The notes beneath the pieces are model-generated. The model was not told the DNA's origin, searched no databases, and saw nothing but the letters and a program-made list of their open reading frames with translations. Positions 1 through 64,000 of a stretch of 64,000 nucleotides of DNA are shown here, one piece after another. A program made the position numbers and the translations under genes. Location of the stretch: positions 6,743-70,742 of the IMG/VR virus record IMGVR_UViG_3300011339_000278; one strand, given 5' to 3'. Source of the DNA: a virus. Lineage: Duplodnaviria; Caudoviricetes. How positions within the stretch are numbered: the first letter of the stretch is position 1; every line of letters begins with the position of its first letter.

Positions 1-57
1 GAAACCCAGTCCAGTATTGGTGTAATAAGTTTCAAAATCCACCGTAATTAAACTCAT
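1..57 (-). CDS. Duplicated 5' end of the DNA polymerase gene (partial, runs off the window)
   Basis: Encodes MSLITVDFETYYTNTGLGF, the same peptide as the start of 62066..63934. Confidence 0.9.
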   Translation of the reverse strand, partial: MSLITVDFETYYTNTGLGF

Positions 58-123
58 TTGTATGTTTCTTTTCTAACGATTAGACTAATTGTTCTTTGGC
101 TGACGTTAAACTTATTTGCCAAT
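1..123. repeat. Terminal overlap, copy 1 (circular genome junction)
   Basis: Matches 63878-64000 at 119/123 positions; mismatches at 25, 28, 31 and 111. Confidence 0.95.
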
Positions 124-542
124 ATGGTTTGGGTCATACCAATACTGTAGAGTTGCCGAATTTTGGCGACTTGTTTGTCGGTAAGTTTTGCGTTTGCATG
201 TGCTTCGCCTTTAGGTTGTGCCCTACGCCTCTTGGAGTAGGCGTCATTTTGATTGTCTGCAAAACTGCCAAGAAAAAAATGCGATGGGTTAACACATCCT
301 CGGTTGTCGCACTTGTGGAGTACATGAGTTTTCTCTCGTGAGTTGTTTGGCGCAGAGGGTGATTCAACTAGGCCAGTTAACCATGCGGCAACACGATGCG
401 CGGTATAAACCTTACCATGCCATGCAACGCTTCCATAACCCGCGCTATTTCGCGCCCCCTGCCATTCCCAACATCCATTACGTTCTCGCCTGTCTCCCGA
501 GACTTTGCCCCAAAAAGTTTCTGCTGTTTGTTTTGCGCTCAC
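54..542 (-). CDS. HNH homing endonuclease with C-terminal HTH
   Basis: CWEW..G.YG, AHR, VLHKCDNRGCVNPSH HNH motif, HANAKLT and an HTH tail; stop overlaps the polymerase ATG. Confidence 0.9.
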   Translation of the reverse strand: MSAKQTAETFWGKVSGDRRERNGCWEWQGARNSAGYGSVAWHGKVYTAHRVAAWLTGLVESPSAPNNSREKTHVLHKCDNRGCVNPSHFFLGSFADNQNDAYSKRRRAQPKGEAHANAKLTDKQVAKIRQLYSIGMTQTILANKFNVSQRTISLIVRKETYK

Positions 543-582
543 ACTAGACTCCTAAAACGTATTAAGAGTCTAGTGTAGCACA

Positions 583-1137
583 TTATTTCCAGTTCTGATT
601 GTTGCGTTTCTTGTACGCTTGAGCTTTACTTCTTTCTTCGTCTCTTCGCGCAATGTCCTTCTTCACACCTTCAAGTTCCGCCTCTAGCGCTTTGTTGGTC
701 GCACGAATGTTTTGAACCGTAGCAATATCGCCACCACGCTCAATCAAATCAAGGACAGACTTACCAAAGTAAGTATCTTTGTTTGGGTCATACGAAGGTT
801 TGAGACCACTATCTGTCCACCACGCTTTTTGACCTTCTTGCTTAGATATGGCTTGACCATAGCCTGTATCTACCCTACCCACCCTGTTCATACGCTCCTG
901 TGCAATTTGCAGTCGCGCTTGCATAGCGATCTCGTCCAAGATTTTGGCGTTGAGTTCTTTGCGCCTGACTTCCTTTACCTTCTTATTTAAAAGCATTAGG
1001 TCATCTTCTTCAAGAAACTCAGGGCCATGCTTGGCGATGTCTTGCATGATCTCTGCCCAACGATAAGCCAAGTCCCCAAAGAATTCTTCGGGGTGATGCT
1101 CCATGCGGTCGATGAGTAATTTGATTCCGTCTAGCAT
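583..1137 (-). CDS. Hypothetical protein (paralog of 1137..1607)
   Basis: 184-aa ORF in the operon; N-terminus MLDGIKLLIDRM resembles its neighbour. Confidence 0.75.
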   Translation of the reverse strand: MLDGIKLLIDRMEHHPEEFFGDLAYRWAEIMQDIAKHGPEFLEEDDLMLLNKKVKEVRRKELNAKILDEIAMQARLQIAQERMNRVGRVDTGYGQAISKQEGQKAWWTDSGLKPSYDPNKDTYFGKSVLDLIERGGDIATVQNIRATNKALEAELEGVKKDIARRDEERSKAQAYKKRNNQNWK

Positions 1138-1607
1138 TAAAATAATCCTCCAGTTAAACTATTTTGTAAGCCTTTACCATAACGCAGTAACTCTCGTTGT
1201 TGCGCCGCTTGTTCATAAGCAAGTTGTTGTTCTCTTTGCATTTGGCGTTTTTCCTTTTCTTTCTCCAAGCGCCACTTGTGTTCTTCTTCCTCACGCTCTA
1301 TATCGGCTTTCATTTGTTCACGAGTTCTTGGTAAGATTAAATCTTGGTCTGCGATGATGCCCACCACCCAAGAGTTAAACACCCTGCGCCTACACTCGAA
1401 TATGGAGTCTTTGATGTACTTAATTTCCTCATCAGTAAAGATTCCATCAGCGTTTTCGCAAACAAGCTGAATAAGTTGATCTACTTGGTGAGAAAGAGGA
1501 ACTTCAGGGTCGCTCGCCTTGATTTCTGTCACCCTGTTTTCATTCGGGTCGTACAGTTCAGGCATGTTGACTATACGTTCCCCTAGTATCTTGATACCTT
1601 CTAGCAT
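1137..1607 (-). CDS. Hypothetical protein with C-terminal coiled coil
   Basis: 156-aa ORF coupled to the downstream gene; N-terminus MLEGIKILGERI. Confidence 0.75.
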   Translation of the reverse strand: MLEGIKILGERIVNMPELYDPNENRVTEIKASDPEVPLSHQVDQLIQLVCENADGIFTDEEIKYIKDSIFECRRRVFNSWVVGIIADQDLILPRTREQMKADIEREEEEHKWRLEKEKEKRQMQREQQLAYEQAAQQRELLRYGKGLQNSLTGGLF

Positions 1608-1614
1608 GGTCGCC

Positions 1615-2139
1615 TCACTTGAGTGAATTGATTTCGCGAGTCAGATACCACTGCGCCTTGCGCAAGTCTTCTAACTTGTTGCCCTTGTGGTCGGCTCTTG
1701 TAAGATACTTCACCACATTACCAAGGTTGTAGCCCAGCTTCTTGGCTTCAATGAAGTCGATGGTCTCAATGCCACCCACCTTGTAATGCGCGGGGTGATT
1801 GACTGGATCAGTTGCGGGTTCAAACATCTCAATCTGAACGGGCACGTTGTGATTCACGCCTTGCGTGGGTGTGTTGGGTGTAGACATACTAATGTTTTTC
1901 CAATGCTCGATTGCACCTTCCAAAACTTGCTTTTGTGTCGCCACAGCTTTCTTGATTTTGGGCAGTGTAAGCGTAGCTTTTTTCTTAGTGGCGGCTTTCT
2001 TCTTAAAAGTCCATATCACTGTGTAAACATACGAGATACCAACGCCAAGTTCTTTGGCGATGTCTTTGGCTTTAGCGTTAGGGTTAGCCGCGACGTATTT
2101 ACGAATTTGATGGGCTTTGCTGTTTACATGTTTAGTCAT
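1615..2139 (-). CDS. HTH plus DUF3310 (T7 gp1.7/SaV-like) fusion protein
   Basis: N-terminal AKAKDIAKELGVGISYVYTV HTH; C-terminal DPVNHPAHY..GGIETID...GNVVKY..R..HKG...EDLRKAQWYL; likely ATG at 2139. Confidence 0.8.
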   Translation of the reverse strand: MTKHVNSKAHQIRKYVAANPNAKAKDIAKELGVGISYVYTVIWTFKKKAATKKKATLTLPKIKKAVATQKQVLEGAIEHWKNISMSTPNTPTQGVNHNVPVQIEMFEPATDPVNHPAHYKVGGIETIDFIEAKKLGYNLGNVVKYLTRADHKGNKLEDLRKAQWYLTREINSLK

Positions 2140-2318
2140 TTGATTTCCTTGGTTGGTTGTTGAAAAGTGTCGTAGTACTGCTTGGGCATTGGTGCTTTTT
2201 TGTCTAATGTTTCTCTTAGCCATTCAGCACCGCCTAGTTGTTTAAAAATTAGCCAATGTACGTCACTTAAACGTACGTATCGTGCCTTTAGGGGGGCGGG
2301 GGGCTTTGGCCTTGGCAT
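2136..2318 (-). CDS. Small putative DNA-binding protein (ribbon-helix-helix-like)
   Basis: MPRPKPP..YVRLS...W..FKQLGGAEWLR pattern; ATGA coupling to the next gene. Confidence 0.55.
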   Translation of the reverse strand: MPRPKPPAPLKARYVRLSDVHWLIFKQLGGAEWLRETLDKKAPMPKQYYDTFQQPTKEIK

Positions 2319-2514
2319 CTGTTAAAACTCCTTCATGCTTGTTTGGTTGTCTTTCCTTGGCGCGAGTGAACGTGCCAAATTGTTTGTATCCTAGATCCTC
2401 CTTACTTTTGATTTGATTGCTTGGGTTCTTTGCACGGAAGTATTGGTCGGTCGCAAAAATACTCGGGCGATCTACTTGCGCCAACTCCTCCCATGGGTTA
2501 AGTGTTTTACTCAT
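2263..2514 (-). CDS. Hypothetical protein
   Basis: 83-aa ORF with ATGA overlap. Confidence 0.55.
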   Translation of the reverse strand: MSKTLNPWEELAQVDRPSIFATDQYFRAKNPSNQIKSKEDLGYKQFGTFTRAKERQPNKHEGVLTDAKAKAPRPPKGTIRTFK

Positions 2515-2720
2515 TTCTTCATGCCTCTTACAAATGCGGCAAAACTTGCCGCTGTATCGCCAAATGGTTTCATTGCGTCAAACTCCTTGGCTACTTCTTC
2601 TAAGACTGTATTACGCTGTGATGGCGATACAAACACATCGTAGTGATATGGTTGCCCTGACTTCATAGCGTTCTCATGCGCAATGCGCTCAAACTCATCG
2701 TCTTCTTCAGTGTGAATCAT
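2511..2720 (-). CDS. Hypothetical protein
   Basis: 69-aa ORF with 4-nt overlaps on both sides. Confidence 0.65.
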   Translation of the reverse strand: MIHTEEDDEFERIAHENAMKSGQPYHYDVFVSPSQRNTVLEEVAKEFDAMKPFGDTAASFAAFVRGMKK

Positions 2721-2944
2721 TTTCTTTCTCCTAGAACTTTGTTACTCCACTCAACTTTGTAGATGCCGCCATCAAGATCAAAGTCAATCCGTAAATTGCA
2801 TTCAATGTTATACGGGTGTAAGCCTGTACCTAGCGCATCCATGTTTTGATTGACTCGGTAGTACTTGCTGACCCGTGTCTTACCCCGATCTTCTTCAGGT
2901 GTGAACTGCCTGTACAGTGGCTCAGGTGTCTTTGATTTGCTCAA
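2717..2944 (-). CDS. Hypothetical protein
   Basis: 75-aa ORF with 4-nt overlaps. Confidence 0.6.
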   Translation of the reverse strand: MSKSKTPEPLYRQFTPEEDRGKTRVSKYYRVNQNMDALGTGLHPYNIECNLRIDFDLDGGIYKVEWSNKVLGERK

Positions 2945-3102
2945 GTGTTCTTCTCCTTGAGTTTGGCTTCAATCTTTTCAGCGTATTCGCAATAAGCGCC
3001 AACAGGCCAATCAACATCTTTAGCAAGCTCTATGCGTTCATCAAGAGTCAGCCCAACCCAAGGGCGAACGTAATCTTGAATGTCGTCGTCATCGTCTTTC
3101 AT
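2941..3102 (-). CDS. Small hypothetical protein (not in ORF track)
   Basis: Translated by hand: MKDDDDDIQDYVRPWVGLTLDERIELAKDVDWPVGAYCEYAEKIEAKLKEKNT; fills the gap with 4-nt overlaps. Confidence 0.7.
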   Translation of the reverse strand: MKDDDDDIQDYVRPWVGLTLDERIELAKDVDWPVGAYCEYAEKIEAKLKEKNT

Positions 3103-3308
3103 GCTTGTCCCCTTGCTCGGATGGCTTTCAAAACCCGATCACTTAGTGCTTTATCTGCGCCTAGTAATGCAAGACCAGCCGTATTTGCACACGCCTCACG
3201 CTCGGCAGAAGCGACAAGGGCGGCAAAGCGTCTTAGCGCTCCATGGTCTCCATCCATTCCAACAAACCCAGCTTCTTGTGCTAGACGTGTGATGTCTTCT
3301 CTGTTCAT
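3099..3308 (-). CDS. Hypothetical phage protein
   Basis: MNREDITRLAQEAGF...ERE.CA...IRARG pattern typical of proteobacterial phage small genes. Confidence 0.7.
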   Translation of the reverse strand: MNREDITRLAQEAGFVGMDGDHGALRRFAALVASAEREACANTAGLALLGADKALSDRVLKAIRARGQA

Positions 3309-3526
3309 GGCTTGTCCTTTTTTGTCATCTCATGCAAAACCTCTTCGATGTGACCCATGTGATTGCCAGACCACATGTCCCATGTCGCAGTGCGTTTTTG
3401 GTTGATCGTCAGGTCGCCATCAGGACAAGACATGAGCAAGCGACCCATGTCTTTACAACTGGCTGTGAATTGTTTGGGTGCCTCTTGGTCGAGGCAGATT
3501 GTGTATGTATACGGTAGTTTTGCCAT
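3305..3526 (-). CDS. Hypothetical protein
   Basis: 73-aa ORF coupled to its neighbour. Confidence 0.6.
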   Translation of the reverse strand: MAKLPYTYTICLDQEAPKQFTASCKDMGRLLMSCPDGDLTINQKRTATWDMWSGNHMGHIEEVLHEMTKKDKP

Positions 3527-3531
3527 GGTGT

Positions 3532-3627
3532 TTACAGCGGTGCGTCCTCGTAGTTGTCAGGGTTGAACTTCGGTTGTTTTGTTCCCTTGTCCTTTGGATT
3601 TGGGAATGGGGGGAAGGGCCATGTCAC
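3532..3627 (-). CDS. Small Pro-rich peptide
   Basis: GTG start overlapping the upstream stop; MTWPFPPFPNPKDKGTKQPKFNPDNYEDAPL. Confidence 0.5.
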   Translation of the reverse strand: MTWPFPPFPNPKDKGTKQPKFNPDNYEDAPL

Positions 3628-3806
3628 ACCTCCCCTAGTACTTCTAGTATTACTGCTCTGATCTTCGTGTAGGCTTCCGCCTTCGTGTGAGGCATTGCTA
3701 GTATGTTGTCTATGTCGCATAGTGCATCGTAGTATTCTGTTGCTCGCATCGCATGTTGAAGTTTGTGCTCATCTTCGGGGTATGCAAATTCAAGTAAGGC
3801 TTTCAT
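3624..3806 (-). CDS. Hypothetical protein
   Basis: 60-aa ORF MKALLEFAYPEDEHKL. Confidence 0.65.
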   Translation of the reverse strand: MKALLEFAYPEDEHKLQHAMRATEYYDALCDIDNILAMPHTKAEAYTKIRAVILEVLGEV

Positions 3807-3954
3807 AGGGGTTTCCTTTCGCTAGTCGCATGAGTAAACGCGCCTTGCGCCATGTACGACGCACATCTGTTTGCGCGGCATTTTTGAATTTAAACTTGGG
3901 GTCTGTACACATGCGTGTGGGTAATGCTCTTGTGAGATATTTAAGTTCTTTCAT
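3790..3954 (-). CDS. Small basic hypothetical protein (not in ORF track)
   Basis: MKELKYLTRALPTRMCTDPKFKFKNAAQTDVRRTWRKARLLMRLAKGNPYESLT; ATG overlaps the VRR-NUC stop. Confidence 0.55.
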   Translation of the reverse strand: MKELKYLTRALPTRMCTDPKFKFKNAAQTDVRRTWRKARLLMRLAKGNPYESLT

Positions 3955-4247
3955 TTTGCGTTGTCCAATATGAGTTGTTTAATAATCCCGACATTGTGTT
4001 CATCGACAATGAACGACAAGCCGCCCCGCATCTCAATCTCATCTAAATGAGACTGCTGTAATTTCGTTGGCTTACCGCCGTTCGCTTTGCACTCTATGCC
4101 GATGAACCATCCGTTGTAACAACATAGAATGTCAGGGACCCCTGAATTACCAAATCCACTTGTTACGGGCATGGTGTAGTACGCTCCGATTGAAGCCAGT
4201 TCTGCGAGAACCTTCTTCTTTACTTTTTTTTCTGGCGTGTCTGCCAT
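3951..4247 (-). CDS. VRR-NUC domain nuclease (putative junction resolvase)
   Basis: PE.KVK...G.SGVPD...GWFIGIECKA.GGKPT.LQ motif; likely ATG at 4247. Confidence 0.9.
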   Translation of the reverse strand: MADTPEKKVKKKVLAELASIGAYYTMPVTSGFGNSGVPDILCCYNGWFIGIECKANGGKPTKLQQSHLDEIEMRGGLSFIVDEHNVGIIKQLILDNAK

Positions 4248-4690
4248 GCGACCCCCTTTTGGAATGTTCCCCAAGACTTCCAACGACTGTATGCAAGTTC
4301 TTTACTGATACCGAGTAGATCAGCGCACTCAACTAACGTTCCAGTAAACTCGCCGTTCGTATAAAGTTTTGTTGTAGTTTTGTTTTTCTGTTGTTGACTG
4401 CGTGTAGCCCAATGGCAATTACTTGGTTTGTAATCACCATCGGTGTTGATACGATCTAAACTGTGGTCAGGGCTTGGACGATCCCCCATGTCCGCAAAAA
4501 AGTTTTCGTAACTATGCCAACGCTTACATACTTTGATACCCCTCGCCCCGTAGTATGTATATGCTTTGTTCTTTGGGTTACTGCACCGCGCTAACATAGA
4601 TCGCCACACATAGTGTTCAGGGCGCTCTTTGCCACCTAGATACCCTCCGTGTTTTGTTCTCGCAAGTGCCCACTCATTATGATTTTCCAT
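4220..4690 (-). CDS. HNH homing endonuclease
   Basis: W..M..RC.NP....Y..YGARGI.VC.RW..Y.NF..DMG.RP....SLDRIN.DGDY.P.NC.WAT..QQ..N. Confidence 0.9.
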   Translation of the reverse strand: MENHNEWALARTKHGGYLGGKERPEHYVWRSMLARCSNPKNKAYTYYGARGIKVCKRWHSYENFFADMGDRPSPDHSLDRINTDGDYKPSNCHWATRSQQQKNKTTTKLYTNGEFTGTLVECADLLGISKELAYSRWKSWGTFQKGVAWQTRQKKK

Positions 4691-4691
4691 A

Positions 4692-5135
4692 TTACACTCC
4701 TTTGTCGTTCGGGTGTAGTGTAGCATGGTTCAGGTGTATCTGCCATGTAGACTTCTCCTTGTTATAGCCAATCTCACCAAGCTGCGTGACGTGCATGATT
4801 ACGATGTACAAATCTTTGCACACCATCCACCCCACATCGTCGAGCTTAGGCTCATGGGCATTGATATAAGCATCCGTGACCGATACATGATGTAGTTCTT
4901 TCTTAGGCGGCGGAAACGCTTGAATCATTGAGAGCGATGCCTTCATGAAGTCAGGTAATGCTTCTGCCGTGAAGTACCGCACTCTGTCAGGTTGTACAAC
5001 AACGGCGTATGTATCGTCATCTTTGTACACAGGAACGCGCCACATATCAGGAGTCTTGTATGGCATGGCAGGCCATTTATTAGCATCGTGTAGTGAGCGC
5101 ATATATTGGGTGATGTATTCTGTTTCGCTGTACAT
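4692..5135 (-). CDS. Hypothetical protein
   Basis: 147-aa ORF coupled to the upstream gene. Confidence 0.7.
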   Translation of the reverse strand: MYSETEYITQYMRSLHDANKWPAMPYKTPDMWRVPVYKDDDTYAVVVQPDRVRYFTAEALPDFMKASLSMIQAFPPPKKELHHVSVTDAYINAHEPKLDDVGWMVCKDLYIVIMHVTQLGEIGYNKEKSTWQIHLNHATLHPNDKGV

Positions 5136-6088
5136 TACATCTTTGGCGTTTTAGGAATCGCCACCCACACAATGCTGTTGCGATAGCCCACACCGATGTC
5201 GAGTTCGCTCAGGTACTTGTCGATCCTACCGATAAACAATTCATTGCGGTTGGAATAAGATCTCTCGGTCGATTTACCTTGCATGTATGTAGCGATCATC
5301 ATCGCATCAACTGCAACTTCGGGCACTTCCTTCAGGGATGAATAGGATTTCAGGCTACCCTGAACGAGTACCTTACCGTTGCTATTGTCAGTAGTAACTA
5401 CATCGCCTTCACCAACAATGTACTTGGGCGCTACTGTGCCATCATCATGATAGTTCTCATAGGCGATACCTATGATCTTGAAGCCCTTGCAGAATCTTTT
5501 AAAGTCGTCTGCTGACTCATCGTATTTTTTCATTTCAACTAAATATTTACTGTACGAATCTTTGAGTTCGCTAGAGTACTGCTTGATTGAAAGCGTGTCA
5601 ACACCTAAATAGAATTCTGCCAACATTTTTGTTATATCTTTATTCAATTCTATTTTCGGCGCGCCATAACGAGCGCCATCTTTTACTGGATGTAGCGCGA
5701 CAACTATTTCTTCTGCATAAGCCTTAGTCATAGCCACATCACTAGGATACTCGTTGTTCTTCTTCAGCGTTCTAATGAGTGTTGCAATCTTATTGGAATC
5801 ACGCTCACTTCTACTGGAGTTGGAGCTTGCCTTCTCCTTCCTGATGAGATACTGATTCTCATAGATATAAACCGCTTCACTTCTATCGCGTGAGTTAGTT
5901 GTAGTAGACAGTTCACCCGCATCCAATCCGTTCGGTGTGGCTAGACGCAATGCGCCACTATTCTTGATACGACTAATCTTGACATTGAACGCTGTGCAGA
6001 AGTCGAACGCTAGATTTCTAAGGCTCGGCTTTGTTATAAACAATTCTTTCAGTTTGTCTTGATCTACATTATCTAATGCTATGTTCAT
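5135..6088 (-). CDS. Hypothetical protein
   Basis: Long ORF; likely ATG at 6088 after a GGAGAG RBS. Confidence 0.8.
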   Translation of the reverse strand: MNIALDNVDQDKLKELFITKPSLRNLAFDFCTAFNVKISRIKNSGALRLATPNGLDAGELSTTTNSRDRSEAVYIYENQYLIRKEKASSNSSRSERDSNKIATLIRTLKKNNEYPSDVAMTKAYAEEIVVALHPVKDGARYGAPKIELNKDITKMLAEFYLGVDTLSIKQYSSELKDSYSKYLVEMKKYDESADDFKRFCKGFKIIGIAYENYHDDGTVAPKYIVGEGDVVTTDNSNGKVLVQGSLKSYSSLKEVPEVAVDAMMIATYMQGKSTERSYSNRNELFIGRIDKYLSELDIGVGYRNSIVWVAIPKTPKM

Positions 6089-6098
6089 GGTTCTCTCC

Positions 6099-7043
6099 TT
6101 ACAGTTGTCTAAGTTCTTCACCAGTAGGTGAAACGATTTTGTGTTCCCATGCTGTCTTAGGCAATCTACCCATTGGTAGGTCAATCCAGTCAAACGCTTC
6201 TTTAGTTTCTGCAAGCATTGTTCTGCGGAAGTGCCTACTCACCGTGCCCTGTACCTGATCCTGCCATTCGCGTGGCAGTCTTGGTTCACTTGTACCCGCA
6301 TTCTCATCACGCCAGTGGTAGTAAAAATTACTACGCACCCAATGTGTTTTAAGTAGATACATAATAAACGCCGCATCTACATAGTGTTTCTTGTCGACCA
6401 CCTCCTTCAATGTCTTGTCGTTGAACTCCGCACCGTAGAACTTGTTGTATTGGTTGTACAAGTCTCTGATGACATCCAACGCCGCCTTATCGTTCATCGC
6501 CTTGATAAACATCGGATAGACATCTAAGAATTCTTTGTACTGCTTCATGTGCTCGTTGGATCTTTTGCGATTCAGGGTAGGCTGAACAACTGTGAACTGA
6601 GTCAGGGGCTTCTTTGTTCCTATATCAAACCGCAGTCCTGTGAAGATCGGATACTCACCATCACCAGTCGACATGACTGCACCGCCCTTGTCTTTCACTT
6701 GATGTATGTACACGCCAAGCAATTCAGATAAGAGAGTGTTCTCGCCTTGATGCAATCCATTCTCAGTAGTGAACTCAAACGAATTGTCGGGGCGCACAAC
6801 GCCTAATGGTTTCTTATCTCTCCACCATCCTTCGGTTACACCACCTATTTGAATCTTGTCAGAGAACTCGCGGTGCAGATACCAAATACTAAATGAACCA
6901 TCCTCCAACGCACGGAAGTGCCGAGCTGAATACTCCCTGTATCCGAGCGGGTAGGCATTGCCTGAGTTGCGATAGGGCTTGCTGTTCTTGACTTGGTTAG
7001 CCAAGGACTCGTAACTGATTTTGTTGATGTCATAAAAACTCAT
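6099..7043 (-). CDS. Hypothetical protein
   Basis: 314-aa ORF directly downstream of the vWA gene, with a GGAG RBS. Confidence 0.8.
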   Translation of the reverse strand: MSFYDINKISYESLANQVKNSKPYRNSGNAYPLGYREYSARHFRALEDGSFSIWYLHREFSDKIQIGGVTEGWWRDKKPLGVVRPDNSFEFTTENGLHQGENTLLSELLGVYIHQVKDKGGAVMSTGDGEYPIFTGLRFDIGTKKPLTQFTVVQPTLNRKRSNEHMKQYKEFLDVYPMFIKAMNDKAALDVIRDLYNQYNKFYGAEFNDKTLKEVVDKKHYVDAAFIMYLLKTHWVRSNFYYHWRDENAGTSEPRLPREWQDQVQGTVSRHFRRTMLAETKEAFDWIDLPMGRLPKTAWEHKIVSPTGEELRQL

Positions 7044-7045
7044 GA

Positions 7046-8242
7046 TTACTCCTTCACCATAACTTTCTTACCTGTTGGGGGAACCCAATTCGCATTCTGT
7101 GTCACCAACCACAATGTCGGCGATGAGATCTGCCACTGCACATCGTTCTCCAAGAATCCATCGGTGAACACCAATACACATTCAGCATTCACTTTCTTCT
7201 TGTTGATGTATTCAGACACACATGAAACCTTAGTTCCTCCGCCACCCAAGGGCTTGAGCATCGAACCAATGTTTGTGTAGTTGTCTCTGAACAGTTGCTC
7301 ACCATGAACCTTGGTGTCCCACCACAGAACGCGCACAGCTTCAGGCGACACAGCCTCACAGATAGAGATTAGTTCCGAGGCGAACTCATTAAGCTCCTTC
7401 TCGCCGATCGAACCTGATGTATCAATAGCAACGACAATCTCTCCGATAGTCTCGTTCTCCACAGTTGGGATGTACAAATCATTGGGCAACACTCTGCGGT
7501 TGAACTTGCGCCATGTGTACTCGTCCTTGCCCTTCGTTGCTGAAGAAACAAACTCGCGTAACACCTCACGCCAATCTACCTTTGGATTGAGAATGTCTGT
7601 AATGGCTCGTGGCAGATCAATGCCCAAACGACCCGCCAACATCGCGCCTTCGCGCAACGCTCTGTCGATACGCGCCTCTACTTCCTTGGCTTTCTCAGGG
7701 GTTATCGGTTGACCATCGCCTTCGGTGTCGTGCTCGTCGAACGAATACTCACCACCGTTACCTTGCTGTTCACCCTCCCCTGAATCACCACTTCCTCCGC
7801 CACCCCCGCACTGTCCCTCCAATAACTTGTACACCTCACGCATGTTCATGTTGTGATACTTGGGGTCATAGCATCCACCATCGGGGAGCTTCACAAGGTT
7901 CTTGTCCTTGATGTTCACGATGATGTCGTTCACTACATAGTCTGCCGCCATGTTTGCGCGTTTGCGATCTTCTCTGAACAAGTCAATGTTGTGGAGCATG
8001 TGACGCAATACGATGTGCAGATTCTCGTGAAGCACTAAGCCTGCTACTTCTTGGTCTGTCTTGCACACGGCCTTGAGAAACGCTCTGCCGTATTTCTTGT
8101 TGATACCATCGGTGTACGCAGTGATCGCGTCGTCGATCACCTCTGTGTTGCCCATCATCATCACACCTGAATACAAAGCTGTCTCAGGATGTTTCATCAT
8201 GGCAATGTGCGCCTTCTTGACGCGTTCTTCTTCAGTCAACAT
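7046..8242 (-). CDS. Metallopeptidase-like (HExxH) plus vWA domain protein (DUF2201-like)
   Basis: HENLH; Gly/acidic linker; MIDAS motifs DTSGS, GGGT and FTDG. Confidence 0.88.
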   Translation of the reverse strand: MLTEEERVKKAHIAMMKHPETALYSGVMMMGNTEVIDDAITAYTDGINKKYGRAFLKAVCKTDQEVAGLVLHENLHIVLRHMLHNIDLFREDRKRANMAADYVVNDIIVNIKDKNLVKLPDGGCYDPKYHNMNMREVYKLLEGQCGGGGGSGDSGEGEQQGNGGEYSFDEHDTEGDGQPITPEKAKEVEARIDRALREGAMLAGRLGIDLPRAITDILNPKVDWREVLREFVSSATKGKDEYTWRKFNRRVLPNDLYIPTVENETIGEIVVAIDTSGSIGEKELNEFASELISICEAVSPEAVRVLWWDTKVHGEQLFRDNYTNIGSMLKPLGGGGTKVSCVSEYINKKKVNAECVLVFTDGFLENDVQWQISSPTLWLVTQNANWVPPTGKKVMVKE

Positions 8243-8331
8243 TATGGTCTCCAGTAAAAAAGGTCTAACAATAAAACGATGAGTGACATCAGCAACGCCA
8301 CTCGCTCAAACTTTTCCCATCTCGTAAGCAT
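8242..8331 (-). CDS. 29-aa membrane peptide (not in ORF track)
   Basis: MLTRWEKFERVALLMSLIVLLLDLFYWRP; start and stop each overlap a neighbour by 1 nt. Confidence 0.65.
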   Translation of the reverse strand: MLTRWEKFERVALLMSLIVLLLDLFYWRP

Positions 8332-8501
8332 TACTCAAATACCTCCTCTACCGACTCGACCTTCCAGTCTGCGTCGTTGATATTTACTGTGTCAGCTTCG
8401 AGCTGTGCCCACGCTACATCCTCAGCTTCGTCTTCATTACCAGCTTGCACAGTTACTGTGATGTAACTTGTTCGTTGGAATTCCACTTCATAGGTTTTCA
8501 T
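8331..8501 (-). CDS. Small acidic protein (DpnD/PcfM-like; not in ORF track)
   Basis: MKTYEVEFQRTSYITVTVQAGNEDEAEDVAW...; fills the gap exactly. Confidence 0.7.
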   Translation of the reverse strand: MKTYEVEFQRTSYITVTVQAGNEDEAEDVAWAQLEADTVNINDADWKVESVEEVFE

Positions 8502-8508
8502 ATTCAGC

Positions 8509-9579
8509 TCACATCAACTTGTGGTTGTTTGTCGCCCAAGTGTTGATCGCTTGGTTGTAACGCGCCAACTTGGGCTTACCGCGCATAATCATGGTGAAGA
8601 ACACAGACTGAACTTCGGACGATGGAATGCGCTCAACGAACTGCATATACTTGTTCAGGTCATCCTGAACTTCTAGTACATCGACTGCCTCGAACAACAT
8701 CATGACCTGAGCTGATACATCTTCAGGAACTTTAATAGTTGATGCTGATTTCAGTACATCTGCCGTAGAGATCAGCTTGCCCTCGAGTGCAATGAACGCT
8801 GACATACTCTTAGCCGCCGCTTCACCGATCGTGCCTGACAACGCGACCATCATGGCGTGTTCACCGATGATGTCCTTGGCTTCCACAATGGGAGATGCTT
8901 TCGCCAAAGATCGGGGAGATACAAACGAACGGGCGGGCGATGATGGTTTAAAGATATATGGGTTGTCGCTCTCATCGCTGTCCAAGTAGCTACGCATAGC
9001 TTTGGGTGTCATCGCTACCCATGCACGAATCGGACGCGCAATCTTGTGCTTAGTAGCCCATGCGTTCCACTGCTCTGCGTTGGGTTTAGCCATCGGAAGA
9101 ATACACACACGATTACCCACATGCGCCAACATGCTGTCGCCTACACCATCGCTTGAGTTGTTACTTGTACCAAACACGATGCTACCCTCGGGCAGGGGTT
9201 CATCGCCAACACTACGCTCAAGCATGAGTCGGGTGAAGATAATCTGCAATAGCTTGGGAGACTTCATGAACTCGTCGAGCATGATGACCTTCTTCTTGCC
9301 GTTGCCTAGCTTGAAGAGAGACGACACGTAATACTCAAGTGTCTTGCTCGCATGGTTGGGGATGGATGCCGCAACGTCCATCATGTCTTTGACGGGGCAG
9401 TCAACATAGATATAGTCGTAGTCGTCTGTACCGAGATCTGCTTCAAGCATCTTCAGGATTGATGATTTACCACAACCAGGCTCAGAGACAATGATGGGTG
9501 TAATTGAATTACCGATTGTCTTGATGATGTTTGTGCAGTCGTCGATTGACACGCTCATGTTGAAATTGATTTTGGACAT
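8509..9579 (-). CDS. AAA+ ATPase (MoxR/dynein-related)
   Basis: Walker A SEPGCGKS, Walker B IMLDEF, sensor TSN, NR finger, SPRS. Confidence 0.9.
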   Translation of the reverse strand: MSKINFNMSVSIDDCTNIIKTIGNSITPIIVSEPGCGKSSILKMLEADLGTDDYDYIYVDCPVKDMMDVAASIPNHASKTLEYYVSSLFKLGNGKKKVIMLDEFMKSPKLLQIIFTRLMLERSVGDEPLPEGSIVFGTSNNSSDGVGDSMLAHVGNRVCILPMAKPNAEQWNAWATKHKIARPIRAWVAMTPKAMRSYLDSDESDNPYIFKPSSPARSFVSPRSLAKASPIVEAKDIIGEHAMMVALSGTIGEAAAKSMSAFIALEGKLISTADVLKSASTIKVPEDVSAQVMMLFEAVDVLEVQDDLNKYMQFVERIPSSEVQSVFFTMIMRGKPKLARYNQAINTWATNNHKLM

Positions 9580-9618
9580 AATGTTTCCTTAGTTAATGTT
9601 TCAGGGATGGGTGAATGA

Positions 9619-9804
9619 TTACTTGGTCGGCTTGATACGCTTGACATTGAAAGTCTTGTCGGTTTCATCTACCTCGACATACGCTTCCTTCAAGCCTACT
9701 GCTACCAACATGCAAGAGAGATACACGGCACGTCGCTGTGCTCTGAAGTACATGAATGTCATGACTGCAAAGCCAAACAACAATACGATTTCTAGGTCTG
9801 TCAT
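9619..9804 (-). CDS. Small membrane protein
   Basis: N-terminal hydrophobic helix LEIVLLFGFAVMTFMYF. Confidence 0.65.
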   Translation of the reverse strand: MTDLEIVLLFGFAVMTFMYFRAQRRAVYLSCMLVAVGLKEAYVEVDETDKTFNVKRIKPTK

Positions 9805-10709
9805 ACAAAGCTCCTGATGGGTTTAAATTTAGACAACATGTCGTCCACGTTCTCTTTGACTACGCTACGCACATAAGAACTCTCACGCAGATCCTCTGTC
9901 GATACGTTCTCTAGCGCAAAGCTCAGGTCAACTACTGCCTGTGATAATGCTTTATTACCTGTCAAGTTGAAGTTCTCGATGGTCTTGCAAATCTCTTTGG
10001 CTTGGCTGACTGTGCTGTCGTAGATCTTCTTACGGCGAACCTTGCCGTCCTCGTCGGGCGTTGCCTCGGTACATGCGTTAGACAACCGTGAAGCAATCTC
10101 TACAAGACGCATCGAAGCATCGTCCATCACAGAGTTAATAATCTCCTGTGTCTGACGCTCGTAATGATTCTTCAGATCTTCTGCCAATGCTTCGCTCACG
10201 GATGAACGGAAGTCGGATGTCGGAACCTGAGATACATGTAAGCGAATCTTGAACTTGGTGCGAACATCTTGCGCTTCAGGGTACTCTGAACGATTAAACA
10301 TGTCGCCTTGCTTGAACGCCGCATCGCTGACAATCTGCGGGTATGCAGTAATAAACTTCTCGAGCAGAGCTTCAAAGTCGCGCTCATGTTGGGCGTACTC
10401 CTTCTTGAACTTCTCAAGGTTGATCGTTGGGAGCAGACGCATCGAGCCAGCCCAGTCGTATGTGGAACGCTGAAGCCAGTTATACACGGTCTGCCGATAG
10501 TTCAGTAGCGCCTTGTGGTCGGGTGAATCCGAGAGTAAGTTCTTGGTGAACTTGCCTGCGTCAGCTGAGGCTTTCTTAGATGTTGTTACCTCGTTAGAGA
10601 TAGCGCGATCCTGTTTGGTTGCTGTCCACACGTTCACGTCCACGCATACGACAAGTGCTGATGTCGCGAGTGAGATGATGTGGTTGGGTTGTTGAAGTTC
10701 AAAGTTCAT
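9801..10709 (-). CDS. Helical protein of AAA-vWA modules (DUF3150-like)
   Basis: 302 aa; W.A.K.D, K.LL, YP.A..V..KF pattern; sits upstream of AAA and vWA. Family name is by recollection. Confidence 0.55.
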   Translation of the reverse strand: MNFELQQPNHIISLATSALVVCVDVNVWTATKQDRAISNEVTTSKKASADAGKFTKNLLSDSPDHKALLNYRQTVYNWLQRSTYDWAGSMRLLPTINLEKFKKEYAQHERDFEALLEKFITAYPQIVSDAAFKQGDMFNRSEYPEAQDVRTKFKIRLHVSQVPTSDFRSSVSEALAEDLKNHYERQTQEIINSVMDDASMRLVEIASRLSNACTEATPDEDGKVRRKKIYDSTVSQAKEICKTIENFNLTGNKALSQAVVDLSFALENVSTEDLRESSYVRSVVKENVDDMLSKFKPIRSFV

Positions 10710-10710
10710 G

Positions 10711-10914
10711 TTAACGGCCTCCCTTGTGGCTTGAGTTAAGGTTAAGTAAAAGCGAACGATCAGTCACAACGATGTAGTTGGACTTGGGCATCGGCACGAT
10801 GGTGTGATTAACACCCCGTGCCTGTCTCTCGCCACATGGCATACACAATGTATAGCCGATGCTATGGCGAGCAATAGAGAACGGTTCACCACATGCTGAA
10901 CATGTAGGTGTCAT
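10711..10914 (-). CDS. C4 zinc-finger protein (DksA/TraR-type finger)
   Basis: CSACGEPFSIARHSIGYTLCMPCGE; ATG at 10914. Confidence 0.7.
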   Translation of the reverse strand: MTPTCSACGEPFSIARHSIGYTLCMPCGERQARGVNHTIVPMPKSNYIVVTDRSLLLNLNSSHKGGR

Positions 10915-11207
10915 GGAAGGGTGTCGGTGTTGAGTTGACGAACAATGACGCGCCACTCATGGGGCAGACCCTCTTCCTCGTCTGCTTTGATACATGTATG
11001 CATGTCATACATCGCCATCGCTTTGTCGGTGAACACATCGGTCACAACGCCGTCGCACATAAGCAGATACACTTTGGCGAATGGTTGTACAGCGGTTGGT
11101 TGGGTTGGTTGGGTTGCATTGCGCATTGCCTCGCGGATGGAGGGATGCACATTTGTGTCGTCTGCGATCTGACGCAGAATTGTGTCGATGTCTTTGAACT
11201 GTCCCAT
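10911..11207 (-). CDS. Hypothetical early protein
   Basis: 98 aa with an AGGAG RBS. Confidence 0.75.
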   Translation of the reverse strand: MGQFKDIDTILRQIADDTNVHPSIREAMRNATQPTQPTAVQPFAKVYLLMCDGVVTDVFTDKAMAMYDMHTCIKADEEEGLPHEWRVIVRQLNTDTLP

Positions 11208-11284
11208 AACTATCTCCTGACTGAATAAAAACTGAATTGGATTTCACGATACCCTGAATCGGTAGTCGATCATTGTGTTGAGTT

Positions 11285-11340
11285 ACTCCCCGACACAGAT
11301 TCAATTGTACCATAACTTTACATATAAACATAGGGTATTA
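11285..11340 (-). promoter_or_regulatory. Extended -10 promoter element, copy A
   Basis: Minus strand GTAAAGTTATGGTACAATTGAATCTG; near-duplicate at about 12570-12625. Confidence 0.6.
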
Positions 11341-11356
11341 CCCTAACTTTGTTGAG

Positions 11357-11578
11357 TCACACACCTAGGGGCGGTTGCTCATTAGGCACAACATGTATGT
11401 CGAACCCGAGCCTGCGTATGCACTTGAGCGTTGTCTCAGTCAGAGACGTTGTGCCTGCAATAGCGGCAAATATCTTCGCCTTGTCACATACAGGGTAAGC
11501 AACTCTCTTACCATACACATCCTTTACATGCACATGGATCGCAAAACACTGCTGTTGGTCTTGGGTTTGGTCTGTCAT
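11357..11578 (-). CDS. Hypothetical early protein
   Basis: V..K.VYG....YP.C..AKIFA.IAGT..LT pattern. Confidence 0.7.
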   Translation of the reverse strand: MTDQTQDQQQCFAIHVHVKDVYGKRVAYPVCDKAKIFAAIAGTTSLTETTLKCIRRLGFDIHVVPNEQPPLGV

Positions 11579-11775
11579 ATAACTTCCTTCTCTTGTATCC
11601 AGTAATGACCATAAGGGTCATCTTCTTTGCATTCGCGCATGTACGACTCTGCTTCGATCTTGTGAGCAAACAAATGCACAATGTGTACGCCTTGTTTGTT
11701 GGGTATTTTCACCTTGTCGCGGGCACTATCGTTGCACCACAGTATCCACACCATCGGGTAATACTTGACTGTCAT
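11575..11775 (-). CDS. Hypothetical early protein
   Basis: 66 aa with 4-nt overlaps. Confidence 0.65.
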   Translation of the reverse strand: MTVKYYPMVWILWCNDSARDKVKIPNKQGVHIVHLFAHKIEAESYMRECKEDDPYGHYWIQEKEVI

Positions 11776-12074
11776 TTCACACCCTCCTGAAGAATTAGTT
11801 TAAGCATCGTGTTCTGAATCTCGGGATCAATTAGGGGGCGCGTCATCTCATCAACCATCAGGTTGTAGCTCTTGCGCTTAACCATCTCGGCGTGCGTGTG
11901 TTCTGCAAACAACATAACTTCCTCCCATGTTGGGAATCTGCCACGCTCGTCATAGAAGCGATACGCTTCACAGACCACGCAACCTTGCTCGTAACTCTTA
12001 CAACGGTTGCCGATATTGATCGGCCCGCCTGTCTTGCGGTATGCCCGCAGTTTTAATCTTGTGCGTACTTTCAC
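11772..12074 (-). CDS. Hypothetical early protein (CxxC)
   Basis: GTG start after AGGAG; C.SYE.GCVVCEAY. Confidence 0.7.
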   Translation of the reverse strand: MKVRTRLKLRAYRKTGGPINIGNRCKSYEQGCVVCEAYRFYDERGRFPTWEEVMLFAEHTHAEMVKRKSYNLMVDEMTRPLIDPEIQNTMLKLILQEGVK

Positions 12075-12112
12075 GGTGTTGCTCCTTGAGATAATTGTTG
12101 CTTGTAATTTGT

Positions 12113-12457
12113 TTACAGGATGTTGTAGCCTTTGAGCCAGCGACGGGTGTCCTTGCCCATGCTGACTATTGATAGACCCTCGTATTCGTTGTCGATGTCG
12201 TTGAACTCAATATGTGAGTGGATGTCCATGTCGGGGTCGACTGTGTTTGTGCAGAGATAGTCTCTGTCGTTCAGGGGGTCGTGAATCGCTAACCAATCGG
12301 ACACGATCGCATCGGTGTCGATGGGCGATTTGGCAACGGGTTGTGCCGTTGGGGTTGTAATGCGCAATGCTTTGCGCATGGAGCGGGGCAGGTGAGCGAG
12401 CATCTCGCGTTGCACTTTTGCGTTAACCGCAGGGGAGAGGACGAACTTAGCTTTCAT
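12113..12457 (-). CDS. Hypothetical early protein
   Basis: Likely ATG at 12457 with an AGGAG RBS. Confidence 0.7.
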   Translation of the reverse strand: MKAKFVLSPAVNAKVQREMLAHLPRSMRKALRITTPTAQPVAKSPIDTDAIVSDWLAIHDPLNDRDYLCTNTVDPDMDIHSHIEFNDIDNEYEGLSIVSMGKDTRRWLKGYNIL

Positions 12458-12569
12458 GATAACTCCTACTAAATTGAACTGAATGTTGAACTGAATTTCA
12501 CCTACCCGTGAAACGATTGGTCGTCGTCTTGGGGTTGGCATGGGTTGAGGCAGGGAGGTTTTCAGCTGG

Positions 12570-12625
12570 TTATTCCCCGACTCAGATTCAATTGTAACAT
12601 AACTTTACTTATAAACATAGGGGTG
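12570..12625 (-). promoter_or_regulatory. Extended -10 promoter element, copy B
   Basis: Minus strand GTAAAGTTATGTTACAATTGAATCTG. Confidence 0.6.
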
Positions 12626-12699
12626 TGAGGTGACTTTGTTGAGGTGCAGGGCTAGGGGCGTAGTGTACAGGGATTTGAATCTGATATGTACAGTTAGAC

Positions 12700-13205
12700 T
12701 TTTTGGGGGGTTATTGGAACGGGTTTTTGGAACAAATTAAGGGCGATTGGAATCTGGAAAAGTAATACTAAGGTTATGAAATGACTATAAAGAGTAGAGT
12801 AGTAGTAGTAGTAAAAAAAAAAAAAAATTATATTTATTCCAAAATTCCAAGATTCCAGCGTTTTGCAGGGACGGCGGGCAAAATGAGAAAAAGAGTGAAA
12901 AACCATATATTGCGTGATGTTGCACTTGCTAACGCAGTCAAGCGTTCACAAATCATTTGCCCAACCAGCTTTGTCCTTTTTAAAAACTGGAATTTTGGAA
13001 TATCCACAACTTATCCACAGGTTATACACGAAATTCGCCTTATAAATCAATGACTTAGCAAAGTTCCAATTTGCTGTTCCAAACTGGAACAACTTTACAT
13101 AAGAGACAAATACTGGAATTCCAAGTTGGAATTTTGTTTTTGCTCAGATTCCAAGATTCCAATTAGCGATTCCAAGATTCCAACTGGGCTGGAACGTTGG
13201 AACAA
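12700..13205. other. Putative replication origin (iteron array, A15 tract, DnaA boxes)
   Basis: About 21 TTCCAA/TTCCAG hexamers in both orientations, (AGT)n plus A15 at 12797-12827, TTATCCACA at 13011. Confidence 0.65.
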
Positions 13206-13293
13206 ATTTCACGTACCCCTGAAACGGTAGTTGATCGGCTTGGCTCATGCGAACGCACTCAGCGCACGCGAGGACTCATAACTGGTATCAAAT

Positions 13294-13320
13294 GCACCGC
13301 CAGCGTTAACTGACGGTGCA
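13294..13320 (-). terminator. Hairpin terminator after 13328 gene
   Basis: GCACCGTCAG-TTAACG-CTGGCGGTGC immediately after the stop. Confidence 0.6.
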
Positions 13321-13327
13321 CAGATGC

Positions 13328-13921
13328 TTATTTCAAAGCATTGTTAAAGGCATCAATTGCTTGGCGCAATTTAACCTCATTGGGTGCAGTTGTGTCGCCT
13401 CGTGCGTTGGCAGTCTTGGCACGGGCTTTTGCTGTTGTAAACAACTCTTTGAGAAACTCGTCAAATTGTTTTGTAGGGGCTTTGACCTTGGGCTTACCCT
13501 CATTCTCAACTCTGCGCACCGCGACCTTGAGATCGGCAAGACGATTAGAGCAATACTTGTTAAAGTTATCACGCACGGCCTTGATGACACCGTGCTTGAT
13601 TGGATCGGCCTCTTTGAGTTGCCCAAATGCTTGTTGAGAGTATGACAAGCAGTAATCCAGACTGTTGGTGAAACCTCCCTTGGGGTTTGGTTTCCAATCG
13701 GAATCGAATGTAGTGGCAGGGTTTAACTCTTGCCATCTCAAGCCCCATCCGAGGCGCAGTTGAGTTTTGACCTCATCTGGTTGTGATTCGCAGAATGTAG
13801 GGCACTGCTCGTATACGAAACGGGCAATAACTGCCATTGTTTCACTAGATCTTGCCGATTGGTATGCGGCATCTTTGAATGATGAGACGATTGTCTCTTG
13901 GGGTTTTGTTGCTTTGCTCAT
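13328..13921 (-). CDS. Early protein of unknown function, paralog A
   Basis: ATG at 13921 after GGAGAT; roughly 60% identical by eye to 14146..14754. Confidence 0.85.
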   Translation of the reverse strand: MSKATKPQETIVSSFKDAAYQSARSSETMAVIARFVYEQCPTFCESQPDEVKTQLRLGWGLRWQELNPATTFDSDWKPNPKGGFTNSLDYCLSYSQQAFGQLKEADPIKHGVIKAVRDNFNKYCSNRLADLKVAVRRVENEGKPKVKAPTKQFDEFLKELFTTAKARAKTANARGDTTAPNEVKLRQAIDAFNNALK

Positions 13922-13974
13922 GGTATCTCCAAGTAAGCGGTTATCCAGACAACACCTCGTCATCTGGTAAATAA

Positions 13975-14023
13975 GTTATACCCGATGCAAGACACATAAG
14001 TAAAGTTTCAGCGAGGTGTGAAT
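13975..14023 (-). promoter_or_regulatory. Early sigma70-like promoter with upstream dyad
   Basis: TTTACT-N18-TATAAC preceded by TTCA-N8-TGAAA. Confidence 0.7.
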
Positions 14024-14098
14024 CAGTAAACGATCGGCTTGGCTCGCACGCACTTAGCGCACGCGGGGACAAATAACTGGTTTCAAAAAGCTACAGGC

Positions 14099-14133
14099 GA
14101 AAAAAAACCTAGCCAACCTTTCGGCTGACTAGG
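14099..14133 (-). terminator. Rho-independent terminator
   Basis: CCTAGTCAGCC-GAAA-GGTTGGCTAGG followed by a T-run. Confidence 0.85.
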
Positions 14134-14145
14134 TTCGGTGCAATG

Positions 14146-14754
14146 TTACTTGCTTAGTACATTATTGAAGGCATCGATAGCCATTCTGATTTTGACTTCA
14201 TCAGGGCATGTATCGTCGCCCCGCGCTTTTGCTGTCTTAGCTCTGGCTTTCATAGCCTTGAATGTTTCTTCAACATACTTCGTGAAAGACTTTGTAGGCG
14301 CTTTCACTTTTGGCTTGCCTTCGTTCTCTACCTTACGAACAGCCGTTTTCAAGTCAGCCATTCGGTTAGAAGCATACTTATTGAAGGTATCGCGAACACC
14401 CTTGATAATGCCGTGCTTAATTGGGTCAGCTTCTTTAAGCTGTCCAAAGGCTTGCTGACTGTAGCTAAAGCATACGTCAACGGACATTACATGCGCACCA
14501 TTCTCTACTGGAACCCAGCTTTCGTTATAGCTGACAGCGGGGTTCAATTCTTGCCAACGAAGCGCCCAACCCGCACGAAGTTGGGTTTTGACTTCATCGC
14601 TGACTTCATCAGTGAAGTTAGGGCATTGAGCGTAGACATACCGCGCTACGCTGTCTTTGCGTTCATCGCTGATCGCTGACTGATAGCCCGCTTCTTTCAT
14701 AGAAGTGACTGTTACAGAACCCAATGAAGGGGCGGATTGTTTTGCTTTAGACAT
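14146..14754 (-). CDS. Early protein of unknown function, paralog B
   Basis: 202 aa with an AGGAG RBS; shares LRWQELNPA, YSQQAFGQLKEADPIKHG and ENEGKPKVKAPTK with paralog A. Confidence 0.85.
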   Translation of the reverse strand: MSKAKQSAPSLGSVTVTSMKEAGYQSAISDERKDSVARYVYAQCPNFTDEVSDEVKTQLRAGWALRWQELNPAVSYNESWVPVENGAHVMSVDVCFSYSQQAFGQLKEADPIKHGIIKGVRDTFNKYASNRMADLKTAVRKVENEGKPKVKAPTKSFTKYVEETFKAMKARAKTAKARGDDTCPDEVKIRMAIDAFNNVLSK

Positions 14755-14814
14755 AATGTTCTCCTATAAAGCAAGGTTGAATATCAGGCAAACCGAACTG
14801 TCTACCTGATGTAA

Positions 14815-14865
14815 TAGTTATAGCTGACCCTAGGTCTTAAAGTAAAGTTTCAGCGGGGTGTGAAC
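14815..14865 (-). promoter_or_regulatory. Early sigma70-like promoter with upstream dyad
   Basis: TTTACT-N18-TATAAC preceded by TTCA-N8-TGAAA. Confidence 0.7.
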
Positions 14866-14934
14866 GGCTAAGTCATGCGCTTGACTCGCGCACGCTAAAC
14901 GCCCGCGACGACAAATAACTGGTATCAAAGACCA

Positions 14935-14960
14935 AAATAAAAGGGAGCCGAAGCTCCCTT
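14935..14960 (-). terminator. Rho-independent terminator
   Basis: AAGGGAGC-TTCG-GCTCCCTT followed by TTATTT. Confidence 0.85.
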
Positions 14961-14962
14961 GG

Positions 14963-15076
14963 TTAACGCTTGAAGTAATCACTGCGCAGTCTGCTGTACT
15001 CAAACCCTTCAAGCTTCGCGCAGAACGTTGCGCGTTTCACATGAGCACGCCATAAGTTAATCTGTCCTACTGTCAT
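14963..15076 (-). CDS. 37-aa early peptide (not in ORF track)
   Basis: AAGGAGAG RBS; MTVGQINLWRAHVKRATFCAKLEGFEYSRLRSDYFKR; terminator directly after the stop. Confidence 0.65.
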   Translation of the reverse strand: MTVGQINLWRAHVKRATFCAKLEGFEYSRLRSDYFKR

Positions 15077-15096
15077 GATCTCTCCTTAGTTAAAGA

Positions 15097-15114
15097 AGAG
15101 GGGCCGAAGCCCCT
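15097..15114 (-). terminator. Hairpin terminator
   Basis: GAGGGGC-TTCG-GCCCCTC after the 15119 stop. Confidence 0.7.
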
Positions 15115-15118
15115 CGGT

Positions 15119-15307
15119 TTACCACTCGCCGCGAGCCGCGACTAGCTTGCCTCTGATGCCGATCAGCACTACAGTGTGCGTCAGCTTGTACTGAGCCGCC
15201 CAACTAAGCGCTTCGTTCATCGTGTATGCATAATGCACAAATGCTTTGTCTTCCCATTGCACTATCACTTTGTAGTGCGTCAACCAAACCCATAATGCTT
15301 TTAACAT
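15119..15307 (-). CDS. First early gene, hypothetical
   Basis: 62 aa with an AGGAGAG RBS, downstream of a promoter. Confidence 0.7.
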   Translation of the reverse strand: MLKALWVWLTHYKVIVQWEDKAFVHYAYTMNEALSWAAQYKLTHTVVLIGIRGKLVAARGEW

Positions 15308-15354
15308 TTAGTCTCTCCTGTTTCTGCATTGCACTATTGCTTTGCATTGATGTA

Positions 15355-15390
15355 GTTATAGCTGACCCCATAACTAAAAGTAAAGTTCTG
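15355..15390 (-). promoter_or_regulatory. Early sigma70-like promoter
   Basis: TTTACT-N18-TATAAC, third copy. Confidence 0.7.
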
Positions 15391-15743
15391 GCGGGGTTGA
15401 CCCACCCATACCCGACCCCCACAAGAGACTTTGGGACTCCCGTGTTCCCCTATACTCTAAGACTTACACAAACCACTACGTATTCCCCCAAGCATTTCAA
15501 ACCAACCTGTCTACCAAACAACAAAAAACGTACATGTCCCCAATGCCAAACCAACTTGATACTTAAAACAAAACATTGGATACTTAACCCCCACCCCCTT
15601 AATATAGGAACACCCCCCGGGTAGGATTCCTACCACCCTTTACAAATTTGTGTTATATTTATTTTGTTGGGGCAACTGTGCATAGCTTCTTGCTTGCGGA
15701 CGACGGCCAACCCAACACTTTTATAGGAGTGCGATTCCCTCTT

Positions 15744-16298
15744 ATGCAGATGATGCCTAATGTTGACGCGGATATTCCGCTACCAGCCTCAGCCACCGAG
15801 GCTATGCCACCTCTTTCCCCAAAGGAAGAGATTGAGATGCGTGCACGCACGGTCAAAATGATCTCTGACCTAAACGGAAAACCAATTGAACCCACCCCTG
15901 AGAACCGAGGCCAAGCCCTTGAGTTGATGGAAAAGGTCGTTGCTAATAAAACAACACCTGATTTAGCTACCTACCCTAACGAAACCATTGCATATCTTGC
16001 CGGTATGGTGGCTGAGTACGACCACATGATCGTGCGGGAGCTGGCAGACTTCAAGTTGTACGTTGTCAACAAGCTTGTTGCCGAAACAGAGAACCCAAAC
16101 AGTACCGTCAGACTTGGTGCAATCAAGGCGTTGGGTGATGTAGACGGCGTTGATGCATTTAAAAAGCGCACTGAGGTCACTCACAAGCAGCAATCCCTCG
16201 AAGAAGTGGAAAAAGAACTGCTTGAGACGCTGGCTAAGCTGGAAAAACGCACAATTGACGTTCAAGCTAAGGTAATCCGCAGTGAAGATAACGCCTGA
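15744..16298 (+). CDS. Putative terminase small subunit
   Basis: First late-arm gene, overlapping TerL; assigned by position and size only. Confidence 0.5.
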   Translation: MQMMPNVDADIPLPASATEAMPPLSPKEEIEMRARTVKMISDLNGKPIEPTPENRGQALELMEKVVANKTTPDLATYPNETIAYLAGMVAEYDHMIVRELADFKLYVVNKLVAETENPNSTVRLGAIKALGDVDGVDAFKKRTEVTHKQQSLEEVEKELLETLAKLEKRTIDVQAKVIRSEDNA

Positions 16299-17787
16299 AC
16301 AGCTAAAAGCCATCAAAGATGCGCTTCCAACGATGCCGTTGGAGCAAAAAATCCATACTTTGGAGCTTTTGAGAACGTACGACAGTGAATCTGTGCAGGA
16401 AGTGGGTAAAGATGACTTCTTAACCTTCATTGACCACGTATATCCGGGCTATAAAGTGGGTCCACACCACAAAAGACTGGCCAAAATCTTTGAAGACATA
16501 GCCAACGGCAAGAAAAGACGGGTTATTGTGAACATTGCCCCCCGTCACGGTAAGTCTGAGATGATTTCTTACCTTGCACCAGCGTGGTTTCTAGGTAAAT
16601 ACCCTAATAAAAAGATTATTATGGCCTCCCACACTGCCGATTTGGCGGTGAATTTTGGCCGTAGAGTACGTAATTTGGTGGGTTCTGAGGCTTATCGGGA
16701 CGTGTTTCCGCAGATTGAATTGCAAGCTGACAGTAAGTCTGCGTCACGTTGGGGTACAAATTTCAACGGAGAATACTTTGCTATTGGTGTCGGAGGTGCT
16801 CTTGCTGGTCGTGGCGCTGATTTATTTATCATTGACGACCCTCATTCTGAACAAGAAGCTAAGACTGGGCGACCGGACGTTTTCCTTCCTGCTTGGGAGT
16901 GGTTTCAGTCTGGCCCTTTGCAGCGTCTTATGCCGGGTGGCTCTATCATTATAGTGATGACAAGGTGGTCAAAACTTGACTTGACTGGCATGATTGTGAA
17001 CCAGATGGGCCGCGAGGAAGATGTGGACCAGTGGGAGATTGTTGAGTTCCCTGCCATATTGAATGACAAACCGTTGTGGGGTGAGTTCTGGTCACTTGAA
17101 GAATTGCTCGGCAAGAAAGCGGGTATGGACCCACGGTACTGGCAGGCCCAGTACATGCAGAACCCCGTCTCTGAGGAAGGCGCTCTTATTAAGCGCGAAT
17201 GGTGGCAGATTTGGGAAAAGGACAACCCGCCTCAGTGCGAGTTCACAATCATGTCGCTGGACGCGGCGCAAGAAGCTAATACTAGAGCCGACTACAACGC
17301 ACTGACAACGTGGGGTGTGTTCTTCAACGAAGAAACAAACAACTACGCAATTATTTTGCTCAACTCTATTAAGAAGCGGATGGAGTACCCAGACCTCAAA
17401 GCGATGGTGCTTGAGGAGTACAAAGAGTGGGAGCCTGATGCGTTTATTGTTGAGAAGAAGTCTAACGGCTCGGCGCTTTACCAAGAGTTCAGAAGGATGG
17501 GTGTGCCCATAGGTGAGTTTACTCCGGGTAAAGGACAAGATAAGATTGCGCGGGTGAACGCGGTGTCTGCACTGTTCCAAGGAGGAGTAGTGTTTGCACC
17601 GGACCGCAGATGGGCTAGAGAAGTTATTGAAGAATGTAACGACTTTCCGTCGGGTACAAATGATGACTTGGTTGACTCAACAACACTAGCACTCATGCGG
17701 TTCAGACAAGGCGGGTTTATTCGCTTACCAAGCGACGAGCCTGAAGAAGAGAGATATTTTCGCAGCAAGAAAGCTGCGTTTTACTAA
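16282..17787 (+). CDS. terL: Terminase large subunit
   Basis: Walker A NIAPRHGKS, Walker B IIDDPH, nuclease D..A and DDLVDS motifs. Confidence 0.97.
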   Translation: MKITPEQLKAIKDALPTMPLEQKIHTLELLRTYDSESVQEVGKDDFLTFIDHVYPGYKVGPHHKRLAKIFEDIANGKKRRVIVNIAPRHGKSEMISYLAPAWFLGKYPNKKIIMASHTADLAVNFGRRVRNLVGSEAYRDVFPQIELQADSKSASRWGTNFNGEYFAIGVGGALAGRGADLFIIDDPHSEQEAKTGRPDVFLPAWEWFQSGPLQRLMPGGSIIIVMTRWSKLDLTGMIVNQMGREEDVDQWEIVEFPAILNDKPLWGEFWSLEELLGKKAGMDPRYWQAQYMQNPVSEEGALIKREWWQIWEKDNPPQCEFTIMSLDAAQEANTRADYNALTTWGVFFNEETNNYAIILLNSIKKRMEYPDLKAMVLEEYKEWEPDAFIVEKKSNGSALYQEFRRMGVPIGEFTPGKGQDKIARVNAVSALFQGGVVFAPDRRWAREVIEECNDFPSGTNDDLVDSTTLALMRFRQGGFIRLPSDEPEEERYFRSKKAAFY

Positions 17788-17795
17788 GGATAGAT

Positions 17796-20312
17796 ATGGC
17801 TACGAATATGGTCCCCTCATTGTCGCAAGCTCCACTGGGCTTGAGTGCGTTGGAAGACATGGGCGACATGCCCGCGATTGAGATTGAGATCGAAGATCCC
17901 GAGGGTGTTCGCATCGGGCTGGACGGCATGGAGATTGACTTGATGCCCGACGAAGAGGGCGAAGACTTTGATGCCAACCTTGCAGAGGAAATGGACTCGG
18001 GTGAGTTGCAGAAAGTTGCAAGCGACATCATTGAGATGGTAGATGCGGACATTAACTCACGCAAAGAGTGGGTTGAGATGTATGTCAAGGGCTTAGATGT
18101 TTTGGGAATGAAGTATGAAGAGCGTACTGAACCGTGGCTCGGCGCTTGCGGTGTTTTCTCAACGGTACTCACAGAAGCTGCTGTACGGTTCCAGAGCGAG
18201 ACTATCATTGAAACGTTCCCTGCTCAGGGTCCGGTCAAAACCGAGATCGTCGGTGCAATTGATAAACTTAAAGAAGAGGCGGCTGAGCGTGTAAGAGACG
18301 ACATGAACTATCAGCTCACCGAGGTGATGACTGAGTATCGCCCTGAGCATGAGCGCATGTTGTATAACTTAGGACTAGCGGGCGCGGCGTTCAAGAAAGT
18401 TTATTTTGACCCGTCACTTGATCGTCAAGTGGCGATGTTTATTCCAGCTGAAGACATCATCATTCCGTACGGTGCATCGAGCGCGGCGACATCTGAGCGT
18501 CTGACTCACGTCATGCGTAAGACCAAGAATGAGATGAAGAAGTTGCAGGTTGCGGGCTTCTACGTTGATGAAGATTTGGGTGAACCTGTCACGATCCACA
18601 CAGATGTGGAGAAGAAGAAAGCCGAGGATCAGGGTTACTCACTGACAGACGATGATCGCTATCAAGTCTTGGAAGTGCACATCGACTACGACCTGCCCGG
18701 TTATGAAGATGAAGATGGTATCGCTCTGCCGTATATCATCACAATTGAGCGTGGCACTAACGCTGTGTTGGCCATCCGCCGTAACTGGAACGAGGACGAC
18801 AAGAGAAAACTCAAGCGTCAACACTTTGTGCAGTACACATACGTCCCCGGCTTCGGTGCTTATGGTCTAGGTTTGATCCACTTGATCGGTGGCTACGCCC
18901 GTGCTGGTACATCCCTCATCAGACAGCTCGTTGACGCAGGTACGCTGTCTAACTTGCCCGGTGGCTTGAAGACCAGAGGGTTGAGAATTAAGGGTGACGA
19001 TACGCCGATCAACCCCGGTGAGTTCCGTGATGTAGATGTGCCGTCAGGTACAGTGCGTGACAACATCATGGCGCTGCCGTACAAAGAGCCAAGTCAAGTT
19101 TTGGCGGGGTTGTTAGATCGCATCACTGAAGAAGGTCGTCGTCTGGGTTCAATCGCTGATATGAACATCAGCGACATGAGCGCTAACGCACCGGTGGGTA
19201 CAACGCTGGCGCTGCTTGAGAGACAGCTCAAAACAATGAGTGCGGTTCAAGCCCGCGTGCACTACAGCATGAAGCAAGAGTTTCAGCTCCTGCGTGACAT
19301 TATTCGTGATCACACTCCACCAGAGTACAGCTTCGATCCAGTTGAAGGTGATAGAAAAGCAAAGCAAGCTGACTACGACATAGTGTCAGTGATTCCGGTG
19401 AGTGATCCCAACAGTGCAACGATGGCTCAGCGCATCATGCAGTACCAAGCTGTGATTCAGTTGGCACAAGGCGCACCACAGATCTATGACTTGCCGCAGT
19501 TGCACAGGCAGATGATCGAGGTGCTGGGTATCAAGAACGCAGATAAGTTAGTCCCAGTAGACGACGACCAGACTCCGCGTGATCCTGTGTCTGAGAACAT
19601 GTCGTTCCTCACTGGTAAGCCTACGAAAGCGTTTATTTATCAGGACCACGATGCACACATTGCTGTGCATACCAGCATGATGCAGGACCCGATGATCATG
19701 GGTCAGATTGGTCAGAGTCCCATGGCTCAGCAGATGCAGGGCGCGATCATGGCTCACGTTGCTGAACACTTAGCGTTCCAGTACCGTCAGAAAGTTCAAG
19801 AGCAGTTGGGTGCTACGTTGCCAGCTCCTGATGCGCAGTTGGATGAACAGGTTGAAGTGCAGGTGTCCAAACTTGTGGCTCAAGCTGCGACGCAACTTCT
19901 TGCGATGGATAAAGCCAAGGCCGCTCAACAGCAAGCGATGCAGCAGGCTCAAGATCCGATCATTCAGATGCAACAGGCTGAACTTCAGATCAAGAAGCAA
20001 GAAGCTGAAATCAAGGCGCTCAAAGTCAAAGGTGACTTGCAGCTCAAAGCCGAAGAGTTGTCACTCAAGGCGCAGGAAAGTGCAGCTAGAGCTGGAGAAG
20101 ATCCAGCCATGGCAGCGATGCGGTTGCAACAAGAGATTGCTCAAGCCCAAGAGTTACACGGCTTAGAGATGGCGGCCAAACAGATGGAGTTGCAGCAGGC
20201 TCAAGCCCAGCAGCAACAAGCCATGATGCAGCAGCAACAGATGCACCAGCAAAAGATGGCTCACGGCGGGCAAGTCCATGAGCAGAGGTTAATGCAGAGT
20301 AATAAGGAGTAA
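17796..20312 (+). CDS. Portal protein (P22-like) with Gln-rich coiled-coil tail
   Basis: 838 aa after TerL; AFKKVY, YGLGLIHL and DAGTLSNLPGG blocks; long Q-rich C-terminus. Confidence 0.9.
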   Translation: MATNMVPSLSQAPLGLSALEDMGDMPAIEIEIEDPEGVRIGLDGMEIDLMPDEEGEDFDANLAEEMDSGELQKVASDIIEMVDADINSRKEWVEMYVKGLDVLGMKYEERTEPWLGACGVFSTVLTEAAVRFQSETIIETFPAQGPVKTEIVGAIDKLKEEAAERVRDDMNYQLTEVMTEYRPEHERMLYNLGLAGAAFKKVYFDPSLDRQVAMFIPAEDIIIPYGASSAATSERLTHVMRKTKNEMKKLQVAGFYVDEDLGEPVTIHTDVEKKKAEDQGYSLTDDDRYQVLEVHIDYDLPGYEDEDGIALPYIITIERGTNAVLAIRRNWNEDDKRKLKRQHFVQYTYVPGFGAYGLGLIHLIGGYARAGTSLIRQLVDAGTLSNLPGGLKTRGLRIKGDDTPINPGEFRDVDVPSGTVRDNIMALPYKEPSQVLAGLLDRITEEGRRLGSIADMNISDMSANAPVGTTLALLERQLKTMSAVQARVHYSMKQEFQLLRDIIRDHTPPEYSFDPVEGDRKAKQADYDIVSVIPVSDPNSATMAQRIMQYQAVIQLAQGAPQIYDLPQLHRQMIEVLGIKNADKLVPVDDDQTPRDPVSENMSFLTGKPTKAFIYQDHDAHIAVHTSMMQDPMIMGQIGQSPMAQQMQGAIMAHVAEHLAFQYRQKVQEQLGATLPAPDAQLDEQVEVQVSKLVAQAATQLLAMDKAKAAQQQAMQQAQDPIIQMQQAELQIKKQEAEIKALKVKGDLQLKAEELSLKAQESAARAGEDPAMAAMRLQQEIAQAQELHGLEMAAKQMELQQAQAQQQQAMMQQQQMHQQKMAHGGQVHEQRLMQSNKE

Positions 20313-20314
20313 TC

Positions 20315-20509
20315 ATGGCTAACTTGCTTGAAGTGTTGAACGGTAAGCTTGATGAACACGTCAAGCAGTTGGTCGATGTTGTCAGTGGTGGTGGAGCTAA
20401 ATCCCACGACCACTACAAAGAACTGTGCGGAACTATCCGGGGTCTGCAAACCGCGCAGTATGAACTTGCTGACCTCGTGCGTAAAACTAAGGAATATGAA
20501 GATGAATAA
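20315..20509 (+). CDS. Small conserved head-module protein
   Basis: 64 aa; Y..LCG.IRGL pattern; sits between portal and GroES. Confidence 0.75.
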   Translation: MANLLEVLNGKLDEHVKQLVDVVSGGGAKSHDHYKELCGTIRGLQTAQYELADLVRKTKEYEDE

Positions 20510-20906
20510 ATTTGACGTTAGTGCGGTTGATCTAAGCGGTGTGCTAAATACCAACGCTGAAGAAAAAGCCAAACAAGTGCCTGATCCGGTGACGTACCAC
20601 TTACTGTGTATGTTGCCCAAGGCAGAAGAGGAGTTTAGTGAGACCGGTATTTTGAAATCGGCTACGGCGATGTACCACGAGGAGCTTCTCTCCCCCGTGT
20701 TGTTTGTTGCCAAGATTGGCCCCGATGCGTTCAAAGACCCAGCCCGATTCCCATCTGGCCCAAGCTGCAAGGTTGGTGACTTTGTGTTAGTACGTCCTAA
20801 CACGGGAACCCGCATGAAGATTCATGGAACCGAGTGGAGACTCATTAATGATGATTCCGTTCAGGCTGTTGTGCAAGACCCTCGTGGTATCCAACGCCCC
20901 AACTAA
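20502..20906 (+). CDS. groES: GroES-like co-chaperonin
   Basis: ETGILKS mobile-loop-like segment, V.KIGPDA, CKVGDFVL, G.EWRLINDDSVQAVV; ATG at 20502. Confidence 0.8.
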   Translation: MNKFDVSAVDLSGVLNTNAEEKAKQVPDPVTYHLLCMLPKAEEEFSETGILKSATAMYHEELLSPVLFVAKIGPDAFKDPARFPSGPSCKVGDFVLVRPNTGTRMKIHGTEWRLINDDSVQAVVQDPRGIQRPN

Positions 20907-20916
20907 GGAGTAAACC

Positions 20917-21873
20917 ATGGCTGAAAAAGACGAATTTAAGTTCCCTGACGAAGCTGAAAGTAAGAATGCCAAGGCAGAAGAAAAGATTGACTTTGAAGTT
21001 GAAGGCGAAAGTGAGCCGGAAATTGAAGTTATAGACGACACCCCTGCTGAAGACCGTGGCCGCAAGCCCATGGTTGAGCCTCCCAAAGAGGTAACTGACG
21101 AGGAGTTGGCTAAATACGACGAAGGCGTACAGAAGCGCATTAAGCACTTTACCAAGGGCTACCACGAAGAGCGTCGCGCAAAAGAGACAGCCGAACGTGA
21201 AAGAGAAGAGGCTCTTCGCTTGGCGCAAGCCGTGTTGGAAGAGAACAAAAAGCTCAAAGGTTCTGTCAATCAGAACCAAGCTGCTCTACTTGAACAAGCT
21301 AAGCGTGTAGTGACGAATGAGGTCGAGACTGCTAAGCGCATGTACAAGGAAGCCTACGAGTCTGGCGATACTGATAAGTTAGTTGAGGCTCAGGAAGCAC
21401 TCACTACTGCAAAGATTCGTGCGGATAAAGTAAATAATTTCAAGCCTGCCCCTTTACAGGAAGAAGAAACTCCTGTACAAATCGCTCAACAGCCCACTAA
21501 AGCTGCACCTGTTGATGAAAAACTGCTTGCATGGCAAGACCAAAATCAGTGGTTTGGAAGCAACAAACGAATGACAGCCTATGCCCTAGGCTTGCATGAA
21601 GATTTAGTGAGTGAAGGAATACCAAGTGGCAGCGACGAATACTATCGACGTATTAACGCTGACATTAGGGAAAGATTCTCGGATCAGTTTGGAGCCGAAG
21701 AGTCCGTTGATGCTAAACCTCAACGCACTAAATCCAACATTGTTGCACCTGCAACCCGTAGCACAGCGCCTAAAAAGATCGTGCTTACGCAGACACAGGT
21801 GAATCTCGCCAAGCGGTTGGGAGTTCCATTGGAACTGTACGCCCGTAAGGTTGCTGAAGAAATGAGGAAATGA
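20917..21873 (+). CDS. Capsid scaffolding-like protein
   Basis: Acidic N-terminus, coiled coil, C-terminal LT..Q..LAKRLGV..E.YA. Confidence 0.7.
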   Translation: MAEKDEFKFPDEAESKNAKAEEKIDFEVEGESEPEIEVIDDTPAEDRGRKPMVEPPKEVTDEELAKYDEGVQKRIKHFTKGYHEERRAKETAEREREEALRLAQAVLEENKKLKGSVNQNQAALLEQAKRVVTNEVETAKRMYKEAYESGDTDKLVEAQEALTTAKIRADKVNNFKPAPLQEEETPVQIAQQPTKAAPVDEKLLAWQDQNQWFGSNKRMTAYALGLHEDLVSEGIPSGSDEYYRRINADIRERFSDQFGAEESVDAKPQRTKSNIVAPATRSTAPKKIVLTQTQVNLAKRLGVPLELYARKVAEEMRK

Positions 21874-22328
21874 AAATGGAAAAGACTAACCGTATGACTC
21901 GTGAACTTGATACCCGCGAGAAGATGGAGCGCCCAAAGCAATGGATGCCACCACAACTTCTGCCCGACCCCAATCCGGAGGAGGGTTATGCGTTTCGCTG
22001 GATCAGGATTGCATCGTTAGGTAAAGACGACGCCACTAACATTTCTGGTAAGTTACGCGAAGGCTGGGAACCCGTAAAAGCTTCCGACCATCCCGAAGTC
22101 CGTCTGTTTGGTTCTTCCAACGGGAAGTTTCCTGACAGTATTGAAGTCGGCGGTTTGTTGCTTTGCAAAACCCCAGTGGAGTTTACAGATCAACGTAATG
22201 ATTACTACCGCAAACAAGCGGAAGCTCAGATGAATTCTGTAGATAACACTTACATGCGCGAGAATGATCCGAGGATGCCTATGTTCAAAGAACGTAAGTC
22301 CACGGTCACTTTCGGAAAAGGTACTTAA
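21870..22328 (+). CDS. Conserved head-module protein
   Basis: FRWIR...G..D..N....REGWEPV; GGLLLCK. Confidence 0.75.
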   Translation: MKMEKTNRMTRELDTREKMERPKQWMPPQLLPDPNPEEGYAFRWIRIASLGKDDATNISGKLREGWEPVKASDHPEVRLFGSSNGKFPDSIEVGGLLLCKTPVEFTDQRNDYYRKQAEAQMNSVDNTYMRENDPRMPMFKERKSTVTFGKGT

Positions 22329-22346
22329 ATTTTTTTGGAGTCTTAA

Positions 22347-22925
22347 ATGGCATATCCTACCGTTGATAAGCCCTATGGTTTCTCCCCAATCAATCGTATT
22401 GGCGGAAATCCCTATGCGGGTTCTACACGACTGATCCCAGTCGATTCCGGCGCTGTCTTTGATGGCGACCTCGTTGAAATGTTGGCTTCAGGCTCATGCA
22501 AAGTGATTGCCAGCGGTACTGCCGCTGCACAATGCGTTGGCGTCTGTGTCGGCGTTCAATACACCAACTCTTCTGGTCAAACAGTTCAAGCTCAGTATGC
22601 TCCGTCATCTGGCGTGAGCAACGTTTTGGCTTATATTGTTGATGATCCTACAGCTCTGTTTAAAGTAGCAGTTGTGTCTTCTGGCACCACCATGTCTACT
22701 TTGACCCGCGCTGCTGTTGGTCAAAATGCTCCCGTGGCATTGAATTCTGGTAATACAAACACCGGCAATTCAACTCAAGCAATTACAACTTCTACTGATA
22801 TTACGGCCACATTGCCAATTCGTATCATTGATGTTGTGCCTGAGACTGCTGTTACATCAACCACTTACGTTGAGATGATCGTCAAGATCAACACTCACTC
22901 GTATAACAATACCACCGGTATCTAA
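22347..22925 (+). CDS. Putative capsid decoration/cement protein
   Basis: Beta-rich 192 aa directly before the major capsid gene. Confidence 0.6.
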   Translation: MAYPTVDKPYGFSPINRIGGNPYAGSTRLIPVDSGAVFDGDLVEMLASGSCKVIASGTAAAQCVGVCVGVQYTNSSGQTVQAQYAPSSGVSNVLAYIVDDPTALFKVAVVSSGTTMSTLTRAAVGQNAPVALNSGNTNTGNSTQAITTSTDITATLPIRIIDVVPETAVTSTTYVEMIVKINTHSYNNTTGI

Positions 22926-22938
22926 GGAGTAACTTACC

Positions 22939-23847
22939 ATGGCTATTTCACGCGCACAACTATTGAAAGAGTTGCTCCCCGGTCTGAACGCATTGTTTGG
23001 TCTTGAGTACGCTAAGTACGGCGAAGAGCACAAAGAAATCTACGAAACAGAGTCATCTGAGCGTAGCTTCGAAGAAGAAACAAAGCTGTCTGGTTTCTCA
23101 GCTGCACCTGTCAAGAATGAAGGCTCTGCCATCGCTTATGACAATGCACAAGAAGCATGGACTGCACGTTACACCCACGAAACCATTGCGATGGGCTTCT
23201 CCATCACTGAGGAAGCTGTGGAAGATAACTTGTATGACAGCTTGTCTTCACGTTATACCAAGGCTCTGGCCCGTGGTATGGCTTACACAAAGCAAGTTAA
23301 GGCCGCTTACGTCCTGAACAACGCTTTTGCTGGCGGCCCTACATACGGCGACGGTCAAGTGTTGTGCTCTACTGCACACCCCTTGGTTTCCGGTGGCACT
23401 AACAGCAACCGTCCTGCTACAGCAGCTGACTTGAACGAAACTTCGTTGGAAAACGCAGTTATTCAGATCGCCGCTTGGACAGACGAGCGCGGTTTGCTGA
23501 TCGCTGCTAAGCCCAAGAAGTTGGTCGTTCCTCCAGCAAACATGTTCGTTGCAACTCGTCTTCTTGAGACTGAGTTGCGTGTTGGCACAACCGACAACGA
23601 CATCAATGCATTGAAGAACAACGGTTCTATTCCTGAAGGTTACACCGTTAACCACTTCTTGACAGACCCCAATGCTTGGTTCTTGTTGACCGACGTGCCT
23701 AACGGCTTGAAGCACTTTGTCCGTACTCCTATGTCTACCGGAATGGACGGTGATTTCGACACTGGGAACGTTCGCTACAAGGCCCGTGAGCGTTATAGCT
23801 TCGGCGTATCTGATCCCCTCGGCATCTTCGGAAGCCCCGGCGCATAA
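22939..23847 (+). CDS. Major capsid protein (Mu gpT-like, HK97 fold)
   Basis: 302 aa with a strong RBS and biased codons; ELLPGLNALFG...RYKARERYSFG; followed by a double terminator. Confidence 0.9.
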   Translation: MAISRAQLLKELLPGLNALFGLEYAKYGEEHKEIYETESSERSFEEETKLSGFSAAPVKNEGSAIAYDNAQEAWTARYTHETIAMGFSITEEAVEDNLYDSLSSRYTKALARGMAYTKQVKAAYVLNNAFAGGPTYGDGQVLCSTAHPLVSGGTNSNRPATAADLNETSLENAVIQIAAWTDERGLLIAAKPKKLVVPPANMFVATRLLETELRVGTTDNDINALKNNGSIPEGYTVNHFLTDPNAWFLLTDVPNGLKHFVRTPMSTGMDGDFDTGNVRYKARERYSFGVSDPLGIFGSPGA

Positions 23848-23887
23848 GGCTTCGGCCTTATCGGAAAGGCCCTTCGGGGCCTTTTTT
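23845..23887 (+). terminator. Tandem TTCG-loop terminators after capsid gene
   Basis: TAAGGC-TTCG-GCCTTA and AAAGGCCC-TTCG-GGGCCTTT followed by T-run. Confidence 0.9.
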
Positions 23888-23940
23888 GTTTTTTAAAATA
23901 ACTGTGGTATATTACCTGTAACTAAGTCACAGGAGCCAAA

Positions 23941-24543
23941 ATGGACACCACAAACCTACCCAAGACCCGCGAAGAAGCTAAGAAATCCGGCAGTAAGTAC
24001 TATTTCACTGGACAACCTTGCAAGCATGGGCACATTGCAGCACGCAAAACCAAAGGAGCCTGCATAGAGTGTTTAAAAGTCGAGTGGTCAATAGGTAATA
24101 AAACCCGTGCCGATTACTTCCGTGAGTACAACAAACGTGAAGACACTAAAGATCGCAAAAACGAGTGGTATCAAGAAAACCGCGAAGCCGTGATTGCGGC
24201 AGCATCCACCCGCCCGGCGCATGTATTGCGGGAATACCGCAACGCGTGGAAAGCCAATAACAAAACGCAAGTACTTGCTGACAACAAAGTGCGACGCCGT
24301 AAACACCGTGAGGCTACACCCCCGTGGCTTACACGAAAACAAAAATCTGAAATACGCCAGCTTTATCAGATTGCCATCACGATGACCCAAACCACTGGAG
24401 AGCAGTACGTCGTTGACCACATCGTACCGCTGCGCTCGCATGAAGTATGCGGCTTACATGTGCCGTGGAACCTGCGCGTTATCACGCAAGAAGAAAACTT
24501 AAAGAAGTCCAACAAACTTGTTGCACCCCAAGAAACGCCATGA
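23941..24543 (+). CDS. HNH homing endonuclease
   Basis: YFTG.PCKHGH...C.EC; VVDHIVPL....VCGLHVPWNL.VI...EN..KSNK. Confidence 0.9.
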   Translation: MDTTNLPKTREEAKKSGSKYYFTGQPCKHGHIAARKTKGACIECLKVEWSIGNKTRADYFREYNKREDTKDRKNEWYQENREAVIAAASTRPAHVLREYRNAWKANNKTQVLADNKVRRRKHREATPPWLTRKQKSEIRQLYQIAITMTQTTGEQYVVDHIVPLRSHEVCGLHVPWNLRVITQEENLKKSNKLVAPQETP

Positions 24544-24549
24544 TATATT
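24521..24549 (+). promoter_or_regulatory. Sigma70-like promoter inside HNH 3' end
   Basis: TTGCAC-N17-TATATT with extended TG. Confidence 0.6.
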
Positions 24550-24550
24550 G

Positions 24551-24639
24551 CAACTAATCCGGGCTTTCCGGTGCATCAAATTGACCCGGCAAACGACATA
24601 CCGATTGATGCACTTAACTTGTATGTAAGGACACATATC
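24551..24639 (+). ncRNA. Pseudoknotted RNA element, possibly Mu-gpT-DE-like
   Basis: Three interleaved perfect stems: CCGGG/CCCGG, GTGCATCAA/TTGATGCAC, ACATAC/GTATGT; downstream of a gpT-like capsid gene. Confidence 0.55.
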
Positions 24640-25074
24640 ATGGGATTCGCAACTCACCTTGGCCCTTGGCTGCTTGGCACTGTCAAAGACACAACCGGCA
24701 CTACTGCTGGCACAGTTCGTAACACTGGCGCATCAGTTGTTACTCAACAAGTGACTTTGGTCGCTGGTTCTGCTGTAACTTTGATGATCCCCGCTGGATC
24801 TATCATTAGTAGCGTTCAGTCTTTCATGACTACCGGCGCTGCTGGCACACCTAACGTCACCGTTGGCGGCACTATCATTGGTACGCTCTCAACTGCTGCT
24901 GGTTTAAACTCATTGACAGTTACTGCTGCAAACGTGGGCACAATGGCTAACGTAGGTTCAACTGACGCTATTCTTAGTTTCACTGCTACCGCCGCTTCTG
25001 CTGGTGTGTTGAGCGTGACCTACACTGTTCGCGGCTCTGACGGAGTTGGCTTCCCTGTTGGCAACCAAAACTAA
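24640..25074 (+). CDS. Virion structural protein (minor capsid/decoration)
   Basis: ATG at 24640 after AAGGA; Thr/Ala/Gly-rich beta protein. Confidence 0.75.
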   Translation: MGFATHLGPWLLGTVKDTTGTTAGTVRNTGASVVTQQVTLVAGSAVTLMIPAGSIISSVQSFMTTGAAGTPNVTVGGTIIGTLSTAAGLNSLTVTAANVGTMANVGSTDAILSFTATAASAGVLSVTYTVRGSDGVGFPVGNQN

Positions 25075-25082
25075 TTAATCTA

Positions 25083-25098
25083 GGGGGCTTCGGCCCCC
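25083..25098 (+). terminator. TTCG hairpin
   Basis: GGGGC-TTCG-GCCCC. Confidence 0.55.
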
Positions 25099-25111
25099 AT
25101 TTACAAGGAGA

Positions 25112-25390
25112 TTGATTATGGGTATGCAAACAGATACAAGAGGCGCAACGTGCCCAGTTAGCACTGACACTACCGCCTATAACGGTCGCACTCGTTTTAA
25201 AGGATTGTGGTACAGCGCTACGGGCGCAACTACCATCGTTATCAAAGACGGCGCAACAACCTTGTTCACCTTTACTATTGGCGCTGCTGGCGTGGCTAGT
25301 ATTTGGATCCCGGGTGAAGGCGTAATTTGCTCGACCAGTTTGGTGGTTTCTGTTGGCGCAACTTGCGCAGCGGTGGCGTTCTATGGCTAA
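25112..25390 (+). CDS. Small beta-rich structural protein
   Basis: 92 aa with an AAGGAG RBS. Confidence 0.75.
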   Translation: MIMGMQTDTRGATCPVSTDTTAYNGRTRFKGLWYSATGATTIVIKDGATTLFTFTIGAAGVASIWIPGEGVICSTSLVVSVGATCAAVAFYG

Positions 25391-25628
25391 GAGTCCAGCA
25401 TGGCAGAGGAAAGAGGGCAAGAACCCCAAGGGTGGCTTGAATGCCAAGGGTCGGGCGTCCGCCAAAAAGCAAGGCATGAATTTGAAACCTCCCCAGCCGG
25501 AAGGCGGCTCCCGGCGAGACTCTTTCTGTGCGAGGATGGAAGGGATGAAAAAGAAATTGACATCCGCCAAAACCGCCAAAGACCCAGACTCACGCATAAA
25601 CAAATCACTTAGAGCATGGAAATGTTAA
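25383..25628 (+). CDS. Small basic virion-module protein
   Basis: MAKSPAWQRKEGKNPKGGLNAKGR...RRDSFCARM...SLRAWKC; ATG at 25383. Confidence 0.8.
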   Translation: MAKSPAWQRKEGKNPKGGLNAKGRASAKKQGMNLKPPQPEGGSRRDSFCARMEGMKKKLTSAKTAKDPDSRINKSLRAWKC

Positions 25629-25638
25629 AGGAGAAAAT

Positions 25639-25902
25639 ATGTTTGACTTAAATCAACCTACACCACAACCACAACCAACTCCATCGTCGAGTGATAAACC
25701 AGCGTTTGCGGATAAAAAGTTTAATCTAAAAGACGCGCTATCAGTCGATGCGTTTGGTGGGAAAATTTCACCCGCAAAAGTTGGCCAAGGTTACGGCCTT
25801 AAATTTGAAAAAAAGTTTTCAAAGGGTGGTAAAGCTAGCTCAGCTTCTAAACGTGCAGATGGTATTGCTCAGCGTGGTAAGACCAAAGGACGGATGTTGT
25901 AA
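25639..25902 (+). CDS. Small basic protein with FSKGG and RADG..GKTKG motifs
   Basis: AAGGAG RBS; motif shared with neighbours. Confidence 0.75.
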   Translation: MFDLNQPTPQPQPTPSSSDKPAFADKKFNLKDALSVDAFGGKISPAKVGQGYGLKFEKKFSKGGKASSASKRADGIAQRGKTKGRML

Positions 25903-26150
25903 TGGACTTAATGGTTTGGAATGTTGTTTTGTCCTTTGCATCGGCGCTGCTGGTGTTCTGGGTAAAGGTGTCTCACGATGAAGTGAAACGCTTAAGCATT
26001 CTTTTGAGCAAAACTCGTGAAGAGAACGCTGAGAAGTTTGTGACCAAGGCTGATGTTCACAACGACATTAACCGTGTATTAGCGCGTCTTGATCGCCTTG
26101 AAAGCAAGATAGACGACTTTATGAAGGAGCATCGCAGTGCCCTCAGTTAG
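25902..26150 (+). CDS. Membrane-anchored coiled-coil protein
   Basis: N-terminal TM helix followed by heptad repeats. Confidence 0.75.
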   Translation: MDLMVWNVVLSFASALLVFWVKVSHDEVKRLSILLSKTREENAEKFVTKADVHNDINRVLARLDRLESKIDDFMKEHRSALS

Positions 26151-26511
26151 TAAAAAACAACACAATTTCATGGAAGCGGTGGCTCACAACCCAGCGTTTG
26201 CCAAGAAAGCAGGCGTCCCACAGTCCGTGGGAAAAGATTTTTCCATGGCCGATAAAGGCCGTAAATTTTCTAAAGGTGGCGATATGAAACACGCAGACGT
26301 TAAAAAAGATAAATCCATGATGCAGAAGGCCGTGAACAAACACGAAGGCCGTTTGCACAAAGGTGAGCCCATGACTAAACTAGCTAAAGGCGGTATGGCT
26401 CCATCTAAGATGGGCGCTGTTAAGACTGGTAAAACACCAGACGGCGTTGTTTCTAAGGGTAAAACCAAAGGCACAATGATCGCCATGAAACGCGGCGGTC
26501 GCACTTGCTAA
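26137..26511 (+). CDS. Small basic protein with three xxxGG motifs
   Basis: MPSVSKKQHNFM.AVAHNP.FAKK; Lys-rich. Confidence 0.8.
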   Translation: MPSVSKKQHNFMEAVAHNPAFAKKAGVPQSVGKDFSMADKGRKFSKGGDMKHADVKKDKSMMQKAVNKHEGRLHKGEPMTKLAKGGMAPSKMGAVKTGKTPDGVVSKGKTKGTMIAMKRGGRTC

Positions 26512-26520
26512 GGAATTGCT

Positions 26521-26787
26521 ATGCCAATGACACCAGAATCTGCTAAGCAGTACAAGCCACGCCGCACGCCCGGCTCTCCGGATGAAGTTATTTATCCTGA
26601 GACTCGTGCCAAAATGGAAGAGGCTAAAAAGGATGTAGAAGACGAAAAAGTTCGTTCCAAAATTAAAGCCATGGGTTACGCTAGTGGCGGTAAAGTTGGA
26701 TCTGCATCAAAACGTGCTGATGGTTGCGCTACTAAAGGCAAGACCAAAGGCACTATGATCAAGATGAACTACGGCGGGAAGTGCTAA
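26521..26787 (+). CDS. Small protein with YASGG and RADG..GKTKG motifs
   Basis: AAGGA RBS; motif shared with neighbours. Confidence 0.75.
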   Translation: MPMTPESAKQYKPRRTPGSPDEVIYPETRAKMEEAKKDVEDEKVRSKIKAMGYASGGKVGSASKRADGCATKGKTKGTMIKMNYGGKC

Positions 26788-26790
26788 ATC

Positions 26791-27066
26791 ATGATCGCCA
26801 GCCGTGGGATGGGGGCTATTGCCCCCGGTAAGATGCCCAAAGGTAAGAAGAAGGCCCGACGGGACGACACTGACTTTACGCAATACGCTGAAGGCGGTAA
26901 AGTAAACGCTGCTGGCAATTACACGAAGCCCAGTCTTCGTAAAAAAATTGTGTCTCAGGTTAAAGCAGCGGCTACCCACGGTACGGGCGCAGGCCAATGG
27001 TCTGCCCGTAAAGCACAACTTGTTGCCAAGAAGTACAAAGACGCTGGTGGAGGCTACCGAGATTGA
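26791..27066 (+). CDS. Small basic protein with internal YAEGG
   Basis: MIASRGMGAI...YAEGGKV...GQWSARKAQL..K.YK..GGGY. Confidence 0.8.
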   Translation: MIASRGMGAIAPGKMPKGKKKARRDDTDFTQYAEGGKVNAAGNYTKPSLRKKIVSQVKAAATHGTGAGQWSARKAQLVAKKYKDAGGGYRD

Positions 27067-27296
27067 AAGCTCCTCAGAAATCCCTCAAGGACTGGGGCGA
27101 CCAGAAGTGGCGCACTAAGTCTGGTAAACCGTCAAGCAAGACGGGTGAGAGATATTTGCCTGAGAAAGCTATCAAGTCTCTGACGCCATCGGAATATGCG
27201 GCTACAACCCGTGCTAAACGCGCAGGCAAGGCATCTGGTAAACAGTTCGTGGCTCAACCCAAAACTATTGCAAAGAAAACGGCAGGATTTAGATGA
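27063..27296 (+). CDS. Small basic protein
   Basis: QKSLK.W..QKWRTKSGKPS..TGERYLP. Confidence 0.8.
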   Translation: MKAPQKSLKDWGDQKWRTKSGKPSSKTGERYLPEKAIKSLTPSEYAATTRAKRAGKASGKQFVAQPKTIAKKTAGFR

Positions 27297-28219
27297 CCAC
27301 TACCGGCTCAACCCTCTTCAACATGGACTTCACGGAGATCGCCGAGGAAGCTTGGGAGCGTGCGGGCCGTGAGATGCGTTCTGGCTATGACCTCAGAACT
27401 GCGCGTCGCTCTATGAACCTGATGACCATTGAGTGGCAGTCTAAGGGTATCAACATGTGGACCATGGAGCAGGGGTTTATTAACTTGACTCCCGGCTTGG
27501 CTACATACGCACTGCCAACTGACACGATTGATTTGCTTGAACATGTCATCCGTACCGGTCAGAACACTTCGTCTACTCAGGCAGACCTAACTATTTCGCG
27601 CATTAGCGTTTCTACTTATGCCACTATTCCAAACAAGCTTCAGCAAGCTCGCCCAATTCAAGTCTGGATTCAAAGATTATCTGGTGAAGTTAACCCAACA
27701 ACTTCGGTCTTGGTGGGCGCGATTACGGCAACGGACACCACAATAACGCTAAGCAGCGTTGTTAACTTGGCGGGTTCTGGCTTTATCCGTCTTGGTACGG
27801 AAGATATTTACTACACCTACATCTCAGGCAATGTCCTTGGCGGTGTATTCCGTGGTCAAAACAACACAACTGCTGCCTCTCAAGCGGATGGTACAGCTGT
27901 CTTTGTGCCCCAGCTTCCAGCTATCACTGTCTGGCCTACACCTGATAACTCAACTCCCTATCAGTTTGTGTACTGGAGACTGCGCCGAGTGCAGGACGCT
28001 GGTGCTGGTATGGAAACCGCAGACATGAACTTCCGCTTCTTGCCATGTTTGGTAGCGGGCTTGGCGTATCACATCGCCATTAAAGTGCCTGAGTTGATGC
28101 CCCGCATCCAGATGCTCAAGCAGATGTATGACGAAACCTTTGAGATCGCAGCTGGCGAAGACCGTGAAAAAGCAGCGGTTCGATTTGTGCCACGGCAGAT
28201 GTATATTGGTAACACATAA
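27293..28219 (+). CDS. Head-tail adaptor (P22 gp4-like) with inserted beta domain
   Basis: EEAWER.G...GYDL.TARRS.NL...EW...GIN.WT; position in the neck module. Confidence 0.7.
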   Translation: MTTTGSTLFNMDFTEIAEEAWERAGREMRSGYDLRTARRSMNLMTIEWQSKGINMWTMEQGFINLTPGLATYALPTDTIDLLEHVIRTGQNTSSTQADLTISRISVSTYATIPNKLQQARPIQVWIQRLSGEVNPTTSVLVGAITATDTTITLSSVVNLAGSGFIRLGTEDIYYTYISGNVLGGVFRGQNNTTAASQADGTAVFVPQLPAITVWPTPDNSTPYQFVYWRLRRVQDAGAGMETADMNFRFLPCLVAGLAYHIAIKVPELMPRIQMLKQMYDETFEIAAGEDREKAAVRFVPRQMYIGNT

Positions 28220-28602
28220 TGGGAAATAGGTTCGCATCCGGCAAAATAGCGATTGCTGAATGTGATCGCTGTGGCCAACAGTACAAACTGAAGAGGCTTA
28301 AAACTGAGATCATTAAGCAGCGTAAGTACGAGCTGTTGGTATGCCCTACGTGTTGGGATCCAGATCAGCCGCAGTTGATGTTAGGGACGTTTCCAGTAGA
28401 TGACCCACAGGCTTTGCGCAACCCCCGTAAAGATACAACCTATGTGACTTCGGGTGTAAACGTAAACGGAAATCTGTCTGGTGGTTCACGGGACATCCAG
28501 TGGGGATGGAATCCGGTTGGCGGAGCTAGTTTAAATGATGCAGGATTGACGCCAAACTACTTGGTGGCAACGACATTTGTTGGTACAGTATCAATATCTT
28601 AA
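28219..28602 (+). CDS. Zn-ribbon virion-module protein
   Basis: CDRCG...VCPTCWDPD.PQ. Confidence 0.75.
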   Translation: MGNRFASGKIAIAECDRCGQQYKLKRLKTEIIKQRKYELLVCPTCWDPDQPQLMLGTFPVDDPQALRNPRKDTTYVTSGVNVNGNLSGGSRDIQWGWNPVGGASLNDAGLTPNYLVATTFVGTVSIS

Positions 28603-28612
28603 GGAGATAATC

Positions 28613-28792
28613 ATGGCATTCACACGATCAGCTGACGGCATTGCTAAAAAGGGCAAAACCGTTGGCAAAAACTACGGCGATAGCGGCCCTACCGCTAAAG
28701 AAATCATGGGCGGCAAGAAAACTAAAGGCGTGACTGGTCAAGCCATGCGTGCAGTTGGTCGCAACATGGCCCGTGCAAACAACCAAAAGTGA
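28613..28792 (+). CDS. Small basic protein with ADG..KGKT motif
   Basis: ATG at 28613 after AAGGAG. Confidence 0.7.
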   Translation: MAFTRSADGIAKKGKTVGKNYGDSGPTAKEIMGGKKTKGVTGQAMRAVGRNMARANNQK

Positions 28793-28799
28793 GGCTGAC

Positions 28800-29066
28800 A
28801 TGGCTACATTTAGCAAAAAATTAATGGGTAAAGAAGTTGGCGATGCTAAGGTCTATGCTACACCGCACACCATGACTGGCAAAGTTGTTAAAGCTTCTAC
28901 CAATCCCGGCAAAGAGCCAAACCGTAGCAAGCTTGATACTTACGACGTGAGTGTTGGCGCTATTAGTAAATCAGCTGGTAACGAGCCAACCAAGACTAGC
29001 GGCATTAAAGTGCGCGGTACAGGCGCAGCCACTAAAGGTTTGATGGCACGCGGCCCTATGGCTTGA
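28800..29066 (+). CDS. Small basic protein
   Basis: C-terminal GIKVRGTGAATKG.MARGPMA; ATG at 28800. Confidence 0.75.
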   Translation: MATFSKKLMGKEVGDAKVYATPHTMTGKVVKASTNPGKEPNRSKLDTYDVSVGAISKSAGNEPTKTSGIKVRGTGAATKGLMARGPMA

Positions 29067-29073
29067 GGAACAC

Positions 29074-29913
29074 ATGAACTACACTGAGCTTGTCACGCAG
29101 GTAAGCGATTACTGCGAGAATTCTTTCCCAACTGACAATATGAATACGTTCATTCGTCAGGCGGAGCAGCGCATCTATAACACCGCGCAGCCTGCTAATT
29201 TGCGAAAGAACGTGACGGGCTTTTTGACCACTGGCAATAAATATCTTGAATGCCCATCGGACTTCTTGTCTGTGTACAGCTTGGCTTTGTATCCGTACAA
29301 CACCACCACTGCTACCGGCACAGCTGGTCAGAAAACAATCATAGTAGCAAGCACCACAGGTATTGCAGCAGGTCAGCAAGTAACGGGAACAGGTATCGGT
29401 ACAAATGCTCAGGTTCGCAGTATTGCCGGTACAACCATTACATTGACTGTTGCTAACAGCGGCACGGTGTCTGGTTCTGTAATCTTCCAAGGCGACTATC
29501 TGTATCTGCTTAACAAAGATGTTAACTTCATTCGTGAGGCGTATCCTTTGTCTGCGCAAGTCAGTGAGCCTAAACACTACGCAATCTTTGGCCCACGCTC
29601 AGACAATGTGAATGAATTGACGTTCATTGTTGGCCCAACACCTAGCGCAGCATACAACGCAGAACTGCATTACAACTACTATCCAGAGTCCATCGTCACT
29701 GCGGGCACTACTTGGCTTGGTGATAACTTTGACTCTGTACTGCTGTACGGCACAATCTGTGAAGCTCTTGTTTACATGAAGGGCGAACAAGGCATGGTTG
29801 CTCTTGCGCAAGAACGTTACGTTCAAGCTATTGCTCTGTATAAAAACTTGTCAGACGGCAAGCAAAGAGCAGATAGTTACAGAGATGGACAAGTCAGGGT
29901 TTCAGTTTCATGA
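29074..29913 (+). CDS. Neck/tail adaptor protein with inserted beta domain
   Basis: MNY.EL......F..QAEQRI...; LL.G...EA..YMKG. Confidence 0.7.
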   Translation: MNYTELVTQVSDYCENSFPTDNMNTFIRQAEQRIYNTAQPANLRKNVTGFLTTGNKYLECPSDFLSVYSLALYPYNTTTATGTAGQKTIIVASTTGIAAGQQVTGTGIGTNAQVRSIAGTTITLTVANSGTVSGSVIFQGDYLYLLNKDVNFIREAYPLSAQVSEPKHYAIFGPRSDNVNELTFIVGPTPSAAYNAELHYNYYPESIVTAGTTWLGDNFDSVLLYGTICEALVYMKGEQGMVALAQERYVQAIALYKNLSDGKQRADSYRDGQVRVSVS

Positions 29914-30326
29914 GTTACATCTTACAAACCCAAACGACCAGCTTCAAAAAGGAGTTGTACACGGGCATCCACGACCTATCTACGGATACATTAAAGATCG
30001 CTCTGTACACCGCCAATGCAAATTTAAACGAAGCCACTACCGTTTACACGACCGCTGCTGAAGTTACGGGCACAGGTTATGTGGCTGGTGGTGTAGTTTT
30101 GACCGGCATCACTATCAATTCGTCTGGGTATACAGCGTATGTAGATTTTGCTGATGTGGTGTTTAACGCATCAGTTACGGCTCGTTGTGCTTTGATCTAC
30201 AACGTCACGCAGGGCAATAAGTCAATTGCTGTCTTAGACTTTGGGTCTGACAAGACTTCTACCAATTTCACCATCACAATGCCTGCTAACACAGCCACAG
30301 CAGCATTAATTCGTTCTTCTAATTAA
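29910..30326 (+). CDS. Tail structural protein
   Basis: SFK.EL..G.HD...D.LKIALY; AVLDFG.DK. Confidence 0.7.
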   Translation: MSYILQTQTTSFKKELYTGIHDLSTDTLKIALYTANANLNEATTVYTTAAEVTGTGYVAGGVVLTGITINSSGYTAYVDFADVVFNASVTARCALIYNVTQGNKSIAVLDFGSDKTSTNFTITMPANTATAALIRSSN

Positions 30327-30335
30327 GGAGTCAAT

Positions 30336-30914
30336 ATGACCACAGAGAAACTTAAAGTAACTGACCATATTTCTAGCGGTCTTATTGCTGGCACCCAGTC
30401 AGGCGAACAAGCCAAGGCTACTGGCGTTTACCACGTTGAATGCCACGATAAAGACGGCAATCTAAAGTGGTCTGCTGATACCAAGAACTTGGTGGTTAAC
30501 GCTGGTCTGGCTTATATGGCCGGTACTGCTTTGACTTCTGTAGCCCAGATTACCACTTGGTATATTGGTCTGTACGGTGCTGGCGCTTCTAATACACCGG
30601 CGGCTGGCGATACGATGGCTTCTCACGCTGGCTGGACTGAAGTAACGCCTTACAGCAACTCAACCCGTGTGGCCGCTACGTTTGTTACAGCGACTACGGC
30701 GAATCCTTCTGTGGTGACTAATGCGGCCTCGCCTGCTACGTTTAACATCAATGCCACTTCCACTGTTGGTGGCGCATTCTTGACAAGCGGTAGTGCTAAG
30801 AGCGGTACGACTGGTACGTTGTTCTCTGCGGCTGACTTTAGTTCACCCGGCGACCGCTCAGTGGTTTCTGGTGACGTTTTGTCTGTAACTTACACATTCA
30901 GCCTCGCTGCTTGA
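30336..30914 (+). CDS. Tail structural protein
   Basis: Beta-rich; KNLVVN.G, GTLFSA, R.V..GD.L.VTY. Confidence 0.7.
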   Translation: MTTEKLKVTDHISSGLIAGTQSGEQAKATGVYHVECHDKDGNLKWSADTKNLVVNAGLAYMAGTALTSVAQITTWYIGLYGAGASNTPAAGDTMASHAGWTEVTPYSNSTRVAATFVTATTANPSVVTNAASPATFNINATSTVGGAFLTSGSAKSGTTGTLFSAADFSSPGDRSVVSGDVLSVTYTFSLAA

Positions 30915-30921
30915 GGTCTAA

Positions 30922-31704
30922 ATGGCTGAAGGCGGCTGGGGTTCTGGCACATGGGGTCAGGCTGGCTGGGGTGATTCAGTCTATGACCGGAGTGTTGCTG
31001 AAACTGCGACAGGGACAGATGCCGATTCTTCAGCTGTAACCTTTGGATCCGCTGTTGCGGAAAGCGCTACGGGCACAGATGCGGTATCGAGCTTAGTTCA
31101 GGTTAATGCGGCTGTTAGCGAGACAAGTACGGGGTCAGATGCAATAAGTGCAACGGCAACGTTTGGCGCAGAGGTTAGTGAGTCAAGCACAGGTAGTGAT
31201 GCGATCAGCGCCATCCCAACGTATGGGGTGTCAGTCAGTGAGACTGCTACGGTGTCGGACTCTAATGCGGCTTTTGCAAACTTCCTAGCCCAGATCATAG
31301 AAACTGCTACAGGAACTGATGCAACAGCGGCGGCTTTCACGTTCTTGGCGTTTATTGTTGAGACAGTGACTGGATCGGATGCGGTATCGAGTAATGTTTC
31401 AGTTGGTGCAGAGGTTAGTGAAACAGCGACAGGCAGTGAGACTGTGAGTGCTGGGGTTACATTTAACGGTGTTATCTCAGAATCTGCTACTGTGTCAGAT
31501 GTAGATGCGGCGGTAGCGCAGTTCAAGGCTTCTGTGGTTGAATTGGCGACAATATCTGATTTAGTAATGGGGCGGCCTTTGTGGGAAATTATTGATGACA
31601 CGCAGACTGCAAACTGGCAAAATATCAACAACGTTCAGTCTGCGGGCTGGACACAGGTTAGTGACACTCAGAGTGCTGGGTGGACACAAATCGACACGAA
31701 TTAG
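30922..31704 (+). CDS. Tail-fibre-associated repeat protein
   Basis: WG.G.WG N-terminus, 15-aa periodic V.E.ATG.DA units, W-repeat C-terminus. Confidence 0.7.
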   Translation: MAEGGWGSGTWGQAGWGDSVYDRSVAETATGTDADSSAVTFGSAVAESATGTDAVSSLVQVNAAVSETSTGSDAISATATFGAEVSESSTGSDAISAIPTYGVSVSETATVSDSNAAFANFLAQIIETATGTDATAAAFTFLAFIVETVTGSDAVSSNVSVGAEVSETATGSETVSAGVTFNGVISESATVSDVDAAVAQFKASVVELATISDLVMGRPLWEIIDDTQTANWQNINNVQSAGWTQVSDTQSAGWTQIDTN

Positions 31705-31713
31705 GAGCATTGA

Positions 31714-34620
31714 ATGACTACAGCATACACATCACTCTTGGGTCTGGCACTGCCAGTACAGGGCGAACTGAGCGGCACATGGGGTGACACTGTAAACAAC
31801 AGCATTACATCCCTGCTTGATACCTCTGTTGCGGGTACGACCAACGTCAGCACTGATACAGATGTCACACTGACCACAACCACAGGCGCTGCGAACACGG
31901 CTCGTCAAGCCATTCTGCTTTTCTCAGGCGCGCGTACAGCATTACGTACCGTGACAGCCCCAGCGCAGTCAAAGGTTTACACGGTTATTAACGCCACCAC
32001 AGGCGGTTTTGCGGTCAAGTTGGTAGGTGTCGGGCCGACTACGGGCGTGACCATCGTTGCTGGTGAGTCTGCTGTCTGTGCATGGAACGGCTCTGACTTT
32101 ATCAAGATCAGTAACACTGCGGGTGCGGGCGTATTTTCATCCATTACCAATACCGGCCTGACTTCTGGTCGAGTGGTGTATTCCACCACTGGTGGTCTTG
32201 AGACTGATTCCGCTAACTTGACGTTTAGCGGAACGGCTTTGTCGGTTACAAACAATTTGACATTTGGTTCTGGAACTTTATTTGGTGCGGGTAATGTCGG
32301 TTTTAGTTATCGTTCTTCTGACAGCACTTTGTATTTGCAAGCGCCAACAGCTGGTTTTAACATTACAGACAATGCGCTCAATACAAAAGTAAGCATAACT
32401 TCAACTGCATTTACAACGTATTACGATGCGGTAATTTATGGTCTAACTGTTGGTCGTGGTGCTGGTGCTGTGTCTACCAATACTGCTGTTGGTGCTAGTG
32501 CTTTAGCAACGAACAGTTCTGGTTCTAGTCTTACTGCCGTTGGTGCAAATTCGCTTTTGAGCAACACAACTGGCAACTGGAATACTGGCGTTGGCATTGC
32601 AACTTTGTATTCAAACACCACGGGAACTGTAAATTCAGCCGTTGGTCAGAATGCTATGTATTTCAATACAACAGGTGCTCAAAACACAGGTGTAGGTGCT
32701 GGCGCTCTCTACTCCAACACCACAGCCTCATACAACACTGCCGTAGGTTATCAGGCAAGTTACTCAAACATTACTGGAACAGAAACAACTGCATTAGGCT
32801 GGAGTGCATTAAGAACAAATACGGGCAACTACAATACAGCAATAGGCTCAGGCTCGATGTATTCCAATACTTCTGGCGTCAACAATACAGCAATTGGTGT
32901 ATCTTCTTTGGCATCCAACACCACAGCATCTAACAACACTGCTGTAGGTTATCAGGCGGGGTACAGCAACACTACTGGAACTGCTCACACATATTTGGGT
33001 TATTTAGCAGGGCGAGCAAATGTCACTTCATCTGCTAATACGGCTCTAGGATGGCAAGCACTTAAAGACAATACTGCCGCAAATAATACAGGTGTCGGCC
33101 CTTACACACTTTGGGTTAATACTTCGGGTTCAAGCAACATTGCTATTGGCCCCTTGGCAATGATTACAAACACAACTGGCAGTTTTAATACGGCTGTTGG
33201 CTCGGGTGTTGATGGGGTACTTCAAGGCGCACTTGGGCTTAACACCACTGGCTCAAATAACACAGCAGTTGGATATGCCGCACTTCGTGGTAACACCACC
33301 GCCTCCGACAACACAGCCGTAGGTTATCAAGCAGGGTACAGCAACACAGGTGCAAGCAACTCGTTTTTTGGATTTCAATCAGGCTTTTCCAACACAGGCA
33401 CATTGAATACATTTACTGGCCCGTATGCTGGTTACAGTAATACGTCTGGTAATTTCAACACCTTTGATGGCGCTTTTGCGGGATACGGAACAACCACGGG
33501 CTCTAATAACGTAGCAGTTGGTCAGGCCGCACTTCAGTCCAACACCACAGCATCAGCCAACACTGCTGTAGGCTATCAGGCTGGGTACAGCAATACGACA
33601 GGCGCACTTAATACTGCCGTTGGTGCAGGTGCTTTGTATAGCAACACAACAGGTGCTAGTAATGCTGGTTTAGGTGTAGACGCATTATTGGCTAATTCAA
33701 CAGGTTCGTTTAACACAGCAATTGGCAGACAATCTCTTCAAGCCAACACCACAGCATCAAGCAACACTGCTGTAGGTTATCAGGCGGCTTATGCCAATAC
33801 TACTGGTACTGGAAACACGGCACTAGGTTCAAGTGCTTTGTACAGCAATACCACTGGTGCTGGAAACACGGCTGTTGGCTCCTACTGGAGTGGTTCTGTT
33901 GAATCGCCTTTGTATTCAAATACAGTTGGTGGTCAAAATACTGCAATGGGGCCGGGCGCATTAAAGTCCAACACAACAGGTAGCACAAACATTGCTATTG
34001 GCAATTACACCCTACAATCTAACACCACAGCATCTAACAACACTGCTGTTGGTTATCAGTCAATGTACACCACTACAACTGGTGCGACTAATACAGCATT
34101 AGGTTATCAGGCGGGGTATTCAATTGGAACTGGATCAAATAATATTTGCATTGGTAGGGCTGATGTTTCAGTTCAAAACGTGGTGCATGAGATAACTATT
34201 GCAACTGCTGGTGTTGGTGGTAAAGGCACTAATAGCGGTTTCATAAGCCCCAATGGTGGCCCTGTATATCAAGGCAATAACTCAGCATCTTGGTCAACCA
34301 CTTCTGACGAGCGTATCAAACAAAACTTTATCCCAGTAACAAATGGTTTGGAAGTTGTCAATGCGCTTGACCCGTTTGAGTTTGATTACATTGTTAATGG
34401 TAAACACGAAGTTGGTTTCAAAGCCCAACAGTACATGACTGTTCTTCCAGCACAAGTTATCAAACATACTGCTTCACTAGAAGAAAAAGCAATTGTTGGT
34501 GAAGATGAAATTTATGGCATCAACCGCAACCTTGACCCATATTTTGTGTCAGCAATTAAAACCCTAACCGCCCAAGTTGAACAACTGAAGGCAGAACTCG
34601 CAACTTTAAAAGGAAACTAA
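31714..34620 (+). CDS. Tail fibre/receptor-binding protein with beta-roll repeats and C-terminal intramolecular chaperone (S74-like)
   Basis: Many NTAVG..A..SNTTG repeats (YadA-head-like); TSDERIK autocleavage motif; C-terminal coiled coil. Confidence 0.88.
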   Translation: MTTAYTSLLGLALPVQGELSGTWGDTVNNSITSLLDTSVAGTTNVSTDTDVTLTTTTGAANTARQAILLFSGARTALRTVTAPAQSKVYTVINATTGGFAVKLVGVGPTTGVTIVAGESAVCAWNGSDFIKISNTAGAGVFSSITNTGLTSGRVVYSTTGGLETDSANLTFSGTALSVTNNLTFGSGTLFGAGNVGFSYRSSDSTLYLQAPTAGFNITDNALNTKVSITSTAFTTYYDAVIYGLTVGRGAGAVSTNTAVGASALATNSSGSSLTAVGANSLLSNTTGNWNTGVGIATLYSNTTGTVNSAVGQNAMYFNTTGAQNTGVGAGALYSNTTASYNTAVGYQASYSNITGTETTALGWSALRTNTGNYNTAIGSGSMYSNTSGVNNTAIGVSSLASNTTASNNTAVGYQAGYSNTTGTAHTYLGYLAGRANVTSSANTALGWQALKDNTAANNTGVGPYTLWVNTSGSSNIAIGPLAMITNTTGSFNTAVGSGVDGVLQGALGLNTTGSNNTAVGYAALRGNTTASDNTAVGYQAGYSNTGASNSFFGFQSGFSNTGTLNTFTGPYAGYSNTSGNFNTFDGAFAGYGTTTGSNNVAVGQAALQSNTTASANTAVGYQAGYSNTTGALNTAVGAGALYSNTTGASNAGLGVDALLANSTGSFNTAIGRQSLQANTTASSNTAVGYQAAYANTTGTGNTALGSSALYSNTTGAGNTAVGSYWSGSVESPLYSNTVGGQNTAMGPGALKSNTTGSTNIAIGNYTLQSNTTASNNTAVGYQSMYTTTTGATNTALGYQAGYSIGTGSNNICIGRADVSVQNVVHEITIATAGVGGKGTNSGFISPNGGPVYQGNNSASWSTTSDERIKQNFIPVTNGLEVVNALDPFEFDYIVNGKHEVGFKAQQYMTVLPAQVIKHTASLEEKAIVGEDEIYGINRNLDPYFVSAIKTLTAQVEQLKAELATLKGN

Positions 34621-34621
34621 A

Positions 34622-34852
34622 ATGTCTGAAATCATTGAACAACCCACCGCAGAACAAATTGCCAAGCATTACTCTGCTTGCATGGACAGCGTAAACCTGA
34701 TAAACGCAGGACAACCAGAAGGCATGACTGCCGAAGACTGGGCTGACTGTGTTGCTCGTAACGTGGCCCACTTGGAAATTATGGTCGCCAAAGACTTCAT
34801 GCAGGGTCAAGACCTTGCTCCGCTGAATGCCGCTATTGCCGCTGGTCAGTAA
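34622..34852 (+). CDS. Putative tail fibre assembly protein
   Basis: 76 aa directly after the fibre gene. Confidence 0.6.
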   Translation: MSEIIEQPTAEQIAKHYSACMDSVNLINAGQPEGMTAEDWADCVARNVAHLEIMVAKDFMQGQDLAPLNAAIAAGQ

Positions 34853-35514
34853 TGTTCTACGTCTACGAGCACATTCGGCTTGACACCAATACCGTCTTTT
34901 ATGTCGGTAAAGGGTGTGGTAGTCGAGTGCGCTCTAAAGACAAGCGTAACAATCACTGGAAAAGTATTGTCGATAAGGCTGGATATGAAGGTCGATTGAT
35001 TGCTGAGTCTAATGATGAAGAGCTTGTATTCCTAGCAGAGCAAGAGCGGATTGACCAGTTGCGTAGGCTTGGTATTAACCTTGCAAACAAAACTGATGGC
35101 GGTTGCGGTGGCACAAAAGGCTACCACCATACAGATGAAGCAAAACGCAAAATATCTGAAAAAGTAAAAGGCAAAATAGGTGGCGAAAAACATCCACGCT
35201 ATGGCCTTTACGGTAAAGATAATCCTATGTATGGTTTTAAACAGTCTGCCGAAGCTAAGCTTGGAATGTCAATCAATTCATCTATGAAACGACCAGAAGT
35301 CGTAGCAAAAATTAGTGGCGAACGTTCTTTACTGGCAAAATCTGTGGAATACCAAGGAAAGGTTTACACAACAATGAATGACCTTGCAAAGCATCTTGGC
35401 ATATCAGGCCAAACCCTTCGTTCACGAATTTTCCGTGGACAATCTGAAAAATACGGTTATAAAGTTCTTGGTAAAACCAAAGACCTTGCCCCCCTGCAAG
35501 CCGCATCAGTTTAA
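34852..35514 (+). CDS. GIY-YIG homing endonuclease with NUMOD3-like motifs
   Basis: FYVYEH...FYVGKG..SR; LAN.TDGG.G; HTDEAKRKIS. Confidence 0.88.
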   Translation: MFYVYEHIRLDTNTVFYVGKGCGSRVRSKDKRNNHWKSIVDKAGYEGRLIAESNDEELVFLAEQERIDQLRRLGINLANKTDGGCGGTKGYHHTDEAKRKISEKVKGKIGGEKHPRYGLYGKDNPMYGFKQSAEAKLGMSINSSMKRPEVVAKISGERSLLAKSVEYQGKVYTTMNDLAKHLGISGQTLRSRIFRGQSEKYGYKVLGKTKDLAPLQAASV

Positions 35515-35559
35515 ACAGGAAGCCACCACCTGATCTTGGTGGCATACAAAGGAAACATC

Positions 35560-35787
35560 ATGGGAAAAAATGAAAAGACCCCTGTGAATATTGACGGCGT
35601 GGAACATCAGTTTGAAGACTTGACACCCCAGCAGCAAGCGCTACTGAATCATGTCGCAGATTTAGATCGCAAACTGGACTCCGCAAGATTTAATGTGGAT
35701 CAGCTCCAAGTAGGAAGAAACGCCTTCTTTGAGTTACTAAAGCAAGCCTTAGCACAGCCAGCTGTGTCTGATGTAGAACCCAAGTAA
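35560..35787 (+). CDS. Small coiled-coil tail-module protein
   Basis: IDG.E...EDLT.QQ..L..H..DLDRK; ATG at 35560 after AAGGA. Confidence 0.7.
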   Translation: MGKNEKTPVNIDGVEHQFEDLTPQQQALLNHVADLDRKLDSARFNVDQLQVGRNAFFELLKQALAQPAVSDVEPK

Positions 35788-35792
35788 TCTAT

Positions 35793-35810
35793 AAAAGGGG
35801 CTTCGGCCCC
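35793..35810 (+). terminator. TTCG hairpin
   Basis: AGGGGC-TTCG-GCCCCT. Confidence 0.55.
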
Positions 35811-35847
35811 TGCCGTTGGGTTACTGGAATGATTTTGAGTTGTACTT

Positions 35848-36348
35848 ATGATTCCAATAGATCCGGTCACGGCGTTAGAAGGCTTGCAAAAAGCCATAGG
35901 ACTTGTCAAGAAGGCAAGCCAAGTTGCCAATGATTTAGGCGGCTTGGGGGTTATGGTCGGTCGGCTCTTTGATGCCAAGAGTCAGGCTACCAAAGCGATG
36001 GTTGAGGCCAAGCGGTCGGGCAATAAGTCCAACTTTGCTTTGGCAATGCAGATAGAAAATGCGTTGATGAATACGGCCAAACTGGAGGCCGAGCTTCAAA
36101 TGCTCTATATGCAGACTGGTCACATAGACGTCTGGAACAAGATCAAAGCCAGAGCCGCTGAGATGGACAGGGATGATGCCATAGCCGCAAGGCAGGCCAA
36201 GGAAGAAGAGAAGCGCCGCAAAGAAGCCGAGCAAGAGCAGATGGAATGGGCAGTAGGTATTGTGGTGATCGTGATGCTCCTTGGCGCAATTGGCTGGGGT
36301 ATTAACGAAATGGCCGAACTGTGCGCTAAGTCAAGGTGTGGGCGGTGA
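35848..36348 (+). CDS. Coiled-coil protein with C-terminal TM helix
   Basis: MIPIDPVT...; WAVGIVVIVMLLGAIGWG. Confidence 0.7.
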   Translation: MIPIDPVTALEGLQKAIGLVKKASQVANDLGGLGVMVGRLFDAKSQATKAMVEAKRSGNKSNFALAMQIENALMNTAKLEAELQMLYMQTGHIDVWNKIKARAAEMDRDDAIAARQAKEEEKRRKEAEQEQMEWAVGIVVIVMLLGAIGWGINEMAELCAKSRCGR

Positions 36349-36494
36349 ATGAGTACCAGAAACAGTTTGATATGTTTCTCAAAGTCTTTGTCAGGCTGTG
36401 CGTGGCGTGGTGGGTGCTTGGCTTGCTCCAGTACCTTCCAGACGAGTTGGCGGGAAAGATTGTGGATAAACTTCTTGGAATGATTGGACTTTAA
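36345..36494 (+). CDS. Small membrane protein (not in ORF track)
   Basis: GTGA overlap; MNEYQKQFDMFLKVFVRLCVAWWVLGLLQYLPDELAGKIVDKLLGMIGL. Confidence 0.55.
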   Translation: MNEYQKQFDMFLKVFVRLCVAWWVLGLLQYLPDELAGKIVDKLLGMIGL

Positions 36495-37010
36495 ATGCTG
36501 ACACTACTCTCAACCTTGATCTCATTCTTGATGGGCGGCCTGCCAAAGATTCTGGACTTCTTCCAAGATCGAGCAGATAAGAAGCACGAGCTAGACCTAG
36601 CCCAGATGCAGATTACCCGTGAGTTGGAACTGCGTAAAGCGGGCTTTGAAGCTCAAGAACGCATTGAACATATTAAGTCTGAGCAGCTAGAAACAGAAAG
36701 CGCAGCCAACACCAAGCAGATTTTGATCGGTGCTCAACAGGCAGAAATGCAGGCAATCTATGCCCATGACATGAGTTTAAACGAAGGAACCAGCCAGTGG
36801 ATGAAGAACCTTCGTGCTTCTGTTCGTCCAGTTATTACCTACGGTTTCTTCTTCTTGTTGTTTTTTATTGACGTTGGCCTGTTTGCTTACGGCTGGAGCC
36901 GTGGTGTACCGTTTACTGAGCTGGCCGAGATGCTCTGGGATTCTGAAACCCAAGCCTTGTTTGCTTCAATCATTGCTTTCCACTTTGGTGGCCGGGCGTT
37001 TGGCAAATGA
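36495..37010 (+). CDS. Holin (3TM holin-like)
   Basis: N-terminal and two C-terminal hydrophobic helices, LRASVRPVITY, FHFG.R; directly before the endolysin. Confidence 0.75.
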   Translation: MLTLLSTLISFLMGGLPKILDFFQDRADKKHELDLAQMQITRELELRKAGFEAQERIEHIKSEQLETESAANTKQILIGAQQAEMQAIYAHDMSLNEGTSQWMKNLRASVRPVITYGFFFLLFFIDVGLFAYGWSRGVPFTELAEMLWDSETQALFASIIAFHFGGRAFGK

Positions 37011-37483
37011 AGATTTCAGATAAGTGCCTGCACATGATCCGTCACCACGAAGGCGTGAGGCAGAATCCCTATAAATGCCCAGCCAAGCTCTGGACTGTGG
37101 GGGTCGGGCACGTTATGTTCCCAGAGCAGGGAAAGCTCAAGATAGACCAGCGGGACGCTTTTGTGCCGCCCCCAGAGGCTATGCGTAAACACTCAATGGA
37201 GGAAGTAGATGCGATACTTAGGGCAGACCTTGCTAGGTTTGAGAAAGGCGTGGCTACTTATTGTCCTGTGCCTCTTACTCAAGGACAGTTTGATGCGTTG
37301 GTATCATTTGCCTTCAATGTGGGGCTAGGTACTTTGCAGCGTTCAACACTTCGTCAAAAGGTGCTTCGTGGTGACATGGAGGGCGCGGCAGAAGAATTGT
37401 TGAAATATTGCATGGCGGGGGGTAAAATTCTCAAAGGGCTACAGAAACGCCGTATAGACGAGCGGGCCGTGTTTTTATCCTAG
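37007..37483 (+). CDS. Endolysin, phage lysozyme (GH24)
   Basis: E-x8-C-x5-T catalytic triad, QFDALVSF.FNVG, GL..RR..E. Confidence 0.93.
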   Translation: MKISDKCLHMIRHHEGVRQNPYKCPAKLWTVGVGHVMFPEQGKLKIDQRDAFVPPPEAMRKHSMEEVDAILRADLARFEKGVATYCPVPLTQGQFDALVSFAFNVGLGTLQRSTLRQKVLRGDMEGAAEELLKYCMAGGKILKGLQKRRIDERAVFLS

Positions 37484-37491
37484 GATCGCCC

Positions 37492-39615
37492 ATGCCATTA
37501 AAGAAACTAACCCTGAAAGCAGGTGTAAACAAGGAAAACACCCGGTACACATCCGAGAACGGCTGGTATGTTTCCGACAAGATGCGCTTTCGTCAGGGGA
37601 CACCAGAAAAGATCGGTGGTTGGGTTCGTATTTCTACGTCTGTTTTCCAAGGTGTTTGCCGCTCTCTGTGGAACTGGATCACACTGGGTGGGAATAACCT
37701 GATCGGTGTTGGCACTAATCTTAAGTTTTATATTTCCAGTGGCGGTGCGTACTACGACATTACGCCTATCCGTGCATCCGCAGTCATCAACAACAACCCA
37801 TTTGCGCTTACAGCTTCTACGACAGTCACAGTCACCGACACGGCTCATGGCTGCTACACGGGTGACTTTGTAAACTTTAGCGGAGCTACAGATATTGGCG
37901 GTGGTGGCACGAACGTCACTGCCGCAGTGTTAAACCAGAACTTCCAAGTTACTGTTGTTGACGCCAATACTTACACAATTGTTATTTCAGTAACGCCTAA
38001 CGCTACCGCTATTGCTGGCTCACCCGGTGGCGGAGCCACGGTCACTGCGTCTTATGAGATTCATACTGGCCCGGCCTATGCTGTTGCTCTAACCGGTTGG
38101 GGTGGCGGCGCTTGGGGTTCTGGTACTTGGGGTTTTGGTACATCGTCTGTTAATACCATTCAGTTGTGGAGTCAGGCTAACTTTGGTGAAGATCTGATTT
38201 ATGGCCCCAGAGGTGGTGGCATTTATTACTGGACTGCCCAGATTGGTGTATCCAATTCAACCTTCTCCGTCACAATTGCATCTCCTGCTGTTTTAACAAC
38301 CACAGTTTCTCTAAGGGATGGCACTGCGGTCATGCTCAATACGACCGGTGCTTTGCCAACAGGTTTAAACGTCAGCACAGTCTACTATGTGGTTAACAGC
38401 AGCGGTACAACTTGTAACTTGTCTTTGACTTACGGTGGTGCGGCTATTAACACAAGCGGTACTCAGTCTGGAACGCAGAGTCTCTCCCCACGGGGTATCA
38501 ACATTACCAACCTAGGTGATGCGTCTAACTGCCCAGTAATTCAGAACTTTATCTTTGTATCTGACATCAGCCGGTTTGTGTTTGCTTTTGGGTGTAATGA
38601 TCTGGGTAGCACAATCCAAGATCCAATGTTGATCCGCTGGTCAGATCAGGAATCTGTAACTGACTGGACTCCTTCGGCTACTAACCAGTCCGGTAGTATT
38701 CGTTTGTCGCACGGTTCTGAAATCATTACTTGTATTCAGACTCGCCAAGAGATTGTGGTGTTTACAGACTCCGCGCTGTACTCTCTCCAATACCAAGGCC
38801 CACCCGTGGTTTGGTCAACTCAGCTTCTTGGGGACAATATTTCCCTTGCTGGTCAGAACGCAGTTTCGGTTGCATCAGGTGTTATTTACTGGATGGGCGT
38901 AGATAAGTTTTACAAATACGATGGCCGTGTGCAGACACTGCGTTGTGATCTGCGTCAGTACATATTCCAAGACATTAACTTGTCTCAGTGGTCACAGGTC
39001 TTCTCAGGGACTAACGAAGGCTTCAATGAAGTCTGGTGGTTCTATTGCTCGGCTAACTCATTTACCATTGACAGCTACGTTACCTACAACTACCAAGAAG
39101 ATGTGTGGACATACGGCACAATGGCAAGAACTGCGTGGCTTGACTCTGGCTTGCGGGATTACCCACTTGCCGCAACATATTCATACAACCTTGTGAATCA
39201 CGAGCAAGGCAATGACGATAACGAGACCGGCACAACTCTGCCAATTGAAGCCATCATTAGCTCCGCTGAATTTGATATTGATGACGGCGATCACTTTGGT
39301 TTTGTGTGGAGGATGCTCCCAGACATTACGTTCCGTGGCTCTGATACCGCTAACCCACAAGTTGTGATGACGCTCATCCCAATGCAGAACTCAGGCTCTG
39401 GTTATAACAATCCTATTTCCGTGGGCGGTAACTCAGACGCTACAGTGACTCGTACATCTACCTCTGTGATTGAACAGTTTACTGGGCAGGTCTACGTTCG
39501 CGTGCGTGGCCGTCAGATGATTATGCAGGTGTCGTCTAACCAGATTGGCTGTGCGTGGCAGTTGGGTAGCCCCCGTATTGACATCAAACAAGATGGCCGT
39601 AGAGGTAACTCATGA
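37492..39615 (+). CDS. Tail tube/nozzle protein (P22 gp10-like) with two inserted beta domains
   Basis: 707 aa; RF..G.PEKIGGW, IRWSDQE, VYWMG, RGRQ. Confidence 0.75.
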   Translation: MPLKKLTLKAGVNKENTRYTSENGWYVSDKMRFRQGTPEKIGGWVRISTSVFQGVCRSLWNWITLGGNNLIGVGTNLKFYISSGGAYYDITPIRASAVINNNPFALTASTTVTVTDTAHGCYTGDFVNFSGATDIGGGGTNVTAAVLNQNFQVTVVDANTYTIVISVTPNATAIAGSPGGGATVTASYEIHTGPAYAVALTGWGGGAWGSGTWGFGTSSVNTIQLWSQANFGEDLIYGPRGGGIYYWTAQIGVSNSTFSVTIASPAVLTTTVSLRDGTAVMLNTTGALPTGLNVSTVYYVVNSSGTTCNLSLTYGGAAINTSGTQSGTQSLSPRGINITNLGDASNCPVIQNFIFVSDISRFVFAFGCNDLGSTIQDPMLIRWSDQESVTDWTPSATNQSGSIRLSHGSEIITCIQTRQEIVVFTDSALYSLQYQGPPVVWSTQLLGDNISLAGQNAVSVASGVIYWMGVDKFYKYDGRVQTLRCDLRQYIFQDINLSQWSQVFSGTNEGFNEVWWFYCSANSFTIDSYVTYNYQEDVWTYGTMARTAWLDSGLRDYPLAATYSYNLVNHEQGNDDNETGTTLPIEAIISSAEFDIDDGDHFGFVWRMLPDITFRGSDTANPQVVMTLIPMQNSGSGYNNPISVGGNSDATVTRTSTSVIEQFTGQVYVRVRGRQMIMQVSSNQIGCAWQLGSPRIDIKQDGRRGNS

Positions 39616-40487
39616 TTGTTACGTCAGAGTTTGCATTAAATCAGGTTGCCGCGCCTAACCTGCCGTTGGCTCCTGTTCAGTACACACCCCAATATATTGA
39701 TCAGCTTAACAACGTTCTGCGTTTGTATTTCAACAGGCTTGATGCTATTTTGGCGCAGTTGCAAACATCTTCTGGTGGCGCTGGGGTAGAACTACCGTAC
39801 GGGGCGTTTTCGTGTTTTTCTCAGACAACGTTGACAGCTAACATTAATAACGCAGTTACCACTATTCCTGTGGTGTCCACAGCGTCTTTCCCAACCGCAT
39901 CTGTTGCCGAACCTAAAGCTTTCTATATTGGCAATGAAACCATAACGTACACAGGAAAAACAGCTACGTCATTTACAGGATGTGTGCGAGGCGCTTTAGC
40001 TACAACTGCTGCGGCGCATTTGTCTGGGGCGGATGTTGAAGGCAAGCAAATTGCACTAGCACCAGCAACAGGATATGCTTTGTTTTTTAACACAACCGAT
40101 TTCTCAAATGAAGTATCGTTAGTAGATACCACCAAAATGACGGTGGCAAATGCCGGTATTTACAACATGCAGTTTAGCGTTCAAATCGAGAACGAAGATA
40201 ATGCTCCGCAAGATGTTTTTCTTTGGCTGCGTCAAAACGGCACGGACATTATTGGATCCACAGGTAAAGTGGGTATGCCAGCCCGTAAAGCTGTTAATGA
40301 TCCGTCGCATGACATCAAAGGTTGGAACTATTTCCTATCAATGAATGCCGGTGATTACGTGGAAGTGTGGTGGTCTACGGATGGTATTAATGTGACAATC
40401 CCAAACTACGTTGCCACTCCGTTGCCAACTAAACCATCCACAGCGTCTGTTGTAGCCACAATGACATTTGTGTCGGCTTTGCCTTAA
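39612..40487 (+). CDS. Tail-associated protein with inserted beta domain
   Basis: PNLP.AP..Y....QL.N.LRLYF; GIYN.QFS.Q; GDYVE..W. Confidence 0.7.
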   Translation: MIVTSEFALNQVAAPNLPLAPVQYTPQYIDQLNNVLRLYFNRLDAILAQLQTSSGGAGVELPYGAFSCFSQTTLTANINNAVTTIPVVSTASFPTASVAEPKAFYIGNETITYTGKTATSFTGCVRGALATTAAAHLSGADVEGKQIALAPATGYALFFNTTDFSNEVSLVDTTKMTVANAGIYNMQFSVQIENEDNAPQDVFLWLRQNGTDIIGSTGKVGMPARKAVNDPSHDIKGWNYFLSMNAGDYVEVWWSTDGINVTIPNYVATPLPTKPSTASVVATMTFVSALP

Positions 40488-40496
40488 GGATTAAAC

Positions 40497-42539
40497 ATGG
40501 CTATTCGTGAACGCCCAAACAACTTTTTCATGGACTTTGAAGACACTGGCTTTGGCGGTAATGCCATGGAGCAGAACGAAGCGTTGGCAAATATTTTTTA
40601 TCCTCCCGCTCCTACGCCTGTAGCTGCCCCTGTTCCAGTGCCAACACCCACTCCAACACCTGCTTCCGTACAAGAGCCTGATTATTACGCGCAACAGTTT
40701 GCTCCTGATATATTTGCGCCTGTAGCTGCGCCTATCGAAAGAGCTCCTATAGCGCCTCCCGTTGAGATTCCCGTTGAACCTCCTCCTGAACTTTTAGCAC
40801 CCCCTGCTGCGCCTCAACCAGCGCCCGTTGGAAAATCCGCAGAAGCGCCTGCGCCCAAAACTGACTATACAGAAGCATTAACAAAACAAATTCTTGGTCA
40901 AGGTCTAACCAGTAAATGGTCTGGTGAAGGGTATGGCTCGGCTGAAAAGAATGCGGCTGATATGGCTAGAATTCTTGCGGGCATTGGTATCACAGACATT
41001 AAACAATTTGGCCCCATAACTAGAGAAGTAAAAAAGGTTGTTGGGTACGAGGATTGGGGTGATCCAATTTATCAGACTGTAACTGAGCAAACCTTTGGCA
41101 ATAAAGAAACGGGGCAAGCCGTTCCCAACACCTATACAGAGCGCCAGACAGGTAATTTTTTTGGTGGAACTTATGCGGGTAAGGGAAACACTGGCTATGG
41201 CGTCCAGTTTGATGCTCAGGGAAACCCAATTTTCTATACGCAAGGCGCGTCTAGTAGTGATATAGGGAAAATTGCGCCTTTGCTAACACTTGCATCGTTT
41301 GTTCCCGGCCTGCAACCTTTTGCTATGGCTGCTAACGCCGCTATTGCCGCGAAGCAGGGCAACCCACTTGGTGTCATTACTAACCTTGCGGGCATGGGTG
41401 GCCTTGCGGGTGTTAGCGGTATGTCTGATGTTGCCAATGCAGCTAGGTTTGCGGGTGCTGTAAAGAGCGGAGATCCGCTTGCCATGCTATTTTCTGGCGC
41501 TAATTTGGCAGGTGTAAGCGACATTGGTGGCGTTAATCTTAGAGATGCTTCTAAAACTATTGGCGCAATTAAAGCTATCGAGAGTGGCGACCCTTTGGCT
41601 CTGTTACCGTATTTGAGCAGCATAGCGCCAAAAGATAGCGGTTTGAGTCCATCAACAGAACCTCCATCGACAGAACCACCTCTTGACCCAGAAGAGCAAG
41701 CACAACTCATAGAAAATAGACTTAACACAGCTATTAGTCGGTCACAAACTCCTATTGACGAAGAAGACGCAAATACGCAAAGAGCAATCAGTGAACTTGA
41801 AAGTCTTTACGGGCCATCGTCAACTACAAGATCTTTTACTGCTGAACCGCAAATAGAAGAAGCTGATGACTTCTTAAAGTCTATCGGTATCAACACACTA
41901 GATAAGCCATCGGATAGTGGCCTGAGCAACGAAGGAATACTTAACCTAATTAACGCTGACAACGAGATGGTTATCACCGGCAAACGCGATACCGTTGGTC
42001 GTGGTATGTCCGAAGACATTCTCAGGAATCTTGAAAATGCAGGTGAACTCCCCTTACCAACTCCAGAGAAAAAGCTTGAAGAGCTAGTGATAAAGGGAGG
42101 CCGTCCTAAAGAAGAAATGACGGTTCAACAAGAACCTACAGGCGTAGACGAATTTATTAAATCACTGCAACCATACATAGCGCCTGCGCCAGCAGAAAAA
42201 CTTCCTGAGCTAGTGATGACAGGCAACCGAGACAAAACACAGGAGCATGTGTTTGACCCAACGTTTGGTGGTACTTTGCCATTACCGGAGCCAGTCACCG
42301 CAACTCCCCCTGCTGCTACACCTAAAGCACCGGCCAAGGCTCCAACAACCTCCGCACGCCCATCAAGTTCATCCAGTATGGATATGATGGGTTTATTAGC
42401 ACTTTTGTATGGACAGCAAGCTCCAGCGCAACAAGCCCCTATGCAAGACCCTTACGCCCATATAAAATTGATGGAAGATTTGTTCGGGTCAGAGATTGAT
42501 TTAACACCCGCCGGTGAAGACACCGCACGAAGGAAATGA
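40497..42539 (+). CDS. Putative DNA-ejection/internal virion protein
   Basis: Pro-rich linkers, hydrophobic Ala/Gly segment, three E-L/M-V-x-x-G-x-R motifs; position before the giant gene. Confidence 0.65.
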   Translation: MAIRERPNNFFMDFEDTGFGGNAMEQNEALANIFYPPAPTPVAAPVPVPTPTPTPASVQEPDYYAQQFAPDIFAPVAAPIERAPIAPPVEIPVEPPPELLAPPAAPQPAPVGKSAEAPAPKTDYTEALTKQILGQGLTSKWSGEGYGSAEKNAADMARILAGIGITDIKQFGPITREVKKVVGYEDWGDPIYQTVTEQTFGNKETGQAVPNTYTERQTGNFFGGTYAGKGNTGYGVQFDAQGNPIFYTQGASSSDIGKIAPLLTLASFVPGLQPFAMAANAAIAAKQGNPLGVITNLAGMGGLAGVSGMSDVANAARFAGAVKSGDPLAMLFSGANLAGVSDIGGVNLRDASKTIGAIKAIESGDPLALLPYLSSIAPKDSGLSPSTEPPSTEPPLDPEEQAQLIENRLNTAISRSQTPIDEEDANTQRAISELESLYGPSSTTRSFTAEPQIEEADDFLKSIGINTLDKPSDSGLSNEGILNLINADNEMVITGKRDTVGRGMSEDILRNLENAGELPLPTPEKKLEELVIKGGRPKEEMTVQQEPTGVDEFIKSLQPYIAPAPAEKLPELVMTGNRDKTQEHVFDPTFGGTLPLPEPVTATPPAATPKAPAKAPTTSARPSSSSSMDMMGLLALLYGQQAPAQQAPMQDPYAHIKLMEDLFGSEIDLTPAGEDTARRK

Positions 42540-42540
42540 T

Positions 42541-45003
42541 ATGACTTTGGATGATTTAATTAATTTAAATACGTTGCCTAGTTCCGGTGGGGATGATGAA
42601 TCTGTGTTTGACCCAACGTATGGTGGCACGCTTCCCCCAGTTATGGGTGGCGGGGGTGAATCTGTATTTGACCCAACTTATGGTGGAACTCTTCCCGGCA
42701 CTGCTGATGCAGGCGGGCTAAGCGGTATCCTAAGATCTTTATTTGGTGACGGCTCGGGCGGGCTAGACCTCCTTAAACTTGGCGCTTTGGGTGGTGGCGT
42801 AGCGGGTCTGCTTGGCGGAAACAAGTCTTCATCTACACCTTCTGGATACCAAGGCGGTATTCCCCGTTACACCGCAACACGAAACATGGTGAACGCTCCT
42901 ACTGCCGGTCGTCGCCCCGGTGCTGGCGGCACTCGTTACGGTGGTGATGTATCTTTTATGCCTCAAGGTTCAGCTTCCGTAGGTGGCGGGCTAGCTTCTT
43001 TGGTAGGCAGAGGTCTTACTGGCGGTAGTCCCGCAACAGACACAGATGGGTCTTCAGTTGCGTTAAGAGACATGATGAAAGCTGTAAACACGCCCCGAAC
43101 ACCGCGTGAATATGATTACCCTGAACCAGTCCGAGGGAACGAAATGCGTTTGCGCAACCCAGCGGGGCCAGTATTAAACGAAGAATCTTATGCAAAACCC
43201 TACGCAGAAGGTGGCATGACTGAAGGTAGATATTTACAAGGTCAAACTGACGGTATGGCTGATGAAATCCCCGCACAAATTGGTGACGATCAACCTGCCG
43301 CACTAAGCCACGGTGAGTTTGTTATTCCTGCGGATGTTGTATCTCACTTGGGTAACGGCAATTCTGATGCAGGTGCACAAAAGTTGTACAGCATGATGGA
43401 CAAAATCCGTGAGGCTCGTACTGGCACAAAAAAGCAAGGTAAAGAGATCAACCCCGATAGTTTTATGCCCGGCGGTTTAGCTAAAGCTTATGCCAATGGC
43501 GGCGCTGTTCAGCGCTTCCAAACTGGTGGTATTTCTGGTGTTGGTACTGCCGCTAACGCAGGTGTGACTGGCACTGAATCCAACCTGTCTAACTGGGCTG
43601 GTGAGTACGTAACAGACATGCTGGGCAAAGGTCGGGCGCTGTCTGAAATGCCGTATCAAGAATACGGTGGCCCTCTAACGGCTGGTGCTTCACCTCTACA
43701 ACAGCAAGCGTTTGGCACTGCGGCTAATTTATCTGTTCCCGGAAGTATTGGCACTGCCGCTCAAACCGCTGGAGATATTGCCAGTAAAGCCCAAGGCATG
43801 ACGTACACACCTTCTGGCGCTCCACAGTACAACCAACTGAGTGCTGGTAATGTGTCGTCTACGTTCCAAGCGCCTGCGCCTTACCAAGCGGCTACATTCG
43901 GCAATCAGTTCCAAGCGCCTACACAAACAGCTGCAACAAACTTTACCAACCAATTTAAAGCGCCTGATCAGTATAAAAATACTGCCTTTACATCTGGCAC
44001 ATTTGGTGGTGAGCAAGCCCAGCAGTACATGAACCCGTACTTGCAGCAGTCACTTAGCCCACAGTTAGCTGAAGCACGTCGTCAGGCTGATATTACCGAG
44101 CAGCAAAACAAAGCGGCTATGACTAAGGCCGGTGCGTTTGGTGGTGGTAGATCGGCTATTTTGACTGCTGAAGGTCAGCGTAACCTTGGTACTAACTTAG
44201 CCAATATCACAGGCAAGGGTTATGACACAGCGTTCCAAAACGCTATGAGTCAGTACAACGCTGACCAAGCCCGTAACATGCAAGCCCAGCAAGCTTCTGA
44301 GCAATCTAAGCAGTTTGGTGCTGGACAGTCTATGACTGCCGCTCAGATGATGGCCCAGTACGGTATGTCTGCACAGCAAGCTCAAGAGGCGGCTCGTCAG
44401 TTCAACCAACAACAAGCTATGACAGGTGCTCAGTCTGCGGCTCAGTATGGTCTTGCAGGACAGCAAGCTGGTGAAGCCTCCCGTCAATTTGGTGCTAACC
44501 TTGGTCTTCAAGGTGCTACAACTGCTGGCGCACAAGGTCTACAGGCGGCTTTGGCTAATCAACAAGCTGGACTTACTGCTGGTCAAGGCAACATCAACGC
44601 CGCTATGGAAGCGGCTAGACAACAAGAACAGTCACGTCAGTTTGGCGCACAGCAAGGTATGGCAGGACTTAACACAGCTTTGTCAGCGGCTCAAACTCAG
44701 GGCAACTTGGGTATCTCTGGCGCTGATCTTGGACTGCGTAACCTGCAACAGCAACTTGCCGCTGGCCAACAAGAACGTGGTATTGAAGCCGAAGGTATCG
44801 CAGCTGATAAAGCAGCGTTTGAAGAAGCTAGGGCAAACCCCTACAAGATGGTTCAGTTCCAACAATCGTTGCTTAGCGGTTTACCATTGGCTGCGCAGAA
44901 CATTAACACCGCTCAACCTAGTACGTTTGCAAATGTGATGACGGGCGCGGGTAGCGTAGCTAGCTTGTTAAATTCTTTGGGTCTTGGCCCTAAAAAACCA
45001 TAA
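42541..45003 (+). CDS. Putative DNA-ejection/pilot protein
   Basis: Gly-rich N-terminus, DGMAD.IPA...LSHGEFV domain, Gln/Ala-rich RQFGA helical repeats; likely ATG at 42541. Confidence 0.7.
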   Translation: MTLDDLINLNTLPSSGGDDESVFDPTYGGTLPPVMGGGGESVFDPTYGGTLPGTADAGGLSGILRSLFGDGSGGLDLLKLGALGGGVAGLLGGNKSSSTPSGYQGGIPRYTATRNMVNAPTAGRRPGAGGTRYGGDVSFMPQGSASVGGGLASLVGRGLTGGSPATDTDGSSVALRDMMKAVNTPRTPREYDYPEPVRGNEMRLRNPAGPVLNEESYAKPYAEGGMTEGRYLQGQTDGMADEIPAQIGDDQPAALSHGEFVIPADVVSHLGNGNSDAGAQKLYSMMDKIREARTGTKKQGKEINPDSFMPGGLAKAYANGGAVQRFQTGGISGVGTAANAGVTGTESNLSNWAGEYVTDMLGKGRALSEMPYQEYGGPLTAGASPLQQQAFGTAANLSVPGSIGTAAQTAGDIASKAQGMTYTPSGAPQYNQLSAGNVSSTFQAPAPYQAATFGNQFQAPTQTAATNFTNQFKAPDQYKNTAFTSGTFGGEQAQQYMNPYLQQSLSPQLAEARRQADITEQQNKAAMTKAGAFGGGRSAILTAEGQRNLGTNLANITGKGYDTAFQNAMSQYNADQARNMQAQQASEQSKQFGAGQSMTAAQMMAQYGMSAQQAQEAARQFNQQQAMTGAQSAAQYGLAGQQAGEASRQFGANLGLQGATTAGAQGLQAALANQQAGLTAGQGNINAAMEAARQQEQSRQFGAQQGMAGLNTALSAAQTQGNLGISGADLGLRNLQQQLAAGQQERGIEAEGIAADKAAFEEARANPYKMVQFQQSLLSGLPLAAQNINTAQPSTFANVMTGAGSVASLLNSLGLGPKKP

Positions 45004-45012
45004 GGGATTGAT

Positions 45013-46833
45013 ATGAACGGCGGAATAGACCAACTTGTAGATACATATAAGGGTAATCCCCAACCCTTGCAGGCTAAGGTGCAGAAGGCACAACAGGGTC
45101 AGCCACCGGGTGAAATCCCTCCTGACTTGGAAGAAGCCATGGCGCTTCAAAAGATCGCTGAGTTGCGTAACAGTGCACAAAGCCAACAAGCTATGCAAGC
45201 GGGCGGTGCTCAACAATCCGTTGTAGAAAAGCTACGTCAGATGTTAGGCGGTATGCAGCAACAAGCGCAGATGGCTCCCCAGATGGCCCAAGCTCCTCAA
45301 CAAGGTCAAATGCAAGGTCAGCCCGTTATGGCGGCGGGTGGTGGCAGTATCGACCAACTTATGTCTAACCTTGGCCAATATTACGCAGGGGGCGGCATTG
45401 TTGCGTTTAACGGTAAAGACCAAAGCAAGGTTCCTACTGAAGAAGAACTTGAAGCCCAACGCAAAGCCGACAGAGAAAAAATTGATGCCCTTGCTAGAAC
45501 ATTGGGACAAACCGGTGGTGAGTACGCTGGTAAAAGTATGGCCGCCCTTGCAGATATTACGAGTTTGATTCCTCGTGGTTTAGCTGGCGCAGCTGATACG
45601 GCACTCATTCGTCCACTGCGTGCATTGGGCGCAAAGGTTGACTATTTAAGCCCCGCGTTAACCCCCGGCAACCAAAGTTCGGACACTATGACTCCGTTCT
45701 ATGATCGGTATATTCGCGCTAAAGAAGGGACTGCTCAAGATAAACCAACTCCGGCTTCAGATGTTCCCCTAGATTCAAAATCAGTACGTGGTGGTCGCAC
45801 CACAATGGCTAACGATCCACGTTTAGGTAAACTTGATGTAACTCCTACAGGTCCCGGCGCTCCAGCCGCGCCTGCTCCAAAACCTCCCGCTGCGCCTCGC
45901 CCACCCACTGCAAACGTTAATGCGCCAGCTGCTCCAGCCGCGCCAGCTAAGCCCGCTACTGAACCTACAAATCCTCTGGAAGCAGCGCTTCAAAAAAGCA
46001 TTATGGAAGCTCTAGCTAAAGACCCAGAAGCTATTCGTAAGAAAGCTATGGAGCAAAACAAAGAATTTATGGGCTTGGATGCGCTGTTAAAACCTGCGCA
46101 GGACCGCGCCTCTGCCCGCGAAGCAAGGATTAAAGAAATCCAAGGTAGCCGTCAACCGCTATGGATTGATGCGTTAATGTCTGCCGGTAAGCCTACCAAA
46201 GGCGGCATTGCAGGTGTTCTTCAGAATATGGCTGTTGGTGCTATATCTGGTAAACAGAACTACGACGCTGAAGACCTTAAGTTTCTTGATGAGCTTAACA
46301 AACTTAACTCCGAGATTGACAAGGCCAGAATTGAAGGTCGTTACAAAGACGTGGCGGCTGGCAAAGAAGCCGTTAAAGATCTTATTGCTGAACAGCGTTC
46401 AGCAGAGCAGTCTGGTACAAGTTTGCTTAATACAAAAGAGAACGCTAGAAGCCGTGAACAGTCTGCAAATATTGCAGCTCAAGCAAGGCGCGATGCTTCA
46501 GCCGCCGCTGCCGCTGCTTCCGCTCAGTCTGCCGCAGCGCAATTAGAAGAAAAAAGATTGCGTCGTCAACAGCAGCAACAACAATTCTTGGCGCAAGAAG
46601 AACGTAAGTGGCAAGATACTTTAAGCAAGAATCCTGACTATAAAAAGTTGGTAGACCAACGCTCCATGCAGGAACGCTTGCTGTATATGTCAACTGATCC
46701 TAAGATACAAGAAAAAGCTCAAGCAGCGGTTGATGCACTAAACGAAAGAATTGCAAAAATGTTGCCCACTGCGGGCGGCGGAACTGTTAATATTCCTCCT
46801 CCACCAAAAGGTGCTGTTACAAGGGTTGGATAA
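45013..46833 (+). CDS. Putative DNA-ejection protein
   Basis: 606 aa helical, Gln/Ala/Pro-rich. Confidence 0.65.
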   Translation: MNGGIDQLVDTYKGNPQPLQAKVQKAQQGQPPGEIPPDLEEAMALQKIAELRNSAQSQQAMQAGGAQQSVVEKLRQMLGGMQQQAQMAPQMAQAPQQGQMQGQPVMAAGGGSIDQLMSNLGQYYAGGGIVAFNGKDQSKVPTEEELEAQRKADREKIDALARTLGQTGGEYAGKSMAALADITSLIPRGLAGAADTALIRPLRALGAKVDYLSPALTPGNQSSDTMTPFYDRYIRAKEGTAQDKPTPASDVPLDSKSVRGGRTTMANDPRLGKLDVTPTGPGAPAAPAPKPPAAPRPPTANVNAPAAPAAPAKPATEPTNPLEAALQKSIMEALAKDPEAIRKKAMEQNKEFMGLDALLKPAQDRASAREARIKEIQGSRQPLWIDALMSAGKPTKGGIAGVLQNMAVGAISGKQNYDAEDLKFLDELNKLNSEIDKARIEGRYKDVAAGKEAVKDLIAEQRSAEQSGTSLLNTKENARSREQSANIAAQARRDASAAAAAASAQSAAAQLEEKRLRRQQQQQQFLAQEERKWQDTLSKNPDYKKLVDQRSMQERLLYMSTDPKIQEKAQAAVDALNERIAKMLPTAGGGTVNIPPPPKGAVTRVG

Positions 46834-49800
46834 TGGCTAAATTTGCTGTAAACGTTGAAGGCGCTAAATACGAAGTTGAAGCGCCGGATGAGAATACAGC
46901 GTGGCAGTGGGCATACACAACCCACATGCAGGGGCAAAGGCCCGCTTCTAAACCTGCCGCGCCTAAGATTCCAGAACGTACTTTTGGTGAAGCATTTACC
47001 GATATTGGTGCTGCTGGTCTTGGCGGTATTGGCAGTCTTGTTCAACTTCCCGGCCAACTCTATGGCCTAGCCACAGGCGACTTCTCTAAGACGGGCGCAT
47101 TGGGCGCTGGTCAAGAACTTGAAGAATATGCAAAAAGCCTAAAGTCGCAGTCACTGCTGGCTCGTGAAAAGGCTCGCTCTGAGAAGGTCGCGCAAGCAGA
47201 AAAAGAAGGTCAACTTGCCGCATTTAAAGCAGCTTTTGGTGAGACTGTTTCTGATCCAGCGCTGTTGACATCATTTTTAGCTGAGCAACTTCCACAGATT
47301 ATCCCTGCCGCTATCACAGGTGGCGGTACAGCCGCGCTTACTTCTGGTAGTGTTCTAGCCAAAGAGCTTGCTAAAGGCACGGCAAAAGAAGCCGCTGAAG
47401 CCGCCGCTAAGAAAGCCGCTATTAAATCTGGTACAACTGCCGCTGTTCAGACTGGTGCAGTGCAACAAGGCGCAGACATTGGCGCTGGCTCATACGACGA
47501 GATCTATGCAGAGTTGTCTAAGAGAATGCCCGCTGAACAAGCTGCGGCTGAGACAATTAATTTAGCCCGTGCTGCTGGTGTTACAGGTTATGGCTTATCT
47601 GTTTTAGCTAATCGTTTCTTGCCCGGTGGCAGTGCGCTTGAACGTGTACTTGCTGGTGAGAAAACAGGCAAGGGTATTATACGTGGCGGTGTTGCTGGTG
47701 CGCTTAAAGAACTTCCAAGCGAGAACGTGGAAGAAGTTGGTGGTCGCCTTGCGCAAAACATTGCGGCCCGCACCGCTGGCCTTGATCGTGACCTAACTTC
47801 AGGCTTAGGCGAAACTGCGGCTATGGCATCAATTGGTGCGGCTGGCATGGGCGGGGTAACTGGCATCGTTGGTGGCCGTCAATCAGATCAACAAATACGT
47901 GATGAAGTATTAAGACAAGAAGCGCTTAAGCAACGCGAAGAGGAACAGCAGAAGCAAGAAGCAGAAACCGCCATCACAGAAGAAGTTAAGACTGAACCTG
48001 AGAAAAAAGGTAAGCCTTCAATTGTTGGCACTGAGTTTGAAGAAGTTGCGCCCGGCACTGTGATTGAAACGCCACCAGTAGACATAGCTGAAGTACAGCG
48101 CGATCCAAAGATCATGGCGATGCAAGCTGAGTATGACAAGCGCGATGCTGAGATCAAAGAGTTAGAGTCGCGTGGCATGAGCCTCACAAAAGGTGAGCAA
48201 AACAAACTTACTAATAAGCGCAATTCAAACGCAAAACTTAAAGTGAGTATTGACGATGCGTTATCCACGATCAGCCCGAAGGGAGCGGAAGATGCTACAG
48301 GAACTCTCGGTGAAACAGCTGGAGCGAGCACTGCGTTATCTACACAACCAGCCGTCATCGTTCCCCCCACCGCAGGAGCTGGAGAAGCTCAACGAAATGG
48401 AGTGGTTTCTACTGGAGCGGATGTTACAGGCACTGCTGAAGGAAAAGGAACAAAGCCCGCTCCAATAGCCACAGAAGCTCAAGTACGCGCGCTTACAGAC
48501 AAAGACTTAAATGACAAGCTAACCGACCAAATGATGTTTGGTGGTGATGATGTTGAATATAAACTTTTAAAAGACGAACAACTACGTCGTAAAACTACTC
48601 AATCAGCAGGAGCACCACTTGGCACTCAAACCCCTCAAGCCCAGCAAACAGAAGCGCAAGGACAAAAACCACCCGCAGCCCCAACAGTAAAGACTGCCAT
48701 CCAAGAAGATGAAGACTTAATCAATAAACTCTTTGGGGATGATGGTCTTCCTTCAGCCGGTTCAGCGCGTCGTACTAAAGCACAAATTGAAAAAGACAAA
48801 CAGGATGCCGCGCAACTTGCCGAACTTGGTCAGCGTTATGGTTTAACGCAACGTGATGGTGAATTACAGCAAGACTTTGGTCAGCGTATCCGTAAAGCTT
48901 ACGCGTTTGAAAAAGAACGCCAAGGCAAACCACTCTCTGCTATGGGTGAGCAGGACATTGCCGGTCAAGAATTAAAAGAAGAACAAGGCTACTTCCCATC
49001 ACAAGAAGAACGTGACTTGTATGAAGAAACTCGTCAAGACTACAACTCTAAGCTTGAAAAAGGCGAAGAGCCGCTACCCGCTTATAAAGAACTAGGCAAT
49101 GATGAACGCCTTGTTTATTTCCGCGACAACATTAAACGAAATGATCAAACAGAACACGATAGAGCGGTTAAAGATTTAGCTGACTATCGCGAGTCACAAA
49201 AAAGCGAAGTTGAAACATACCAAGTACGTGACAAAAAAACGAATGAACCTCTGTTTAATGAAGACGGAACTCCATTAATGGTTAAAGCTCCGTTTGTGGG
49301 CGAGACCAAAGCGCGTAGAAGTTACAACCAACAACGTAGCGCATTCAGTCAAAAGACTGGGCTTTCGTATGAGTTTCCTATTTGGGGCGATTTGTCTACA
49401 GAAGCTCGTAAAGCCTACGCAGCTTTTAACAAAAAAGATTCTCCTCTTGAGTTAGACATGGCGTTCCGTGCCGTAAAGAAACAAATTCAAAAAGATCTAT
49501 CGGAACAAACTTCGCGTGAAGGTTTGCAAGCCGCGGAAAGCCGTGCAACACAAGAAATGCTTGCCGCTGGTGAACGTGCGCGTAAATCACAACCTGCTGG
49601 TAAAGGGCAGGTGCTGCCGCTTGATATTCTGAAGAAGCTTGCGCGGGGTGACATTAAATCTGTACTGGAGTATTTGAGTACACAAGGGCATGGTCTGAAG
49701 CTTAAGCGCGGCTACGATCTAGTACCGTTTACAGGAGTTAATGGTAAGACGGTTTTGCGGCGTGGCGTTGTTAATATTCGTGATTCAGTTGCAATGGGCG

Positions 49801-52800
49801 TTTTCCGCACATTGGCTGGTACTTTATCCAACATTGCCGACCTCAAAGTAAATGTTGTGTTCGATAAGAACATGATACATGAGCAAATTGCCAAGTACGA
49901 CGCCAACACAAATACTTTGTATGTTGGTCCATACGGTTTGGATGAAGCTACGATCTTGCACGAGCTAACCCATGCCGCTACTGTAAAGATCATTCATCAG
50001 TTCTTCACTGATAAAACAAAACTTGACCCGCGTGTAGCGGCGTCTGTTGAACGCCTGATTGATATTGCCAGCGCCGCCAAAGCCAAGCTCGGCAGTAAGT
50101 ACCCCAATGCGTTTGACAACCTGTACGAGTTCATTGCTTATGCGATGACTGATATGGAGTTCCAGAACGAACTAGCTGGTATTCAGATTCCTCGTCTAGC
50201 GTACGCTACGGCAAAGACGCAAGAGCAGTCTGAAGAATTGCAGCTTGAGCGTGAGACCGGTGTGCGCGAAGGCTCGTATGACAGCATGTTTGATAACCTG
50301 TGGGATTACTTCACAGGCACTCTTGCGTTCATGTACAAGTTGTTCCGTCCAGAACAAACGCGCCAAAAGATTTTAATGCCAACTGAGAAGACCGGCACTC
50401 CTCAGAAAGCTACCAAAGAAAAGACTATTGCACCAAGAGAGCAAAAAGAAAAACGAGAGTTGGATCTCGCCGAAAAAGAAGCGCTTGCGCCTGAGTCTTT
50501 GTTTGACAGTCCTGAAGAAGCTGATGTAGCTGAAATTCCTCCGCTGAAGGGTGAATTGGTCAACGAGCGTGGCGTAACAAACCTACGCCGTGAAATTCTA
50601 CGTTCCCCCGGTTATAAAGGTAACTTGCTGTTAGAAGCTGCCGCAGCTTTCCAAAATATTCTTGCCGCACCTGAAGGTGGTATTGAGCGCCTTGCCGGTA
50701 AAGAAACAATTGGTGAAGCAGCTGAGTTGTCTGCAAAAGCCAAAGAAGCCGCTGGCACTACACAAAAACCAACCACACAAAAAGCTCCAGCTAAAGTTGA
50801 CGTTACTACAGAAGAAGCGATCAAACGTAATGAACTGCCTGAGACAAGCGGTATTAATGCGTTGCGCAAACTGTTCACAACACGTCAAGGTGGTATGAAC
50901 TTGGTGACTAAGTTTCAAAATGCTCGTTATGCGATCAAGAGCTGGGAAGATGGTTTGACCCGTGCCGGTAAGATTATTTATAGCGGAAGCAAACTAAACA
51001 ACATCTATACGCAGATTGCCTTAGCCGCTTCTCGCGCCAAAGACTTGTACCTGACCAGAGTCAATACTCCTGCAAGTGATATGCAGAGTGCCATCGGTGC
51101 GTATGCCGAGGCTTCTGGTTTGACTTCTAAAGAAGCGACCGAGCGTTTACATGTATACCTGATGGGTCTGCACGAGGGTGAACGTCGTGATGTGAAGTAC
51201 ATGTTGAACGTGCCACTGAGCAACGACAAGATTTTGAAGATTGGTAATGAAATCTTAAGTCCCGCTGAGTTCCGTGAGCGCATCATGGATGAAGTGTTGT
51301 CTGGCACATTAAACAAGACTCAGATTGAAACTGCCCGCACTGCATTAGATAATGTTGTGGCTAAGTACAAAGACCCAACCGGTTCAAGCCCAAATGGTTA
51401 TAAATCTGTTGATCGTAACAACGAAGAATACAACGTCATCGGTGGTTACACACCCAAGTCCATTCAGAACTTCCGCGACTCTTATGAAAATGATCCTAAC
51501 AAAAAGGAAGTAGACAAAGTTATTGCCGCTATGCGCAAGTTGCAAGATGCAACAAGAGAGTTAAACAAAGAGGCTAACTACTGGTCAGCGCCCGTGCAAA
51601 GTATTGTGGACTTTTACGGCTGGAAAAACTATGTGCCTTTTGCCGGTAAAGAAAAGTACACCAACGATGCTGATGCCGCGCTTGATTTTAACAGCAAACG
51701 CAATGGTCGTGAACTGCAAGAAGGTCAGAACTCTTTTGAAGGTCGTGAAACTGACTCCGATAACTCTATTGTTCAATCGTTGACTGATGCAACGCGTGCC
51801 GCTATGCGTGCTGGTCGTAGGGATGTGACGCTTGCAATTAAAAACGCTGTGGCTAAAGATAAAGATGGCAATCAATTACTCAAAGGTCGTATCTTCAAAA
51901 CAATTCCATTTGCAGATCGTTACAAAGACCTGAACATTGGCGAAGAGAAGAAAGAAAACGTCATTTTCCATTACAACAAGGATGGCAGTATTGATGTGAT
52001 TGAGATTTTTGATAAGGCGCAACGTAACGCTATTCGCCGCACGTACGAGCAGTCTCAACCAATCATTGATATGCTGAACCACATCACTAGCGGTGTGGGT
52101 CAAATGCACACTCGTTACAACATTGCGTTTGCGCCAGTTAACTTCTTCCGTGATGCTCTGACTAACGCATACTCAATTGGTGTTGAGATGGGTCCAAAAG
52201 CTTCGGCGCAATACCTTGGTGCTATTGCTACAAATGTAGCAAGCGGTGGCTTGTTCCGTGCCGCCAAAGTTGCCGCGCTGTATGAGGCAGGTAAGTTTGA
52301 CCAAATCAGAGCGATGGCTAAGAAGAATGATTATGTACGCGACATGCTTGAGTTCATTGAGCAGGGCGGCAAAGTGTCATATCTTGCTGGTCTTTCTTCT
52401 AAGGGTCAGTTTAAAGAATTGCAGAAGTCGCTTGACCGTACCGGCATCTTGAAGACTAAGGACCAGATCGACAAGTTTGTTGACATCTACACTGATATGT
52501 TTGAATTGGCAAGCCGCACTGCGGCGTATCGTGTTGCCAAGTCACAGGCATTGGCAGAAAATCTTTCCCCTGCTGATGCACAAGTCAAAGCCGCTGGTTA
52601 CGCTAAAGGTCTTGCCAACTTTGAACAGGTTGGTGAGTGGGGCCGTGCCGCTGGTGCGGCGTTCATGTTCTTCCGTCCAGCCGCTACTGGCGCTGTCAGG
52701 GCTATTGAAACATTAGGCCCAATGCTACGTGATCCACAAGAAGCTTTAAAAGAACTACCTGAGTACATTCAAAAAGACAAAGTGGCTAGCGCTGAGTTCT

Positions 52801-53858
52801 TGAAAAAATACAACGAGCAAAAGAAGGCCGCTACTGCAATGACCTTGGGCTTGCTTGGCATGGGCAGTGCAATCTATCTGATGTCTATGGCATTGTCTGA
52901 CGATGATGATCTAGGTCGCAACCGCTCCGCTATTGATGATCCAAACCGCTGGTCACGCTATGCCCGCTTCCATATTCCCGGAATGGACACACCAATCCAA
53001 ATTCCTTGGGGTTTTGGCCTTGGCGCATTTGCATCCGCTGGCGCACAGGTTACAGCGTTGGCTACAGGCAACTCATCCGTTAAGAATGCTCTGAGCAATA
53101 TCGTTGTGACAGGCTTGGATTCGTTCTTGCCGCTGCCGGTCTCGCGCATTAGTCCGATAGACAACTTCCCAGCATGGGCGATGGATTCTGCAACGCCTTC
53201 CGTTGCGCGTCCGTTCCTTGAGTGGGTGATGAACGTTGATGGTCTGGGTCGTGAGATCTATAACAACCGTCAGTCACGCTACGGCGATGCTTACACAGGT
53301 GGCGACAACATCCCTGAGTTGTATAAGTCTGCCGCACGTACTTTGGCTGAAATCACAGACGGCAAGGTGGACTGGAGTCCAAACACAATGTACTTCTTCG
53401 CCAATAACTACGGCGATGGACTGATGCGTTTGGCTCAAACTGGATATAACTACGGTCTGCTGGCGGCTGGTGAAAAGGCATTCAATCCTAAGACTGATAC
53501 CGTGCTGTTTGATAGCTTCTTTGGCGCACCGTCAAACTACGATGCACGGCAGTTCTCAGAGGTTGAGAAACAGATTTTGTCTAAACAACAAAAACTCAAC
53601 ATGTTTAAGGATTCAAACCCAGAAGCGTATGCCCGATACGTTGAGAAGAATCCAATGGACGAATACATAGTTGAGCACTACAACAAAGTAATCAACCAAG
53701 ACTTGAAAAAGTTGCGGGAAGAGGCAAACATTTACCGCCGTATGCCGGGCCTAACTCCCAAAGAACGCACGGAAGCTGTTAAGAATGTTGTCAAGTTCCA
53801 GAACTTAGTCAAGCGTGGGATCATAGAAGACTTTGAAATGATGGGTGTTGAACCCTAA
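46833..53858 (+). CDS. Giant internal virion/ejection protein (large polyvalent-type) with HExxH module and LPD38-like C-terminus
   Basis: 2341 aa; Gly/Ala-rich N-terminus; HELTH at 49959-49973; C-terminal membrane-like region. Confidence 0.8.
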   Translation: MAKFAVNVEGAKYEVEAPDENTAWQWAYTTHMQGQRPASKPAAPKIPERTFGEAFTDIGAAGLGGIGSLVQLPGQLYGLATGDFSKTGALGAGQELEEYAKSLKSQSLLAREKARSEKVAQAEKEGQLAAFKAAFGETVSDPALLTSFLAEQLPQIIPAAITGGGTAALTSGSVLAKELAKGTAKEAAEAAAKKAAIKSGTTAAVQTGAVQQGADIGAGSYDEIYAELSKRMPAEQAAAETINLARAAGVTGYGLSVLANRFLPGGSALERVLAGEKTGKGIIRGGVAGALKELPSENVEEVGGRLAQNIAARTAGLDRDLTSGLGETAAMASIGAAGMGGVTGIVGGRQSDQQIRDEVLRQEALKQREEEQQKQEAETAITEEVKTEPEKKGKPSIVGTEFEEVAPGTVIETPPVDIAEVQRDPKIMAMQAEYDKRDAEIKELESRGMSLTKGEQNKLTNKRNSNAKLKVSIDDALSTISPKGAEDATGTLGETAGASTALSTQPAVIVPPTAGAGEAQRNGVVSTGADVTGTAEGKGTKPAPIATEAQVRALTDKDLNDKLTDQMMFGGDDVEYKLLKDEQLRRKTTQSAGAPLGTQTPQAQQTEAQGQKPPAAPTVKTAIQEDEDLINKLFGDDGLPSAGSARRTKAQIEKDKQDAAQLAELGQRYGLTQRDGELQQDFGQRIRKAYAFEKERQGKPLSAMGEQDIAGQELKEEQGYFPSQEERDLYEETRQDYNSKLEKGEEPLPAYKELGNDERLVYFRDNIKRNDQTEHDRAVKDLADYRESQKSEVETYQVRDKKTNEPLFNEDGTPLMVKAPFVGETKARRSYNQQRSAFSQKTGLSYEFPIWGDLSTEARKAYAAFNKKDSPLELDMAFRAVKKQIQKDLSEQTSREGLQAAESRATQEMLAAGERARKSQPAGKGQVLPLDILKKLARGDIKSVLEYLSTQGHGLKLKRGYDLVPFTGVNGKTVLRRGVVNIRDSVAMGVFRTLAGTLSNIADLKVNVVFDKNMIHEQIAKYDANTNTLYVGPYGLDEATILHELTHAATVKIIHQFFTDKTKLDPRVAASVERLIDIASAAKAKLGSKYPNAFDNLYEFIAYAMTDMEFQNELAGIQIPRLAYATAKTQEQSEELQLERETGVREGSYDSMFDNLWDYFTGTLAFMYKLFRPEQTRQKILMPTEKTGTPQKATKEKTIAPREQKEKRELDLAEKEALAPESLFDSPEEADVAEIPPLKGELVNERGVTNLRREILRSPGYKGNLLLEAAAAFQNILAAPEGGIERLAGKETIGEAAELSAKAKEAAGTTQKPTTQKAPAKVDVTTEEAIKRNELPETSGINALRKLFTTRQGGMNLVTKFQNARYAIKSWEDGLTRAGKIIYSGSKLNNIYTQIALAASRAKDLYLTRVNTPASDMQSAIGAYAEASGLTSKEATERLHVYLMGLHEGERRDVKYMLNVPLSNDKILKIGNEILSPAEFRERIMDEVLSGTLNKTQIETARTALDNVVAKYKDPTGSSPNGYKSVDRNNEEYNVIGGYTPKSIQNFRDSYENDPNKKEVDKVIAAMRKLQDATRELNKEANYWSAPVQSIVDFYGWKNYVPFAGKEKYTNDADAALDFNSKRNGRELQEGQNSFEGRETDSDNSIVQSLTDATRAAMRAGRRDVTLAIKNAVAKDKDGNQLLKGRIFKTIPFADRYKDLNIGEEKKENVIFHYNKDGSIDVIEIFDKAQRNAIRRTYEQSQPIIDMLNHITSGVGQMHTRYNIAFAPVNFFRDALTNAYSIGVEMGPKASAQYLGAIATNVASGGLFRAAKVAALYEAGKFDQIRAMAKKNDYVRDMLEFIEQGGKVSYLAGLSSKGQFKELQKSLDRTGILKTKDQIDKFVDIYTDMFELASRTAAYRVAKSQALAENLSPADAQVKAAGYAKGLANFEQVGEWGRAAGAAFMFFRPAATGAVRAIETLGPMLRDPQEALKELPEYIQKDKVASAEFLKKYNEQKKAATAMTLGLLGMGSAIYLMSMALSDDDDLGRNRSAIDDPNRWSRYARFHIPGMDTPIQIPWGFGLGAFASAGAQVTALATGNSSVKNALSNIVVTGLDSFLPLPVSRISPIDNFPAWAMDSATPSVARPFLEWVMNVDGLGREIYNNRQSRYGDAYTGGDNIPELYKSAARTLAEITDGKVDWSPNTMYFFANNYGDGLMRLAQTGYNYGLLAAGEKAFNPKTDTVLFDSFFGAPSNYDARQFSEVEKQILSKQQKLNMFKDSNPEAYARYVEKNPMDEYIVEHYNKVINQDLKKLREEANIYRRMPGLTPKERTEAVKNVVKFQNLVKRGIIEDFEMMGVEP
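48292..48468 (+). CDS. Candidate overprinted 58-aa gene in +1 frame of giant gene
   Basis: AAGGGAG SD 6-7 nt before ATG; amphipathic helical product; host frame is low-complexity here. Confidence 0.5.
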   Translation: MLQELSVKQLERALRYLHNQPSSFPPPQELEKLNEMEWFLLERMLQALLKEKEQSPLQ

Positions 53859-54079
53859 CCCATACGCCAAGCACGAACACCGAGGACGCCGTTCTCGGTG
53901 CAAGTGAAGGTCTTCATTTTTATTCCGACTTTCTTAGACGTTGTGTCTATGATGTAGCCCATGTATGCAGGGCGCATAGTTGGGATAAAGAAACTCTCCC
54001 CCACAAGCATGTACTCGTAGGGGAAAAGCCACTCAGGCTCATCAAGTGGAGCCGCCTCACTCGGTAGTTTCTTGCTCAT
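53855..54079 (-). CDS. Small conserved phage protein
   Basis: FP...M.VGESFF...G.R.WR pattern; stop overlaps the giant gene stop. Confidence 0.75.
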   Translation of the reverse strand: MSKKLPSEAAPLDEPEWLFPYEYMLVGESFFIPTMRPAYMGYIIDTTSKKVGIKMKTFTCTENGVLGVRAWRMG

Positions 54080-56933
54080 TCTCTTGTTTAGGCGTAATCA
54101 AGTGAGTCAAGTCAGTTTCAAACGCATAGGCTTGCACGTTTGTACTGCCAACCGCGTCAGACCATCCAGCCGCCATCTGTTTGCGCAACTTGCCTTTCAT
54201 AACTCCAGCATCGGTCAGCTTAGTCTCAAACTCTTTGATGCCTAGCTTGATCTCATGCAGGTATGCTTTGAGCGCGGAAGTAGATACAAAGATCGTGCTT
54301 TCCTCAACTTCAGCCCTGATGTACAGAGGGCCACGAGGCGCTGTGGATACTTTGCCGTTGTTTACAACCAACATGTTCTGAATGTTCTTGTTGATGAAGT
54401 CACCCAAAACATCTTCACGGGTATTGGAGTCAGCTTTGCGCTTACCGCTGATGATGTCGTTGAACGCACCGCCAACTACGTTCATGATACGAACCATGTC
54501 AAACTCAAACCAGCCCAGTTCACGCAGGATGCGCTCGGCGGTGTAGACGTTGGCAATTAAACTGGCGATGTAGCGATACTCACCGCTCTTTGAATACTTG
54601 TCTGCAACGTTCATGTACTCAATGTGAATACGGCGTGTTAACTCTTTCTTGCCAACTTTCAACAGTTCTTGTACGTATGGCTCACCAGCGTGTCCGTAGT
54701 GAAAGTGATACGCATCAAACATCTCTTTACCGCGTTCAAGCGTCAGCTCATAACCGTGGACGTTGGGCCTAGTCATGAACGGCTCAAGGATACGCATTTC
54801 TTCAGCGCTTGTGTTTGCCTTGTAAGTTGAAATGATGTCAATCAACGAGTTGTTTGTTGTGATGATTGCAATCAGTCGGGTGATAAACTCTGACTCACGT
54901 TCTTGGTTTGATGAAGCTTGAAGTCTAATCTTTGGGCGACCAGCAGAAGTTTTGTAAACCACATCAGATGCTACTTTGCCGTCTAAGTTAGTCTGCTCAT
55001 CAAGACCAAACGTAATATTCTTAGAGGTAATCATGCGCTGTGTTAGCGCATTGGGTGTAGCATCGTTAACAGTCAAACTCTCAGGCGATCCCCAAATGCT
55101 CATTGCCGAATACAAAGCGCCTGTCTTACCCACACCAGACTCACCGTGCAGAGAAAGCACGATGCCGTTGACGTTGGAAAACTCCATCAAAGGTGTTGCG
55201 AATCCGCAGAGTAATGTAAACGCATGGAACTCATAGCCCGGGTCGTTGAGCATACGAGCCGCCTTGAGCCAGCCGTCAAACGTACCGCTTTTCTTAACGT
55301 AGCGCACAATGTTCTTGGACATTGGTGACGGTGGGCAGTGCCTAATTTCGTCTTTAAAGATTTCGCTTGTGCCTAAAACAAATGATTCGTGATCATCAGT
55401 CCAGCCTTGTTGAATACGCATAATGTCTGCCTTTTGTGTGTTGATTAAATAACTTGTCCATTTCATTAGATAGCTTGCAAACTTGGGAGCAAGCGAGGGT
55501 TCAAATGCAACGCCGTTAGATAGCAGGGTTGCCTTGAGTTTGTCTAATGCGCCGATGTCTTTCAGGGGTAGCATGAATTCGCGAGACGCATCGCGTGGTA
55601 GATGTAAGCGCATAACAAGGCACTCACCATCATGGGGACTGAACAGCCGTTGAATAGGGTACACATCATTCGGTGTCAGCATTTCGGGTGGGTCTTGGAC
55701 TTTCTTACCATCCTTGTTCATACGTGGTGGGGGTTGAAAGTACACACCGCCGTTGATTGGACGGAAGAATGGCTTAAGAAACTCAGGAAAGACTAAGAGG
55801 TTTTTGGGATCCTTTTTGGCCCCAGTTGGCTCCGCTTCATTCGGGGCTTCGTCTCCTTCATCGCTAGAAGTTCCGTCAGAGGATTCGGTGTATTCAACTG
55901 CGAGTTTGATGGATCGGGCAAGTGCAATAGGCCCTGACTTTCCGAGTTTTCCTTTGTGTGGGCATCCAGCGCATCCAGACCGGTTCTCGCGTTCAAAGGC
56001 ATCGCAACTGTGTGCCCAAGCGGCTTCGCTTCTTGACTGCTCTGCTTTTCGTTCCGTTTCGTCCCTTGAGTAGTCGGGGTGGTCTTCCGACATGAGATGT
56101 ATGGCAGTGTTGCCATCAACACACCTTGAGGCGACAGATAATCCAGCGTACCACAGCGGCTCTGGACAACTAGCCGCGTTTTCGAGAATGTATTTAATTT
56201 GTCCACAGCCTACTCCTTCTAAGCTATCCTCCGCAAGCTTTTGGAAGACGTATTCATAATTGCCGTTCATCTTGTCAAACAGCGCTTGGGTCTCATCATC
56301 AAGACCCTTTTCAACTTGGCTCAAGTCAAACGCTTTTTCAACTTTACCAAGCAGGTCTTCCCAGTCTTCAAAGTTTGTAGGTTCAGCGTCTTGTATTACT
56401 TCGACTGGTAATGGGGCGCGTTTCAAGTTGCGACTGCCGGGGACTCTAAGAATCCTTGCGGCATCTGCCGTAACTACCTCATCAATCATGAGGCCGTTGT
56501 CTAAACAATACTGTTTAAACTTTTCAGCGTACGGTTTCCAAATATCAGTTGGCACATCACTTGTAAAAGGCCAGTACGCATGAATACCATTACCGGAATT
56601 TACAATGATCGGTTTAGGCAGTTCAGTGGCAGATAAAAACTTGTGCAGTCCTATCAGTCCATCTTCCCATGCCGCATACGGCTTGTCAGGGCCGCAGTCT
56701 AGGTCAACAAAGAATGAGCGCATAAAAATACACGCACTCGCCTTGCGTTGATACCCCTCAAATGTCCCAAGCGCAAAAAATGTGTTGAAGTCACCAGCAT
56801 CAAAGTCCTTCATGAAGTCAATCGCTTCACTAAGGTACTCAGAGAATTTGGGGCGCACTGAGTCACCCTTGATTCCGACTACACAAATGTTGCCCTGCGT
56901 TGGCAATACCTTATCAAAAAATTGTTCGTTCAT
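54057..56933 (-). CDS. Primase-helicase (RepB/AEP-like primase, DUF927, P-loop helicase)
   Basis: FVDLD, VNSGNGIHAYW, DAARILRVPG, Cys cluster, HGESGVGKT. Confidence 0.9.
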   Translation of the reverse strand: MNEQFFDKVLPTQGNICVVGIKGDSVRPKFSEYLSEAIDFMKDFDAGDFNTFFALGTFEGYQRKASACIFMRSFFVDLDCGPDKPYAAWEDGLIGLHKFLSATELPKPIIVNSGNGIHAYWPFTSDVPTDIWKPYAEKFKQYCLDNGLMIDEVVTADAARILRVPGSRNLKRAPLPVEVIQDAEPTNFEDWEDLLGKVEKAFDLSQVEKGLDDETQALFDKMNGNYEYVFQKLAEDSLEGVGCGQIKYILENAASCPEPLWYAGLSVASRCVDGNTAIHLMSEDHPDYSRDETERKAEQSRSEAAWAHSCDAFERENRSGCAGCPHKGKLGKSGPIALARSIKLAVEYTESSDGTSSDEGDEAPNEAEPTGAKKDPKNLLVFPEFLKPFFRPINGGVYFQPPPRMNKDGKKVQDPPEMLTPNDVYPIQRLFSPHDGECLVMRLHLPRDASREFMLPLKDIGALDKLKATLLSNGVAFEPSLAPKFASYLMKWTSYLINTQKADIMRIQQGWTDDHESFVLGTSEIFKDEIRHCPPSPMSKNIVRYVKKSGTFDGWLKAARMLNDPGYEFHAFTLLCGFATPLMEFSNVNGIVLSLHGESGVGKTGALYSAMSIWGSPESLTVNDATPNALTQRMITSKNITFGLDEQTNLDGKVASDVVYKTSAGRPKIRLQASSNQERESEFITRLIAIITTNNSLIDIISTYKANTSAEEMRILEPFMTRPNVHGYELTLERGKEMFDAYHFHYGHAGEPYVQELLKVGKKELTRRIHIEYMNVADKYSKSGEYRYIASLIANVYTAERILRELGWFEFDMVRIMNVVGGAFNDIISGKRKADSNTREDVLGDFINKNIQNMLVVNNGKVSTAPRGPLYIRAEVEESTIFVSTSALKAYLHEIKLGIKEFETKLTDAGVMKGKLRKQMAAGWSDAVGSTNVQAYAFETDLTHLITPKQENEQETTE

Positions 56934-56988
56934 AATCGCAGAGACAATAAAGGCGAGGACCGGCCTCGCCTGTAAACAATATGGGTTA

Positions 56989-57324
56989 TTAGCCCGACTT
57001 TTTAGAAGCTTGCGTAACTGCGCGACCGAGAATGTTCTCGGTGTATGTACGGGCTTCTTTGAGATTCTTGGCTGGCAAGAGTCCCGCTTCGGTGTCCTCC
57101 TTTAGAAGTTCTAAGAATAGTCTGATTTTTTCACGACGACCACTGCGTACATACCCGCCCCGAAACCACGCATGAATACCCATGCGTGATACACCGAGGA
57201 TTGCTGACACGTATGCGGCAGGCAAGTTGGCTTCGATACACGCCTTTGCAAGCGTGATGCCCACATTGTCCCCCTCAGTTGTATCAACAATGCTTAGTAG
57301 TTCGGGGCTGTATGTGCGGGCCAT
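56989..57324 (-). CDS. HTH transcriptional regulator (Cro/XRE-like)
   Basis: AYVSAILGVSRMGIHAWFRG helix-turn-helix. Confidence 0.7.
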   Translation of the reverse strand: MARTYSPELLSIVDTTEGDNVGITLAKACIEANLPAAYVSAILGVSRMGIHAWFRGGYVRSGRREKIRLFLELLKEDTEAGLLPAKNLKEARTYTENILGRAVTQASKKSG

Positions 57325-58187
57325 TACTTCTTAGACCACTTTTTAACGATGTCGCTAACATCTTCAGGCGCTTCAGCAGATGCTTTAGCTGTAGATGCAC
57401 GTTTCACTGGCTCGGGAACAGCTTCAGCGAACGAGGGTGGTTGAGCAGGCGCTTCAACTTCATCAACACCATCAGTCTTAAACACAGACAACTTGATTGC
57501 GTTTTCTGCGGCTGGAGTCTTACCTTGACGCACGATTGCATCGCGCATTTCATTAGGCACAGCAGAAGCTGGAGAAAACAGTAAGCGGGGTACTGGGAAG
57601 TTGATGTCAAACTGCATCTTAGTTACGACACGACCAGCAGACACGTTGTTGTTAGCAAGCATCTGAATGTATGGACGGAAGGGCCACTTACCGCCTTCTT
57701 CTTTGCCGAATGCAGAAGTAGCTGGCAACACGATCTGATACACATCTCCCTCGGGATCGTTAGGCAGTACAACAGCGGCTCTCCATGAGAGTCGGCAAGC
57801 AGTGCCTTGACCGCCTTGACCTGAACCCTTGACTGAGTTGGGGCACTCAGCGCAAGTTGCCGCACAAGGAGATTTAACCTCGGGGTCAGGTGTCTTCGAG
57901 TCATTTGACCAGCAAGCAGGGGCCAACTTCACACCCTTCTTGTAGGTAGAGTTATAGAAGGTGCGCGACGCATCGTGAGCCATCTTAACGATGATGACGT
58001 TCATAGAGTTGTCAGTGTTGACGCTCTGCTCTTTGCCACCGACGATCTTGCGGAATACGCGACCTTCAATAGAAATGCGTTTGTTGCCTTTTGTGGCATT
58101 ACCGGCTACGGCAAGGGTGTCCTCATCGAGGCCCAATTCCATCAGACCACCGGCGTTTTGAAAAATGTTTGCGAGTTCGTTACTCAT
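57324..58187 (-). CDS. Putative ssDNA-binding/recombination protein
   Basis: RISI.G..FR, CWS.D...PD, C..CP....GSG...G.ACR; acidic tail then W. Confidence 0.65.
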   Translation of the reverse strand: MSNELANIFQNAGGLMELGLDEDTLAVAGNATKGNKRISIEGRVFRKIVGGKEQSVNTDNSMNVIIVKMAHDASRTFYNSTYKKGVKLAPACWSNDSKTPDPEVKSPCAATCAECPNSVKGSGQGGQGTACRLSWRAAVVLPNDPEGDVYQIVLPATSAFGKEEGGKWPFRPYIQMLANNNVSAGRVVTKMQFDINFPVPRLLFSPASAVPNEMRDAIVRQGKTPAAENAIKLSVFKTDGVDEVEAPAQPPSFAEAVPEPVKRASTAKASAEAPEDVSDIVKKWSKK

Positions 58188-58204
58188 GATATTTCCTGAT
58201 TAAA

Positions 58205-58624
58205 TTAAACTAAAGTTTCACTGGTTGAAGAAGCCTTGCGTACAACAATGTCGTACTCACGCAGGGCATTTACACCGGGCGGCAATCCATCTCCTACTCG
58301 CTCGGACATAAATTCTTTGAAGTTGCGCTGATGGATACGGCGTTCAAGCAAATCAATCGAGCCTTCTGTCTCGACAAACTTCCTAAAGTTATCCCAGTCA
58401 GTGCAAAAATATCTTTCCTTAACTTGTCTCGTAACAGTACCGCTGTCTGTCTTGAAACCGTTTTGGTTGTTCTCATTGCAAATAGCCAAAAGCGCTTCTT
58501 TAATCGACTCCATAGCGTCTTTCAGTTCTTCGTCCTGAGATTCATAGTTGGCCTTTAACGACTCGCGCATCCTGCGAATCTCAAGGTAGTCAGACACCAA
58601 CTCTTCTGTATCGTTTACTGTCAT
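58205..58624 (-). CDS. Conserved replication-module protein
   Basis: Coiled coil, KT..GT, DW..F..F, LLE.RI, LPPG. Confidence 0.75.
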   Translation of the reverse strand: MTVNDTEELVSDYLEIRRMRESLKANYESQDEELKDAMESIKEALLAICNENNQNGFKTDSGTVTRQVKERYFCTDWDNFRKFVETEGSIDLLERRIHQRNFKEFMSERVGDGLPPGVNALREYDIVVRKASSTSETLV

Positions 58625-60186
58625 ACAGTCTCTCCTATTTCCTCTTTGTACAGGTCTACCAACTGAGTGTGCAAATCCACTTTGCCCTGAAGCATTGTGT
58701 ACATGCGCTTCTCCACCTCAGACCCTTGAAGGTGAATCACAGTCATTTTGTTTTTCTGTCCAACGCGGTCGATACGCGCAACGCATTGCAGATAAGTTTC
58801 TACGGACATCACAGGCGACCAAAACACAATCGTGTCTGCCGCAGTCAACGTAACACCGTGCGATGCCGCTTGCGGTTGAATCAAGAGCACTCGTGGTGTG
58901 TCGGTTGTTTGGAACTTGTTAAAGATAGCGGCACGGTTTGACGCTGTAACATCACCTGAAATAATCTCTGTTGTGATATTGTTCTTCGTCAAATAGTCCT
59001 GCACCACTTTGATTGTGTGGCGATACGGAATAAAGACGATCACCTTGTGCGATGCCTCATCAACCACTTCGCCAAGCACGTTCAAGCGCGGTGAAATATC
59101 AAACTCAATCACGTTGTGGTCATCTGTATAAACAGCGCCGCCTGATAACTGCAAGAGCTTTGTAAGTGCCGCCGCCGCATTGACTGTGCTGATAGTCTCG
59201 CCAGCCGCTTCGATCTGCATTTCTTTGCGCAACTCTTTGTAGTAACTTGTGGCTTGGGCGCTGAGTGGCACTTCGCGTGTCTGATACATCAGGTCAGGCA
59301 AATCAAGGCATTGTGCTTTCTCGTACCGGATCGCGGGTTGTAAGGCATTGAATACAAGACCCTTGGCGTGTGGTTTGGGTATCCACTTGAAGCGTGTGAT
59401 CTGTTGCATGACCGCATCTTTCCATGCCGTCTTGTACTTGGGAATGTTATTGGGGTTGACCAACTTAGCCAAACCAAATGCGTCTTCGGGTGACTGAGAA
59501 GCAGGAGTGCCGGTCATCATCCACAGATACGTGTCGGGACGAATTATCTTGGCAAGGTTTTTCCAACGCACGGTGCTTGGGTTCTTGTAGGCGTTAGCTT
59601 CGTCAACGATGATGAGATCAAAACCACCATCCATGATTGTTTGACGCTCTGCGTTAACACCGTCGTAATTGATGATTACAAACTCGTAACCTCCGTTGAT
59701 AACTTTCTTGCGCTTTGATCCGTGCGCTATACCGCAAGTGCGGTGCATCACTGTCTTAAACAAGTCTGCTTGCCATGCGCTTTGCATGATTGACAAGGGG
59801 CAAACGACCAACACACGTTTCACTAACCCGTGAATCATTAGGTAATCAGCCGCCCAAATAGCCGCAGAAGTTTTGCCTGTACCGGCCTCGTTGAAACAAA
59901 AGGCGCGGCGGTGTAGTGTAAGGAATCGAGCAGTGTCGCGTTGATGGTCAAACGGAGTAAACATTCCGGGCCACTCGTAGTCACGCTCAATGGGAGATGG
60001 AATCTTATTAGAGTCAGGCAGTAAGCGAACGAGCTTTTGCACCTCGTTGATGCCCCAATACATCAGCACCTCAGAGTGCCCGCCTTCAGCTCCAATCAGC
60101 TCACTCTTGTCGATGTACGTAGTAATTTGCTTTGCTACGTCATGAGAGCAATGGAACCGCAGTGCGGTGTTGTCAACTATATTCAT
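58621..60186 (-). CDS. SNF2-like superfamily 2 helicase
   Basis: EAGTGKT, VVCPLS, DEAN, MTGTP, HGVTL, Q..ARIDR; likely ATG at 60186. Confidence 0.92.
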   Translation of the reverse strand: MNIVDNTALRFHCSHDVAKQITTYIDKSELIGAEGGHSEVLMYWGINEVQKLVRLLPDSNKIPSPIERDYEWPGMFTPFDHQRDTARFLTLHRRAFCFNEAGTGKTSAAIWAADYLMIHGLVKRVLVVCPLSIMQSAWQADLFKTVMHRTCGIAHGSKRKKVINGGYEFVIINYDGVNAERQTIMDGGFDLIIVDEANAYKNPSTVRWKNLAKIIRPDTYLWMMTGTPASQSPEDAFGLAKLVNPNNIPKYKTAWKDAVMQQITRFKWIPKPHAKGLVFNALQPAIRYEKAQCLDLPDLMYQTREVPLSAQATSYYKELRKEMQIEAAGETISTVNAAAALTKLLQLSGGAVYTDDHNVIEFDISPRLNVLGEVVDEASHKVIVFIPYRHTIKVVQDYLTKNNITTEIISGDVTASNRAAIFNKFQTTDTPRVLLIQPQAASHGVTLTAADTIVFWSPVMSVETYLQCVARIDRVGQKNKMTVIHLQGSEVEKRMYTMLQGKVDLHTQLVDLYKEEIGETV

Positions 60187-60204
60187 ACTGCCTTTCAACT
60201 AAAT

Positions 60205-60378
60205 TGTGTGTTACGAACGGGGGGCACGGCCCCCCATCCGGTTAGTCCTGTCGTGGGTGAAAGTATGTCCATAGGAGAGTACCCACCGACTAACTGACGT
60301 GGTTTACGGGGGAAAACAAGCCAGCAACTGCAACAAACCCCCATCAGCCCACTCACGCCTAACGACTGAACCTTGATT
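60205..60378 (-). ncRNA. Structured leader or small RNA upstream of helicase
   Basis: Stems GGCGUG/CACGUC, GGGGG/CCCCC, GUUAGUC/GACUAAC, GUGGGU/ACCCAC and a terminal G/C hairpin. Confidence 0.45.
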
Positions 60379-60384
60379 GACTTA

Positions 60385-60412
60385 ATTATGAGGCCAAAAC
60401 CTTATAAGTCAA
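60385..60412 (-). promoter_or_regulatory. Sigma70-like promoter
   Basis: TTGACT-N16-CATAAT. Confidence 0.7.
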
Positions 60413-60442
60413 GTAATTTTTTCGTTGGAATCGTAGGTACTT

Positions 60443-60754
60443 TCACCTAGAGCGTTCTTTTTTGCTGGTCTCAGAGACCAAATTTCCCTTTGAATCGCGC
60501 CGGAACGAGCGATTTTTAGCAACGCTTTGAATGCGTAGGCCATCCTTGTTTGAGCCGCCTTTGTCTAAGGCGCGAACGTGCGCTACATCCTTACCTTCTC
60601 GGCGGTCTGCCTTACCATTTCCATTGGTATCAGCGCCGGTTTTGTCGATTGAACGGCGTCCGCGCTGGCGTTCCATGCGACGTTCGTGCTCACCTCGAGC
60701 CTTCTGTTGTTCGTACTCTTTTTTGTACGGTCTAGGTTTGTTTACATAAGGCAT
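60443..60754 (-). CDS. Small HNH-like protein
   Basis: R.YKKEY....R..R.R.RR...GKDV.H...L.KGGSN.....S...NRS; likely ATG at 60754. Confidence 0.7.
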   Translation of the reverse strand: MPYVNKPRPYKKEYEQQKARGEHERRMERQRGRRSIDKTGADTNGNGKADRREGKDVAHVRALDKGGSNKDGLRIQSVAKNRSFRRDSKGNLVSETSKKERSR

Positions 60755-60756
60755 GA

Positions 60757-61419
60757 TTACCCCTTGTGGAATTGACAAGTCTTTACTGGACACCATCCGC
60801 ACAGGGGCGTAGGGTTAGCCTGCCAAGAATTATTCTCGTGGGACAAGCGCAAGCGCTCAAGATTCCAGTAAAAATCTTCCCAGTACGAGGCTATATTGTC
60901 TCTCGAATATTCAGAAGTTACAAAGTGATTATGGGCAACAAACAACAGGCCAGCATTGATGTGTTGGAGCTGCGGAAAGTGTTCAAATGCCATAAGAGCC
61001 ATTAACTGCAATTGTTTGGGATCGGGGTAGCGGTTGCTCCCAGTCTTGTAGTCAACAATAAAACCTACATCATCCCGCACAACCAGCAAGTCGGCGATAC
61101 CACGCACCCAATAGTCAGGCGCATCGAACGCGCAAGGCTTCTTATCGTAGGTTAGCGCCATCTCGTGCTCGGGGTATTTAGTGCCCTCCATGTCCCGCAG
61201 GGGGTCGAGCTGAGATTTGAACCGCTCATAGTTCTTGGCGAGGGGCGTACCGTCTTTGACGTAGTTCTCCAGCGCAGAGTGAACCTCCGTGCCGTATAAC
61301 ATTTGCTTTGTAGCTTCCTTCTTAAAATTCTTTAAGACCTTGACTTCATGGTACTGTTTTGGACAATTTGCAAAGTCCTTCAGGCCGGAGTACGACCACT
61401 TAATTTCACTGGCTTTCAT
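60757..61419 (-). CDS. PD-(D/E)XK RecB/Cas4-like exonuclease
   Basis: WSYS.L..F..CP, G...H, RG.AD, DYKTG, C.WCPV..C. Confidence 0.9.
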   Translation of the reverse strand: MKASEIKWSYSGLKDFANCPKQYHEVKVLKNFKKEATKQMLYGTEVHSALENYVKDGTPLAKNYERFKSQLDPLRDMEGTKYPEHEMALTYDKKPCAFDAPDYWVRGIADLLVVRDDVGFIVDYKTGSNRYPDPKQLQLMALMAFEHFPQLQHINAGLLFVAHNHFVTSEYSRDNIASYWEDFYWNLERLRLSHENNSWQANPTPLCGWCPVKTCQFHKG

Positions 61420-62066
61420 ATATCTGTGCGCTCCTTTTTAGAACCAGTAGAAGTTACCATATTTAAGCGCTTTGGGTTGAATCCGTTTTCGTAAAAGGAA
61501 GCGCCACGCAAGATCATGAAGAATTTATCGCCGTGCCAAGTGTTGCCTACAACGAACGTGCCTACATTCATACGACCACCAAAGATATTTAAAGCGCACA
61601 CCGAGTCGACCATCTTGCCGCCCGTGTACATACTGCTTGGTGATTTGTTTGTTTGGACTGGCCCTATGAATACAGGCATGTTCAGGTCACGCGCATAAGC
61701 CGCCGCTTGCTCTAAATGATCTGCAAGGGTTGTTGCGGCAAGGCCGTTGGGGTAGTGTGGTGACATCTGACGTTTAACTTCTATGCCAAACTTGATCTCA
61801 CGGTCCTCGTGCATAGCCGTCACAACAAAGTCGATTGCCTTACCACTTGTTGTTTTAACTTCTTTCTCATAGCTCCAACCCTTCTCGTCAAGCAGTTCGC
61901 TCACTAGGTTAGATGCCGCCTTCTCGGTAGCGTAGTCAGCCGCAAACAGTTGTTGCTTGCGCTTTTGTTCTGCTTGATATTGTGCGGGAGTTTGCTGTAT
62001 GGGAAGCCGTAGTGACTGGATGTTGATGCCATTCGTCCGTGCCCAAAGTTCGTGTTTGCGATCCAT
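61416..62066 (-). CDS. Putative PD-(D/E)XK endonuclease
   Basis: E..V...L...G, IDFVV...IEVK. Confidence 0.55.
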   Translation of the reverse strand: MDRKHELWARTNGINIQSLRLPIQQTPAQYQAEQKRKQQLFAADYATEKAASNLVSELLDEKGWSYEKEVKTTSGKAIDFVVTAMHEDREIKFGIEVKRQMSPHYPNGLAATTLADHLEQAAAYARDLNMPVFIGPVQTNKSPSSMYTGGKMVDSVCALNIFGGRMNVGTFVVGNTWHGDKFFMILRGASFYENGFNPKRLNMVTSTGSKKERTDI

Positions 62067-63934
62067 TAGCAGTCTCCGTAAGTTGCGCCAACGCCCGCTT
62101 CACATGCGACAGGTAGGCCGGTTGCCCACTCGGGGGCTTTAGACATGATGCCAGTTATGAAAGCCACAGCCTCGTCAGCCTCATCCGCAGGAACAACATT
62201 AACAGCCGCGTCATGCACGGTTAGCGCAACGCGATACTTCTCGTTGATCTCAACCATTTGAGTGCCCACGACGATCCTTGCTAGAGCTTGAACCACGTTC
62301 TCAACCACAGCCCCACCCCAAATGGAGACCTTGCCCTTGCGTGAGTCATACATTACTTTGGACTTACCGTCCTCGTACTCGCGGCGTAGGTTAGTGTATC
62401 GGATACGAAAGCCATTGGGCAGTATCAGCCCCTCGTTGTCGTAGAACACGCAGTCGTGTTTACCGAACGGCCTAGGCTCGGTGATCTTTGAGTTCATCAT
62501 CTCTTCAAGCATCTGATCGGCCTCAGCCCATAGCTCGATGATCTTGTCGTTAATTTGACGGTACTTGCCAACCAAGTCTTTACATTCATCCTCGGTGAGT
62601 TTTACACCGGGCGGCGTGGTAGACAGTGTGTGCTGTAACTTTAAAGCCCCAGTGCCGTAGCCAAGGCCCAGAATACAAGTTTTGCCCACGAACCGCTCAA
62701 TGGGATCTTTCTTGGTAATCTTGCGCCCGTATACAGCAGACGCGAACACAGAGTAAACATCTTCACCATCAGCAAAGAGTTTCACAATATCATCTTGACC
62801 CGCAAGCCAAGGTAGAACCCGCGCCTCGATCTGCGATGAGTCACAGTTGATGACGACGTAACCATCAGGCGGCACGATAGCTTTCTTTAAAGCCTTTTTC
62901 TTTGGATCGCGGCTCGGTAAGTTCTGAAAGTTAATCTTGTCAGTACCCGACCATCTGCCTGTATGCGCTCCATAGTATTTCAGGGGGATGGGAATCATTC
63001 CCTTATTGCGTTCCCCAATCTTCATGAAACGCTCGATGCGTTTCTCCTCTAGTGTTGACTTCGTTCCAAGGCGCACAGCGCACAAGTGTTGGATAAAAGT
63101 ATCTTCACTCTCAGTCAGGGCAATGAACCCTTCGTCCTTCTTGGCAAGTGCAGGCATCTGCTTACCAGTCGTGGGGCTGGCCTTCATCGGCACTTCGATG
63201 CCAAGGTCTTGTAGTATCTTTGCAAACTTGCTATTGCTTGACAAGTTTTTACGTACATCTTCCTCAGTCTCGCACTGAAGCTTCTCCATCAGTGAAGAAA
63301 GTAATTCTGATTTCTCTTTCTGTAACCCATCGAGACGTTCCTTCAGTGTGTCTTGGTCAATGCACAGCATCGGATGGATGTACATACGCAAAGTCATGTC
63401 GATGAGCTTTAACTCCTCCATCGGAAAGCCTTGCGCCATGCGGCAGAACAACTCGTAGGTCAACTTAACGTCATTCTCACAGTACCGACCATATTGCGCC
63501 AAGTCATCGGGAGTGAAGTCGGTACGGCGCTTGTTGATAGCGTCATTAACTTCTGTACCTTTCTCCCCTATTTGGTAGCGCAACGCTAGTTTGGCCAGTG
63601 AACCACCGACTTCAACACCGTGTATGGCTCTCGCCATAGACAGCGTATCGAGATACCCCATTGGTGTAATTCCAAAGTGCCACTTTAGAATTGCGCCGTC
63701 AAACAGCATGTTGTGGGCAATGACCATGCTATTCTTCCAGTCAAATTGCCCAAGCCACTTGCGTAGCGTTTCACGGTCGCCTGAATACCAAACTGGGTCG
63801 CCAGCATCTATCTGAACAGCAACACCTATGACCTCAAACTGCGGGTCACGGATGTACTCTTCTGTTGTTTGCTTGGAGAAACCCAGTCCAGTATTGGTGT
63901 AGTAGGTCTCAAAATCCACCGTAATTAAACTCAT
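62066..63934 (-). CDS. polA: Family A DNA polymerase with 3'-5' exonuclease
   Basis: DFET, AHN..FD, YC.ND; motif A D.SQIEARVL, motif B R..GK...LG..YG, motif C VHD. Confidence 0.96.
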   Translation of the reverse strand: MSLITVDFETYYTNTGLGFSKQTTEEYIRDPQFEVIGVAVQIDAGDPVWYSGDRETLRKWLGQFDWKNSMVIAHNMLFDGAILKWHFGITPMGYLDTLSMARAIHGVEVGGSLAKLALRYQIGEKGTEVNDAINKRRTDFTPDDLAQYGRYCENDVKLTYELFCRMAQGFPMEELKLIDMTLRMYIHPMLCIDQDTLKERLDGLQKEKSELLSSLMEKLQCETEEDVRKNLSSNSKFAKILQDLGIEVPMKASPTTGKQMPALAKKDEGFIALTESEDTFIQHLCAVRLGTKSTLEEKRIERFMKIGERNKGMIPIPLKYYGAHTGRWSGTDKINFQNLPSRDPKKKALKKAIVPPDGYVVINCDSSQIEARVLPWLAGQDDIVKLFADGEDVYSVFASAVYGRKITKKDPIERFVGKTCILGLGYGTGALKLQHTLSTTPPGVKLTEDECKDLVGKYRQINDKIIELWAEADQMLEEMMNSKITEPRPFGKHDCVFYDNEGLILPNGFRIRYTNLRREYEDGKSKVMYDSRKGKVSIWGGAVVENVVQALARIVVGTQMVEINEKYRVALTVHDAAVNVVPADEADEAVAFITGIMSKAPEWATGLPVACEAGVGATYGDC

Positions 63935-64000
63935 TTGTATGTTTCTTTTCTAACGATTAGACTAATTGTTCTTTGGCTGACGTTAAATTTATTTGCCAAT
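63878..64000. repeat. Terminal overlap, copy 2
   Basis: Matches 1-123 with 4 synonymous mismatches. Confidence 0.95.

Follow-up and report, generated by a model that had tools for sequence, protein, structure and literature searches.

A TonB-box-like peptide array in a predicted disordered region of a protein encoded among the particle genes of an uncultured freshwater phage

Three copies of a short peptide that statistically matches the TonB box, by which bacteria couple outer-membrane transporters to their energy motor, were found in a 680-aa protein of an uncultured freshwater phage. The copies lie in an acidic region predicted to be disordered, and the phage may use the host motor during entry, although this is inferred from sequence alone. 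The window analysed here is a 64-kb stretch, bases 6743-70742 of a 70,742-bp IMG/VR virus record rated complete (IMGVR_UViG_3300011339_000278). An earlier note had described NEMVITGKR, LEELVIKGGR and LPELVMTGNR as TonB-box-like motifs in a putative DNA-ejection protein and had proposed that this protein may engage host TonB-ExbBD to energise channel extension or genome entry. The observation was confirmed, the peptides being found at the stated positions by translation of window positions 41901-42290 (+). The proposed interpretation is supported only in part, in that the likeness to TonB boxes is strongly supported at the level of sequence while the function remains an inference.

Gene context and protein architecture

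All three peptides are encoded by one ORF, at residues 489-497, 527-536 and 569-578. The features of the locus, all on the plus strand, are as follows:

40497..42539 (+), 680-aa ORF carrying the motifs, a virion-module protein by gene position and a probable internal (ejected) protein of a podovirus-like phage
40602..40856 (+), Pro-rich N-terminal spacer (residues 36-120)
40857..41246 (+), the only confidently folded domain in the predicted model (residues about 121-250)
41271..41534 (+), hydrophobic Ala/Gly-rich segment (residues 259-346), a candidate membrane-inserting region
41961..41987 (+), box 1, NEMVITGKR
42075..42104 (+), box 2, LEELVIKGGR
42201..42230 (+), box 3, LPELVMTGNR
42249..42281 (+), second short linear motif, VFDPTFGGTLP, directly after box 3
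42375..42536 (+), conserved C-terminal tail (GMDMMGLLALL...MQDPYAHIKLMEDLFGS...)
42604..42696 (+), two copies of the second motif (VFDPTYGGTLP) at the N-terminus of the next ORF (42514-45003, 829 aa)

The ORF lies at the end of the structural module. Terminase, portal, a Mu-gpT-like capsid, a 968-aa tail spike, a lysozyme, a 707-aa virion structural protein and a 291-aa fibre-like protein are encoded upstream, and low-complexity proteins of 829, 606 and 2341 aa downstream, the last with an LPD38 domain and an HExxH motif. No tail tube, sheath or tape measure was found. The nearest cultured relatives by portal are short-tailed phages of Pelagibacter, Roseobacter, Planktothrix/Synechococcus and Caulobacter, all with Gram-negative envelopes. 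The phage encodes no TonB of its own. No tRNAs were found, the GC content is 48%, and the portal relatives infect varied hosts, which is not enough to name a host.

The description of the protein in the earlier note also held. The 40-aa blocks around the motifs have a net charge of -2 to -5, the Pro-rich spacer is real (29 Pro in residues 41-120), and the Ala/Gly segment contains three 19-aa windows with Kyte-Doolittle values of 1.2-1.4. AlphaFold2 with a 57-sequence alignment gave pLDDT values below 50 and coil for residues 487-510, 514-548 and 561-594, where the motifs lie. The Pro-rich spacer was predicted as low-confidence coil, and the Ala/Gly segment as helices at low to medium confidence. 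For most of residues 121-250 the pLDDT was 79-93 (61-65 in three 10-residue blocks), with two helices and a beta-sheet. This domain is the most conserved part of the family and contains the invariant residues Q131 to S253.

Searches with the AlphaFold2 model against PDB, BFVD and the ESM Atlas gave no significant structural match. No Pfam family was found in the protein, which is therefore not a fragment of a TonB-dependent transporter with Plug domain and 22-strand barrel. The only family match was a weak one to phrog_790 (E 5e-5; 21 of 57 homologues, best 2e-6). A tblastn search against cultured phages returned only one uncultured spring-water phage. The designation as an ejection protein is thus an inference from gene position and composition. 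In its position at the end of the structural module, its large size, low complexity and hydrophobic segments, and in neighbours of the same kind, including a giant polyvalent protein, the protein resembles the internal core proteins of the T7 gp14/gp15/gp16 type, but no sequence or fold homology to them was detectable.

Conservation of the motif in homologues

At least 567 homologues were found in metagenomes, none of them named. Among the 120 best, the motif recurs as (K/D)-L-x-E-L-V-(I/V/M)-T-G-(N/D)-R-(D/P)-K. Information content is 2-4 bits at ten consecutive positions, the island ELV(I/V/M)TG(N/D)R(D/P)K, against about 1 bit in the flanks. A matrix built from the motifs of the homologues hit only the three sites in all six frames of the window, box 1 with 41 bits, and in 65 related viral loci it hit only the homologous ORF. 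Of the 120 homologues, 61 carry 1-7 copies above the 99th percentile of shuffled sequences, whereas 59 have none. Neighbouring copies are 26-42 aa apart and lie at 60-87% of the protein length. Lack of conservation in homologues, named beforehand as grounds for rejection, was thus not observed within the clade of this phage. Box 1 is conserved as ADNEM(V/I)ITG(N/K)RDT, and boxes of homologues include KLSELVVTGDRPK. The modules end in a few recurring tails, namely RDTVGRG..., RPKEEMTVQQEP..., RDKTQEHVFDPTFGGTLP and REPKYLPTDDDFMPTP. The C-terminal tail of the protein is conserved among the box-bearing homologues.

This pattern is the signature of a short linear motif in a disordered region. As about half of the family lacks boxes, they are an accessory module and not the core function of the family. 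Box-bearing loci cluster at 47-49% GC and box-less ones mostly at 42-46%, which fits a clade-specific module, perhaps tied to a host group. A search of IMG/VR for exact L-x-ELVVTG(D/N)R gave six in-frame hits within long ORFs, all of them homologues of this protein, and one further in-frame hit in an unrelated 96-aa ORF that looks like chance. The motif was therefore not demonstrated in unrelated phage families.

The regular spacing and the conserved linker classes could also be explained by structural repeats, in which each hydrophobic strand folds only on oligomerisation, for example into a beta-rich wall of a trans-envelope conduit, and the likeness to TonB boxes is a by-product of strand-forming composition. 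Ejection proteins of podoviruses such as T7 gp14-16 do refold into channels. However, AlphaFold2 found no repeat fold, the linkers are Pro-rich, acidic and prone to insertions and deletions, and the copy number varies from 0 to 7 without loss of the gene. In addition, conservation extends to non-structural details shared with TonB boxes, namely Glu before the strand, Thr-Gly after it and Arg two residues later. This explanation is considered unlikely.

Processing or chaperone sites are considered very unlikely. Many copies contain L-x-E directly before the hydrophobic core, as in (L/I)-x-E cleavage sites of a prohead protease, and the variant ERLVITG resembles the DnaK model peptide NRLLLTG, which is named in PDB titles. 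No prohead protease was found among the head genes with Pfam or PHROGs, however, the strongest conservation lies after the Glu and not at L-x-E, and several copies lack L-x-E (DNE, GGE, NRVE). The conserved acidic flank is unfavourable for DnaK, and the DnaK rows in the Foldseek search concerned the folded domain and were not significant (E at least 0.08).

Sequence comparison with bacterial TonB boxes

For comparison with genuine TonB boxes, 134 Plug-domain matches were located in five bacterial genomes (Undibacterium, another betaproteobacterium, a Porticoccaceae, Phenylobacterium and a Cyclobacteriaceae), and 48 transporter ORFs were extracted from them. A matrix built only from the phage motifs (positions -2 to +8) was moved along each whole ORF. 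The single best window fell 12-27 aa upstream of the Plug domain, which is the TonB-box position, in 28 of 48 ORFs, while the null expectation is 7.4% (binomial p 8e-20).

In the reciprocal test, a matrix was derived de novo from 37 TonB boxes within the 40 residues upstream of Plug, without phage input, and gave x-(L/V)-x-(E/T)-V-(V/I)-(V/I)-T-(G/A)-x-R. Among all 77,968 stop-free windows in the six frames of the phage window, box 2 ranked first with 14.2 bits and box 3 second with 11.6 bits, and the next hit scored 9.8 bits. Real boxes scored a median of 13.4 bits in leave-one-out, with an interquartile range of 10.0-18.6 bits, within which boxes 2 and 3 both lie. Box 2 thus corresponds to the 59th percentile of real boxes, and no background window reached its score. 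Box 3 corresponds to the 38th percentile, with a background rate of 3.5e-5. Although box 1 is a clear member of the phage motif family, it scored only 1.4 bits, the 8th percentile of real boxes, and is a weak match. Boxes of homologues such as KLSELVVTGDRP reached 22 bits.

Exact matches were also found in transporters. A DNA pattern scan of bacterial genomes, in which the first codon of the pattern was out of frame (T at codon position 1 of residue -2, with Leu/Phe allowed at +1), gave 63 hits, about what chance predicts. Nevertheless, three of them are Pfam-confirmed Bacteroidota transporters that use LEELVVTGDR or LNELVVTGNR, containing the octapeptide ELVVTG(D/N)R of the homologues, as their TonB box 10-25 aa upstream of Plug. 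Phenylobacterium transporters have IEELVVTGLRAEP and VSELVVTGGLE in that position. In 401 genomes sampled from the class of the Phenylobacterium genome (taken to be Alphaproteobacteria), the exact phage octapeptide ELV[V/I/M]TG[D/N]R was not found in-frame in a transporter, and only one out-of-context hit was obtained. Exact matching is too strict for a degenerate motif, but the resemblance is therefore to the consensus and not to one identified host. Some homologues carry the variants NRVEIVGNR or xLEIVGNR, which resemble the QRVEITGSSIKR boxes abundant in Undibacterium.

Possible role in phage entry

The analysis itself establishes that the motifs exist, that they are conserved as 10-residue islands in a region predicted to be disordered, that their copy number varies, and that they are statistically equivalent in sequence to the TonB boxes of bacterial TonB-dependent transporters, with box 1 as a weak case. 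Everything beyond this is inferred, including the location in the virion, ejection, exposure in the periplasm, binding of TonB and the energising of entry. In the favoured view, the protein would be packed in the head and leave it through the tail after adsorption. The Ala/Gly-rich segment would insert in a membrane, and the acidic C-terminal region would be exposed in the periplasm. The C-terminal domain of host TonB would bind a box by beta-strand augmentation, as it does with transporters, group B colicins and S-pyocins, and the ExbBD-TonB motor, driven by the proton-motive force, would pull on or anchor the protein. This would help to draw the remaining ejection proteins, and possibly the DNA, through the outer membrane, or hold the conduit on the inner membrane, and several boxes 26-42 aa apart would allow repeated, hand-over-hand engagement. 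Real engagement of TonB is considered about as likely as not. The position in the virion module of a podovirus lineage whose cultured relatives infect Gram-negative hosts and the lack of a TonB encoded by the phage are consistent with this view, but a hydrophobic beta-strand flanked by charges is a generic docking element. A cultured lead is Caulobacter phage RW (host C. vibrioides CB15), in which gp066c is related to the neighbouring 829-aa protein and carries PVDEIVVTPSQP and PVDELVIKPPTT.

A stronger form of this model, which is possible but doubtful, is an entry ratchet in which the motor grips the boxes of an injected array one after another and reels in the ejection proteins, and with them the leading end of the genome, across the outer membrane. 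This would also explain how a motor with a stroke of roughly 50-60 residues could move long polypeptides.

In TonB-dependent transporters such as BtuB, FhuA and FepA (Plug PF07715 plus TonB_dep_Rec), the box has the same pattern (hydrophobic, any residue, Glu/Thr, then (V/L/I)(V/I)(V/I)-T-(G/A)-x-R) and also sits in a flexible stretch, but there it is single and N-terminal and precedes a plug by about 15 aa. In the phage protein, three copies lie at residues 489-578 of 680, and box-bearing homologues have 1-7. This internal, multi-copy arrangement and the absence of boxes from about half of the family are points against a simple reading of the motifs as functional TonB boxes. Group B colicins, S-type pyocins and klebicin C display their own TonB box in an intrinsically disordered region and are pulled across the outer membrane by TonB-ExbBD (PMC12927319). 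Their box is single and near the N-terminus, and they thread through a transporter or TolC, whereas the phage protein would arrive through the phage tail. No homology to bacteriocin domains was found. In filamentous Ff phages, the g3p N1 domain binds TolA domain III by beta-strand augmentation during entry, and 'some bacteriophages' parasitise Ton (PMC7391070). g3p N1 is, however, a folded domain that targets TolA, and the phage type differs from a tailed dsDNA phage. Infection by the tailed phages T1, phi80 and H8 depends on the Ton system, which is attributed to the TonB box of the receptor (FhuA, FepA).

In full-text literature searches no paper was found that places a TonB box in a phage virion or ejection protein. 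Use of the Ton motor by a displayed box is established for bacteriocins and use of TolA for filamentous phages, but no description of either was found for a virion protein of a tailed phage. If the boxes bind TonB, they would provide a concrete, testable energy source for the passage of ejection proteins and DNA of short-tailed phages through the Gram-negative envelope, the energising of which is still largely unknown. They would also be a natural multi-box substrate for studying how TonB moves long polypeptides, which is named as an open question in the bacteriocin review (PMC12927319), and a sequence signature that could help to predict hosts, because a box should match the boxes of the host. 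The finding also shows that the putative ejection proteins of this lineage are built from interchangeable short linear motifs.

A second motif and other possible partners

The main alternative is that the motifs are beta-strand docking peptides for a partner other than TonB. This could be a phage component, such as the portal, the head interior or another ejection protein, in which case the motif would be an assembly or packaging address tag, or another periplasmic protein that accepts strands by augmentation, such as TolA domain III. TolA accepts a strand from TolB in the same way that TonB accepts a TonB box (PMC7391070), and the homologue variants xLEIVGNR and NRVEIVGNR loosely resemble, by eye, the IEIxG N-terminus of TolB that binds TolA. 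However, the TolB N-termini of three genomes scored only -9 to -56 on the phage matrix, and resemblance to the TolA box (x-L-x-I-E-I-x-G at the mature N-terminus of TolB) was not confirmed. The ELVVTGxR motif is moreover confined to one protein and not shared among neighbours, and it matches TonB boxes with very high specificity in both directions. This alternative is possible but considered less likely than TonB.

In favour of a docking tag is the second motif, VFDPT(F/Y)GGT(L/M)P, which is shared by this protein and the next one, as expected of a tag read by a common partner. It is present in 62 of 120 homologues, including box-less ones. Its occurrence at the N-terminus of the downstream ORF was also seen in the viral loci L005, L006, L010 and L016.

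Other motifs and neighboring genes

A second, nearly invariant motif of 11 residues, (E)xVFDPT(F/Y)GGT(L/M)P, was found in the protein carrying the TonB-box-like motifs (boxes) and in the protein encoded next to it, at the following positions of the window:
42249-42281, the copy following box 3
42604-42636, first copy at the N-terminus of the next protein (829 aa)
42664-42696, second copy at the N-terminus of the 829-aa protein

The motif was also seen in the downstream ORFs of the related viral loci L005, L006, L010 and L016. It was present in 62 of 120 homologues, including those of the clade without boxes, and it may be a shared tag on consecutive putative ejection proteins. A third recurring tail, (R/K)EP(K/Q)YLPTDDDFMPTP, followed some of the boxes in the homologues P0013, P0030, P0037 and P0044 and in the related loci L005, L009 and L012. 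By eye, the acidic DDDF core of this tail recalls the C-terminal tail of SSB.

The 829-aa protein (window 42514-45003) contains a conserved block at residues about 223-321 (...LSHGEFVIPADVVSHLGNGNSDAGAQKLYSMMDKIR...), which is shared with gp066c of the cultured Caulobacter phage RW (MK929790.1; 20433-22175, minus strand, of locus L191). No Pfam or PHROG family was found for this block, and it may mark a widespread ejection-protein domain of this podovirus lineage. The 580-aa protein gp066c is related to the 829-aa protein with an E value of 3e-8 over about 100 aa. It starts with a similar V-x-DP-x-x-G motif, which is followed by a Gly/Ala-rich segment and then by PVDEIVVTPSQP, TVDPVVVNPPQG and PVDELVIKPPTT in Pro-rich linkers. 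These strands resemble TonB boxes more weakly and occur in a phage of a tractable host.

Two further genes of the window were identified:
34852-35514, a homing-endonuclease-like gene (phrog_314) between the tail-spike gene and the lysis/late genes
46833-53858, a gene for a giant virion-module protein of 2341 aa

The 2341-aa protein has an LPD38 domain at residues 2036-2211, and an HELTH zincin-like motif is present in the stretch that matches phrog_2206. It looks like a polyvalent injected protein.

Follow-up and report, generated by a model that had tools for sequence, protein, structure and literature searches.

An independently initiated gene is very probably overprinted on the linker of a giant polyvalent virion-protein gene in uncultured freshwater phages

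Results

The giant gene and the small open reading frame within it

In the window (the whole 64,000-nucleotide stretch of phage DNA that was analyzed), the genes for terminase, portal, tail, and virion proteins are followed by a single giant gene (Table 1). Portal is encoded at 17796-20312, and three large proteins are encoded at 40497-46833. Its product combines a zincin-like metallopeptidase (MPTase) domain with the HExxH motif plus Glu, an LPD38 domain, and a position in the structural module, the combination by which polyvalent proteins are defined (PMC5512222). The same MPTase domain class has been described for the N4-like vRNAP as well as for polyvalent proteins (PMC5512222). The zincin domain of the giant protein matches positions 2055-2205 of phrog_2206 (E 6.6e-15), and both the H-E-x-x-H motif and its downstream Glu are invariant among 24 homologues. 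The N-terminal modules of these proteins are mosaic and include ART-PolyVal in one relative.

A previous sequence-only reading of this DNA had drawn attention to a 58-codon open reading frame (ORF) nested in the +1 frame of the giant gene, preceded by a Shine-Dalgarno (SD) box and overlapping a stretch that the host frame reads as a Gly/Ala/Thr linker. The ORF and its translation are exactly as quoted, the AAGGGAG box is present at the expected distance from the ATG, and the host frame is indeed rich in Gly, Ala, and Thr, as well as Ser and Pro, over the same bases. Judged from this single sequence alone, the small ORF is within chance and its length is unremarkable: upon synonymous resampling of the host segment, the +1 frame stayed open in 2081 of 20000 trials, and longer +1 stop-free runs of 87, 87, and 81 codons exist elsewhere in the giant gene. 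What lifts the small ORF above chance is comparative evidence, which is invisible in a single sequence. The codons of both frames are poorly adapted (0.58 and 0.63 vs. 0.76 for normal genes), which supports neither side and does not indicate which frame is ancestral.

Table 1. Positions of the giant gene, the candidate overprinted gene, and associated features in the window.
Feature	Position	Strand	Remarks
Giant host gene	46833..53858	+	Encodes a giant polyvalent late/virion protein of 2341 aa; closes the structural module
Alternative in-frame ATG	48256..48258	+	Upstream of the small ORF start; would yield a 70-aa form
Shine-Dalgarno box of small ORF	48279..48285	+	AAGGGAG; 6 nt 5' of the ATG; read in the sequence
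Candidate overprinted small gene	48292..48468	+	58 codons plus TAG; +1 frame relative to the giant gene (46833-53858); ATG 48292-48294, TAG 48466-48468
Host-frame reading of the overlap	48291..48470	+	P0002 aa 487-546; Gly/Ala/Thr/Ser/Pro-rich linker; host dN/dS 0.9-1.7
Zincin-like metallopeptidase domain of giant protein	49839..50201	+	aa about 1003-1123; HELTH at aa 1043
LPD38 domain of giant protein	52938..53465	+	aa 2036-2211; Pfam PF18857, E 8.6e-19, 68.8 bits (cut-off 27)

Distribution of the small ORF

Each of the 68 other loci having a profile match contains a relative of the peptide; these comprise 52 viral-contig loci, 11 more distant ones from a profile search, four divergent metagenome contigs, and one contig of a Polaromonas MAG. 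In every one of these, a giant ORF carries the small ORF in its +1 frame, open and with the same ends. When 1.84 billion representatives were searched with the profile, 145 clusters (defined at 50% identity) were obtained at E <= 1e-3, nearly all of which are 50-110 aa in length and end exactly at the family C-terminus. Several apparent exceptions were discarded. Three gene calls resembling stand-alone forms (P0098, P0144, and P0116) are all embedded once their frames are read, and the giant gene of locus L078 is only apparently split, due to a 2-nt indel. A putative fusion of the small domain to HTH_Tnp_1_2 (P0138) derives from a chimeric 526-nt contig; over its first 92 residues, P0138 matches a 225-aa protein family lacking the tail with 100% identity. 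Metatranscriptome (RNA-library) contigs also cover the region, although such contigs can neither separate the two frames nor prove transcription.

The sequence-only reading had also suggested a similar +1 peptide in related phages. This holds true for uncultured relatives, but not for any cultured phage searched: neither blastn of the region nor tblastn of the peptide produced a match among cultured phages, and a profile search of the five nearest cultured genomes (Pag-Yong1, HTVC027P, DSL-LC04, CRP-902, and Caulobacter RW) was likewise without a match, while its positive control worked. The portal proteins of these nearest cultured phages, in which the small ORF was not found, are ~43% identical. 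In one related fragment (L014), the N-terminal and peptidase domains of the giant gene are present and the small ORF is not detectable. Among genomes encoding TerL proteins of 53-83% identity and portal proteins of 71-78% identity, the small protein is 60-90% identical, a degree of conservation comparable to that of portal and terminase within its phage lineage. In this uncultured freshwater lineage of phages of roughly 60-70 kb, the small gene would be a core-like component.

Conservation of the translation start signals

Among 40 distinct homologous sequences, a GGAG or GGA-purine core is found at the same spacing in nearly all, while the surrounding host-frame residues differ. The start codon is ATG in 39 of the 40 and GTG in the other, with ATG starts also present in divergent clades, and the stop codon falls at the same alignment column across homologues, immediately after a C-terminal His or Gln. 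RNA structure at the SD is no greater than in shuffled sequences (z = +1.35), and no internal sigma-70-like promoter was found on the + strand 5' of the small ORF. The alternative upstream ATG, at which some 69-aa database entries begin due to gene-caller choice, is probably not the functional start; the host motif D-D-A-L generates it incidentally in many close relatives, and it is either missing or separated from the ORF by stops in L058, L059, L062, L066, and L068.

These same signals bear upon a second proposal of the sequence-only reading, in which the +1 reading would be the C-terminus of a programmed frameshift isoform joining the N-terminal ~486 aa of the giant protein to the 58 residues. 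In some lineages, the +1 frame is open for 40-80 codons upstream of the ATG, and the database protein P0070 runs from an ART-PolyVal domain in the host frame into the second half of the small ORF. However, the change of frame in P0070 occurs midway through the small ORF, as would result from an assembly indel, and L078 contains such an indel. Furthermore, +1 stops are situated 15 codons 5' of the ATG in the window and only 1-5 codons 5' of it in six lineages (L066, L059, L068, L058, L062, and L064), the ATG and SD are conserved where host-frame residues differ, and the conserved block starts exactly at the Met. With stops so close to the ATG in six lineages, we reject frameshifting as a general mechanism and consider such an isoform highly improbable.

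Selection on the two frames

Several independent measures indicate which of the two frames is constrained. Peptide identity exceeds host-frame identity in all 780 pairwise comparisons, and in the small frame, entropy is highest at the third codon position (1.06), followed by the first (0.68) and the second (0.38). Overlap-aware dN/dS estimates are 0.12 and 0.07 for the small ORF vs. 1.66 and 0.92 for the host frame. Along 1900 codons of the giant gene, the host-frame ratio of first- to third-position entropy reaches 3-30 at aa 482-556 only and is 0-0.85 elsewhere, with the exception of a value of 1.07 in one poorly aligned, indel-rich segment (aa 587-616). Since the ratio is inverted at aa 482-556 only, the other long +1 runs of the giant gene show no such signal. 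The synonymous-site constraint in the host frame that the sequence-only reading had suggested as a check is found here as well, as host third-position entropy drops to 0.02-0.13 over aa 482-556 and nowhere else. Synonymous sites have nearly reached saturation between the window and the L034 group (0.54 identity), whereas the peptide is 90% identical, a contrast that points to long-term purifying selection and not recent transfer.

Despite its apparent lack of constraint, the host frame contains no stop in any of the 40 sequences, as compared to about 3% (2.9%) expected to be open given the small protein, and the overlap is therefore truly dual-coding. Over the overlap, the frame of the giant protein appears to evolve neutrally and to be required only to stay open. 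Reading Leu/Glu/Gln-rich helical codons in the -1 frame accounts for its featureless Gly/Ala/Thr character.

At the nucleotide level, the 180-nt segment also forms a conserved island where homology between mosaic giant genes starts or stops, and the small ORF is retained even in giant genes whose flanking domains have been exchanged. An island in such a location could conceivably reflect a nucleic-acid element (an RNA structure or a packaging/recombination site) or an antisense gene in place of a second protein, and one antisense frame is stop-free in 26 of the 40 sequences. However, variability in the +1 sense frame is strictly periodic at 3 nt, the third positions being nearly saturated, and RNAalifold detects no conserved structure (-2.4 kcal/mol, 0 compensatory pairs). 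Of the antisense frames, the one that would mimic this pattern through its third positions lacks stops in only 10 of 40 sequences, while the one that is often open places its third position on the least variable column. In addition, the start, SD, and stop are all conserved in the sense direction. We find it scarcely credible that the conservation exists without a second sense-strand protein.

The proposal of an overprinted gene with its own SD and ATG inside the giant gene is strongly supported by these comparisons. In the homologous giant genes, the +1 frame is open, its dN/dS is below 1, the peptide is better conserved than the host frame, and the SD is conserved, while tests for the observations named in advance as contrary to the proposal (stops or lack of peptide conservation in the +1 frame, and lack of a conserved SD) yielded none. 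Based upon this comparative evidence, we regard it as very likely, with a probability of roughly 0.9, that the 58-codon ORF is a real, independently initiated overprinted protein-coding gene.

Predicted properties of the small protein

AlphaFold2 modeling with a 20-sequence alignment produced a compact helical fold (mean pLDDT 83.6) with helices at residues 7-19 and 35-54 separated by a Pro-rich loop, in agreement with the helix-Pro linker-helix arrangement previously read from the translation. The product is predicted to be a small, soluble, acidic three-helix protein. The family has a median pI of 4.8, Cys is present in 13 of 62 members, and there is neither an N-terminal hydrophobic signal nor a membrane segment. 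Its C-terminus is exactly conserved as a hydrophobic residue followed by His or Gln and then the stop, and an invariant motif, E-W-F-L-L-E/D-R-M, is located adjacent to the surface.

No above-threshold family was identified in Pfam, PHROGs, NCBIfam, PADLOC, or PDB sequences using 62 or 20 members, stray single matches aside; one such match, of a single member out of 62 to Pfam Phage_TAC_7 (E 6.6e-5), was treated as chance. Similarly, Foldseek found nothing at E <= 0.001 in PDB or BFVD, the ESM Atlas held no usable match to the model, and a PDB sequence profile gave only E > 0.3. In a VIA-wide fold search, the only matches were homeodomain-like. The model can be superimposed upon homeodomain-like/Myb/SANT three-helix folds (Z 5.0-6.7, rmsd about 2 Å over 50-56 residues, TM about 0.7), although such scores do not reach the level considered meaningful for small helical models and the Foldseek E values are above 4. 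Unlike in homeodomain-like proteins, the third helix is hydrophobic and acidic, not basic. Due to this feature and the median pI of the family, DNA binding by the small protein is unlikely.

Discussion

The current study describes a very probable small gene, overprinted in the +1 frame upon a linker between domains of a giant polyvalent virion-protein gene. Judging from the conservation of its SD and ATG, it would be translated by internal initiation on the late mRNA, with selection presumably acting upon the amino acid sequence of the small protein. Its conservation, which matches that of portal and terminase, marks it as functionally important. The protein family is nevertheless essentially unannotated, because gene callers forbid same-strand nested genes, and neither an exact-motif search of the literature nor keyword searches for overlapping genes in polyvalent proteins revealed a prior description.

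As for function, we tentatively favor a role as a cofactor, expressed late and in cis with the giant protein, that would aid folding, processing, or capsid loading of the latter via a conserved partner. Its core-like conservation, its location in the late structural module, and its obligate linkage to the giant gene are indirectly consistent with such a role. The small protein retains 88-98% identity even between giant proteins having non-homologous N-terminal domains and peptidase domains of only about 30% identity, and it thus does not co-vary with these two domains. Both this lack of co-variation and the L014 fragment and nearest cultured phages without a small ORF speak against a partner of this kind. 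Complex prediction of the small protein with the zincin peptidase domain of the giant protein returned a score of 0.00, which counts neither way.

The lack of co-variation is in keeping with another reading, in which the gene is real and its product is an autonomous, host-directed accessory protein (e.g. an inhibitor of a conserved host protein or an anti-defence factor), possibly packaged, for which the linker of the giant gene merely provides a permissive site. All of the evidence for the reality of the gene applies equally here, and the invariant E-W-F-L-L-E/D-R-M motif suggests a very conserved target. Moreover, the products of overprinted viral genes are often accessory, host-interacting proteins, and host proteins are often inhibited by small acidic helical phage proteins. 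However, genes for accessory or anti-defence functions usually evolve fast and have a patchy distribution, whereas this gene matches portal and terminase in conservation and was encountered in almost all of the related genomes examined. A late structural operon would also be an odd location for an early takeover factor unless it is packaged, and the protein has no match in PADLOC or any anti-defence-like family. An autonomous accessory role is accordingly plausible, but short of probable. The sequence-only reading had put forward a chaperone, an inhibitor, or a superinfection-exclusion factor; a soluble acidic product lacking a membrane segment argues against a classical membrane exclusion factor.

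We consider it rather unlikely, albeit worth stating, that the small ORF is a hidden core morphogenesis/processing gene of this aquatic phage lineage, whose product, with an obligatory C-terminal His/Gln, regulates the giant protein, for example by restraining its zincin peptidase or capsid loading until assembly, while the ~180-nt island doubles as a recombination anchor for the shuffling of effector domains. If true, such a morphogenesis regulator and recombination anchor would constitute a new functional class of phage protein, unannotated because it is nested.

Several implications follow. Firstly, the locus would be an unusually clean case of dual coding in a large dsDNA phage, in which the embedded frame is selected and the giant gene reads through it as a spacer. 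Secondly, it provides a concrete experimental target, as T48293C converts the small-gene ATG to ACG, but is silent in the host frame (GAT to GAC), thereby removing the start of the small gene and leaving the giant protein unchanged. Thirdly, hidden core genes in giant phage genes should be detectable by synonymous-constraint scans.

Comparison with known systems

A parallel in organization is offered by Rz1 of phage lambda, likewise a small gene, nested entirely in the +1 frame of the larger Rz and equipped with a ribosome-binding site and start of its own. The two lambda frames are both functional, Rz encoding the i-spanin and Rz1 the o-spanin, a secreted lipoprotein with a lipobox Cys and the lysis partner of Rz. 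In contrast, the small protein described here is acidic, helical, without a signal peptide, usually without Cys, and encoded within a virion polyvalent-protein gene. No sequence similarity to Rz1 was found, and we rejected an Rz1-type embedded o-spanin, given the lack of a lipoprotein signal, the absence of Cys in 49 of 62 members, and the acidity of the family.

The out-of-frame dual coding and inverted codon-position variability of the host frame are reminiscent of the phiX174 genes B in A, E in D, and K. Overprinting of the phiX174 type is a feature of tiny, compaction-limited genomes, whereas the small gene is found in a ~70-kb dsDNA phage without evident space pressure. Another distinction is that the embedded frame here bears nearly all of the constraint, with the host frame appearing neutral over the overlap. 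The lambda G/GT and T7 10A/10B frameshift isoforms similarly yield a second product of a late structural gene via another frame. In these systems, the frame is open from a slippery site and has no internal start, whereas in the small ORF, stops adjoin a conserved SD-ATG.

With respect to the host gene, the likeness is to the polyvalent proteins (PMC5512222), as it encodes a giant multidomain late/virion protein with a zincin-like peptidase, LPD38, and mosaic N-terminal modules. The word "overlapping" is absent from the main text of Iyer et al. 2017 (PMC5512222), which accordingly describes no overlapping gene. The small ORF is therefore an addition to that picture and would contribute a previously unrecognized component to these injected, multi-effector phage proteins.

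Results

The window accounts for most of a 70.7-kb viral contig, in which the giant host gene (its protein is P0002) is the last of a structural module encoding the large terminase, portal, tail and virion proteins as well as three large unknown proteins. The small ORF overlaps a host-frame segment rich in Gly, Ala, Thr, Ser and Pro (P0002 aa 487-546), and translation returned the same 58 residues, at the same coordinates, that the sequence-only reading had described. From the window sequence by itself, the ORF is statistically unremarkable, since the +1 frame stays open in ~10% of trials when synonymous codons of the host segment are resampled and longer +1 stop-free runs (87, 87 and 81 codons) occur elsewhere in the host gene.

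Features of the giant gene and its embedded small ORF
Feature	Window position	Residues of giant protein	Strand	Remarks
Giant ORF (P0002)	46833-53858		+	2341 codons; window ORF list and translation
Shine-Dalgarno box of small ORF (AAGGGAG)	48279-48285		+	6 nt upstream of ATG
Small ORF (ATG to TAG)	48292-48468		+	+1 frame of giant gene; 58 residues
Zincin-type HExxH domain	49839-50201	~1003-1123	+	Match to 'virion RNA polymerase' PHROG segment
LPD38		2036-2211	+	Pfam match

With the host N-terminus as query, 23 loci were retrieved, eight of which align through the small-ORF region; in these eight the +1 peptide is almost unchanged while the host-frame residues vary freely. The peptide itself recovered 52 loci at 50-98% identity, and in all 52 a giant ORF contains the small ORF in its +1 frame. 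A six-frame profile search added diverged copies in 11 further relatives, which likewise occupy the +1 frame of the host. With E <= 1e-3 as the cut-off, a profile search among 1.84 billion cluster representatives yielded 145 clusters, nearly all of them 50-110 aa long and terminating at the C-terminus of the family. Reading the frames showed that four divergent members, annotated by gene callers as genes in their own right, are likewise embedded, and no stand-alone copy was found among the members examined. An apparent fusion to an HTH domain was rejected as a chimeric 526-nt contig. One relative (L014, a 15.3-kb IMG/VR fragment) retains both the peptidase domain and the conserved N-terminal one, the latter being followed by a different globular insert, but no small ORF could be detected in it. 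In another (L078), the giant ORF is broken into two frames shortly before the small-ORF ATG by the loss of 2 nt that are present in L077 (L078:1440-1470); this could be a natural frameshift variant or an error of sequencing.

It is among 40 distinct nucleotide versions that the signature of a gene becomes evident. The start codon is ATG in 39 and GTG in one, a GGAG-type box is held at constant spacing even where the surrounding host-frame residues differ, and the stop occupies one alignment column throughout. Entropies at codon positions 1, 2 and 3 of the small frame (0.68, 0.38 and 1.06) follow the normal coding pattern, with the result that host codon position 1 is the most variable and position 3 the least. 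When 1900 aligned host codons were scanned with a 30-codon sliding window, the ratio of host position 1 to position 3 entropy rose to 3-30 at aa 482-556, as compared to 0-0.85 nearly everywhere else (1.07 at aa 587-616 alone, where the alignment is poor and rich in indels); no such signal came from the remaining long +1 stretches of the host gene, which serve as negative controls. Peptide identity exceeded host-frame identity in 780 of 780 pairs, and an overlap-aware count, in which each site is classed by its effect in both frames, put dN/dS at 0.12 and 0.07 in the small ORF, compared with 1.66 and 0.92 in the host frame. This conservation reflects old purifying selection rather than recent transfer, because the window and the L034 group of relatives share only 54% of the third positions of conserved codons versus 90% of the peptide. 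Furthermore, the host frame is stop-free in 40 of 40 sequences, as opposed to 2.9% expected if the small protein is fixed and its synonymous codons are random; both frames are maintained. On these comparisons, the region is dual-coding, with selection acting on the sequence of the small protein and the host frame merely kept open. The original proposal of an overprinted gene was right, and the observations named in advance as speaking against it, namely +1 stops and a lack of peptide or Shine-Dalgarno conservation in homologues, were absent.

Several other explanations were considered. The alternative suggestion that the peptide is the C-terminus of a +1 frameshift isoform is incompatible with the +1-frame stops located 1-5 codons upstream of the conserved ATG in six lineages. 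An RNA element is unsupported, as the consensus structure reaches -2.4 kcal/mol with 0 compensatory pairs. An antisense gene is likewise unsupported: the antisense frame able to mimic the periodicity is open in just 10 of 40 sequences, and in the one that is frequently open the third position coincides with the column that varies least. In L056-L061 the third sense frame, too, lacks stops over the whole small ORF (75-117 codons; e.g. L060:2921-3244), or in 6 of 40 distinct sequences versus ~4% expected; all six are related, so that one chance event may account for them.

Mosaic giant genes begin or cease to be homologous at the small-ORF borders (window 48249-48474; L001-L008 aligned against the window), and sequences diverge or carry indels directly after its stop. 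A metatranscriptome contig from a relative aligns over 48249-48474 only, and in several loci the overlap is among the few segments, or is the sole segment, detected by BLAST. This conserved island may be a junction at which recombination shuffles domains.

Discussion

Phage-type polyvalent proteins were defined by Iyer et al. 2017, with the zincin peptidase as a hub domain and LPD38 as a phage-specific one (PMC5512222). By that definition the giant gene product is such a protein, and the earlier label of giant ejection protein is therefore a reasonable interpretation. The H, E and H of the zincin domain and a downstream E are invariant in 24 homologues. The sole PHROG match of the protein covers only this peptidase region, and a polymerase domain was not detected, so automatic annotation could mislabel the gene as a vRNAP. 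Its N-terminus (window 46833-46950, aa 1-40) carries the motif Y-E-V-D/E-A-P-D-x-N-T-A-W-Q-W-A, and the first 30-60 residues retain 44-68% identity even in relatives of which the remainder is unrecognisable (L018-L023); they may constitute a targeting or packaging signal. In a 266-aa metagenome protein (P0070) from a relative's giant protein, an ART-PolyVal ADP-ribosyltransferase domain lies immediately upstream of the linker. As called, P0070 jumps from the host frame to the latter half of the small ORF, an assembly indel being the most likely cause.

The small-ORF family was found in uncultured aquatic phages only. Among cultured phages, the closest are podoviruses infecting aquatic bacteria (Planktothrix Pag-Yong1, Pelagibacter HTVC027P and others; portal ~43% identical). 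The window DNA itself was found in metagenomes of rivers, freshwater and drinking water that several studies had produced. Among 185,579 species genomes, the only match was L081, a phage-like contig in which a giant ORF of at least 1745 aa encloses the small one; the contig's binning with a Polaromonas MAG is a weak hint of freshwater Burkholderiales as hosts.

An AlphaFold2 model (20 sequences; mean pLDDT 83.6) places helices at residues 7-19 and 35-54 of the small protein, joined by a Pro-rich loop that includes a short turn. Fold searches with the model returned only homeodomain-like three-helix matches below significance. The family is acidic (median pI 4.8, net charge -5) and lacks a membrane segment. 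Its family-wide conserved positions are mainly core hydrophobics together with Pro27 and Trp38, E-W-F-L-L-E/D-R-M is invariant in a closer set of members, and the last residue is His in 47, Gln in 14 and Asn in 1 of 62 members, preceded by Leu, Val or Ile. No matching family was found in Pfam, PHROG, NCBIfam, PADLOC or PDB, literature searches returned no paper with the exact motif, and keyword searching likewise gave no description of the family. We are dealing with an undescribed family, conserved like a core gene, inside polyvalent virion proteins.

Internal initiation on late mRNA would give rise to the small protein; around its start the RNA shows no more structure than shuffles of the sequence do, and no internal promoter could be discerned upstream. 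Codon adaptation is poor in both frames of the overlap and favors neither as the older one, and the host-frame composition is simply the product of reading Leu/Glu/Gln codons in the -1 frame. As for function, we tentatively favor a late cofactor that would help the giant protein to fold, to be processed or to be loaded into the capsid via a conserved partner (probability roughly 0.35), because the small protein, conserved like a core gene product, is 60-90% identical in genomes with 53-83% identity in terminase and 71-78% in portal, is encoded within the structural operon and is retained while flanking giant-gene domains are exchanged. About equally likely is an autonomous, host-directed protein, a reading that fits the failure of the small protein to co-vary with the N-terminal and peptidase domains of the giant one. 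Whether cofactor or autonomous protein, the arrangement is of a known kind, the textbook case of an out-of-frame embedded phage gene being lambda Rz1 within Rz.
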